Assembly: GCF_052425735.1 (NCBI RefSeq)
Contig: NC_135760.1
Location: forward strand, 124,001-188,000
Origin: Oculina patagonica
Lineage: Eukaryota
Direction: 5' to 3'
Length of the DNA stretch: 64,000 nt
The notes below the pieces were generated by a model that was not told where the DNA came from, made no database searches, and saw only the letters and a list, made by a program, of their open reading frames with translations. Position numbers and translations under genes: made by a program. Within the stretch, counting starts at the first letter, position 1, and every line of letters starts with the position of its first letter. This document shows, one piece after another, positions 1 to 64,000 of the stretch.

Positions 1-259
1 TGGTATGTTATTCTGGTTTGTTTTTAAAAGGTGTTCCCCACATGAAATGCCAATTTGATCAGGCATGCGGGCCAAAACTAAAACCACATGTATTAAAATA
101 ATTTGGTTTGATTATCATACATCTTAATCCAGTATAAGACTTTTTCTTTATTTTTTAGTTCAGGTACAATAGCTTCTATTATTCTTTCCTTTCTTTCAAA
201 AGCTCTTTATATTTTCTGTATTTTATTTAATTATCTATTATTTGTTATTATTTTCAAAA

Positions 260-448
260 TGTGTGGTTCCATAAAAATATCTGTACCCTCCTGGTGCAGG
301 ATCGCTGGAAATTCTGAGGGGGAAGGGGTCTTGACCAAAATTTTTTAAAGGGAAGCATGAAACCTAAACTGGAATTTCCAGAGGGGAGGAGGGGTAAAAA
401 CCCAAAAATCCTCTGTTTGGGGAGTATGATATTTTCTGGAACAACACA
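260..448. mobile_element. MITE (TGTGTGGTTCCA...TGGAACAACACA termini)
   Basis: Terminal inverted repeats; a second copy lies at 26110-26297. Confidence 0.7.
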
Positions 449-575
449 ATCTGCCTTGTTACAGTGTTTTCTGTCATGGGTCCTTTGAATCAGGAGAGAG
501 ATATCTGTACTGTACCATAGTTCTTGTATGTAAAGTTGTCCAGATAAATTTATTTATTACCATCTTCTTTTTTAG

Positions 576-1651
576 GTTAATGTGCGAATTTTGGATCTTT
601 ATGAGGAACTTCGAGATGGAAATAACCTTTTACTACTATTAGAGCTTCTCTGCAAAACTAACTTGGTATGTGTTCTTTTGACAAAACCTTCGCTGATTGC
701 GTCAGCTACGAGTTTCAACCGTCTGTCCTTGTTGACAATAAAAATTGGCCAATCAGCGCTCAAGAATTCCCTCAGTTATTGTAAAATATCTCTTAGTTAC
801 TTAATGCTGCAGATACTGCAATACGTTTCAGGGGTGTGAGTGTTATCTAAAGGAAATACTGGTAGTTAATATTTTGTCAGTGTTTCTATAGAGTTGTGTT
901 TCCATGGCGTGCATTTCCTGTTCTCCCAGAATGCAATTTCTTATCAGCGTTACTCAATATCGTGGCTGTTAAAATACCTTAGAATCAAGCTTCAAGATCC
1001 CTTTTCATTACTTTTCAGCCAAGAGAAAGAGGCCAGCTACGTTTTCACAGACTTCAGAATGTCCAGACAGCATTGGAGTTTCTTCAGTCCCAGCAGGTAT
1101 ACACTGTACTATAGCTATACATTTTAGTTTACTGTGGTGAATCTATAAGTAAAGTACTTAAAAAATTATAATATTGAGTTGGATAATGTACTCTAGGTTA
1201 TTATAAAGAACTCTACAATAACAAAGAAGTTATATTGTAACACTCAAAAGTAAGTTACCACCACAAGATGTGAATCGGGTCTCGTGAGGGGCCCTGGTTG
1301 AAAAAGGCACCTAGTCAAGTGAAGTTTAAGTGTCTTGCCTGAGAGCATAGCACAAGAACTAGCTGGGCTTGAAGGTGAGGGTTGTTTGGTGGGGGGGGGA
1401 AAGAGAAAAAACTGTGGATCATGAATCCTGACCAGTACATTTATCATTTGGCCACTGCACCTTCTAATTCCTGTATAGTACACAAACTGGATCTATTGCA
1501 ACTTCCCCTAAGTGCTTCAGTGCTTACTCAGAACCTGATGTAATTTTTTTTGTTTCAGGTTAAACTTGTGAACATTCGAAGTGAAGACATTGTGGACGGC
1601 AGTCCCAAACTAACCCTTGGGTTAATATGGACAATTATCTTACACTACCAG
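576..1651 (+). CDS. Spectraplakin CH1 (calponin homology) exons
   Basis: Exons 576-665 ([25 protein letters not shown]), 1019-1096 ([22 protein letters not shown]) and 1559-1651 ([31 protein letters not shown]); canonical plakin/spectrin CH1 motifs, all phase 0. Confidence 0.96.
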
Positions 1652-4600
1652 GTCAGATAAAACGTTTTTAGAGTGGTACATGTGCTGTAAACTTAGAAAA
1701 AATGAGGTCTTGCCTCCTGAGACCCCCTTGTGCTTTATAGAAATACATGCAAGCCTCCAGCATCTTAGTTCCAAACTTTTGTATGACACAAATGTACATA
1801 CATGTTTATACCCTTTTTGTATTTTCAAAGCCTTGCAGTGATGGGTGTCCCCCTTTGCAAGACCCCCACTTCATAAATGTGGATGTAGATGTCATGGTTT
1901 AAATTCATCTCTGGTTTAAAATTTTTCAAACCAGTTTGTGTTTTATTTTCCATTGTCTCAAATTCATTATCACAATCTGAAACAAAGGGAAATAAAATTT
2001 AAACTGATTTGAAAAATTTTGAACCAAAGATAAATTTAAACCACAACATAGACATGTAATGGACCTCCCCAACTTATTGTGGTTTTGAAATGTTAAAGAA
2101 TGACGTAACATCTATCAACCTAAAAGACGCTGGTGGTATTCTTTTTGTACTTCAGATACTAAGGAGACTGTATGTTACATGTAATTTGACATTGGCTTAT
2201 AGCAATTTAATTTGCAGCACATATATAGCTTGCAGGGGTGTGTTTAGCTATAAATAGCTCAAAATTTAGACTCAAAATTGAATCCAAAAGTAAGTGCTAC
2301 TCTTTTCAAGCTGCAAATTATCCTCTAAAAACAAGTCTTCCCCAGCAGGGGTATTTTGTAGAATGCGGAATGATGGTGAAGGAACGGCGATAGTATAATG
2401 CCCTATCCAACAAATAAAAGCTGACCACAAGCAAACCGCCGACCATCATTCTGTGTTCTGCATTCTGCATTCTGCAAAATACCCCTACAGGTCAAATCCC
2501 CCCTCAAAAACACTCTCCCTGGCAACTAGTACACAGCAGTTGATTTTCGTATTGATGCAGCTCCGAGTTTTAAATACATTGCTAACCATTTACTTAAGGG
2601 GTTTCATGCAAAAGCTATTGCTTGAAAATATATTACATGGTTCCTTGTTACTGTATTTTGCAGATTTCAGAGGTGGAAGTTGTTGGAAAACAAGGACAAA
2701 TGACAGCCAAAGATGCACTTCTTCTGTGGGCACAGAAAGTAACTCAGGGGTATGAATAAATTTTGATGTAAATTTGTATCAGACCTTTGTGTATAAATTT
2801 ACATCTAAAACGCAAATCATAAAATATCCAGTCTGTGTTAATTTTTTTCTGGAAAGATTAATTCTCACTTTTCCTTATAATAGTCAGAAATCCAAATTCA
2901 AACAAGTTGAGATACTGTACTGACAATTAAGTGCTACCGACTGTAATTTTCGAGAAAAAAATTTCAAAACTGCAAATTCGCATTTCTTCATATTCAGTCA
3001 AAAGAAACCCTTTGGTGAACTATTTACGAAAATGACATTTAAAATTTTCAAAGGGTTTTTATATTTGAGAAAATCAGCAAAAGGTGAAATGCCGTTTTCG
3101 CGTCCCCGCCGCCATAAAATTTTGTCGAATTTTTGTGGGTATTCAAAACACTCGTATGGAAAGAAGGTTGAACGTATGAAATTTATCTTTGGCATGTATG
3201 CAGGGCATCCAATATACTACACAGAAACCTAAAAATATTGCAAAACGATGCAATTACAGATCTTTTTGAAAGCCCGAAAATTGGTATTTTGAGCACTTTG
3301 GCAAACACTTGAAACAAGGGTAACTTTGGTGGCAAAAATCGTGTCCTGGTACATCGAAATTTGGAATAAAAAATAGATCGGCGTCAAGTACTATTATGGT
3401 ACTGTAACATATAAAAAATCCAGCCCGGGCAATTGAAAAACCACCCGTTGAGAGAAGTAAACGCATAGTGAATATTTCATGTATTGACTACAAAAATTGT
3501 CACGGTCACGCAACACTAGTACACACATTTCGATTGGATTTATTCAATGTGTTTTAGTTTTGCTCACTTTGGCTACAGTTTATGCTCGAATATAAAATCT
3601 ATCTATCTTATGTATTATTTACTGTTTTGTATTCATATCAAAATTAATTTTAGAGGAGGGGATAATTGATCTGACCGCAAAAATACAAAGGTCAAGTGTC
3701 GTGTCATATTTTAATACATGTACCGACTTTGCCGCTCGCACTGTGTAACTCGCACTGTGAAAGAAATAAAACAATTCAAAGCGAAATGTCTTCACAAAGT
3801 AGTCTCGAAGCGTGTCATATTTTATCCTGGTGGTTCTGTTTCATTAAATTACTAACTATTTAACACTGGTAAAAGTTACTTTTAGTTCCGGCTGTATCGA
3901 TTCTGTAAAGTTTTTCGAATACCTCAGTCTGTGTGTCAACAACATGAATTTTGCAAATACAGTATGTGTTCATAAACAAGATGATCTTATCGACAAGCGT
4001 ATCTATAGGAGAACATCGAAAAATGAAGTAACTGTGTTCAACTGTTTGTATTTCCTTTTAAGAGTGCGGGTCCTCGACTTGATATTATACGCCAGAACTG
4101 ATACATGTACATGTTTACCAAGAACTGCAAGAACTGGAATTAGATGTCTGTCTGAATGTCTGTTGATTTCCTGTTTAACAATAACAATAAAAAAAACACT
4201 CTTGGCTATAAAGCAAAAGATACTATACCACCAGCTTACCATACATGTCCAAACATAACAAGTAGCGATTCTCGGCTGGTTGAGCAACTGGAGCAAATAC
4301 CAAACACATTCGAAAAGGCGATCTCCGCAGCCATTGTCAGCCGTCGTCACGCTCTCCACTGTTGCAAGGCTGCCTGCCTTTCTCTTGTTTGCAATTTTTA
4401 CACAAGTTCTCTGCCTTTTTACCGCATTCACAACCAATCTCGACTCACTGTTTTTACCTCCAGACTCTTAAAATCAAATTCGATCCTTTGGAGAGCGAGG
4501 AAAGGGAAGGTTATATACGGGTGTTGGGGGGGGGGGGGGTAGGGGGTCAAGGTTTATTTTGTCATTGATCTTATTGTCCCACGAAGTGACTGACCAGATT

Positions 4601-7600
4601 ACCAGAATTGCAGAAGTAATCGTTACCTTAAGGTTGCTATTTTTAGCGGCTACTAATTTTAGCGATTTTTCTGAGCAAGATTTAGCGACAATGTAATTTA
4701 GCGATTTTCAGATTTTTTTTTTTTAAAAAAGACAGCAGGCCCTAGAAAAAAAAAAATACCCAGTGTAAACCAGTATTTCATAAAGTAATAGCTAAGATGG
4801 AAGTAAATGTTCAGTAAAAGAACAGAATCACTTGACGGCATTGTCAGAAAGAACAATGTTACGATATCCATTTCTTAAAAGAGTTTTTGATGTCGACTAT
4901 GATTAATTTATTTTCCTTTGGGGAGGTGGGAGGGGGGTACCAAAATTTAACGAGTATTAAATTTGAACAAGACTAATTTTAGCGAGTACTTAATTTAGCG
5001 ATTTTCTTGCTACTCGCTAAAATCACTAAAATTAGGAGCCGTTGAAAGATTGCAACCTTGAGGTATGTTGTTCTGACATCACCCTGGGAACTAGCTAAGG
5101 GTTGACCCTAAGACTCCCACTGAGGTGGACAGGAATTCAGGAAGAGAGGTTTGACTTAAAAAACAACAGCGAAAAAAAACCTTGTAGTAGAGAGAAGAAA
5201 AGGACCAACCTTGCAGAAAATGATTGGTCGGAAATCATTTCCTGTCTCCACTTCTCAGTATTTAAAGGTTTGCCCCTTGCCTTTTAGGATATGTGGGACG
5301 ATTAAATGCAGAGGGCCACACACCGTTAGGAAGACTTTGGCACAATTCTTTGTCGGATCTCACGTAGCTTGGAGATGCGTGTACTAGAACTCACTCGAGG
5401 TGTATAAAACAGTAATTTTAAATGCACGGCTAGTACGACGACACTTTGTATTGGACAATTTATTAGGAGCTAGCTTATGTGTACTAAACAGTGGCAGATC
5501 CAGACCTTTAGGAAGGTGGGGACCCCAATCGTGCTGACCTGAAATTAGCTCTTGAAGATGATTTTTCTTGGTCCCGTGGGCTTCGGTTTAGCCTAAAAAT
5601 AATGTGGAGACCAGGGCCCAAGGGCTCCTCCCCTTGATCCGCCACTGCTTTTAATAGTTGCAGACGAAAGAAGAGCTTAACTTGGTCCCGATTCATGCAA
5701 CTACATTCCTGGACAAGTTCTTGCAACAGGACCACATAAGGAGCCCTTTTCCTCACTTGTGGAACAGGAACAGCTAGTCGAAGTTCATTGCAAAAGAATT
5801 GTAGCTGCCACATTTTTTTCTTCGAAAGAGAGTTTGCCTAGACCATTTCCCACACAAGGGCCTGGTTTAAAAAAACAAATTCTGAAATCGCTAAATTAAA
5901 TAGTCGCTAAATCTTGCTCAGAAAAATCGCTAAAATTAGTAGCCGCTAAAAATAGCAACCTTAAGGTAACGATTACTTCTGCAATTCTGGTAATCTGGTC
6001 AGTCACTTCGTGGGACAATAAGATCAATGACAAAATAAACCTTGACCCCATACCCCCCCCCCCCAACACCCGTATATAACCTTCCCTTTCCCCGCTATCC
6101 AAAGGATCGAATTTGATTTTAAGAGTCTGGAGGTAAAAAGAGTGAGTCGAGATTGGTTGTGAATGCGGTAAAAAGACAGAGAACTTGTGTAAAAATTACA
6201 AACGGGAGAAAGGCAGGCAGCCTTGGAACAGTGGAGAGCGTGACGACGGCTGACAACGGCTGCGGAGATCGCCTTTTCGAATGTGTTTGGTATTTGCTCC
6301 GTTGCTCAACCAGCCGAGAATCGTTACTTGTTATGTTTGGACATGTATGGTAAGCTGGTGGTATAGTATCTTTTGCTTTATAGCCAAGAGTGTTTTTTTT
6401 ATTGTTATTGTTAAACAGGAAATCAACAGACATTCAGACAGACATCTAATTCCAGTTCATGCAGTTCTTGGTAAACATGTACATGTATCAGTTCTGGCGT
6501 ATAATATCAAGTCGAGGACCCGCACTCTTAAAAGGAAATACAAACAGTTGAACACAGTTACTTCATTTTTCGATGTTCTCCTATAGATACACTTGTCGAT
6601 AAGATCATCTTGTTTATGAACACATACTGTATTTGCAAAATTCATGTTGTTGACACACAGACTGATTAGGTATTCGAAAAACTTTACAGAATCGATACAG
6701 CCGGAACTAAAAGTAACTTTTACCAGTGTTAAATAGTTAGTAATTTAATGAAACAGAACCACTAGGATAAAATATGACACGCTTCGAGACTACTTTGTGA
6801 AGACATTTCGCTTTGAATTGTTTTATTTCTTTCCCAGTGCGAGTTACACAGTGCGAGCGGCAAAGTCGGTACATGTATTAAAATATGACACGAAACTTGA
6901 CCTTTGTATTTTTGCGGTCAGATCAATTATCCCCTCCTCTAAAATTAATTTTGATATGAATACAAAACAGTAAATAAAACATAAGATAGATAGATTTTAT
7001 ATTCGAGCATAAACTGTAGCCAAAGTGAGCAAAACTAAAACACATTGAATAAATCCAATCGAAATGTGTTTACTAGTGTTGCGTGACCGTGACAATTTTT
7101 GAAGTCAATACATGAAATATTCACTATGCGTTTACTTCGCTCAACGGGTGGTTTTTCAATTGCCCGGGCTGGATTTTTTATATGTTACAGTACCATAATA
7201 GTACTTGACGTCGATCTATTTTTTATTCCAAATTTCGATGTACCAGGACACGATTTTTGCCACCAAAGTTACCCTTGTTTCAAGTGTTTACAAAAGTGCT
7301 CAAAATACCAATTTTCGGGCTTTCAGAAAGGTCTGTTTAATTGCATCGTTTTGCAATATTTTTAGGTTTCTGTGTAGTATATTGGATGCCCTGCATACCT
7401 GCCAAAGATAAATTTCATACGTTCAACCTTCTTTCCGTACGAGTGTTTTGAATACCCACAAAAATTCGACAAAATTTTATGGCGGCAGGGACGCGAAAAC
7501 GGCATTTCACCTTTTGCCGATTTTCTCAAATATAAAAACCATTTGAAAATTTTAAATGTCATTTTCGTAAATAGTTCACCAAAGAGTTTCTTTTGACTGA

Positions 7601-10600
7601 ATATGAAGAAATGCGAATTTGCAGTTTTGAAATTTTTTTCTTGAAAATTACAGTCGGTAGCACTTAAAATCTGGTTGTCTAAAACAACAAACGTTCTTGC
7701 AATGTGATTGGTTTTCATCACTGATTGTATAATTTAGTAGGCTTGGTTAATTAGCATGGTTATACCAAAATTTTTATAACATGTAAGTATAAGAGTACTG
7801 GATATGTCAATGTTTGGTTGAAGTTGGCAAGGTTTACTTTACAAGGCTGGTTGTTTGCCAAAGTAAGTTAAAAATATTAATAAATAATGAGAATCTTTTA
7901 ATTAACAAAATTGACCTTTCCGCGCCGAGCACAAAAAGAGGACTGGGCATGAGTTTGAAAATAATACGTATTTCTTAGCTTGTTGATATTTTTTTTAATT
8001 GAATGGAAACAAGTTTTGAAAAGCTGTTAGCTATTAGAAATGTGATATCAGAGTGAGGTTTTGTTTTGTTTCAGGTACCCATCAGTTGCAGTTGGAAACT
8101 TTACATCGTCATGGAAAGATGGGCTAGCTTTCAATGCAATCATTCACAGATACAGGTAATTAAAGTGAAAGAAAGTCATTGAAAGTGATGTATCAACATA
8201 TACATGTGTCAAACATACAAAAGAGTGTTTCATCATATTTTCAAACACCAATAAGAGAGTTGAAAATACAAAGCACAGCAGAATATATTTGACCACAACT
8301 CTCACAAGTGCTTGATATATGTCCTCAATCGAAACTAAAACTTGGGAGAAAAAAGAGAAATAAAATATTGTAAAAATCTATGCATTTTTACATCACATAT
8401 CAAAACCACTGTCACGGTTCCATTTTGCCTTGTTCTGATTTCCTTTTGTGTGTTTGTTAATGGTACATTCAGCACACATCATGTTGGAAAGAAGAAACCT
8501 GTGCCTTTATAATTACATTAAATTGACAATATCTCTGCATCCAATGACAGGCCAGATCTTGTGGACTTTTCTAAACTGAATAAAGCAAGCCCTGAGCAAA
8601 ATCTGGAGTACTCATTTCATGTGGCAGAGAAAGAACTTGGTGTTCCCAGGCTGTTAGATGTTGAAGGTAAAATATTTTAAGATGATCATCTATCATGACA
8701 ACAGGTTCAACATTATCATGATGGTGACTTCATACAGTCGATTGCATCTACCTGTGAACGCACACGCTAAAAATATGTTTTCACGTGACGTTCTAACGTC
8801 TGCGTTTCAGGTGTCAAACTTTGAAGTAAAGCATACCGTAATGCGAACTTTTGTTCTCAAAATGCTCACCATAAACACTGAGCACGGCAAAATTTTACAC
8901 TAGAAATGATTCAAGTGAACTTGTGTATGCATATAGACACAGATCAGCATCATCACGGGTAGATGCAATCGACAGTATCGAGTTTTGCTGAAAAAATAAT
9001 TTAAAAAAATTGTGATCACCTACAGGTTTCAGTACACTGCACTGTAGATGTGAAGGCCCATCTACAGGCCTGTCTTGTGTATTGAAAGACACTTCACTTT
9101 TATAGCACCCCTTGATCTCCACCCGGGATTTTAAATAAGTACTGGCAAATTGTTTGGGCAACTAGAAAAATTGCCAGGGGTTATCCAACAATACAAAAAC
9201 ATCTTGAAGCTGTTTTGAGGCAGGTACTCAGTGAAGAAACTGAAGTGGGAGGGGCAGGGGAAGGTACAAAGAATCTTTTTAGGAAAAGCCACATTAAGTA
9301 TGTAACTGGAGACTTTTGTATATGTTTTGTTTGACAATGTTTTGAATGGCAGCCTGAGGCTGTCTGCCTCAAAAAATTGTTGGACTATGCATTGAAAGCA
9401 ATGTGCCCAGTAATAGCAAAACAAAATACTGACTTTTGTTATGTTGTTGTGGTAGACTTGGCTCACACAGACCATCCAGATGAAAAGTCAGTTATGACCT
9501 ACGTTTCTTCATTGTACGAAATATTTCCAAAAGAGCCCACTGTACAAGAATCACTTCACGATAATGTAAGTAGATTATGAATAAACAAAACAAAAGAGAT
9601 ATTTTTTCCAAATTGTACAGCCAGTGCATCTGCAGTAACTGGTGGTTAGTGATTTTAAATTGCAGTCACAATTTTTTTTTATAATTCCTATAATTTATTT
9701 TGCAGGAAAAGCTTTTTAAGTTTGAGGAGTATTGCAACCTGGCAAAAGTGCTTGTTGTGGATATTAACCGAGTCATACAAAAACTGGAGAGACAGAGGTT
9801 CCCAAAGACTGTCCAGGGAATTAAGGTGGGTTGAAATGAGAAGAGATAGGATTGGATAGAAGTGATAGGTTCCCACTTAATAAACTGCAGTATAGCAGAC
9901 AGACTACTTGCGAAAATTAATTGACTGGGTGTGTGATTAACAATTCGGGAAAAAAGGAGCCTTGACAAAAAAGGAGACAAATTAAGGCTAAAAGCTGTAG
10001 TTTTATTTTGAACCCTGGGTTATTGTACATCATATACCGGCTCCTTTATTTCCTAGTAGATGAAGTGTAGCAAAAATTGAGTCTGAGTATTATTGACCTT
10101 CCAAAATCATCCCAGTAGGCCTAACTATTATAAGCTTTTTAGTTTATTTTAGGCTGCCTTGTCACTTTTAAAAAATCATGTTATTTTAATATTGTTATTA
10201 ACGCATAAAACAACAATATCATTTTTGTGTGTGGCAAATAAAAAATTGTGTTGTTTGTAACTGTATAATATTTTCCTTTAATTCATAACATCTTTAGGAG
10301 CTGATAGTTGATTTCAACCGTTATCGCATCAGTGAATTTCCTGACATGGAAGCCTCTAGACATTCTCTGAAAATGGTCTTCCGTGAGCTCCAGGTACAGC
10401 GAATATTCTTGTCTAGTGGTTTAGTAAAAAATACAACCTCTTCACTCCTTCTCCAACTAATACTCACAATACAGGGTTGTAGCTAAGGGCCGGCTGCCAG
10501 CTTATTTCACCAGCTGACAGAGAACTTAAATCCAGCTAAAATTTCACCTGAAAACAAAGACTTAGGTAAAGTTTTAGAGCTGCCAAGGCCAGAAAAGCCA

Positions 10601-11103
10601 GCTGTGCTTGTTGATGAGCCGGCTTAGCGTTTTCTTAGCTACATCCCTGGATACACAAACAAAATATTTTGCACTTTTCACTCTCAAAAAAAAAATATTT
10701 AATGACCTCTATGCTATTTTCACTTACCGTTGTTGTCAATCTCTGTCAAGTTAGTGTTTACTGGGTAGATCTATATAAAACTTTATTTGGACTTAATTTG
10801 GGCTTTTGGTTTTTGGGGTGGGGGGGGGGGGGTGGGTGGGTGCTTTATCAATATCATTTGGTTATAATTTGCAATGGTTGGTCGGTTATAAAGTAATATA
10901 CTGGTAATAATATTGGAAACTGCAGATGAGTTTTGGTCACCACATTTATTTACTTTACATTTAAAGAATATTTTGTTATTGTTTAGAGACAGGTATCTGA
11001 AGTCAAAAATCTGCTTGATTACTCCAAACTTGTCTTCTTGTGAGGGCAGTGTTCTTTCTTGGAAAATTGCTACCGAGACAGCTGTGCAAAATCCAGTTTA
11101 CCT

Positions 11104-11189
<86 letters not shown>

Positions 11190-14100
11190 ACGTTATGGCT
11201 TTATTGTCATTTGTTTGTTAGGCACTGTATGGCCCCATGGCAACCTGGCTTGAGTTTCCTTTTGAGTGTAGTCCCAGGGAATTAGAAGTGGTAAGAATTG
11301 TTAATGGCATGTACTGGACTATGTATAGTTATTTATGTGTTTATAGTCAAATTGGAAAGTAAGTGGATATTCCTTTATGGCTAAATTATATTATGTAAGA
11401 TACAACTCCTAAAAATTACATAAAGGATGAGTTGTGACCCAAATGTTGCGAAACGCAAAACTGTGGGTAGAAAGTTAAGATGATTTGTGTGAAAAGTTGC
11501 TGGATTGCAAGCAAATTGCTCTCCAGCGACTTTTTTCATACAAACCTTTATAATAATTTCATCATGCGCATTCCATTTTATGGCAGCCATTTACTACTAC
11601 CGTCTTTTGCAATGACTGACAAGGTCGCATGATAGGGTTCTGAAAAGTACCTTTTGCTGCTTGTGTGTGTGTGTGTGTTGTTTTTCAAATGTCTCGAGTT
11701 TAATATTATTGTTATTTTCCTTATAGTCATGGACAAAGCTTGTTGAGACCCAGGATAACTACAACAAGTCGCTGAGAATTGAACTTACCAGGTTAGTCAC
11801 ATTTTTCTGGGTAACACCATTTTAAGACCTGGCCAAACGGAGATGCAAGTGGACGCAAGTTTTCAACTTGCGTTTACTTGCGTCTCCGTTTGGCCAGGAC
11901 TTGCGTGCACTTGCGTTGACTTGCGATGACTTGCGCTCACTTTGGTTGAGATCAAATTTGCACGCAAGTGAACTCAAGTTTTTCACCGTTTGGCCACCCA
12001 ACGCAAGTCAACGCAAATTTTGTGCTTACTTCAAATAGTGAATTGCAGCGCGCGCAGTAGCATTTAAATGGCTTCTTTGATAACTTGCGTGCACTTGTGA
12101 GTAAACTTGCGAGTCCGTTTGGCCACCCAACGCAAGTTTGTACGCAAGTTCGACTTGCGACTACTTGCGTCCACTTGCGTTACCGTTTGGCCAGGGCTTC
12201 AGACAAATTTGCGAGGCTTATTAGACTGGTCATAGATAGGGCTTGATTCAAACTAATTTAAGCACTGGCCAAACGGTAACGCAAGGAAATTAACGATACA
12301 TATAATTAACGCGAATTTCAGAAATTCGCGTTAATTTCATGTACCTTAATTTACGTCATTTTTAATTAAAATCACATTATTATCCAGCATTGTTATTTTA
12401 AGACACTTTAATTTCAAAAAAATAATGTTTAAACGACATCTACTTCTCCGTCAAAGCTGCAGGAATAACAGAGGCAGTGAAAAGCGCCAGGATGGGATGT
12501 ATTTCATCCCTGGATCCATTTATTTAATATTAGTCACTATTTGGTCTGTTTAAGTATCTTTGTCGTGTATGGTTTATCCGAATGAAACCTCAAGTTCTGT
12601 TGTTGGACGTTGCTGTTTTGTCTTTTAAATAGCGCAGGTTGCTATAAAAATTACTACGCATCAAATTCGCGTTAATTAACTGCATGTAAGCACACATTAC
12701 ACGAGAATTCGCGTTAATTAAATGCATGTTAACATAAAGTTTCGACAATTCGCGTTAATTTTATTACGCGTACATTTTGTTCGCGTTGTTAAAATTCTTC
12801 GTTATATTCCTGTAATAAGGTAATCACAAGTTGAACTTGCGTACAGACTGCGTTGGGTGGGCAAACGGACTCGCAAGTGCACGCAAGTCCACCGCGGTCA
12901 AACGACAGAAATATGCAAAAAATAAGAAAAGTACTGCAAAGATAAGGTTTTAATTTTCACAGTTCAAAGTTCGATACATAAACGGTATCCTAAAGGTTTA
13001 CTAAGTTTTTTAAAGCTTTACTAAAAAAGTTCTACGTGTTTGAAAATAGCGATATTTGGACTTGTCGGCGCCATTTGTCAAAGCACCATTGGTTTGGATG
13101 CGAAACATTTAAAAAGTAAAAACACTGGTTTACTTGAGGGAATGAGATTATGCTTTCACTCGACAACTATTTTTATCTATCCTTGCTCGTAATAACACTT
13201 CAATTTAAACAAAAAACGGCGAAATGGAAAGAAAACCTGCCTGAGACGTTTGACCGCGGTGAAGCACGCAAGTTGTCAAAAAGCCATTTCGATGCTACTG
13301 CGCGCGATGCAATTCAGTACTTGAAGTAAGCAGCAAGACTAGCGTTGACTTGCGGTGGGTGGCCAAACGGTGAAAAACTTGCGCCGACTTGCGTACAAAT
13401 TTTTATCCCGCCCAAAGTGAACGCAAGTCAACGCAAGTGCACGCAAGTCCTGGCCAAACGGAAACGCAAGAAGACGCAAGTATTCAATCTGCGTCTACTT
13501 GCGTCTCCGTTTGGTCAGGCCTTTAGACAATTTTGTGAGGTTCAAATTGGTCATAAGTTTGTTTGAAACTGAAAATTTCAATCTTCAGAAAAACGCAAAA
13601 AAACAATACCAGAAAGCTGTAGAAAACCGTGGATGGTCAAAATTGGTCAAGACTGAAACAGATTGTGAAAGACATCACTTGTTCTTTATTAGCGTTTTCT
13701 GATTTTTTGTTTTCCGTTACTCTTCAGGCTTGAACAGATGTATCAAGTTGCCGAAAAAATACAAAAAGAGGTCAGTAAAAGAATACTGTTTTATGAAAAG
13801 AGTAGTTTTTCCCTTTTGAGCTTCTTTGCTCCCGGGTCTGACCTTTGATAGAAAGACGGTAGCCAGTCAGATTGCAAGTTGTCCATAGTCAGTCATAGTG
13901 TTGTGATAATTTACAGTGTAGCATGTGAAACATTGTTTGACTACCATAAGGTTTCGAAAGTATCGACCCATCCGAAAGTAGCAATAAAAGTTCACGGTTA
14001 CTAGAAGCCTCCTACGTAGACGTTCTTTTGGAACGTCACGCAATCTCTCATCCTTGCGTGACGAGCCTAAAGAACTTTTCCGTCCGAGGCTAGGTTACTA

Positions 14101-17100
14101 CTGAGCAAACCCCTTTTATAGTTTTACGAAAGTAGCTACACCCCGATCTTTGCAAAATTCCGAAAATAAAGATAGAAAAAACCTTTAGTTTGTGAGTTAA
14201 GGTTGTGATAGATAAATACAGGTAACCTTGTTTTGCTCTTGTCTTTATTAACATCTCATCACCATTTTTTTGATGTCGTTACCAGGCAACCCTTGTTGAC
14301 GCTTCACTGGATGACATTGAGGAGAGAATAAAATCCGTGAGTAAACTATAAAAACTTAGATTCTTGTTTAAAGTTCGAAAAAGAATTCATGTCGGTTCCA
14401 GGTTGTTTATCAGTTACCCATTTATTCTCCTCGGTGGAGAGAGGCACTGCTTGAGTGAAAGTGACTTACCCAACAACACCGGAGATTGACGAACTTTTAA
14501 GGCCCCACACATCCCACACTTACTGTTAGATATACTTTAAAATTCATACAAGCCATTCCAGACGTAGTTTAAAAGATTGGTGCAAAAGTCGCTTACCTTA
14601 AACCAAAAACACTGGGGAACCGAGTTGGTGAAAAGAGGGCAATTGGCTTTCTGTGTTCGCTGTAATATAAGATAAGATAAGAAACTGTATTTAAGTGTCA
14701 AAAAGTATGGCAGACATAATATAGGCGTGGGTTTTACAGTGGAACCTCGATTTAACGAACCTCTATATAACGGAGTCCTCGGTTTAACGAAGGATATTCT
14801 TCAGCCCGGCCAAAGTTAGAGAAAAATGTATGGAACAGGACCTCGATATAACGAAATCCTCGTTATAACGAACACAATCCCGAAGCCCAAACGTAAAATG
14901 TATCTCGATATAACGATTTTCAGTCAACACGTGACAAAATATGAATGCGAAACACACCAACAAGGATGAAAATCCTTTAATCCGATCGAGGATTTCGATA
15001 TAACGAACCCCTCGATATAACGAACAAATTTCATCAGTCCTTTGGCACTTCGTTAAATCGAGGTTCCACTGTATTTCGCTTTTTCGTTGCTGACCCAATT
15101 TCTCATTTCATTCGTTCTTAATCACAGGAGGAGGAAGTTGGAGACACTATTGATAATGAAACCCGAAGGAAACACTTCTACCAGATTGAAAAGTCCCTTG
15201 TGGTAAGTGAATTTACTCTTTGTCTCTAATACCTCTTACTTTATTGTCGAGTACGGACGATTTTAAAATGTGATTGTTTCGATTGCTTGTAAAATACCTT
15301 AGAGAAGTTAGTATAGCAGAAAACAAAAATTCCTCAAGAAAAAGTCTAATCCTAAGTTGAACAGTAGCATTTGTACCGCTTTCTTCATTAAACGCATTAT
15401 TTAAAGGGGCGAGCCGGAGGAAGGAGTTTTTGTTGAACTTTCAACAAGTAACTTCTACAAGGAAGTGTAGATTTTCATGCATAAATTAATGTCTTGCCCT
15501 TGGGGGTATCGGTAAATCGTATTCTGTTAATTGTCTTTTATACAAATCCTGCAGATGTTCGAGTCCAGTATCAAGCACATGATATCCGGTGTGGACATTC
15601 TAATCGCTGGACGGTACGCACGAACTGAGGAACTCAGAATCAAGTAAGTGAGATAAATAGTTAATCCAGAAACGAGGAAATAAAGACGATGATCTTAAAT
15701 ACCTATCACTTGCGGGTAGTCACGTTCTCAGTTCCATACATTTATTTGCAAATTTACCCTGGGGTTTTAGACTCCATCTTGCACAAAAAATGTGATTGTG
15801 ATAAAACTCTGGCAAGTAAACTGCAAAAACTGCAAAACCGTGCTGCGCGTATCTTGACCTCTTCTTCCTACGATGCCAATGCTGATGATCTTATTGCAAG
15901 ACTTGGCTGGAATAAACTCGATGTCCAATTTAAATTTAAAACAGCCGTCATGGTATATAAATCACTCAATGGTCTTGCACCTGACTACCTGAGGACAATG
16001 TTTTCTAATAGAAGCGATACGTGTACCTATTCACTGAGAGGGTCCACGGGTAAACTAACTGTTCACTGCCCCGCACTAATTTTCTTAAAAACAGTTTTAG
16101 CTATAGAGGTGCGGTGCTGTGGAACAGTTTACAAACTCTCACTAGCTTTAAATCCGGCTGCAGCAGTTTCGTTTTTGGCTAGAATCACAGTAATTATTAA
16201 CAACACACGGCATTCATGGAAAGCAGGCATTTCTTTTATTATAATTTATTATAATTAATCATTGTAGACGACTAATGTAATTTAAATTTATTTATTATGT
16301 AAAATAGGTCTTAAGTAATTTTAAATATTGGATTATGTATTTTAAGCCCTGATGATTTTTACCGTGTTGAAATAAAGTTTACAACAACAAATGCCGGTTT
16401 GGTAAAAAAAAAAGCCCGGAACTGCCATTAACTAGCATCCTATCAAGGGGGGAGTAGCAATACTCTAAGTCGCTTAATGCTACGGAACTGGATTATGCCG
16501 GCATAAGTGAGTCATCTAGCTCCTCCGATTAAGATAAGAGTGAATTTTTCTATAACCTGTCGTGTATTTCTGTTATCTGTAGGGTCCAGTCCATTGAAAG
16601 ACGCTGGTCTGAGATGAAAGATCGCTTGGAAGCGCGTTCCACTAAAGTTCTCACTTACCAGACTTTTAGCACGACAGACGGCAAGAAAATGAAACTGGAG
16701 TTACCTGTAGAAAAAACTGTCGTGTCCACAGAAGAAACAACACCCACATCAGAGTATCCCGACGAGGAGGGGGTCAGGACAAGAAGGAAAGTCATTACTA
16801 TCACTAAGAGAACCTACCGCTCCTCAGGGGGTACCCCCACGGAAACAAGGACAACTGTCGCTCGCATCATGTCTGCCGAGGGCTTAAATGACGGTAAGTA
16901 AAGAAAACAGCGTTGCGATATAACGTCCGTTTTGATTTGTTTGGAGCATTGAAAGGTTAAATTTGAGTTTGTTGCTAATGAAAAAGTTTCTGTTTTTAAA
17001 AACAAATCGCAGACGAAAGCGGAGCCTCGCCCCAGGGCCGCACTCGGGTGAAGATGAAGTTCGGCATGGAGGAGGGAACTGGGGATAAATCACAGCGGTT

Positions 17101-20100
17101 AGATGCAATGCTTGTTTGGATAAGAGAAACAAAGGTATGGATTAAACAACAAGGGCAACAAAACGGGTACCGAATAAGCTTATATAGACGCCTTTGGTGT
17201 TTTGTTTTTTTTCTGTATAATTTAGGGGGGGTGGAGAGTATGCGATTTTCCTTAAAAATAAAATTGTTACGTGACCATACGCAATAGCCACATGTTGCTA
17301 TGCTGACCAACTGAGATTTTTCTTTCCATGGGCTCAGTTGATTCTGAGAAAAACTAAAACGTGTTTCTTGTTTTTGTCAAGCAAAGAATCCTCTAGAATT
17401 GCATGTATTTTTTTAAACCGCTTTGAAAAAATAAAACAGTTTTTAATATTCTGTCGTCCGCTTATTTTGAAGGTTTTTCGGTAATTTTAATTCCTTCCAC
17501 TCGGCTAAAGTCAATGCGTTTAAGGCCTCATTACTGATATCAGGTATTAAAGTTACTTTGAAGTTTCACAATTTTGTAAAGTTAGGAATTAAATTGAGTT
17601 TAAACTAAGGTTTTTCTGAAATTTTCCTGTAACGTCTGCAAAAGCAAGGATTATAGCATGTTTGAGCAGATATTTTTATATTGTTAACGTGCACAAAAAG
17701 ACGTTGAAAGGATTACTGTAAAAAGAAATAAAGATTTCGAGATGAGGAATTTGTAATTAGAACGGCGAAGATACGACGATATATCTGAAAACGTGATAAA
17801 GTTTACAAATGCTACGATTTCCTCTCATAAGATAACTTTTATTTTCGAAAGAATATATTTCTCGATACTTGGTCGAGCAAGGTTTTTTTGTTTTCGTATA
17901 ATCCAGGCACATTTTCATAATGTTACTTTGCCGTAATTTATTGAGAATTTCGTCAAAATATTATTCATTTCACATATTTGCGGTTATCCTCAGTGAAGTT
18001 GTTTATCTTGACAAAATGATACATTACCAGCAGGTACTCTACTGCATGTCTAATTATCTCTCAGTTATGCATTCATTTATTTGTTTTAACTCGCCGTTTT
18101 GGCAAAGGCAGTGGCAGGTATAAATTTTGCAACGCAACTGGCGACAAAATGTCGTTAAGATGCACGTATGTTTGTTATCCTAAAGAAGTAACTTCCTTTA
18201 ATCAACTGTAATATGCTTGGCTGTAACAATATGCCTCTCTTGGATATAAAAACGCGGTCTCGCGAAACTCAGGTACTCTTTTTTACACAGTGCATGTTTA
18301 AATATTCTTCACTTAGCAGAGATTTTTAACGATATTTTATTGACTACTGTTGAACCCCTATTGTTACCAAACTGGGCTTGAAATAAACTCAAGTCTAATT
18401 TGTAACGAGTGTTTCGCTATTGTGTTAGTATTTAAATGACCAAATACTTAAGGGTCTTGGTATTCTTTTTTTAATAAATCATGTCGGGCCATTAACTTCA
18501 TGGGAAGGCACTTAGCAGTGGTTAAGTAAAAAGGGTCGTGTTAATATGTATAACTTGTTAAATTTTGGCTCAATACGTCGTTTGGCGCTTTGGGCGGAAA
18601 GGAAAGTCTTAGAATTTATCTTCCTGCCTATCTGTTAGCAATCTTGTTAACTCTTGTACGCTGTCTGTATCTTGCGTAAATGTATATGTTTACTCTTGAA
18701 TTTACGACTCATACAATTGTTTCTATTGTGCACAGGGACGCCATCGAAAAGGAAGACTTTGGTCTGGATTTACCATCTGCACAGAGACACCAACAAAACC
18801 ACCATGTACAACACGATGCCGTGCTCGCCTTCCAAGACGAACTTGATAAAATCAAAAAACTCGAGGTCAGAGTAACTATTTTAGTACTGCAAAAATGTCG
18901 TACCTTATCGAAACTTTAAATTTTTGATGAATTGAAATCTAAAAACTCATTTGTTACGCTAACTGAGGGCTGATGATAAAAATATCATTTCCTCTTACTG
19001 TAAACTGTATAATTGAGTTAATGTCAGTTCTGAGAATTAGTGGTACAGTACATCAAAGCAGTATCTTCAAGGTGATGATTTTTTTTATTCACATCAGCTA
19101 TTTGGAGGAACATGGATGGCGCAGTAGTGAGAGCGCTCGCCTCCCGCCAATGTGGCCCGGGTTTGATTCCCGGACCCGGGTCATTTGTGGGTTGAGTTTG
19201 TTGCTGGTTCTCGACCATGATCCGAGGGTTTTTCTCCGGTTTTCCACCCTCCGCAAAAACCAACATTTCTAAATTCCAATTCGATTGGGTATCTAAGGGC
19301 CACAGGTTTGTCAATACCGTAATCTATTTATTATTCTGTTTTGATTTAGGCTGAGGACAGAAGTCTTCATGATAAGATCATAGAAATCCACGAAGAATAC
19401 GCAGCCCTTGTGGTACGTTTTTTTTGTTGCTATATCTGTGTCCTTTGTCAATCAACGATCTGCGATTCAGCCCCAAATAACAAGCACTTGCACTTGATCA
19501 TTAAATGTGATATCAGCGTTTTACGGTCACTGTAGCTTAATGTACACGAGTTAATATAAAGTATGCACCCAAACGTTCATCGTAGGTCACACCTTGCCCC
19601 CCCCCCCCTACTCCCCACTCGGAATATTTTATCAGGATAACCTTACGGTTTACCAACGCACATTTATATACTCACATGTGAAGAGAGGCACTAAGAGAGT
19701 AAGGTGTCTAGCTCAAGAACGCAACACAATGTTCCCGGCTTACCCTTAAATCTGCGGATTCAGCGCTCCTGACGTTCGAGCATTGGAAAACATTACCATC
19801 AAAGAATAGGGTTACCAACTAACTTTATCTGGCTCGTCACGCAATCTCTTGGATAGCATAAAAGAAGGATAGCGTGACGAGCCAAAAGAAAGTCAGAGTG
19901 AGGCGCGCTCCGAAGATCTAAAGTATTTTAGCTGTTATTATTGTTCACTGATAAAATGTAAATTTTGTATCTTGTAGAAATGTTCTGTGAATCGCATTAA
20001 TTATCTGAAGAGTCTGGTCGCCTTCATGGGCGAAGCTACCAAAGAATTGATCTGGATGAACCAACGAGAGGAGCCGGAGGTGTCACGTGACTGGTCTAGT

Positions 20101-23100
20101 ACTGATCTCAACATAGAAGAGCTGCAGGCACATGGAGAGGTATGACCGTAGAACTTAGGAGGGTGGGGTCAGTAAGGAGTAAGAAATATGTTGCTTAAAA
20201 TTGTGATTGCCTTTTGTTCTAGAATCTTGAGTTTGACGTTCGAGAGAGAGAACCACACTATAACATGCTTCTGACAAAAGGAGACAATTTGATGCAGACC
20301 GGACACCCAGCACCGGGCCCGATTGAGGTGAGATTAGTTAATGCTACTTTAAAGCAATGGGGCCAACATTGAAAAATACCATTGTTAGAAGAAAACAGTC
20401 CTTCCCCAGTAGATCGTGGAGAAATTTAAGTTGAGCCGGAGAATGCTTGACCTGAGCAAAGCCCTCAGCCGCGCTGTCCAAGAAGGGAGGCTTTATTAAT
20501 TTAATGTTGATTTCTTTTTAACTCCACTTAGGCGTACCTGAATGCCATGCGAAGTCAGTGGTGGTGGTTAAACCAGCTTCTTATCGCCTTCCAGAAGCAC
20601 GTTAGGAACGCAGAAATGTACCAACAGGTTCGAATAGTAGTGTACTGCTTCCACACCTTAAAGCTTTCCATCAAATTTTTGATATCACGATGACACCTTT
20701 TTATTGGTTTTTCATGGCATTGCTTGGCCAATCAAGAACCAACATAGTCAAAGAAGAGAAAGCGTCAAAAGTAGACACGTGACGATAAATGTTGGCGCTG
20801 ATTGGATGAAAAGTTTGGAAAACCAACAAAAAGATGTCAAAGAAAGTTCTCACAAATTTATCACGCAACGGTAGTCCTCATGACTGTAACACAGGCTTTT
20901 GCTACTGTCCACTTCTAACACTGCGAAAGGTTTATTAGTAATATGTAGATTCTCTATTTGATTATTTTTGTGGATATTTTGAAATTTATAAAGGGCAAGC
21001 AAAGTATGTTGTAATGAATATATTTTTTTAATACGTTATCAGTTAAATTTCCTTTCAATGTACCTATAGGTTTTTAGTAAAAAGAAAAATGGTTATTCCA
21101 AAAGTTCATTTCGACTTAAATCTCCTGTTTATAAGGAATGTTTTTCTCGAATAACGTCAGGTTTTCAACATTTCGTATACCCTGTGTTCCACGAAACGTT
21201 TTTTTATGCTTATTACTTGAATCTCCATTTTAACTTTTCAAAGACAAAATGTATTTTTTTATTGTAATATACAGTATTTCCAAGACGCGCATACCACAGA
21301 GCAAAAGATGATTCAGTTGGTTGAACGACTGAACAGTGAATATGATGTACAGAACATCTCCACACGTGATACCGCTGAACAGGCCTTGAACAGGCTCACG
21401 GTAAGTGATTTGCAACTTGAAAACTGAATTGCTTAGCACTATGAATGTCAAAATAAGCCCTATGCAGGCTTAAGTCTTTGTAACTGCTTTATACGTGAAC
21501 TTGTTTCTACTCATTTGAAATCGCCTTTGATTTACTACTACCTTGCCTATCCGTATCTTCCTCCCACGCGCGCCCATTGAAAATAAAGTTCTGTTAAAAA
21601 AAACTCCTGGACGCCTCTTGGTGTGGTTATTGGACAGTTACAGATAAATCAATTCTTTGTGCACTTCCATACGTTACTTATTTCCCGAAACTGAACGCCA
21701 TGCGGTGAGAACTGTGTTCCGAGAGTAGTAACGTCCCATGATACGTTTCGAATTTAGCAGTCTTTTTCTTTTGCTACATTCAGCGTTTCTTTTCTTTCAA
21801 AGGGTCACTCCTTTTGGGTTGTTAACAAAGTATATCGTATCTGGACCGATTCAACTTAAACAAAATCGTCACAAACGTAAAATTACTGACACAAAATGTT
21901 TTGAATAAAATTCGAAGCAATCAGTCATTTCCCGTAAAGCTATATTTACGGATGTGAGCCGTTGTAGAGAATTTTTGTAAGCTCTCCTCTTGATATCGAA
22001 TATAACGTTTTTGTATTTTTCTTGGATTAAGGAACAGTCAAGGATCACAAAGAGGTGGTACCTGTATTATATTCCCGATATTTTTATTTTTTTATTATTT
22101 ATCAAAAATCAAGTCACTTTTTGACGTTGTTAATTTCAGAGGGTGGTTGCTTTGGGAGGAGGGGGTGTTACCACCGCAGGCGAGTCTAGAAAGCGTGGGA
22201 ACAGTTATAACTAAGTGAGCACCAACTGAAACACGTATCGTCTTGCACAAAAAATATCACAGTATTCAGGAGCTGACCTGCAATGAACTAGTTTAGTAAC
22301 AAATGGTATCCAAGGGTGAGTTGAAATACTCCAAGTCCTTATGTTCAAACCCACTTACTGGGACATCCGTGGCCAGCTGTGACCTGCGGCGATGGAAGAA
22401 ACTGGACATGAGAAAGGCTGATTAAATAAAAGCAGTTTTGGGTCGTTGCTTAGTTTCAGTGACTCTCTTCTTTGTAATTTTGGCGTCAAATGGAAATAAC
22501 TTTTTTTAAATAGTCTGAACATCTTGTCACTGCAATCATATATACTGGAGAAAGATACTGTCATTTGTTTCAAATCTCGTGAAAGTAGCGTAAAAAAGGC
22601 TTGAAACAATGTGTTCAGTGTGGAGGCGCCTGGTAGGCGTGAATTTGCATGAAGCCTGAGGCAAGTTCAATCTAGAACCTACTTTGAAATAATATATGCG
22701 TCCATTAAAAAATAAAACGATATGACCCGGGCACATTGACAGCTGTTTCGAATCTATCGAAGTCTCTAGCTTCGAAATTGAAATTACGCGTGATTAAAAT
22801 ATTAACTCGTGTGAGGTCTCACGTTAGCCAACGCCTTTCGTCTGTTTAAAAAGAAGAAAGAGATGCCTGCTCGCGGCTAATAGACAAACAAAACGTGTAA
22901 GAGAGAAAAGCTTTTGTTTGCGACAGGGTTCACTGACGCTTCACAAATGGTTTGCGAAATGCGAATTGTTCATTATCTGGTTACCACTTGCACTTATTTG
23001 CATAATAAACAAACTCTTGTTCGTCTTTTTACTACAATTTAATTTATAATAAAAGTCTTTTATTAAATGTTCATGAACTGTAGTTCTTTCCCTAGTACAC

Positions 23101-26100
23101 TTGCCGCTCAAGTTAGCTGGTTTTCTTAGAAATCATGGTATAAAAGTGCTGGCTATAAAGAACTCGTTATTTCAAAAACTTGGTGACGTAACATTTGATC
23201 GATTTAATTTCGCGCGACATTTTACAAATTTCTAGTTTATATTGATCTTATTTCGCGGTCATTTCACGCAGTTATTTGGATACCGCTTACAACTTCTGTG
23301 GTTTTATAGACCTGATTAGTGACATGAAAAACAAATTTGTGAGTACTTTTGCATTTTGTAGTTATTAATATTTCAATGTGGTGATTAAAATTCAAAATCT
23401 TTGTCTCTCAATTTTGCGTGTCGGGTTTCTACGTTAGTTTACGCGCGCGTATCGCATTTGCTATCGCTGGTATGTTTACTCGGAACGTCTGAGGGCGAAA
23501 TTGCAACATGGTAAACGGGAACCTTTCTAATGCTGGGAAGTAAGTCCAAAGGCTAACACTGGGGACAATTTTTGCTGAAAATATGAAGCGACTGATTGAT
23601 TTTGGATGCAGGAATCCGTGACTACCTGTGATGTTGCATTCAGTCAGGTCAAATCCACGTGTTGGCAAGCAGACTGGAGAACTTAGCACTCTGCTTCTTC
23701 GAACTTTGATTTTACATGGAAACGGCGGCATCAGAGGTCTAGCCATAACATATGCAAAAAGGCGCTGGACAAATTTTACTGCAATCTAAATAATCTTCGC
23801 GAGAACGCTATCTCGAAAGTTCAAAAATGTGTGTTGTCTTGCATTGGAATCCACTGCCACTTCTGTTGTTCATTTTGTTTACATCGGCTGTTGTCGCTGT
23901 CGTGGCGTTAATGTCACTTTTGTACTTCATTTACCGATCGAGGGACGAAAATAAATTACATGGACACCGACCTCGAGCGGTTTCCATAAGGACAGCGAAC
24001 ACTCCGCGAATATTTTTCTCCACACTGCTGTACCCTATCAGCTGGGTTTCGCAAATGATCAAAAATCCTTGCACCCGTGTTTATTTTGCAATCAGACGTA
24101 CACTCCACAGTGCTGCTACTGTAGTTAGATGGCGAACAACGCAGCACTCGACCTTCGATCACGACCAACTGATTCACAACAGTCGCTGGCAAAAGTTTCT
24201 ACGGGAGAGAGTGCTTCCTGCTTCGGAAGAAGCAGTTCACGCTGGAATTCCACTGGAAAATTTTCCTATTGTAAGACAGTCTCAAATGGGGACAATTATT
24301 GCATATTCTTTGGAGTACATACGCGATGTGTTCGCTCGAAAAGTTGACGAAAGCAGTGTTTCTGCACCGAAAGAGCGTTATGTGTTGCTTCTTCGCGGGC
24401 CGAAGACAGAAAGTGAAACAGAGTTGGAACCAAAGTTTAAAGATGTTGTCACAGACATGCTCCAGTTTAAGCAGGTAATTTTGCTATTCCTGTGTCCCTC
24501 CATAAAGTTTTTGATTGATTATCTCGAGTAGTCAAGAAGTGTGAAAATTTTGGCAAAAGCGGTCCGTCACGGAAATTGTTATTTGTGTCTGTGCCTTGCA
24601 AAATTTGCATGCCATGTTGTGATCGTTAGCACGCTCCGGTTGGCGCGATATTTCGTTACTGATCATTTTCCCGGGATGAATCGATGAATGCGATTTGAAA
24701 ACTCGAGAAATAGATGTGTGGGTCTTCTGATATTAGAACAGAAGTTGTTATATCATTTCTGTGTAGGTCTCTGCTGTTATTATTGAGTCGAATCGTCGAT
24801 TTGTAATTTGTAAACAGCGAAAGCGACATGTTTCGCGTGAGTAATTTTCCCATGGTGTTAATTTCATGCGGTGAGGTTCTTTTCGGACACGCGCGCTGCT
24901 CGTTCCAAAGACAGCAAGCGGTTCTATTTAATAAATCACCAAGTATGTGTAAATATTTGTTGAAGATTCACTTTCGAAGAACGTTTTATTGTCTTGTGAA
25001 TTTTTTCCACTCTGGTATTAAATTTAATTATGGTTCTCGAATTGTCTCTCTCTCGCTTTAATATCAAAAAGTCTTGCTTATCGTTTTCAGTTTGGAAATA
25101 GTTTTTTTTCTGTTTCTTTTCGTTTTATTGACTGGTGCACAAGATGGTGTTATTTCAGGGAAAAATAGAATATTCTTGTTCATGTTTTGACTTGCATATT
25201 TTAAAAAAAGTTTTATATTTATGCAAATGTTTTTAAGATCACAGAACATTGCAAAAGGATTTATTAATCGTTTTGGGTTAAAAGTGTATATATTTTATGA
25301 ATTGTACCCTTTTGATTTCAATATACACAATGCGCAAGTTTGCAATAGTCTAAAAAAGTAATTTTGAAATCTTTTTTAAAGAAGGAAATATGTGTTAAAC
25401 TCAGTCCCTTACATTTTTAAAGCCCAATGTAGAATAATTAATACCAATGTGTCCTATTCTTGTATTAGGGTGAAAACCCTATCAGCGACCCTAGCTTAAG
25501 TTGGCTTTGCAACTTGATCAGTACATGTTACAATCTCTAATGAGAAAGTTATACCGCTTAGGTTTCTGAATTCACTCTCAGCCATATTGATAGGGAGATT
25601 TGGTGAATTGGATAATTAGTTAGGTTCTACAGCTACTATCTTCTCCTAAAGCATTTTTATTTGGTATGAATTATAAGATGAAAAAAATTGCTGTTTTTAA
25701 TCAGGAAAGTGTGGTGTTTGACAAATTAACATCATAATGGTAGTCGGTAATATCACATTCACAAAAGATGATCCTGATGACCTTTAAAGAAAGTTATGCC
25801 TGATGGTAGAGGGTGTTATAAATGTCTTTAATTTGCATTGTGATCGCTATAAATCGGTTTATTTCTTTTGATGTAGAAATGGTCACAGTGTTAATAACTG
25901 TTAAAACAATATTATTGTTGGTGTCCCTTGCAGACGGGTTACATGCCATAATCACTTGTGTCTTATGCATTCTTGTTTTGTGGTGCTCCTTATGGTCTGC
26001 TTCCATTCTTTAATTTCCTGTTACTTTATTACTAATGATCCAATAGTCGGTATAGAACCCATAAGATCCATTTACATAGCTTAAAAAAACAAAAGGGCAC

Positions 26101-29100
26101 AAATGATAATGTGTGGTTCCAGAAAATATCCATACCCTCCCCTTGGAGGGTCATTGGAAATTCCAAGGGGAGGGGAGGTCATAGACATAAAATGTTAAAA
26201 GAATGTATGAAGTTTAACTGGAACTTCCAGAGGGGAGAAGGGGTTGAAACCAAAAATGGTCTGTGGGGTGAGTGAATGCATTTTCTGGAACAAAACAATG
26301 AGTTCAACGGGTTCAGCTTGCATGGATCATTCAAGTGTTCCTCATTGCCAATTTATCAGAAATAAGCAGATTATTCTAACATTACAAAATTGTTTGTGAA
26401 ATAACATATTCAATAAGGATGAAGATGAAGATATTACAAAGCAAGATTTGTTTTTCTTTGTGCCCAGTTTTTTTCTTACTGAACCTGACATACTGCCACT
26501 TAAACTTCCTGTCATATTTTCTACAGATTTCTCTCTTGCACTCTCTCTTGCACTCTCTCTGAACAGATCACTTTTAATAATTAAAAGCTAATTTATTTAA
26601 CAATTGTTGTTCATCACTAACACCTCTTAAAGCACGAGTCAAATCCTGATATACTGATCTCTTGGGCACTGTTTTCAGACGTGTGCTGCAGACTGCAATG
26701 GTGAATCCAGACCTTCGGATGGGGGGGGGGATCATCCAGACCCCAGACGCTAGAAAAAAAGGGGGATGCTCTCAAAAATATATTTTCTCAACGCCCTTCG
26801 GGCCTCTGTTTGTTCCAAAAATACGGTGGCGCCAGGGCACCCTGGGCTTCTCACCTAGATCTGCCTCTGGACTGTGTTTTCAATGCAGTTTTGGGTCATG
26901 ACACTGTGTCAGTTGGATACTGCCTCTGTGTAAACAATGCCTTGATTACTTGACAATATACAGTAGAAGCCCGGTAACTCAAACTCTGAAGGGAAACAAA
27001 AAACAGTTCGAGTTAGCGGGGTTTCGAGTTATCGCGGTCGATTGAATATTTAATTTGCAAAGTTAATAATTGATAGTTTACTGATATTTCAGCACTTCAG
27101 TATACAGTACAGTGCAAATTAAACTTATGTCGTCAGAAACTCTTAACACGATCATAAATTCTTATGATAAGAGTGGAAAAGGCTGTCAAATACGTGATCT
27201 GTTCGTTGCTCTAATCAATGGGCATCCGTGGTGAGTTGCAAGAACTGGAATTCAAGTTATCGGGGTAAATTTTACCCAAATTTTGATCAAGGGAAACAAA
27301 ATTAAGTTTGAGTTAGTGGGGTTTTCGAGTTATCCGAGTTTGAGTAAACCGAGTAAAAATGACTGAAAAGTGGAGTCAAATCCAAGGGAAATGGAAGTTA
27401 GTTCGAGTTAGCAGGGTTGTTCGAGTTATTCGAGTTTGAGTTACCGAGGTTCTACTGTATTGATATCGTTAGGAGAAAGTTGGTGTTGGGGATCCTCAGG
27501 AATTAACATTATTACAATTTATTTTTATACCAGGAAATGAAACAAGAACTAGTGGACTTTAAAGATGTCATAAGCTCTTTACAACTTCTGAGTAAGAAGG
27601 TGGTACCCTTGCCGCAAAGAAAATCTAAACTGAAAAGCAAACTTCTCGTTGAACCAGTGTGCAGTTACAAGAACATGCAGGTGAGTCTGGTATGCACTTA
27701 TTGACCTCATGGGAGAACTGAGCATGGAAAAATAACAGAGAATTATTTAGCTGATAGCTTTTCAGTTATGGTGCACAGACTGATTATAGCCAGGTCTGTG
27801 CGTCATGAATGAAAGCTGAATACTTTCCCATCCAGCTCTGCCTTTAAAGTCTGCAAGTCTTTTATCACACTTCTTTGTGTTAACTTGATTTTTTGAAAAG
27901 TTGTAAAAACATTTTGGTGATTGTTGAATTTACATGTGCAGTGAATGAATATCTCAGGTATGTGGGGCTGGACTTGCGTTGAAAATGTAAACACACGGCA
28001 CTTGGTTTGATATGCATTAATTGTTTTTTCAGAATATTGTCAACAAAGGTGAAGAGTGTCTTCTGTTGGATAACTCTGAACATCATTCTTGGAAAGTATG
28101 TATTTTTATTAATTACATGTATATTTTTTTTTAAACATTATTTCAAATAATCATCGAAAAGATATTACTGTAAGTATTTCAACTTAAGATACCGGTAAGC
28201 TCACATCACATTAAGGTTAAGACAGACAGACAGATGGTCATTCAGGCAGGTAGTCAGTCAGTCAGACACTGAAACACGGCCCTTTAGGGGTTTGATTTGC
28301 AGGGTCGTTCAGATGTTTTGTTCTTCTCAAAGTTTTCTTAATGTTATGGACCTCACTGAATTGCTTTACTTAAACTTATTACACTCCTTAAACTGTGATT
28401 AAATGATTTAATGACTTGACGCCTGTCTCCCCAGATCACAAATGCCAGCAGTAGACAGTGTGAAGTGCCATCAGTGTGTTTTGTTATTCCTGCTCCAGAT
28501 GTAGAGGCAACAGAATTTTCAACAAGGTAATGCTTTTAAAATGTGATTTTTATTGATGCTGTAAAAGTACTGTACAATTCAAATTACTGTACTAGTGTAA
28601 GAATTAAGTAATATATTTGATATTATAAGAACCATGATTTGTTCACAGTAAGTTGTTGCTGATGGTAGCAAATCAAACCTCTTGATGTTTATGTGTAAAG
28701 ACATTTTGATGACTTACTTTGGCTGAAAAAAAAATTAAAGTGAATCAAGAGGGATTAATTAATTTTGTTTCTGTAATATGATCTGCAACTGTTCATTTAT
28801 TTTTTTCAAAATAAATGAGTTTAAGATTGTCCATCACAAGGTATGTTTTACTGTGCTACACCAGTAATTTTTCCACATGTTTGTCTACCCAGGCTAGAAA
28901 TACAGTACAAACATTTATTAACACTTTGGAGAACAAGACATTGGAATCTCAAGCAAGCCCTCAGCAAAGAACAAGTCTTCACAAATGTGAAGGTGATCAA
29001 ATCCACATCTCCTGAAAAGGTACATCAACACAACTTACATACTTGTAGGAGGGTATCTTTGGTATGGGTGGAATGGGGTAGAGGGATCAGGCATGTAATG

Positions 29101-32100
29101 AATAAGAAGTGGAGTTGGGGTTATTTTCCCGGCAACTTAGAAAGAAAGAGCATGCTGGTGTAATGGCTAGCTAGAGCAGTTTAACCTGTGATCAGGCGTT
29201 ATTTTTCTCGCAACCGCGCAAAAAAAAGGAACGCCTGATTGCAGGTTAATGAATTCTTATTCCAGGGATTGAAACAGATGTTTATTATAGCTATACTGAA
29301 ACAAGATCAAAGTGTTCATAAACAAGTAAATGACAGGGATTTATCTCGTTACCTTTATATAGAGTCAACTCTCTCTAAGACAGACACTGTCAGGACTGGC
29401 TCCAACTGTCCATCTTAGAGAGGTCTCCCTCTTATAGGGGGTTTAGTTACAGTAAAATGACTGAAAAACGGCAGGGACGGGATGAACAGCAGGTGTCCAT
29501 CTTACAGAGGTGGCCGTTAAGAGAGAGTTGACTATATATAGAATATTTTTTTATGGAAAGTAAACCCTCTTGCATGATTATTACTGATCTCTTCATTTGT
29601 TTCAGGGCAAGCTGCCACTTTTGGCAGGCTCAAAAGATGTTGACCAACTTTTGAAAGATATCCAAATGCCTGATGATCAAGAAATAGTTGGCATCACAGA
29701 ACGGCTGGTTGAACAAGAACCAGTGACTGCAGCTTCCGTCTCACTTAGTGAGCATCCTGTTGAGACTATAACAAATGGAATACAAAGTGTGCAAGCCCTC
29801 GATAAGGTACAGTGCAGATGTAGAAGCAAAACTATGTACAGGCTCGATTTCCACCACTCTCTTAATTTCAGTAGCCAGGAATTGCATTTGCAATTGCATA
29901 AATTGCTTACACACTGCGGAGATCATTTCATTCATTTCATCATTTACTAGCCTCCCATGCAGTCGTTCTTAGGGGCGATCTTAGGGGAGGAGTGAAACAC
30001 GATCGCCCTTAAGAACGACTGCGTGGGAGGCTAATCATTTACCTGCAGTTCACATATATGTCTTTCATATATACACTTTGTCAAACTGTAGACTGTTTAA
30101 ATAAATGCAGCTTAGGACTACCTCAAATTAAGAAAAGTGTACATATTTCACTCAAAATTTCCCAGCAAGTGCATTTTGTAATTTTGGATATTAATTTAAC
30201 ATCTGATACTTTTTTTTGTAGCAAAGTGCTCAGAGCACTCTAAATGATCTACTGGCCTGGCTTACCAGAGCAGAAGCCTTCTTGAAAACCAAGTCCCTTG
30301 AGACTCTAAACCAAGGAAGCCTTTCCAGTACTCTACAACAAGTCGAGGTAAAAAGCATAGCTGAAAGGTCCGAACACCTTTTAATTTAGTCTGCTCTAAA
30401 CCTGGTGGCACAGCAGTAGGAACACTTAACAATGGGTTTTGCAGCAACTACTATACATGTTATAAGTTGACCCTTGATGCCAGTTCACCACTTGTATCTC
30501 CCTGCTTCTGCACCTTTCAATCTAAGGTTCCGCATAGTAAGCAGTAGGCTACCATTGATTTCAGTCATTCAATCAGTCTTAAGAGAGCTCACCAACTTTA
30601 AGTCACTGAAAAAAGTGGTTGTCCCTTTTGGGGATGTATGGTACCTCTAGCAGGATTGCTACTTTTTGGGTAATTGCCCGAGGGGGGGAATTATACCAGA
30701 GGAGTACATGTATGAAACTGTTATTACTCTCAGGAAGTATATAGCTACTTCTGGTAAGTGTATAATTATATAATAAACAGCTTTGTCTTACAACATTGAT
30801 GTAATCATTCTTATCCTTTCTGCTATTTATGTTTATATCAGAATTTACAAGAGCAGCAAACACAAAGAACTCCGCAGTACAACTCTCTGATGCAAGCACT
30901 TATCACCAAGATGGACCCTCAGTTGCAAAGCAAGTTAGGTCTGATGTCTGAAAAATGGATCAGAGTGAAGGAAGAGACTAATGAATGGCACAAAATGTGA
31001 GTTAGGAGAGCAAATTCTCCATAACGTCTTTCTCTTAGTCTTTACGTCTTTCACTTGTAGTTCACATATATCATTCAGGACAGTCAGAAAGAACTTGAAA
31101 TTGACTGACTGCTTGTGGATTGATCGTAGCCCTTTGGTTGAGCAACTGCACCAGAATAAAAAAGATCAAGGGTTCATTTTAGGAAGACCAAGTATCTTTA
31201 AGCCTTTTTTGCAACCGTTAAAGTTATTGTAAAAGTGCCGAGATCTACTTCTCCTTTTATCTTTCACCCACTAATGACTATTCAGCATTCATGATTGAGG
31301 TACATAATTATGTACATGTATACACATTAGGGTTAACAAAGAGACTCAAAGTTTGGAATCTTGTCTCTTATGCTCTACTTTCTATATAGAATAACAAATC
31401 TTTTGTTTTTTTTTGTGCTAGCAGGGCACTCATTATTTTCATTTGGTTATGTTGTTTCTCACCAGACTTGTGTTTTTGCTGAACATTGCTGAACTTGTGT
31501 CAGATCTTGAAGATAGTCTGCGCCGTGTTGAAGTGATTCTCATTCAACAGCCTGGTCTCACTGCTAACCTGAAGGACATTCAACATCAGATCAAAGTTTT
31601 ACAGGTAACAAGAAAAACAACCCACCAAATAATTTCCGTGCACTCTCATTGGACAAAACATATCACGTGGTACAAAATTGGATGAGATGAAGGGATCAGA
31701 CAATATACCCCATCCGATTTGATATCTGATTGTCCTCAAAATTTCACATTTACCCTCGAAGCTTAGCTTCTTGACCAACTGTTCATTTTTCATACAATCT
31801 TTCAGCCTCGGTCATAACCTTCCAATATACCAGCCGCCCAAAGGGGTTTATTTGCTAAATAATAATTTTTTTCGTTGCAGTCCATGAAATAGCTTCGCTA
31901 TTATTTTTCTCTGCTTTTTTTCTACGTTCGTGTTGCCAACAACTTGACACTGTGTCACAGTAGTGTAACATTGTTTTGCTTCAACATATGTGGTAACGTT
32001 GTAGGTAGATGACGGCAAATAAATCCTTTTTTTTCTCACAGGGAGTACTTCAAACTGAAATAGAGCCAAGAAAGAGCAAGATAGAAGATGTACGGAGATC

Positions 32101-35100
32101 ACTTCCCGACCTAAAGGACTTTGACAAGGCCAGAGTGCAGGCCATTCTGGAGAGATGGGAAGCTGCTCAACATCAGATAGATAACCGTCTTGCGGGACTC
32201 GTGCAAGCTGAGCACAAACTAGAGCAGTTTCAAGCTGGACTGCAGAATGAATTGGATTGGTTAAACAGAGTAGAGGAGAAAGTCCAAGACCGAGACTCTA
32301 GCAGAGAGAGTAGTAATGCTGAAAATGTTATGGAAGAACTTACAGTGAGTTGACATATTTTTGGTGCAAGTGTTGGAAAATGATTTGACTGTAGGTTAGA
32401 TTTGTTCATTGGGGTTAAATCCACCATAAAGGTCTAAAACATACTTTGTTTGTTCTATTTGTTTCAGGCACTGTACACAGATATTCGAAGCCAGCAAGTC
32501 CCAATCAAAACTCTTTGCACAGTGGGACATGAATACACGGACGAGTCACAGGTAGGCTGGCATTACTGAAGGCACCTTTGAGGTTCATGAAAACAGGCAC
32601 TGATGTGACATTCACCTTGGCTTGATAATGTCCTTTAAATGGACTGAATAGCATGAAATCCAATGAGGACGTAGTGATTTAAATTAAGATTCTCATACTG
32701 TATCGCTCAGTTGGTGGTGCGTTTCATCCTGTATTTCAAAGAACCCATTGAAGGCTCAGATGTCGTATTCCAGTCCCTGAACTCTCCCTTTCGTGCCGTA
32801 CCGGTATATAGGGGTCCAACCCTCGCGTCTGGGTTTAAACCTTGTATAGGGCGCGGAAGGAAGAGTTCAGGGACTAGAATACAGATCCCGCAACTTTTTA
32901 AGTTGTTTTATAGCTTCACAACTGCGTGCAAAGATGACTTTCATATTCTGTTTGCTATTTGTTGCTAGGTGTGGGAAAGGAACCTCGAGGAGTACCGCCA
33001 CAGCTTGCATCACCTGCCAGAGTCCCGAGACGCTGCCAACCCCCTCCTAGATAGTGCCCAGAAGGGCCGAGAGGAAATAATAGCATCGCTTATGAGTATG
33101 AACGCCAGATACGAGAGACTGTTGAACGAGGTTCAAACTGTCATGGAACAACTTGTGGAGACTTTAAAGAAACAGGGAAAAGAGCATAAAGAGGTTTGTT
33201 CGTTATCTTGGTACCAGAAAGGCAATAAGAAGTTGTTTGGTAACAAAGGGTTCATAAGTCTTCGTAAAATGTTTAGGTTGTCATTTCATATTCCCTTAAG
33301 TAAGGTTCTTCCTACCCTTGTGTGACATTCATCCTTCCCTTTTGTGACGTTCACCTTTCCCTTGTGTCATCCAACCGTTCCTTGTGTGACCTCCACCCTT
33401 CTCTGGTGTGACGTTTATCCTTCCCTTGTGTGACATTCACCCTTCCCTTGTGTGACATCCACCCTTCCATTGTGCCATCCGCGCACTCCTCGTGTGACAC
33501 ACCCTTCTCGTGTGTGCCATTCACCCTTCCCTTGTGTGACGCTAACTGTTCACCCATTCCTTGTGTGACAGTCACCCTGCCTTTGTGTGTGACGTTAAAC
33601 TTTGATATTCATCATTCTGTTGTGTAGGTTGAAGAGGCATGTTTACAGTGGTGCTCTTCGATCCAGCACTTGCTTGATTGGCTGTCAGACACTGAGAAAA
33701 CCCTGCTAGCTCAAACAGCCTCCCCCGCAGATGTCAAGGCACTAGAAGAGCAGATTGAAGAGCAGAAGGTAAGAGACTGGTGACAAGATGTTTAATGTGC
33801 CTTTATTGAGTCAGGGTCTTCGGGTATTTCTTTCTAGCGGTGATCAATTTGTAATTTCTCTGAACATTGCCATAAATCAAAGAAGGAAAGTTAAGAGGAT
33901 TAGGAAGCTGATCAACTTGGGATTAGGGCCATGATTAAAAAGGCAAAATAAACATACCGCATAAAATAAAGTTGGGATAACTTTGAAAATGATACTGGGA
34001 GCAAAACGAAGAATAACGCCTTAGAATAGCGGAGCATGCCAAACTTGACAAACGTTTTGAAATTCCTATTTCTAAACATTTTGCAAGCGAAATAGCACCA
34101 CGGCAAAGTGTAGACTTTATTTGAAAGGTCATACACTATATTTTCATCCGCTACAGCATCGAGTTAGAATTGCCTTGTTCAATATAATAAACAGCACCAC
34201 GTGAAACTGCAACTCAGCAACTTTCATTTGAATGGTCACGCACTAGGGTTTTATCCACAGCCTTAATAACAGTTAGAACCACGTTGCACAACATAGTAAA
34301 CAGCACCACATGAAAGTTCAGTTCAATAGCTTTGATATGAATGATAACGTACTGGGATTGAAAAGGCGGGAAAGGTCTAAATTTAATTAGCAGGTATATA
34401 ATAAAAACAAAAATAGCTGTTTGTATTGAACAAAATATGTTTTTAGTTTTTCTGTACTTGTTAGTAAATGCCAGCGTAACGTTGTTTCAGTCTGAATTCG
34501 ATCGGTTGTGGCCGACATTCTGGCTTTGGCAAACTATTCGTATTTGTATCTTTTGTGTCTAACTCCCTTGAGACAAGTATGTTGAATAAGGCAAGATTTT
34601 AGGATTAATTTGCAAATAATCAGCAAACAAACTTTCCTGGTGATTTTAATAATCACGTAAAACAAACAGATCGCGTGTATGAAGTGAAGTTCAGCACAAC
34701 GTAGGCCAGAAACACAAGCAAGCGACCAAATGCAAATAAGCGTACAACAAGAATCGTTGTTTTTCATTGTCACCAACGATAATAAACTCAAGTAATCGTC
34801 TTCTGTTGATCGAAGATTGGTTCAATTGATTAAGTTGATGGAGTTTAAGATTCCACTGAAGACATGGACGCTTTGGCTGTTTTTCTTCGCCATGTTTTGT
34901 GACGTCGAAGCCAGGTTCGTTAACACGATTATGACTTTCGAGTTTGTCATTATGGCTTAAGTATCGCTTCACAATGTTCTGTAATTGTGTACTGTATAAG
35001 GAAAAAAGCCTTCTTACAGTATAAATGTATTCGCTCTCGAGTTTGGTTTGTTCTTCGCGCCAAAATATTTCATCGGCAGTTTAGAAAACTCAGAAAAGTG

Positions 35101-38100
35101 AAGCTAGTAAAATGAAGCTACATGTGCGTTCTCTTCCAGCACAAAGCTTCACGTTTGTTTCTTTTACAACTGCAACTCGTCAGCGAAGGAACAAATTTGC
35201 TTAATTAAGTAAGAATACGTTTGGCGAGCATTTGTTTGCATTATCAATTCGACAAGAGCCGTTTCAAATTGTTCGAGTGTTGCTTGTACTTCTCTCGAGT
35301 TACAAAAGCTCTTTGTTGAACTCATCGAAAGAGGTTACCTTATTCGGTCCGCGGAGGCGATGACTTTGTGCAAAGTAACCGTTTTTAATCTCTTAATAAC
35401 TGAAGTTGCCACTCTAAAAGCCTTTTTCCCGTGCATCAGCTTAAGTTTTTATATTGTAATGCATATTAATGAAACGTTAAGATGCAAATGACACATTACT
35501 GTATTGATTTTTGTTTTGATATATTGAAAAGGTGCTTAGAGAACACGTATGAGCACTGTACGGGCAGATCTGTTTGAAAGCTTTACGCATTAATGTAAAC
35601 TGTTCATAAGTATTCAATTTTTTTCTTTTATTGCTTATGCATGCTGATTAGTTAACCCAATTGCTTGTAAGCAATATAAAGTAAATCTCTTGGGGCTGTA
35701 TTGTTACTATAAGTGAGTTATTCTTCGTTAGGTGATAACATCTTCAGACGTTTTAGGGAAAATCGTCTTTCGATTTAAGAAATGTCGGCGATTTCGTGTG
35801 ATTATAAAAAGCGTTTTACGACTGCAAACTGATACGCATTCTAGATGAACTAATTGTTGGTTGTTTTTTGTTTCAATTAGAGATTCACTAAGGCTGTTTA
35901 TGAGCGGAAGAAACCAGTCGAAGTCATGCTCTTACAGAGCAAACAGTTCTTGAAAGGCAGCGGTCAGCTTCTGTCGCCCACGAAAAAAGCCGAACTCGAC
36001 ACGAAGATGAGCATTTTGGAAGCGAGGTGGGGACGACTACAAGCCGAGCTTGACAATCGGTACATGAGACTCGTAAGGATTCACGAGAAGCTCACGAAGT
36101 TTGAGGAACTACTGCATCCATTCTTGGTATGTATAGGTGTTAAATTAATTAAAATGTTTTGAAAAAGGAAGAGGTGGGGGGGGGGGGGGGGGGAGGAGGA
36201 GGAGGAGGAAGGGAGAAATTGTCTTTCCCACAAAGTTTCAGCTAGGATCCATCACTTCTACATATGTATTCCTTATGACTGTGGGATTAAAGTCTTTTAT
36301 TCCAAAATAGTTTCTTTTACTTTGTTCATAGCAAATCAGTTTTCACCGCAGCATAAATACGTCAGGCGTTCTTGATTGTTTTTGTAGTAAAGATATGTCG
36401 TTCGGACAGAGCAGGTTACTCGTGCCGCAAAATGAACCGAGCTTTCAAATACATCGCGGATCATTTTTTGTTATTATTTGTTTTTACTATGTGCGCCGTT
36501 GGTCATAACTTTTTGAAGTTGATAAATCATTTATCCTGGTAAAAAGCCGATCAGCTGATCTCGCTGAACTGTTATCAGACTTATATTCAATTACACCGCC
36601 GCCAAAACAACAGACGAAAAGCCGTCTTCGTCTGCAGATACGGAAAGACCAGTTTCCGAGATAACTGCGTTCATGCCGGTTTTAGTCCCTTAACTGGAAG
36701 AGTTACCCCTCCCAGGCTTGTAAAATGCAGTTAAACTTCCCACAAGCGGCCGTCTCGGGACCATGTTGTGTCTATTTTCGGGGAATATGTATCAGTATAG
36801 GATTAGGCAGAAAAAATGTGTAGTCGTGAACCGTCAATAAATCGATACAGTGTAACTCTAAAGAAAAAAAGTCAAACAGCTGATAATAAAAAAGGAACAA
36901 ACTGATGATGGTTAAGACATTTATGAAAGGTTTTTCAAGCCAATCTGTTTTATCCTTATAACCGGGCCTTAAATGTCATAAATGTCTTCTACCGATCGCA
37001 ATACTGTTTCCAGTATGATGGTTAAGATTGAGATGTAGACGGATTACGAGAGCCTTGGATTTCATTCTCAATCCGTCTGAATCTTCGACATTTTAACCAT
37101 CCTCATTCTTGTTTGGTTTATTCGTACCTCTTAAATGTTTTTCTATCTCATCAAACTGCCATTTTTGTGGAAAATTTTGCACATCACAAAACTGAACGTC
37201 TAGGTTCAAGCCCTGCCCGGGGTCACTGTTGTGTTCTTGGGCAAGACACTTAACCTCAAACTGCTTTTTTCCGCCCAGGAGCCGTATAAACATACTAAAT
37301 GATTACTGTTAATCGGACATTTGTAATGGGTGCATTTTATTATATTTTTAGGCCTGGCTTAAGAAAGCGGAGGATCAGGGAAGCGCCATTTTACTAGATG
37401 CGAAAGATCTACAAAGAGCGCAGGATAAACTGCTCATTCACAAGGTTAGTATTGGCGAAAAAGTAAGCATTGAGCAAGAATTATGTTAACTGTAAAAAAA
37501 CTAGCACAGTGGGGGACATCAAGAAAAAAATCATTGTTTCAGTGGTCAGTAATCCTTCAGAGGTCAGACAAACTTTGTTGTGAAAAGAATGATTTTTTTT
37601 GGAACATGACACATTTTGTTAGTCGGAATCGTAAGATTTGTATACGGATTGTGAGATTAACTGCGTGACACATTCGAAATATGCCAAGAATGCTTACATT
37701 ATTTTCCCGCCATCATATGTCGCACGCTAAGACTCTTAAATGCTACTTATTCTTATTTCTAGTTTGTACGTACCCCACATATCTACGCCAGAAAAAATCT
37801 TGAAGCGTTACATTTCTTCGTAATCATTCAAAAGTGACTCATGCAAGCATAAATTGAAGAATTTATTTTATTTTAATCGCGCTCTATTGTCCTATTACTT
37901 GTCACTGTTTTTGTCGCGTTTGACATTTTTATTAAGTAAATATTTACCGAACTAAGCGTTATTGAGACGAGTCACACAAGAAGGGATTTGTACTCTTGGA
38001 ATCCTTTGATCCTTTTATCCGAGATCTTAAATTGCTGTGTGTCTGATAGTTTTCTTTCGCCTGTCCTTTTGCAAAAACAAGTTTGGCGCTCGCTACATAA

Positions 38101-41100
38101 TGGGGCTTGTAAATATTTTGTTGCCTTTCGTTGTAGCATTTTGTTGACGACGTTAAAGATCACGAACGAGATCTGAAGGAGGTGAATCAGAGTGGAGAAG
38201 ACTTCCTACACGAAGCAAAGGTGACTGTTATTCATTTTCCTTTTTAACACAGTACCATTTGGAAATGATATCCTCGCTTACAGACCCATGCATATCCTAG
38301 CGGCCGGTCAGCTTTGCGTCAAATTAACTTGGAAACGCAAACATTTCAATTTATGCGTTTCTGACATTTCTTGATTGTGTTTATTCTGAAGCTTAAAATG
38401 ATACTATTAGGTTATAACCTTGAAACTAACAGCACTATAAAACCTAACAAGGATATTTACTGTCCAATGTACTATTATATACACGAGTTCAGGTCTTGTT
38501 ATGTGACTTCGCTATCCTGTCTTACTGAGAAATGTAGATACGATCATTGAAATCTTGAGAAATTGGCAATTTAACCGGAAATGGAACAACTTTTTGCAAA
38601 CATCATACTAACGCTTTCATTTCTGAGTTCAAAATAGTTAATTCTCCTGGTCAAAGGATTTGTGCTACATCAAGACCGTTTCCATCAGTTGACAATTGTC
38701 TTTATTCTCCGCACATGTCCTTTTGAACGTGTATCTATATTGTAACGAGAAATTAGATGTTGAACACTCTTTGAATATTACCAAGTGTCCAGAGGAAGCT
38801 TAATTGGGTGAAACTTGTTTTGCTTGAAGGTTTTCCACGCAGAACTCGAGCGCTCTGTCGCCACGTTAGAATCCGCTGATGTCAAATCGCCGACTCAAGT
38901 TATTCCAGATCCGAATGAGAAGTCCTGGGTACTAGAGAACAAGCTTGCCGATATCAACGAGCGATATAGCAGGTAAAAGGTGTTTAGTAATGTGTTTTTA
39001 ATTTGAAGGATACCTTTATCCGACCGACATAGCAAATGTCACGTATCGGCAGTCTTGTGTTACATATCTCGTCACGCATCCCTCATTATATTACATCTCC
39101 TACCCTATTGGCCTCCATCACAGATGTGTTTGTAAGCCCTCAAGAAAGTCTGCATAGGAGGCAATCATTCTATTGGCGTTTCATCCCCGGGCTCACATCT
39201 CACGCTTGTAACATCTGATGTCCTGCATCTAACTTGAGTTACGTTTCCTGACACACACCGTACGTGACATCTCCTGTCACGCACTCTTACATCCCTGGCA
39301 CGCATTCTACTAACGTTACATTTTTGTTGTGTTCCATCTCCAGGCGCGTATGGGGCGNNNNNNNNNNNNNNNNNNNNNNNNNNNNNNNNNNNNNNNNNNN
39401 NNNNNNNNNNNNNNNNNNNNNNNNNNNNNNNNNNNNNNNNNNNNNNNNNNNNNNNNNNNNNNNNNNNNNNNNNNNNNNNNNNNNNNNNNNNNNNNNNNNN
39501 NNNNNNNNNNNNNNNNNNNNNNNNNNNNNNNNNNNNNNNNNNNNNNNNNNNNNNNNNNNNNNNNNNNNNNNNNNNNNNNNNNNNNNNNNNNNNNNNNNNN
39601 NNNNNNNNNNNNNNNNNNNNNNNNNNNNNNNNNNNNNNNNNNNNNNNNNNNNNNNNNNNNNNNNNNNNNNNNNNNNNNNNNNNNNNNNNNNNNNNNNNNN
39701 NNNNNNNNNNNNNNNNNNNNNNNNNNNNNNNNNNNNNNNNNNNNNNNNNNNNNNNNNNNNNNNNNNNNNNNNNNNNNNNNNNNNNNNNNNNNNNNNNNNN
39801 NNNNNNNNNNNNNNNNNNNNNNNNNNNNNNNNNNNNNNNNNNNNNNNNNNNNNNNNNATACTTACGAATTTTAGTCATCGTTATTCAACGGATTTCTATT
39901 TCGAGCGTTTTTACACACTTGTTGTAACTGAGAGCGTTTGTTAATTTCTCGCAGGCTACTGTTGCTACTCAGTGAACAAGGAACTATCTTGGACCGCTCG
40001 TGGCGGCAGTTACGCGAATACGACAGTCAAGCATCACAAGTGTTACCTTGGTTAAACAACGCAGAGGACACACTAGCAAGATACATGGCGCAGCCTATAA
40101 AACCAGATCCCACAGCCATTAAACATCAAATCGGCGACCTAAAGGTAATCATAAATGAAAGGAAAACAGCTTTACAATGTTTTAACATCTGATCGATAAC
40201 ATGTTGCAACATGTTCGTAAAAAGTTTTGACAGGCCTAAGTAAAGCAAATTTTAGGCTTCTTGTTTAGTAGAGATTGTAGCGACGGTTAGGAGGGATTAA
40301 ACGTTTTTATACGTGGTTTGTGAAGCTGGCGTGAAAGGAGGGCCGAGAATATAAAACAAATATTTCAAATGAAAAAATGATAGAGTATCCAATCAGTAGT
40401 TTAGCAGCTCTCGTACGCTTTTCATTTTGCTGATCCTCTAGTGTAGCAGTTGATATTGTTTTTGGGGCTAGGGGCATTGTTCCTATTATTTGTTCCACTG
40501 TTCTCTCGAAGGAGAGAAAATAATTCATGTGAGTCGTTTGAGAGCTGCTACCCGACACAATCTTTATAGACAGGAAGCTAACCAGCTGACGGCTCGTGGC
40601 ACCATAGGGGGCTCGATTCTCGGACTCTGTATTACAAGACCTGTGTCCCAACCACTCGGCCACGTTGTGTCGCAAAGAAAACGAAAAAGGGGTCAGGAAA
40701 CTAGAGGAGAAAACTAACTATAAAGATCTTTTATTTGACTTGAACAGATGACAATATTTACCTAAACTAAAAAACACTGTGCTCTTGTCGACAATCGATG
40801 TTTATCCTTTTATCAGACACTGCAGACAGAAGTGAATTCCCATCAAGCGGAGATCGTAGCTGTTGGCGTGCTCGGTCACAGCATTGAAGGGTTGATTCGC
40901 ACCCCCGAGTTTGAGCGAGGAAAGTCCATAAATGAACGATACGACCAGCTGTGTGCAAACATCACTGTGTATCAGGCCAAGCTGCAGTCCGCTCTCACGA
41001 CGTCACAGAACTTTAAGGATGGACTGGATGCCACTATCAAGGCACTGAACGAGCTCAAGAAACAGCTGGACAAACTACCGCCCGTGTCACGCAATCTCGT

Positions 41101-44100
41101 TGAACTTAGAAACCAGGCGCAACAGTTCAAGGTAACGCGAGAAACCATTTGTTTGTTCTGATTGATAAAAACATCGCTTTCCTTAACTGGATCACACGCT
41201 GGTTGACCCGATTTTTTCTTTTCTATTTTGCTTGTGTGGCAACGTACAAAACTACCTTTTAAACTAAGAATTATAGTATGCCATAGTAAGACTTGTAGTA
41301 GGGGTACAAGTAGTATTGGGTAGGTACGTAAATGTAGGCGATAACGAGCTCTTAGGGACGGACCAGTATTTTTTGGAGGGGTGGGGGGGGGGGGGGTCAA
41401 ATTTTTTTCAAGACAAACAATTTTTTTTCGGTGTTGTTGTCTGTGCAAACAATTTTTCTGGCTGCATCTTCCTGCAGACAATGTTTTTTGATGTCTGTAA
41501 ACAATTTATTTGGGCTTTTTTGCTTTTGCAAACAATTTTTTCAGGATTTTTGATCCCCCCTCCAAAAAAATGGCCCGTACCTAAATTCAAGTTGTAATGG
41601 GAGACTTAAAAAAGAAGCCAACCTTAATCAAGTTTTATGTTGGTTGTTTTCGGAATCAGCTGAGATTTCTTTTCTTGTCAGGCTCTTCAAGTCGAAGTAA
41701 ACCGTCATGGCACCTCTGTGGAAGCTCTGAACGAGATGTTCCACTTGCAAAAGAAGAAACAAAAAGAGTCCAAACTAAAACAGATGAACAAGCTGTGGGT
41801 TGAAGTGATGGAAAGATCCGACAAGCGAAAAGAAGAGCTCAAGAGCGTGTTCATTATGATCGCAAAAGATTTTGAACGCTGGGAACTGGGAATGATTAAG
41901 CGACTTGACTCTGGTGAACTGGTGACTAGTGACATACTTGTGTTTGAAGAGAAGTTACAGGTGAGTGGCATTCTCGAGCTCAAAATATAAATTCTCCTTT
42001 CTGGTCCTATACATTTCATTATATGTTATTCGTGAGAATTTTTTGGTACTTGAAGGTTAACAAGCATTCCTAATTGTTGAAGGACTTGTAAAAGCTTTGG
42101 GAACACTCTTAAATGGCTTGCTCTCCCGTTTCACAGAATCTTTCTTTCTCCCAAACACCAACTTACGGCTTTGTCGTGACATCACCTTGTTTCTCTGTAT
42201 CGAAGTTATTTGCTAATCGGCCGAGATCGTTTTTTCCGAAAACTCGTCTGTCCGATTTGTTTACCGTCGTTTATTGAATGCCATGCAACGCAATGCGTCA
42301 TTTACCTCACTACAAATTACTTACTACAAAATCCCTTTGCTGTTTTTCATTTGTTAGCATTTCCAAGATGAAGTAGAAAAGATGCGACCAGCCTTTCAGT
42401 CTGTGAATCAAGGAGGGCACGAGCTGATAAATCTGGAGAAGAACAAACAACAGTCCATCATCTTAGAAACGTTAGACCGTGTCAATAAGGACTGGCAAAC
42501 TTTGGCCATTAAACTGCTCAACACCACAGCTAAGTTTGACGAGTTACAGGAGCAATCAGAGAAGTTTTACACAGTCTACAAAAGCGTCACTGTCTGGTTA
42601 GACAACATGGAAGTGAGGCTTGTTTCCATGCCCCCAGTGGGTCTCGACCCTGATGTGCTCAGCTCGCAGATGAAAGAACAGAAGGTAAAAGAATGAGCCA
42701 TTTCAAAATTCGTCAGTTAAAAAAATGTGAAGGGCAAGCCAGTGAATTTAGAACTGACTCTCTTCTTTTCAAATTGACACCGAGTTTCCAATATTGGGGG
42801 CTTGTTATCCCTTCACCGTAGATCCATTACAGTATTTTCAACCGTTGTAAATTAATTCACCCCTCCAGAATGTTGGAGTAGGTTGAATTTTTTTCAATCT
42901 CGTTTCCAGGGCTTTTCCCTTGGTAATTTGGGAACGAGGTTATCATGAACCAATGTGAGTGATGATTAGTCGATTAGCTCACGACAGTTACTCAGACATC
43001 CTAGCGCCCAATTATTGTGCTCAGTCTCCTTTCAGTTTTAGGAGGGGCGAATTGACGTGTCTTTTTTATCGCAAGTGACAGATTCTTGGTTCTAACTATG
43101 TTGGTTCGACTTTTTTGTTAGGCGTTACAGAATGAAGCCGTACAGTACAAGGCTCAAATTGATCTCCTTGTTGGCCTTGGAAAGGTCATCATTAGCATCA
43201 CAGCCCTACAGCCCAGCGAAACGCCCCAGTCCCCTCTCGAGGAGGACTTGACATCAGTGCGCACGCGGTACGATGAAGTATGGAAGGGCCTGGAAACACG
43301 TAACGTGACATTAGAGATCACAGTGTTACACATGGAGAAATACAGGAGACTGGTGAGGAATATAACAATTTTCCTGGGACGGACGGAGAAGAGGCTGGAA
43401 AAGTTGGAACCCGTTGGTGGAGACACGGACACAATCAGGCGGCAAATATCTGAACACAAGGTAAGAACCAATGGTTCCTGTCACGCAACGCGTCCGAACG
43501 TAACATTATGTGACGGCCCGGGTAACCCCTGGTATGTTTGAACGCAAAAAAGAAAGTGTTACTTTTTGTCACGCAGCAATTCTTGAGGAAACATTGCTTG
43601 GCGACTCAAGTAACGTTTGCAAGTGTTTGAACGCGAAATGAAAGCGCCGAAGCTACTCAGGACTCGTTAAGTTAACATTTGCGAATTGAAAACGGTGCTA
43701 GATTTTCGTTTGTTTTTCTTACAACATAAATCACATCTGGTAATAATTACCTCTTGTCTGAACGTAATTTGGTGCAACTCTTTTGTTGCTAAACAGAAAT
43801 GAAATAAAAAACATGGTTGCATTTAATTCGTTGTATAGTAATCTGAACATGGTTGTATATGATGCTAACAGAATTACTTGTGACCTCTTTACTCAGACCC
43901 TTCAAAAAGAAATCACTCAGAACCAGGGCGATGTTGCGCTGCTCTTGAAGGCGGGAAATGATTTGTTAGAAGGCCGTGAAGGAGCTGCCGGGAGTGACGA
44001 AATCCAGGTCAGTAAATCCTTCCATCCTATTCTTAACCTTGCAGAATTCATATTGCAAGGAACCAAGACAGAAGTAGCTGCTACCCGACCCAACAAAGAG

Positions 44101-47100
44101 TGATGTAATAGTTTATTGTATTATGGCTTTTGTTTCAAATCATTGTAAAACAGATCAAGTTCCCGTTTAAGAAGAATCGTCCAAAATATATATCACCTTA
44201 CAGGCTGATTTAGAGTTTACTCGTGCGACTAAGGTCATGTTAATACGCGTGTGCCTTTGTTACTGACGCGACAGTCGGATCGTAAGCTTGTTGCTTGTGA
44301 CAGTGGTAAAAGGTCGTACCGTCTAAATTGACTCTGCAACAAATTATTTTGCAAGTGTTATTTGATAAAATTAACACCACTTATCGTTTATGGAAAAAAT
44401 TCTATCATGGCAATTTGGTGGAATAAAAGGAAGGAAATTTTTGTCCCACGATGCTAATACACGTCTAAGCTTTTAAAGGGCCTTATTTTGTTTTACCTCT
44501 ACTGCTGCATCTCTGTTTAGGAGGAGATTGCTAACGTGCGAGGCCGTATGGAGTTTATCGTGGTCGCGTCAAACGAGCGACAGAAGGAACTGGAGAGTAC
44601 TTGGAGTACAGTTAAAAATCTGGATGAGCCAGTCCAGTCCCTCACGGTTCAGATCAAACAACGGCTTGGAGAGATCGAGTCGCTTTTGACAGAAGAAGAT
44701 CCCAAGAAACTAAGCAGGCGGGTCAAGGTAACTTACGTACATTTTATATTTTTCTTACCTATTATTCAGTCTAAATCCAAAAATATGAGCAACTGTAACA
44801 AGAGATCGCAGCTGGAATTAAACCCCATTGCAAGTTATTGTTGTGATAAACTAAGCCAGGCTGCATTTATTAACAGAACTGTTGATCGCGGGCTCTTAGT
44901 CTTCACATCTCATCTGTTACTGTAGAAATACAGCCAAATTTTCTGTGAGCTGTTTTTATAAAGGAAATATAGTGACAAAGGTCCTCAAATTTCTCTTTTA
45001 AAAGGCTTTAGATCACGAGGTGGCCAGCCTCAACTATCAGCTTGTGAATACGAATGAGACAGGGCAAGAAGTGGTACGCCATCTACAGGATACAGAGCAA
45101 GACCCAAGCATTGTTATAGACAAAGTGGACGGAATCAACAATCAGTGGGAACAGCTTCAAACTAAACTACTGGAGCTCAGAAATCGCGTTGAAGTCACGG
45201 TGAGTTCAGAAAGATCCTTCTTCACATATCTCGCTTTACGTTTCACGCTTCCCGCCTCACGTTTCACGTTTCATGCTTCACGCTACACGCTTCACGTTTT
45301 ATGCTTCACGTTTCACACTGCACGCGTTGTCCCTTCACTATTCACACTACCCGCTTTGCACCTTCACATTGTGTACCCATTAAAGCAGTTCTGAGGGTTA
45401 GTAATGTAGCTAGCCTTCTTGCCAAGTCCTATGTGGGTGACGTGACTGTCACTCTGGTCATGTCACGCTGTTTGTGGAGCATGGTGACGGTGAGACTCAG
45501 GTTGAGGTAAATACACTGTTTTGTATCGTTTATTTAAATGTTACATAATATCGGCGCTTAGCCACAGTTTGCTGTTTCATTTGGTGCTCAATGAATTGGT
45601 TTTTTGGTTCCACTTTCCTGTGTAAACTCTAAGGAAGCAAATGATAAACCATCTTCTGAAACATCTCTTCCAGTGTAAAATGCAGACTGCAGACTTATCC
45701 TAACCCTGACTAAACTAACCAAAACCTTATCTTAACCCTATTAATTAATCCTAACCCTAATGCTAGCATATGTCTTAAACTAACCGTTAAAGTAACCGTT
45801 AAGGTAATAGCTAATTTCAGTCTTCAGTCTGCATTTCACAACAATAACCGTTTTTGCATGTAAGACAGCTTATTATTCATTTGTGACTGAAGAGGGTACA
45901 AAAACTGGCGCTCGTTTTGTTGTAAAGATTCTCGTTAAAATATCAAAGAGTTTCTTTAACTTGCTATCTAATCAGCAAGCGGTACCAGTGCTCCGAAAGT
46001 TATCTTTTTTGGTTATCGCCATCAGGACACGTCATGGTTTTTACATGATCATTTAGCCATGTCGCAAAACGTTGGTCATAAGATCTGTGTCACAATATAT
46101 TTAGCGGTATTCTGTCTGTGATGTGCAAATTAAATTAATCAGATGCACTGCTGCAGGCAAAGTCTTTGTTTTACCCGTCAGTAACACTGAATCAAAGGAG
46201 GCCGCTGCTTACAGGCCAATTTTTTCGTAGCGATATCTCTTTAAGTAATTGTTAAGAATGCGGAAACCACAAGACACCAATAAATTCAGTTTTCGAGAAA
46301 ATACTGCTAGATACGTTCGTACTACTACATCAGTCAGGTTTAACTTGATGTGACGTGTAAACCTTGGTAACTCGACTTTTAGTCTTGCTGTATTTGTTTT
46401 GCAATTTATTATTTTGAGGCTCTTTACTTTTAATCTTAATGCTGCTTGATATTACTGCCCGTTGCGTTGAACGATCCTGAAATCATTTGCGATCATTTCC
46501 ATCTTGCCAGACCTGTTGGTAAATAAACAGGCTATATTGCAACAGTTCAATTCTTGGTGAACAATTGAGAAAGTTCTCGATATGCTGATTAGTTGCTGTC
46601 TTTAGCGTGAATGATGATTTGATGGCAGCGTCGTGGCACATAATCCAATTGGATCCGAAATGAAAGCTGTTTATCGAGTTTTTGGACTCTTTAGGAAGCG
46701 TGAGAAAGATGTGAGTTGTTTTCTTTAGTTATCCTTTATAGTAACAGAACGTTAAAGGGACAGCTGAAATATTTATCCCAAATGTTTCTCTTGATCCTCC
46801 TCCAGTCGAAAGCATTATCGTTTCTGTTCGGTTCAGTGTTACCTACATGACGTTTTTTCAGCTAAGTAAACTTTATTTTGAGGTTTAGTTCGATTTCGAC
46901 ACAATGCAACAATGTCTTTTTCAAACGTGACATAGCTAACTTGCGTGGAATTATTCTTTTAAACGCACGAGTTGCTTTCTGAGGTTGTTAATGCAAATTA
47001 TGTTAAAACCGACTGAAACTAGACTTTTGATGAACCGTAAAGCTCTCCCTGATGATAGCTAAACGGATCTGAAAATGTTGAACGAGACACTTATTCTTTC

Positions 47101-50100
47101 GCAACGTGCTACAAATGTCCTCTTGTTCACGACCATTGCTGCATGAAGGCGCTGACTTCCATCTGATCGCTAGCATTCGCGAGATAATTCGAGTAAATTG
47201 AAAACCGGACGTAAAATTGAGTATTTATCGACACGTGGCCCTCAATTTGATTCGTAACGGAGATTTGGCCCGTATACTGTCAGTCAAATAGCAAAATCAA
47301 ATCAGTTCTGATATAACCAGCGATCATACAGAAACAGACCGCATCTTTCAAATGAAAATGTTTTATATGTTAATTTATTCACCAATCTTTTAAACAAAAT
47401 TCGGAATTAATTCTCTGAGCTGAATATTTGTTTCGAAATTTGAACGGAAAACATGACAATCTCAAATAGCGATGGTGGTTTTATCTATCGTTTTCTTATT
47501 GTTTTTTGAAGGTTGTTTTCCCACTGGTGATTTCATTGCAAATATTCTTAATTCTCGGATGATATCCGCCCCGTCAGTATTGCGTGAGAAAAATTCTCGC
47601 GTGACATAAAGAGCAGTCGGACTCAGAAATTCAGTTTCCTTAATATCAGAGAAGGTTACTCAAGAAAGGGCGTATTTGAAATGTTTTGGGTGCCATTTGT
47701 TTAACTTTAAGCGATTGTTTATTTCGGCAACAAACACGTTATTACTTGGAACAATTTTTTGTTAGGAACTTACGAGAAGGTTGGCGTGGAGATCTGTGTG
47801 ATTTAAAAAAAAAATCTCTTGTTCTTGAAATTGTTCGTAGAATGTTATTCTAACAAATTACAGGCCTTGTAGGGGAATTATCGTCATTGATTTTCGATAT
47901 CGTTAATGATGACTCCTTAGTCCCTTGCTCAAATGCGTTTTCTAAGAATGTTGTACGTTTTCTTTGACAATTGCCCTTTTTAAAAAAAGGATTGCATTAC
48001 AATATAATCTAACGTGGGGCCGCGTTGAATGTCACTGTCATGCAAATTTTAAAAGTTAGCCGCGAAAATAAAAATAAAACTGGATGGCTAATTATTTAAC
48101 GTTGGTAACTTGCATTGTGATTGTCGCAGGGTTTGTTCTCTTCTTTATAATTTAAAAAAGTCATCTATATGTAAATTTATTTGAACAGCTTTGTTGTAGA
48201 CAAAACAAATAGTCTATATCTTCTCCCAACCAACCGATCAACCGAGCAAGAATGTAGAAACATTAAGTATGGACAAGGCGCTATGTAATATGTCAAGTGC
48301 GTAGCTAGGCGAGGACAGTTAAGAGTTTTTCTTAAGTTTAATGACATGCGTGGTATTTCCTTGTATCTTTAGGATGACGAGCCTCAGGCGGACAGTGATT
48401 CTACCGTTCCTTTTAAGGTCACAACGGTTAAAAAGAGTCAGCTCGAAGGATTTGAGGTTCCCAAAGCCGTTAAAACGGAGCCAAAAGTCCCAGAAGCTCC
48501 TGAAAAGTCAAGACTATCTGGTAGACCTTTCGAATTAGGAAAGCCTGTTTCAAGAACCTCAGATAGTGACGAGACAGTAGGGGACAAGTCTCCATTCGGA
48601 GTTACTACCGTTAAAAAGGGCACTATAGAAAGTTTTAACATTCCAGTTCCCTTCAAATCCGAACCAGAGACTAAACAAGAGGAGAAACCTGTTGCAGCAA
48701 GCAAGCCAGACAAAGATGCAAAAGAATTCGAGTGGGGAAAACCACTTCTTGGGGCATCATCTGATGAAGAAGATTATGAAGAAGAAGAAGACGACAGTGG
48801 GAGACAACCTCTTGTGTTTGAATCAGCAGCATCTGTTTATTTGGAGAAGGAACCAAGTGAGGTGAGTATTCCTTTGCAGCGTTCAGTAAGGAAGATAGTG
48901 AATCCTGAAGAAGAAGTAATCGAGGAATACGTTGATGAAGAAGGTCGTCGGGTAAAGAGGATTTCTAAGGTAACAACCACCAAGACAATAACAAGATTAG
49001 AGCGCCAAATACCTGCGCAGGAGATGGATGTCGATGTCCCTTCAGAGCCAAGAGAACACGTGGAGGAGTATACAGACGAACACGGTCAGCGAGTGAGAAG
49101 AGTAGTACGGACGTCGTTTACCACTTCTACCAAGACGGTGCTGCGAGATGGAGCAGTGAAGGTTGTCTTGCAACCTGGAGAACTTGGTGAACGTGAGCTT
49201 AGCGAAGGACCTGAGGATATAGAAAGAATCGAGACGTTTACCGCCGACGACGGCCGTCGTACACAAAAGCTCACCAAAGCCACATTTACAACTCATTTAA
49301 AAAGAAACGTACAACCTGTTACAGTCGAGTTGCCGTCATCAACGTCATTGCCTGCACAAAAGGATGACGAGCCGTCCATGAGCCAAAATGACGACGAAAA
49401 TATAAATCTTGCAAGAGTAGAAAGAACCGTTTCTTATCCAGAGTGGTTGGTAGCTGTCAAAGAGAAACCATCAGCGCCAAAAGAGATTTCTCTTGCATCA
49501 GTCCAGGTAGAGCCACATCGGCCTGTGTTGCCAACAGTAGATGCCACCGAAAGACCGTTTGTCATCGAGGAACTGTCAGCAACTGTTGTTGAAAGGCACC
49601 GACCTGTAATATCACTCCAGGATCTTGAAGATGAGGAAGAAAGCCCAGCAATACGCGAGCGCAAACGAATAGAACCTCCCGAGGGTCTGCCTGAGACACC
49701 TGAGATACCCAGAAAAAGGGCACACAAGGGGCCTTCACCTACACCTAACAAGGAGCCAGATTCAGAAACGCAAATAGAGATGGAAGACGACCGAGAAGAA
49801 GATGAACAATCAGAAGACGATGAAGGCGACGAGTTTGATGAAGAAATTGTAGTGTTGGAGATAAAAAGGCGCCCACGGGTTCCCAAATGGTTTGTTGCCG
49901 TGCCAGACGAGCCTGAAGAACCTGTCAATTTTGAAGGTTTGAATTATCCACAGAGAACTACCAAACCAGAGCTAACAGACGACGTAATGGAGAGTGTTAC
50001 TGCGACAACTTTGAATCGGGAAATAGTTATTCCTGAAATCGATGGAATGGAAGATGAGTCACCAGAAGAAGTTGAGGAGTATGTTGACGAGAACGGCGTT

Positions 50101-53100
50101 CGAGTGAGGCGAATTGTGAGGCGAACCATCACAACAACAGCTATCAAGAGAGAAGGTCAACAGATTGAACCAGTCGAGGTTACGTTTCCTGTAGCACCAT
50201 CAGAAGATGAGTCACCAGAGGAAGTGGAAGAGTATATTGATGAATATGGTGTTAGAGTGAGAAGAATTGTGAGGCGTACCATTACAACAACTACTATTAA
50301 GAGAGAAGGCCAGAAGATTGAACCAGTGGAAGTTAAATTTCCTGTAGCACCATCAGAAGATGAGTCACCTGAAGAAGTGGAAGAGTATATTGATGAGCAT
50401 GGTGTTCGAGTAAGGAGAATAGTGAGACGAACCATCACAACAAGAAGTGTTATTCGTACATCTGTTGATGAAGCAGAGGACGATCCACGTACAGAGGTGT
50501 TTGAGTCAGCGGCACCTGTTTACCTTGACTCTGAAGATGTTGTACCTTCAGTGCAAACTCGTGAAGTTGTCCTCCCTGAGTGGATGGAAGAGAGTGAACC
50601 AACATCAGAAGAACCTAGAGAGCCTACAGGTGAGATTTCCTTCTTAATTCGGCCATCTCGACCAACCAAACCAGAGCCAAAAGACGACGTCATGGAGAGT
50701 GTTACTGCAACAACTTTGAATCGGGAAATAGTTATTCCTGAAATCGATGGAATGGAAGATGAGTCACCAGAAGAAGTTGAGGAGTATGTTGACGAGAACG
50801 GCGTTCGAGTGAGGCGAATTGTGAGGCGAACAATCACAACAACAGCTATCAAGAGAGAAGGCCAACAGATTGAGCCAGTCGAGGTTACGTTTCCTGTAGC
50901 ACCATCAGAAGATGAATCGCCAGAAGAAGTAGAAGAGTATGTTGACGAGAACGGTGTTCGAGTGAGGCGAATAGTGAGGCGAACAATCACAACAACAACT
51001 ATCAAGAGAGAAGGTCAACAGATTGAGCCAGTCGAGGTTACGTTTCCTGTAGCACCACCAGAAGATGAATCGCCAGAGGAAGTGGAAGAGTATATTGATG
51101 AGAATGGTGTTAGAGTGAGGAGAATTGTGAGGCGAACAATAACAACAACTACTATTAAGAGAGAAGGCCAGAAGATTGAACCAGTGGAAGTTAAATTTCC
51201 TGTAGCACCATCAGAAGATGAGTCACCTGAAGAAGTGGAAGAGTATATTGATGAGCATGGTGTTCGAGTAAGGAGAATAGTGAGACGAACCATCACAACA
51301 AGAAGTGTTATTCGTACATCTGTTGATGAAGCAGAGGACGATCCACGTACAAAGGTGTTTGAGTCAGCGGCACCTGTTTACCTTGACTCTGAAGATGTTG
51401 TACCTTCAGTGCAAACTCGTGAAGTTGTCCTTCCTGAGTGGATGGAAGAGAGTGAACCAACATCAGAAGAACCTAGAGAGCCTACAGGTGAGATTTCCTT
51501 CTTAATTCGGCCATCTCGACCAACCAAACCTGAGCCAAAAGACGACGTCATGGAGAGTGTCACTGCAACAACTTTGAATCGGGAAATAGTTATTCCTGAA
51601 ATCAATGGAATGGAAGATGAGTCACCAGCAGAAGTTGAAGTGTATGTTGACGAGAATGGTGTTCGAGTGAGGCGAATTGTGAGGCGAACAATCACAACAA
51701 CAGCTATCGAGAGAAAAGGTCAACGGATTGAGCCTGTCGAAGTTCCGTTCCCTGTTGCACCATCAGAAGATGAATCGCCAGAAGAAGTGGAAGAGTATAT
51801 TGATGAAAATGGTGTTAGAGTGAGAAGAATTGTGAGGCGAACAATTACAACAACTACTATTAAGAAAGAAGGCCAGAAGATTGAACCAGTGGAAGTTAAA
51901 TTTCCTGTAGCACTATCAGAAGATGAGTCACCTGAAGAAGTGGAAGAGTATATTGATGAGCATGGTGTTCGAGTGAGGAGAATTGTGAGACGAACCATTA
52001 CAACAAGAAGTGTTATTCGTACATCTGATGATGAAGCGAAGGACGAACCATATAGAAAGGTGTTTGAGTCAGCAGCACCTGTTTACCTTGGCTCTGAAGA
52101 TGTTGTACCTTCAGTGCAAACTCGTGAAGTTGTCCTTCCTGAGTGGATGGAAGAGAGTGAACCAACATCAGGCGAACCTGGAAAACCTCCAGGGGAGATA
52201 TCCTTCTTAATTCTGCCATCTCGACCAACCAAACCTGAGCCAAAAGACCTCGATCACGACGACGTAATGGAGAGTGTCACTGCAACAACTTTGAATCGGG
52301 AAATAGTTATTCCTGAAATCGATGGAATGGAAGATGAGTCACCAGAAGAAGTTGAGGAGTATGTTGATGAGAACGGTGTTCGAGTGAGGAGAATTGTGAG
52401 GCGAACAATCACAACAACAACTATCAAGAGAGAAGGTCAACAGATTGAGCCTGTCGAGGTTACGTTTCCTGTAGCACCATCAGACGATGAATCGCCAGAG
52501 GAAGTGGAAGAGTATGTTGATGAGAATGGCGTTCGTGTGAGGCGATTGTGAGGCGAACAATTACAACAACAACTATCAAGAGAGAAGGCCAGAAGATTGA
52601 AACAGCCGAGGTTCAATTTCCTGTAGCCACGCCAGAAGATGAGTCACAGAGGAAGTAGAGGAAATATTGACGAAAATGGTGTTCGGGTGAGGAGAATTGT
52701 GAGGCGAACCATTACAACAGAATGTATCGTACTTCTGTTATGAGGAAGGACGACCAAGGAAAGTGTTGAGTCAGCGGCACCTGACTGACTCTGAAGATGT
52801 TGTACCTCATCCGTGAAGTCCTCCCTGAAGGAGGAAGAGAGTGAACAACACAGGGTACCTCCAGGGGACTCCACAGCCACTGACCACTGAGAAAAGACGA
52901 AAGGAGAGTGACTGCAAAAGAGGAGAAGAGAAAGAAAATGAGAGAAGTGGGGAAGGCGAAAAAAAAAGAGAGAAAGAGATGAAACGTAGCCAGGCGCAGA
53001 GGAAGGGAGAGAGTTGAGAGAACGGGGGGAGGGAGAGGCAACAAAATATCAGAGAGAAGGGGAGCCAGAAGAAAAGACTAAAGAAGGAGACACAAAGATT

Positions 53101-62477: not shown

Positions 62478-62652
62478 ATTATATTACTATTACTATTACT
62501 ATTACAAAGACAAAGTCAAAGTCAAAGTCAAAGTCTAAGTCTAAGTCTCATTATTAGACTTATGACTTATAGACTTATAGACTGAAAGACTTAAAGACTT
62601 AACCCTAACCCTAAACCCTAACTCCTAACCCTAGCTGAGATCTTTAACCCTA
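62478..62652. repeat. Compound microsatellites (TATTAC, AAAGTC, AGACTT) and telomere-like TAACCC repeats
   Basis: Directly visible. Confidence 0.85.
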
Positions 62653-62677
62653 GATCCCTGTTTCCCTTTTTTTGTTT

Positions 62678-63010
62678 AAGTTCAAAAGGCTCCCCCCCAC
62701 TTGGCTTGAGATTTTTTTTAAGTCCAAAAGGCTCCCCACATCCATAAGGAGAAGTGGGGAGCCTTTTCGACTTAGAAAAAATACTCACACCAAGCGGGGG
62801 GAGCCTTTTGGACTTAGAAAAAAAGTCACCCCACTTTCCAAGCGGGGGGAGCCTTTTGGACTTAGAAAAAAAAGTCACCCCACTTTCCAAGTGGGGGGAG
62901 CCTTTTGGACTTAGAAAAAAAGTCACCCCACTTTCCAAGTGGGGGGAGCCTTTTGGACTTAGAAAAAAAGTCACCCCACTTTCCAAGTGGGGGGAGCCTT
63001 TTGGACTTGG
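62678..63010. repeat. ~48 bp tandem subrepeats immediately downstream of the 28S 3' end
   Basis: GGGGGGAGCCTTTTGGACTTAGAAAAAAAGTCACCCCACTTTCCAAGT units (62893, 62941, 62989...); the first two partial units are inverted. Confidence 0.9.
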
Positions 63011-63027
63011 GCCAAAAAAAGGTGTGT

Positions 63028-63839
63028 ACAAATCTTAGAACAAAGGCTTAATCTCAGAAGATCGTAGCAACAAGGCTACTCTACAACTTACAATACCCCG
63101 TTCTTTATTTAAGTCGTCTGCAAAGGATTTATCTCCGGAAACATTAAATTTGCTATCGGTAGTGCCTTGGAGGTTCTTGTCCCCCTTGGCACCTTGGGAC
63201 GCAAAGGCCGAGGCCTTCTATTTTGTTCGCCTAAAGTTCTCCGGAGGTAATTATCGTTGCTTTCTAGCACGGATGATTAAGGCGCATAAATCCAACAGAT
63301 GTAGCTTCGCACCATCTTTTCAGCCAAGTGCAAACATGTTGATTCGGTTCCTCCGTAGAGATAGCACAACACTCATCAGTAGGGTAAAACTAACCTGTCT
63401 CCGACGCAAACCAGCTCACGTTCCTATGGTGGGTGAACAATCCACAGCCGCCGAGAAGGAAGAGCGAGAAGGAAAAAAGCAACGTCGCTATGACGCTGGC
63501 TGCCACAAGCCAGATCCCTGTGGTTCGACACCTCTAGCTAAAACCCTAAAGACAAAGGAGAGGCCACGCTTTCACGGTTGTATTCGTACTGAAAATCAAA
63601 ATCAATGATCCCTGCGAGTTCGCTGAGCTCACTTAGGACACTGCGTATATTTGACAGATGTGCCGCCCCAGCCAAACTCCCAATGACGGGGGATCGCCAC
63701 CCGGAGGGGGGAGAGAAGTGAGCGGCGCCCGCTCCACCAATAAGTAAAAAAAGAAAGAGTAGTGGTACGGCGGGGCCCCCCGCGCGAGGCACAGGCCCCC
63801 CGCTGAACAAAGTCGTTCCCTTGCTGCGGTTTCGCTAGA
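63028..63839 (-). rRNA. 28S rRNA: 28S rRNA, 3' part of the upstream repeat unit (heavily degraded)
   Basis: Conserved blocks TCGTCTGCAAAGGATT, CTCATCAGTAGGGTAAAACTAACCTGTCTC, GCCGCCCCAGCCAAACTCCC and GGTTTCGCTAG, with many deletions. Confidence 0.9.
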
Positions 63840-64000
63840 CCCATTTCACTATTGTTTGCACATTACATCCATCCATCACAGCCAGCTGATGCCACGTCAC
63901 TTGTCACGTGTTCACTCCACCATTACGCACTTGTTTACTAATCTTTTATAATCTTCTTAAGGTCACATTTTATTTTAGATTTTTAAGTTGACATAATTCG

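Follow-up and report, generated by a model that had tools for sequence, protein, structure and literature searches.

The intron between exons 21275–21400 and 27534–27680 of the Oculina patagonica spectraplakin gene contains an ATG-initiated open reading frame (ORF) that probably represents an alternative first coding exon of this gene (we put the probability at roughly 0.7), spliced to the exon at 27534 and giving rise to a membrane-anchored isoform that lacks the actin-binding domain (ABD). Judged from the DNA, the exon itself (hereafter, the lead exon) is real, coding, conserved, initiated by ATG, terminated by a splice donor, and syntenic with the exon in which the plakin SH3 domain begins. 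The first-pass annotation of the window, i.e., the whole 64,000-nt stretch of DNA analyzed here, had proposed such an isoform. Coding capacity, conservation, selection, synteny, the hydrophobic helix, and the lack of transposon domains all bear it out, whereas we still infer the splice partner, promoter, membrane insertion and topology, target membrane, and consequences for the SH3. The features discussed below are listed in Table 1.

Table 1. Features of the spectraplakin locus around the intronic lead exon (window coordinates).
Feature	Position	Strand	Evidence
CH1 exon fragment of the spectraplakin ABD	576..662	+	phmmer against PDB
End of CH2	9416..9577	+	PDB match and weak Pfam CH match
Canonical plakin-domain exon of 42 codons, both ends in phase 0	21275..21400	+	ag/TAT...ACG/gtaagt
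Conserved upstream block, putative promoter and 5′UTR	23327..23826	+	blastn, alignment, motifs
Candidate alternative first coding exon, 216 codons	23827..24474	+	ORF, 31 homologues, dN/dS
Predicted transmembrane helix (signal anchor), residues 9–36	23851..23934	+	KD19, charge, AlphaFold
Best-conserved region of the lead, residues 111–216, predicted to be cytosolic	24157..24474	+	dN/dS 0.03–0.10
5′ splice donor GTAATT after CAG, phase 0	24475..24480	+	GT in 10/10 loci
Conserved intronic AAATTTGCAT, octamer-like	24601..24610	+	95–130 nt past donor
Conserved donor-like element TCGCGTGAGTAA	24833..24844	+	about 360 nt past donor, 4 species
Inferred splice target, 147 nt, phase 0 to 0	27534..27680	+	acceptor ..ttataccag
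Middle of plakin SH3, conserved block inside its exon	28033..28107	+	SH3_10 positions 28–47
End of plakin SH3, conserved block inside its exon	28432..28527	+	SH3_10 positions 47–65

The host gene is recognizable on both sides of the ORF. The CH1 fragment matches the actin-binding domains of plectin and MACF1 (residues about 25–47, E = 3e-4), and the best PDB match of the CH2 end is the MACF1 actin-binding domain (4z6g, residues 205–233, E = 4.5e-5). The CH1, CH2, SH3_10, and spectrin matches surrounding the ORF all lie on the forward strand, the order of exons is collinear with that in the homologous locus L001, and the canonical plakin-domain exon upstream of the ORF is conserved in loci L001, L006, L007, and L009. 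Downstream, the exon at 27534 covers the final part of the helix ahead of the SH3 as well as the first SH3 strand; its last 24 residues (25–48) match positions 1–24 of the Pfam SH3_10 profile, and the block covering the middle of the domain scores 27.6 bits, above the Pfam cut-off. Hence, the original description of the splice target as the exon just before the SH3 is correct as regards its position but has to be amended, given that the exon itself carries the beginning of the domain. A sequence comparison of this exon with solved plakin structures yielded no match.

Re-reading of the sequence confirmed the 216-codon ORF described in the first-pass annotation, which starts in the context aaaaATG and extends to a CAG codon (24472–24474) followed by GTAATT. 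The corresponding stop-to-stop frame comprises 245 codons (23794–24528) and, past the donor, reads through to a stop at 24531. On the 5′ side, an in-frame TAA is located 11 codons upstream of the ATG, and the window contains only two AG dinucleotides between the two (23802–03 and 23818–19), either of which would give phase 1 or 2. Because of this stop and the lack of a phase-0 AG before the ATG, a phase-0 canonical exon cannot enter the ORF in frame and, with no phase-0 acceptor 5′ of the ATG in this genome, the ORF is possible only as a first coding exon. An internal cassette exon, following the canonical exons and inserting a hydrophobic segment into a product that retains the ABD, would agree with the intronic location, sense orientation, and phase-0 donor. 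Nevertheless, apart from the stop and the phases of the two AGs, the ATG is preceded by neither a pyrimidine tract nor a conserved AG, and conservation begins precisely at M1, the upstream ORF extensions of other species being unrelated, so that we consider a cassette exon very improbable. Consistent with translation from this ATG, a purine occupies position -3 in 10/10 loci, and M1-C2-V3 are invariant among the closer homologues.

Homologous ORFs were identified in other assemblies in 31 cases, with identities ranging from 92% down to about 25%; 28 of these are full-length at 48–92% identity and the distant ones share about 21–29%. The lead thus has homologues in both close and distant relatives, in keeping with the isoform as originally put forward. 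The dN/dS ratio of the exon is 0.10–0.17 and that of residues 111–216, a segment closed by a predicted helix (197–215), is 0.03–0.10. Across 25 aligned sequences, W121, V129, F146, P147, R150, A159, Y160, S161, L187, L189, F204, V207, D210, L212, and Q216 are invariant. In each of the seven loci with enough flanking sequence (the window, L001, L003, L004, L006, L007, and L009), the lead exon occurs once, always at the corresponding place within the intron; even in L004, a Tara reef metagenome scaffold in which the lead is only about 25% identical, it still resides beside the SH3 exon. Eight proteins (P0017–P0024) were considered as homologues lacking the helix, but the DNA encoding P0022, the one of the eight that was compared with its DNA, holds an intact full ORF, the short form stemming from the start codon choice of the gene caller.

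Such a pattern is hard to reconcile with a chance ORF, a transposon remnant, or a functionless pseudogene. The intron does hold repeats as well, and a degenerate 59-residue copy of the lead (P0032) is present in some assembly. However, by our own estimate from base composition (GC content of the 64-kb window, 0.40), only ~0.001 frames of this length are expected by chance per 64 kb in six frames, the dN/dS values denote purifying selection, and no damage to the ORF is seen even in the case in which gene calling had yielded a shortened protein. The transposon origin, which the first-pass annotation had kept as an alternative, is further contradicted by the lack of a transposon or any other domain and by the single copy at a fixed intron position in the seven loci. 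As far as sequence can decide, readings of this kind are refuted by conservation, and we regard them as scarcely credible.

The 3′ boundary of the exon bears on a different alternative, namely, that the exon belongs to a transcript that is not spliced to spectraplakin, either reading through the donor, ending by intronic polyadenylation, and encoding a free-standing single-pass membrane protein of about 220–330 residues or joining the donor to unrecognized exons, poorly conserved, of a separate nested gene. In 31/31 homologues reaching the donor, down to about 25% identity, KQ or RQ is followed by V, which corresponds to the GT of the donor, and similarity stops there: the read-through tails are 2–118 codons long and unrelated between homologues, and the four-way DNA identity, which is 0.54–0.83 within the exon, drops from 0.83 to 0.24 directly past the donor. 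Abrupt divergence beyond a retained GT is the signature of a used donor rather than of a C-terminal tail, although the strength of the donor is middling in several species (GTAATT, GTCTGT, GTCGGT). The donor is in phase with the exon at 27534, as stated from the outset, because the canonical exon upstream likewise ends in phase 0. In 7/7 loci, the lead exon is found 1.4–3.4 kb 5′ of the same 147-nt phase-0 exon, which is the first conserved coding block to follow on that strand and has a pyrimidine-rich AG acceptor; locus comparisons revealed no further conserved coding block between the two. The only compatible conserved target is the exon at 27534, 24 residues before the SH3, and not the actin-binding domain. 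Also in favor of this splice partner, F204, V207/V208, and M211/L212 are strongly conserved hydrophobic residues spaced by 3–4 positions, and in our reading of the alignment, F204, V208, and M211 match the heptad register of the helix that opens the exon at 27534.

In favor of a transcript unspliced to spectraplakin, the databases contain only unspliced versions of the ORF, although these are databases in which transcripts could not be detected, and conserved non-coding islands (24601–24610 and 24833–24844) follow the exon. All 31 homologues are unspliced genomic ORFs, but the protein searches were limited in length and would miss the long ORFs expected of transcripts, so that their negative outcome weighs little. 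A degenerate DNA pattern spanning the proposed junction gave 0 matches among JGI metagenome contigs; the canonical-junction control likewise gave 0, so that this collection is uninformative on splicing. When a 62-residue junction peptide was searched against 5.8 billion proteins, only half-length matches were obtained, corresponding to unspliced lead exons or to unspliced 27534-type exons with intron read-through, and no spliced canonical fragments were recovered either. With P0001 as the query (334 aa, region 1–216) and candidates of up to 584 aa, the longest match was 352 aa. Logan contigs carrying the exon were considered as transcripts, but they are plainly genomic because they measure about 4.2 kb and have similar ends in ten sequencing runs. 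Weighing these observations against the retained donor, the divergence past it, and the linkage to the SH3 exon with matching phase, we deem a transcript unspliced to spectraplakin unlikely. Should the splice not be confirmed, the ORF would remain an unannotated, strongly conserved exon of a membrane protein nested in a giant gene.

Conservation extends into the non-coding DNA on both sides of the exon. The blastn alignment of the window with L007 spans 23331–24478, about 500 nt 5′ of the exon being conserved, and the four-way identity is 0.28–0.48 within this upstream block vs 0.08–0.18 farther upstream. The block includes an AT-rich TAAT-type region (23327–23426), an invariant CCACGTGT (23655–23662), and CATATGC (23749–23755), and in four species, the latter two motifs keep a fixed distance to the ATG (-166 to -179 and -75 to -80, respectively). 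We take the block as a putative promoter and 5′UTR of the lead exon. Past the donor, AAATTTGCAT is exactly conserved in the window, L006, L007, L008, L009, and L003, and the four-way identity reaches 0.58 over positions 24825–24874 around TCGCGTGAGTAA; the frame of an ATG that precedes the latter element is not conserved.

The most conspicuous feature of the encoded protein is its N-terminal hydrophobic segment. Residues 9–36 form a run of 28 residues free of D, E, K, R, Q, and N, with a 19-residue Kyte-Doolittle mean (KD19) of 2.74, and a hydrophobic N-terminal helix is found in 25/25 aligned homologues (KD19 2.3–3.0). In all of these, 0–1 lysines and arginines precede the helix and 4–8 are present in the 15 residues that follow it, so the positive-inside character noted at first sight is retained throughout; this charge pattern holds in two distant sequences that share no sequence within the hydrophobic segment. 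The segment has the properties of a type III (N-exo/C-cyto) signal anchor, i.e., a helix of at least 19 residues with a positive flank only on the C-terminal side, which predicts that the N-terminus is outside and the C-terminus cytosolic. In the AlphaFold model, a helix at residues 10–44 (pLDDT 80–94 over residues 11–40) is the only confident element. For a signal anchor of the mitochondrial outer membrane, we would presume a shorter and less hydrophobic helix.

If the segment were instead cleaved off as a signal peptide, or were an anchor of the monotopic or hairpin type, this would agree with its location at the extreme N-terminus of the coral sequences, the topology being a prediction. The core of a signal peptide comprises 7–15 residues, however, whereas the uncharged run covers 27–29 residues in most homologues and 20–23 in the three most divergent ones. 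Furthermore, the basic cluster comes after the segment with no basic residue before it, and in two distant homologues, the segment is preceded by 9–22 polar or acidic residues. Given also that we see no biological role for a spectraplakin rod inside a lumen, a cleaved or non-spanning N-terminus appears quite improbable.

Searches for relatives of the lead were negative across several resources. Pfam returned no domain, only a sub-threshold match to DUF3302 over the hydrophobic helix; a profile search of the PDB retrieved membrane helices only (E of at least 0.48); and in the ESM Atlas, no score exceeded 0.65, the matches being small membrane proteins of viruses and eukaryotes that span the membrane once and show no sign of kinship. 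When 1.84 billion representative proteins were searched with a profile, 8 short ORFs were recovered, none of them from a long spectraplakin, and no bilaterian relatives were detected. The absence of such relatives fits the independent evolution suggested by the first-pass annotation and, in particular, an origin independent of the dystonin-a2 lead. The possibility that the lead is a duplicate of the canonical exon it would replace was rejected (hhalign probability 0.1%). AlphaFold2 run with 25 sequences gave a mean pLDDT of 53, with no confident fold in the cytosolic part. Residues 111–216 thus appear to constitute a new protein module without relatives in Pfam, PDB, or the Atlas.

Under the preferred reading of the ORF as an alternative first coding exon, transcription would start within the intron, probably from a promoter in 23327–23826, translation would begin at the ATG at 23827, and the CAG/GTAATT donor (24474/24475) would be joined to exon 27534, with phase 0 preserved. 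The product would begin with an 8-residue stub, a single transmembrane helix (residues 9–36), and a basic juxtamembrane stretch, followed by about 180 cytosolic residues, the last 105 or so highly conserved, and then by the last 24 residues of the pre-SH3 helix, the SH3, the remainder of the plakin domain, and the rod. It would lack CH1 and CH2 along with all plakin-domain exons 5′ of 27534, exon 21275–21400 being bypassed; by homology with plectin and VAB-10, the loss would encompass the spectrin repeats up to SR4, helix 1 of SR5, and the start of its helix 2. The protein would be held in a membrane, its rod lying on the cytosolic side, and would link the membrane, instead of actin, to the C-terminal binding partners of the gene; its SH3 would be either permanently exposed or shielded by lead residues 111–216. 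We lean slightly toward the more specific view that this is an ancient cnidarian isoform that arose independently of vertebrate dystonin-a2 and plectin 1b, in which an intronic promoter drives a 216-residue anchored module, unlike all known domains, that enters the protein in SR5 and directly tethers a membrane, without actin, to the microtubule-binding end of the protein.

Spectraplakins diversify through alternative N-termini, and to our knowledge, every lead described so far either enters the protein no later than the actin-binding domain or yields a plain plakin devoid of the ABD; we found no paper on cnidarian spectraplakin isoforms. The closest parallel is dystonin-a2 (BPAG1a2), in which, as proposed for the coral lead, an alternative first exon encodes an N-terminal hydrophobic membrane segment, which places the giant linker on membranes of the nuclear envelope, the perinuclear ER, and the Golgi (PMC3308695; PMC3352950), although the claim that this segment is transmembrane is itself disputed (10.1101/122010). 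In dystonin-a2, however, the actin-binding domain and a complete plakin domain come after the lead, whereas the coral lead would take the place of the ABD and of the plakin domain's first half. The coral lead is, moreover, much longer (216 residues with a conserved cytosolic module of its own) and shows no sequence relationship to its dystonin counterpart in the profile search of 1.84 billion representatives or in Pfam, PDB, and the Atlas. Similarly, a sequence encoded by the first exon of plectin 1b anchors that plakin in the mitochondrial outer membrane (PMC8468861), a likeness in that an N-terminus from a first exon attaches a plakin to an organelle; yet, the plectin 1b lead has 37 residues and precedes the actin-binding domain, whereas the coral lead would join in the middle of the plakin domain. 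Isoforms without either CH domain arise from internal promoters in BPAG1e and Drosophila Shot type D (PMC3352950; 10.1101/122010). Unlike the proposed coral isoform, BPAG1e has its plakin domain in full and is not anchored in a membrane, and in Shot type D the plakin domain is probably missing entirely; neither of them begins inside SR5 beside the SH3.

The inferred point of entry is of interest in light of the structure of plectin and VAB-10, in which the SH3 is embedded in SR5 and occluded by contacts with SR4, unmasking by force having been proposed (10.1101/681072). The exon at 27534 likewise supplies the final part of the helix ahead of an SR5-embedded SH3 but, in contrast to plectin and VAB-10, SR4 and helix 1 of SR5 would be constitutively absent from the coral isoform. 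If the isoform is confirmed, it would represent a natural construct in which the debated and normally occluded plakin SH3 is devoid of SR4, making the idea of a masked SH3 as a mechanosensor testable in a non-bilaterian animal, and would be the third independent case of a plakin anchored to a membrane through its first exon, after dystonin-a2 and plectin 1b. If, in addition, the divergent relative in L004 comes from a different class of cnidarians, the isoform would be older than the separation of these classes.

The lead exon, a candidate alternative first exon of the spectraplakin gene, is an ORF at positions 23827-24474 (plus strand) that starts with ATG, spans 216 codons and ends with CAG followed by GTAATT. 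The surrounding stop-to-stop frame comprises 245 codons; by our estimate, about 0.001 chance frames of this length are expected per 64 kb over six frames at the GC content of the window (0.40). The ORF lies within an intron of a plus-strand gene with CH1, CH2, SH3_10 and spectrin-repeat matches, the last located 3′ of the SH3_10 blocks. Re-examination of the ORF, donor, intron position and phase showed that the first-pass annotation had described each of them correctly. Its placement of the target exon just before the SH3 domain was right as to position and needs one refinement, namely, that exon 27534 itself encodes the first SH3 strand.

Features of the spectraplakin locus and of the adjacent ribosomal DNA
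Feature	Positions	Strand	Remarks
CH1	576-662	+	resembles plectin and MACF1 actin-binding domains
CH2 end	9416-9577	+	resembles plectin and MACF1 actin-binding domains
Canonical exon 5′ of the lead-bearing intron	21275-21400	+	42 codons, ends ACG/gtaagt, phase 0
Exon 3′ of the lead-bearing intron	27534-27680	+	147 nt, both ends phase 0
SH3_10 (Pfam), profile positions 1-24	27534-27680	+	
SH3_10 (Pfam), profile positions 28-47	28033-28107	+	
SH3_10 (Pfam), profile positions 47-65	28432-28527	+	
28S rRNA, 5′ part	56793-57597	-	
5.8S rRNA	57838-57991	-	
18S rRNA	58216-59964	-	broken by N run 59311-59453
28S rRNA, 3′ end	63028-64000	-	

A search against 5.8 billion proteins yielded 28 matches to the lead, mostly with 100% query coverage and identities from 92% to 48%; two distant clusters, P0031 and P0033 (~21-29% identity), emerged in addition when 1.84 billion representatives were searched with a profile. 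In all 31 homologues that reach the exon end, similarity halts at KQ, replaced by RQ in the distant members; the V that comes next corresponds to the GT of the splice donor. Further downstream the sequences are unrelated and meet stops after 2-118 codons. These homologues are genomic ORFs continuing into the intron. At the other end, the closer homologues all begin with M-C-V, and ORF extensions 5′ of the ATG are unrelated in two species. In 10 of 10 loci whose DNA was compared, the last codon is followed by GT, and position -3 relative to the ATG holds a purine. Absence of the N-terminus from some homologues is a gene-caller artefact at least for protein P0022, the full frame being present at its locus, L009. 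Conservation in relatives, proposed earlier as a check, extends across 31 homologues; dN/dS (Nei-Gojobori, four closest species) is 0.10-0.17 for the whole exon, rising to 0.28-0.36 over residues 1-40 and falling to 0.03-0.10 over residues 111-216. When the DNA of four species is aligned, invariant columns make up a fraction of 0.54-0.83 within the exon, 0.24 in the first 50 nt past the donor and 0.28-0.48 over the greater part of the 500 nt leading up to the ATG. On these comparative grounds, the lead is a conserved coding exon. A 59-aa protein, P0032, corresponds to the last ~58 lead residues in degenerate form, with many radical substitutions, and may represent a decayed duplicate in some assembly. 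No relatives of the cytosolic part were found in Pfam, PDB or ESM Atlas, and comparison of the lead with the canonical exon that it replaces revealed no kinship, so that an origin as a copy of that exon was rejected.

The predicted N-terminal membrane segment with a cytosolic C-terminus, also part of the first-pass annotation, is borne out by hydrophobicity and charge pattern in all 25 aligned homologues. Each has a single hydrophobic segment (19-residue Kyte-Doolittle mean 2.3-3.0; next-best segment ≤1.06), with 0-1 Lys/Arg before it and 4-8 within 15 residues after it. The two distant homologues have no sequence in common with the corals here, yet the feature persists in them, preceded by 9-22 polar or acidic residues. 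Most homologues have an uncharged run of 27-29 residues, the three most divergent one of 20-23. This length and the distribution of charges speak against a cleaved signal peptide; they favour an uncleaved signal anchor whose N-terminus is outside and whose C-terminus faces the cytosol. The sole confident element in the AlphaFold2 model is a helix at residues 10-44 (pLDDT 80-94 over 11-40); a C-terminal helix at 197-215 has pLDDT ~60, and most of the remainder is below 50.

Could the lead instead be an internal cassette exon? The ATG is preceded, 11 codons upstream, by an in-frame TAA; an exon opened at either of the two intervening AG dinucleotides would be in phase 1 or 2, and the canonical exon ends in phase 0; together these exclude an in-frame cassette, and judged by its sequence the lead can serve in the window only as a first coding exon. 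Translated comparison with locus L001 (50% identity in the lead) showed all plakin-domain exons to be collinear, with the lead between the 21275-type and 27534-type exons, as also in L003, L006, L007 and L009. L004, a very divergent reef metagenome scaffold, begins 1.3 kb 5′ of the lead; downstream of the lead it carries the 27534-type exon and then three more SH3 and plakin exons. In seven of seven loci the next exon is found 1.4-3.4 kb past the lead, is 147 nt long, runs from phase 0 to phase 0 and is preceded by a pyrimidine-rich AG acceptor; no further conserved coding block was detected in between in the window, L001, L004 or the other compared loci. Exon 27534 is accordingly the sole plausible splice partner. 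The last lead helix carries strongly conserved hydrophobic residues (F204, V207/V208, M211/L212) spaced by 3-4 residues, and F204, V208 and M211 appear largely in register with hydrophobic positions of the helix opening exon 27534, which lends soft support to the junction. In L009, a reverse-transcriptase ORF (5385-6614, RVT_1, 409 aa) lies in the intron 3′ of the canonical exon, before the lead, and may account for a spacing of 5.0 kb versus 2.4-3.2 kb in the others.

No search recovered a spliced sequence. Exact-match scans of JGI metagenome contigs returned neither the alternative junction (0) nor the canonical control (0), and because the latter is likewise missing these DNA scans are no test of splicing. 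A 62-residue junction-spanning query matched unspliced halves only, and a search reaching 584-residue candidates gave a longest match of 352 aa; both protein searches were length-limited and lacked a canonical control. Logan contigs bearing the lead exon are genomic.

The window and L007 (81% lead protein identity) are similar in DNA from ~500 nt 5′ of the ATG as far as the donor. Two motifs precede the ATG in four species, CCACGTGT by 166-179 nt and CATATGC by 75-80 nt. An AT-rich block (23327-23426; ~400-500 nt 5′ of the ATG) with TAAT-type cores AGTTATTAATATT and GGTGATTAAAATTCAAAAT is kept in both L006 and L007 and, in part, in L009. These elements form a putative promoter of the lead. In the intron past the lead, an octamer-like AAATTTGCAT (24601-24610) is exact in six loci of five species, including L003, and a donor-like TCGCGTGAGTAA (24833-24844) is found in four species, preceded by an ATG whose frame is not conserved in L007. 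The two could represent a regulatory element or a further non-coding first exon, in which case translation would begin at ATG 27537.

Taken together, the interpretation put forward in the first-pass annotation, a membrane-anchored alternative start spliced to exon 27534, is the best supported, with a probability of roughly 0.7; its central step, the splice, is deduced by comparing genomes. A protein made in this way would contain neither the actin-binding domain nor anything encoded by the plakin-domain exons that precede 27534, and the rod and the parts beyond the window would hang from a membrane. The SH3 of plectin and of VAB-10 sits within SR5, after its first two helices, and SR4 covers the SH3 binding face (10.1101/681072; PMC8468861). 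By homology, all that the coral isoform would retain of these helices is the final 24 residues of the second; either its SH3 would be constitutively uncovered, or lead residues 111-216 would stand in for the missing helices.

Alternative first exons are well known in spectraplakins and plectin (PMC3352950; 10.1101/122010; PMC8468861). Dystonin-a2 has an N-terminal transmembrane lead targeting nuclear envelope, ER and Golgi membranes (PMC3308695), although this segment is disputed (10.1101/122010), and plectin 1b is anchored in the mitochondrial outer membrane by a 37-residue lead (PMC8468861). The coral lead would act like these two, as a membrane lead, yet in the search of 1.84 billion representatives with its profile it proved homologous to neither. 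An actin-binding domain is missing from BPAG1e and from Shot type D (PMC3352950; 10.1101/122010). Unlike all four isoforms, the coral lead would join inside the plakin domain, and it carries a long conserved cytosolic module. We found no paper on cnidarian spectraplakin isoforms.

Elsewhere in the gene, the intron that separates the CH1 exon from that of CH2 contains a large inverted repeat (2927-4544 and 6046-7667) with arms of ~1.6 kb, 95-99% complementary and bearing mirrored ORFs, and a run of 500 N (39358-39857) is flanked on both sides by spectrin-repeat exons. Directly after the giant exon of the spectraplakin gene lies a minus-strand ribosomal DNA unit (56793-64000), which could reflect an assembly join or an rDNA fragment within the gene.

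Follow-up and report, generated by a model that had tools for sequence, protein, structure and literature searches.

The window analysed here is a stretch of 64,000 nucleotides of Oculina patagonica DNA, and it holds a gene without its 3' part, where an EF-hand/GAS2 end would lie. Judged from the domains that its exons encode, this host is a plakin/spectraplakin gene of the MACF1/dystonin/shot type. The tandem calponin-homology (CH) actin-binding domain of the plakin family is present: the best PDB matches of the fragments at 576-836 and 9335-9577 are the actin-binding domains of plectin and MACF1 (E 0.013 and 1.7e-4, respectively), and the top PDB matches of the CH-domain exon fragments are MACF1 (E 1.7e-4) and plectin (E 4e-4). 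Further along lie a Spectrin_3 match at 21221-21424 (E 0.002, sub-threshold) and a plakin-type SH3_10 at 27507-27701 (E 0.001, below the gathering score), both of which miss the Pfam thresholds, as fragments from one exon each are too short to pass them. About eighteen helical spectrin-like exons run from there towards the giant exon that is the subject of this report, reaching 45.2 kb, with weak Pfam Spectrin matches at 42358-42693 and 45002-45391 (the latter at E 0.003).

The spectrin-repeat rod continues beyond the giant exon, so that spectrin matches flank it on both sides. With its last 100 codons the exon aligns to the Nematostella protein A7SF37 (E 5e-18), immediately ahead of the Pfam Spectrin repeat in that protein, and an orthologous locus in an ENA assembly (L002) has spectrin open frames downstream of the array described below. 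The synteny of this locus with the window runs from 44.5 to 56.4 kb and ends at 56392, with ribosomal DNA beyond. On the contig itself, ribosomal DNA is joined 1.2 kb downstream of the giant exon. One database match (P0071) has in its cluster a protein of Acropora digitifera that NCBI names 'dystonin-like' (XP_015773284). No matches to ANK, ZU5 or Death domains were found in the examined exons of the host gene.

The sequence-only reading of this stretch had proposed one giant exon of about 2,400 codons, with some 25 tandem motifs, within the spectrin rod that a spectraplakin carries, and nearly all of this stands. An AG acceptor (TTTAG/GATGAC at 48373) and a GT donor (ATCAAG/GTATTC after 55590) lie exactly at the proposed borders, and the place within the rod is borne out by the RNA junction, the CH exons, SH3_10 and the flanking spectrin matches. 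The length is also right, at 2406 codons as assembled, but the frame is not continuous in the assembly: on the plus strand the frame that begins at 48373 is open over 48373-52548 (1392 codons) and over 53293-55644 (784 codons), and is broken by many frameshifts across 52549-53292. The strict pattern E[EV]Y[VIT]DExGxR[VT][RK]R[IVL] matches 23 times in the exon frame versus never in the other two plus-strand frames. With one copy from the broken patch and a diverged one from the exon head added, this makes about 25 motifs, a number that is approximate in the assembly, given the error patch and the collapse of repeats in the RNA contigs.

The readable motif opens with SPEEVEEY[VI]DE[NH] and belongs to a repeat unit of 51 residues, which Tandem Repeats Finder reports as a 153-nt unit in seven blocks of 82-89% identity. 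These units are in turn arranged in seven super-repeats of about 235 residues each, marked by the anchor EIVIPEI at 50020, 50725, 51583, 52300, 53329, 54034 and 54754. The exon head, ahead of the array, is collinear with a 525-residue protein, P0030. The features and their coordinates are collected in Table 1.

Table 1. Features of the giant exon and its upstream neighbour, in window coordinates.
Feature	Position	Strand	Evidence
Upstream spectrin-repeat exon, 3' end joined to giant exon	45002..45199	+	RNA contigs X1, X2, X3, X10
Giant exon (7218 nt in the assembly; both ends in phase 0)	48373..55590	+	open frame, splice sites, RNA junction at acceptor, collinear L002
Exon head: acidic, non-repetitive, short conserved blocks	48373..50019	+	translation, alignment A1, RNA contigs
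Three diverged motif copies in exon head	48898-49023, 49039-49164, 49213-49338	+	
Super-repeat array; per super-repeat, 3-4 of the 51-residue units and a conserved linker of ~90 residues	50020..55290	+	
Assembly-error patch with frameshifts inside array	52540..53315	+	single-base insertions in RNA contigs
Exon tail: beginning of next spectrin-type repeat	55291..55590	+	BLASTP to Nematostella A7SF37 (P0008), E 5e-18

The evidence from RNA consists of assembled contigs from four public runs (X1, X2, X3 and X10), which carry three organism labels, over the region 47800-53700. In all four runs, contigs place ...CTGGAGCTCAGAAATCGCGTTGAAGTCAC directly before window position 48372. This sequence is located at 45170-45198, where it is followed by the donor G/GTGAGT, and the resulting junction between the upstream exon and the giant exon is in frame (...EVT/DDEP). 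The part of the upstream intron at 47800-48193 has zero RNA depth in three of the four runs. Single RNA contigs span 48372-50034 in X1 and X2, and run X1 contains 100% of the sampled exon-head words. Since these contigs join the upstream spectrin exon to 48373, the giant exon is spliced into mRNA, and the alternative that it is not spliced into a transcript at all is refuted by junctions in all four runs. Two further joints, at 48795-49782 and 51017-51790, and loose ends at 51833 were considered as splicing and rejected; they are put down to repeats that collapsed in the assembled contigs, or to acidic low-complexity sequence that cross-mapped there. The second of these joints has AC..TG ends and a length that is not a multiple of three, and lies inside the repeats.

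The break in the frame is a matter of single bases omitted from the assembly and not of decay. Compared with the window, the RNA contigs of all four runs have extra single bases at 52544, 52646, 52663, 52719 and 52722, with further insertions in the patch at 52739 and at more sites; adding the first five of these bases is enough to regain two intact motif copies. Over 52486-52783 the contigs of run X1 differ from the window by 15 gaps and 0 substitutions. Because the RNA contigs supply the missing bases and restore the frame, the stretch 52549-53292 is best described as unpolished assembly. It was also considered as an intron, which is ruled out by contigs that enter the stretch with added bases and do not skip it; no contig of the four runs was placed on 52922-53315. 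The orthologous locus L002 has an uninterrupted frame of 2366 codons.

The repeats of the array are conserved to a degree that argues for long-standing selection. Among the 13 full units in the window, synonymous divergence is pS 0.32 versus a non-synonymous pN of 0.019 in the 22-codon core. The core thus has a dN/dS of 0.047; the values for the acidic lead and the spacer are 0.03 and 0.23. With synonymous divergence high and non-synonymous divergence low, the copies are therefore old, under selection and not recently homogenised. An alignment of the 235-residue super-repeat (A4), linker included and with copies from several genomes, has a mean column identity of 84%, and the linkers of about 90 residues carry conserved short motifs of their own. 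Units 1, 2 and 3 each keep their own signatures, and the three-unit super-repeat thus predates the divergence of the species compared. Across 81 diverse copies the consensus reads ExVEEYVDExGRRVRRIVKRTxTT, in which G16 is invariant and E10, D13, R21 and P41 exceed 90%. The suspicion that the motif might be generic low-complexity sequence is refuted by the dN/dS values and by the conserved motif itself.

A search with the unit profile against 1.84 billion representative proteins returned 40 at E <= 0.001, of which 16 fall below 1e-30. Two relatives among the 40 carry names, Nematostella A7SF37 (25 copies) and a protein of Montipora foliosa; the Acropora digitifera protein belongs to the cluster of a third, P0071. 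Another relative is a Tara metagenome scaffold that has a spectrin-like frame upstream. The array lies at the equivalent place in Nematostella and in many coral assemblies, and the number of copies per open frame in different genomes ranges from 23 to 33. The models of A7SF37, A. digitifera and M. foliosa share the consensus VEE[YF][VT]D[DE]xGRxVRRIV[KR]RT. The closest comparison is with Nematostella A7SF37 (XP_001629770; P0008), an orthologous array whose 25 copies are followed by the equivalent spectrin-type helix and a Pfam spectrin repeat. The Nematostella copies, however, are more diverged, and neither their number nor their super-repeat layout is the same as in the coral exon. The gene models of these relatives in Nematostella, Acropora and Montipora are unannotated or automatically named.

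The gene family is a known one, with unannotated orthologous models in the databases; neither Pfam nor the searchable literature contains the repeat module. Pfam gave no genuine family match for the motif on the exon or on its relatives, and no match to the Plectin repeat at E <= 1 on either open stretch. Hits on the exon to Hormone_3, PTCB-BRCT, OsmC and others were rejected, as no single stretch was significant and the scores were summed over repeats; a precomputed match of the relatives to PF27288 ('Alr2735') is spurious, and is marked faint. The searchable literature yielded no publication that prints the motif. Three two- to four-motif sequences (P0018, P0021 and P0025) were considered as ankyrin C-termini and rejected, since their contigs carry no ANK, ZU5 or Death neighbours. 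One of these contigs has a spectrin-like frame upstream, and all three look like other cnidarian spectraplakin exons. Look-ups in a protein atlas gave scores of at most 0.68 to synemin, Xin, AHNAK and the C-terminal domain of protein 4.1, which are leads only; hmmscan did not find 4_1_CTD on the exon.

What might such an array do? As the sequence-only reading had it, the product of the exon is acidic and predicted to be mostly disordered, with a pI of about 4.5, 23-25% D+E, 13-14% K+R (mostly arginine), 8-10% P and 13-14% V. For the motif itself, the same reading had suggested a beta-hairpin, and AlphaFold2 agrees: with the 81-sequence unit alignment it predicts strands at 7-12 (EVEEYV) and 18-23 (RVRRIV) joined by a DENG turn, at a mean pLDDT of 68.8 that rises to about 82 over residues 11-20. 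The hairpin is thus a predicted one, from a single moderately confident model. In a model of the 235-residue super-repeat the pLDDT is 31 throughout and no globular fold is predicted, and the same hairpin is drawn in all three units. The chain outside the hairpins is acidic and predicted to be disordered.

On these grounds the array may be both a multivalent hairpin docking array and an extensible spacer, a reading to which I would give about an even chance. The exon inserts some 2400 residues into the spectrin-repeat region of a linker protein. In each unit the acidic strand (EVEEYV) would fold by way of the DENG turn onto the basic strand (RVRRIV...) and form a small, charge-paired hairpin, and the hairpins would be spaced by segments rich in proline, glutamate and valine that are predicted to be disordered. 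The array could then offer many docking sites at once to a partner that is itself repeated or polymeric, and its disordered PEV-rich chain would also lengthen this isoform of the linker and make it extensible. A specific recognition element is favoured over a mere spring because both faces of the hairpin are conserved, about 25 copies are maintained, and the acidic spacers are of fixed length. Self-association, or a role in structure alone, would likewise be compatible with the near-total conservation of the core on both hairpin faces.

It is nevertheless worth asking whether the exon is a spring and nothing else, that is, a PEVK-like molecular spring or spacer in which the hairpins are sacrificial bonds, unzipped by force, that set the length and elasticity of the isoform and have no external partner. 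The likeness to titin PEVK is plain: both are long, acidic, P/V/E-rich inserts, predicted to be disordered, in a giant cytoskeletal protein. The coral array, acidic (pI 4.5), rich in P, V and D+E and predicted to be disordered outside the hairpins, sits within an elastic spectrin rod, and each unit is predicted to pair its own acidic and basic strands. However, a dN/dS of 0.05 and the identity of the motif between corals and a sea anemone are far tighter than a compositional spring would lead one to expect, and the 90-residue linkers keep conserved short motifs as well. Furthermore, the coral exon differs from PEVK in that its 28-residue motif is under strong purifying selection, arginine stands in place of lysine, and its composition is far from being as extreme; the dominance of P, E, V and K with low residue conservation that characterises PEVK-type sequence was not found in the exon. 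A spring without a partner is thus unlikely.

A second possibility was raised by the sequence-only reading, according to which the motif resembles the obscurin-binding segments of vertebrate ankyrins. If the units were true homologues of the ankyrin OTBD, the electrostatics of their basic strand would tie the spectraplakin to scaffolds that are obscurin/titin-like, filamin or plectin-like. Three profiles, built from the window copies (A1), from 58 diverse copies (A2) and from 81 copies with the spacer (A3), were compared with 177,635 PDB chain sequences, a set in which human ankyrin-1 is present at full length through structures of native erythrocyte complexes. The ankyrin-1 string given in that reading is indeed present in the PDB, at residues 1813-1832 of 7tw3_G. 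Moreover, A2 matches four sequences, of which the third is ankyrin-1 at this very site (11.2 bits, E 2.1), and the ankyrin-1 match is the only one of the four that crosses from the acidic into the basic half of the motif. The literature on the OTBD describes a domain built from duplicated short modules and reports that the OTBD of ankyrin-G binds plectin and filamin C.

The similarity itself is nevertheless not significant by profile, and homology is unproven. An E value of 2.1 corresponds to about two chance matches per search of the PDB; the alignment, over A2 positions 9-27, needs a one-residue gap; and the result depends on the profile, as A1 finds nothing in the PDB at E <= 10 and ankyrin-1 is absent from the A3 matches at the same threshold. 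None of the 40 proteins that reach E <= 0.001 against the 1.84 billion representatives is an ankyrin, and the matches listed at E <= 10 by a word-indexed protein search with just the EEYIDEHG unit are all cnidarian relatives, with no ankyrin among them. The literature, furthermore, gives the OTBD one vertebrate-specific module. The resemblance is therefore a lead and not a demonstrated relationship.

What the two do share is a short acidic-aromatic-TDExG stretch, after which basic and hydrophobic residues alternate (in ANK1 at about 1813-1832, and in sAnk1.5), and a place in linker proteins of membrane or cytoskeleton. They differ in that ankyrins carry one to three modules at the C-terminus whereas the coral motif recurs about 25 times inside a spectraplakin rod, and in that the register is shifted by one residue. 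The setting of the ankyrin C-terminal regulatory domain, with ANK repeats, ZU5-UPA and a death domain, is not that of the coral array, whose host is a CH-plakin-spectrin gene. As a weak and unproven lead, the resemblance could reflect either remote shared ancestry or independent arrival at a charged hairpin, and docking by a true OTBD homologue appears distinctly unlikely. It is more doubtful still that the hairpin unit could be the ancestral, pre-bilaterian form of a module that vertebrate ankyrins later acquired as their OTBD; in that case the motif would be of old eumetazoan date and would dock linkers of membrane and cytoskeleton to giant scaffolds of muscle or cortex, being present 25-fold in the spectraplakin and twice in small Cys-rich proteins such as P0030. 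Were the ankyrin resemblance true, the origin of the OTBD, described as a vertebrate gain, would shift to before the cnidarian-bilaterian split.

Spectraplakins are master linkers of actin, microtubules and junctions, and in bilaterians a giant internal exon is the site of their plakin repeats, as in MACF1b and shot. How long spectraplakin isoforms came by extra binding regions is known only for bilaterians, in the form of these repeats. The cnidarian gene has in its giant internal exon a different module, one that is strongly selected and absent from domain libraries, and a third reading would make it a binder of a filament lattice (microtubules, actin or intermediate filaments) and the functional counterpart of the bilaterian exon. 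Some 25 basic strands at regular intervals are in keeping with how lattice binders are built, and in MACF1b, dystonin and Drosophila shot, as in the coral, a very large internal exon adds repeats to a CH-plakin-spectrin backbone. According to a published survey, plakin (plectin) repeats have their origin in early Bilateria and none are found in cnidarian spectraplakins (PMC9145010). Yet the bilaterian repeat is a globular module of about 38 residues and the coral unit a 51-residue predicted hairpin with spacer, without similarity in sequence or fold to plakin repeats or to known filament-binding repeats. The net charge of -5 per unit is unfavourable for acidic filaments, and the exon lies beyond the plakin SH3 by roughly a dozen spectrin-like exons, and not directly after the plakin domain. 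I therefore regard lattice binding as very improbable.

That the exon is non-functional, whether as a decaying repeat, a satellite, a transposon-derived frame or an assembly artefact, could be argued from the frameshifts at 52549-53292 and the ribosomal DNA joined 1.2 kb downstream, but is made extremely improbable by spliced RNA in four runs, by contigs that read 52486-52783 with the missing bases present, by strong purifying selection and by intact orthologous frames in many genomes.

For the docking array and spacer, which is the reading preferred here, concrete material for work on partners and mechanics is at hand in the 51-residue unit, in the super-repeat of 235 residues and in Nematostella, which has an orthologue and is genetically tractable. 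As for the small Cys-rich proteins of the P0030 type, they are possibly palmitoylated.

Three proteins from other assemblies that bear the hairpin motif (the short predicted beta-hairpin repeated in the giant exon of the spectraplakin gene) are small, P0030, P0026 and P0037 each having about 480-525 residues. All three combine two hairpin motifs with an acidic EEIVV.EV.R.PRY block and align collinearly to the giant exon's head (E 2e-11 by BLASTP). Because a stop codon closes the P0030 frame on a contig of 2.8 kb, the motif may also be present in a separate small gene. The N-terminus of P0030 is Cys-rich (MKACIRWCCPCCLRGEPEE), as is the closely similar one of P0037 (MKACLRWCCPCC...), and P0026 starts unlike either of them. 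This Cys-rich N-terminus may be a palmitoylation site.

Some assemblies contain a single contig with three long open frames, each of which bears the motif. P0058, P0059 and P0060 (23, 33 and 25 copies, respectively) all lie on one contig of 433,754 nt, and P0063, P0064 and P0005 on another of 493,657 nt. This layout could reflect either an array roughly threefold larger in those assemblies or a duplication of the locus.

The window is syntenic with its orthologous locus L002 as far as position 56392, beyond which L002 continues with spectrin exons whereas the window carries ribosomal DNA from 56793 onward. The region from 56393 to 64000 is probably a chimeric assembly join, a reading consistent with the frameshifted, unpolished patch nearby in the giant exon.

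In the first intron region, open frames at 4000-4700 and 5900-6750 on opposite strands give near-identical peptides, and their translations therefore indicate an inverted duplication or a transposon pair. The table also lists two further features of the spectraplakin locus, an open frame and a run of Ns amid the gene's introns and exons.

Locations of features (window positions except for P0030)
Feature	Location	Strand	Remark
Largest opposite-strand pair	3848-4255 / 6460-6744	+ / -	near-identical translations
Second pair	4156-4539 / 6122-6433	+ / -	near-identical translations
Third pair	3622-3840 / 6752-6970	- / +	near-identical translations
Open frame	23794-24528		includes hydrophobic, transmembrane-like stretch
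N run	39358-39857		500 bases; spectrin-like exons either side
Ribosomal DNA	56793-64000	-	
LSU 5' part	from 56793	-	first piece; truncated at model position 664
5.8S, then SSU	next after LSU 5' part	-	
N run	59311-59453		inside SSU
Spacer	between SSU and LSU 3' end		bears tandem repeats
LSU 3' end	63028-64000	-	
P0030	L009:157-1734
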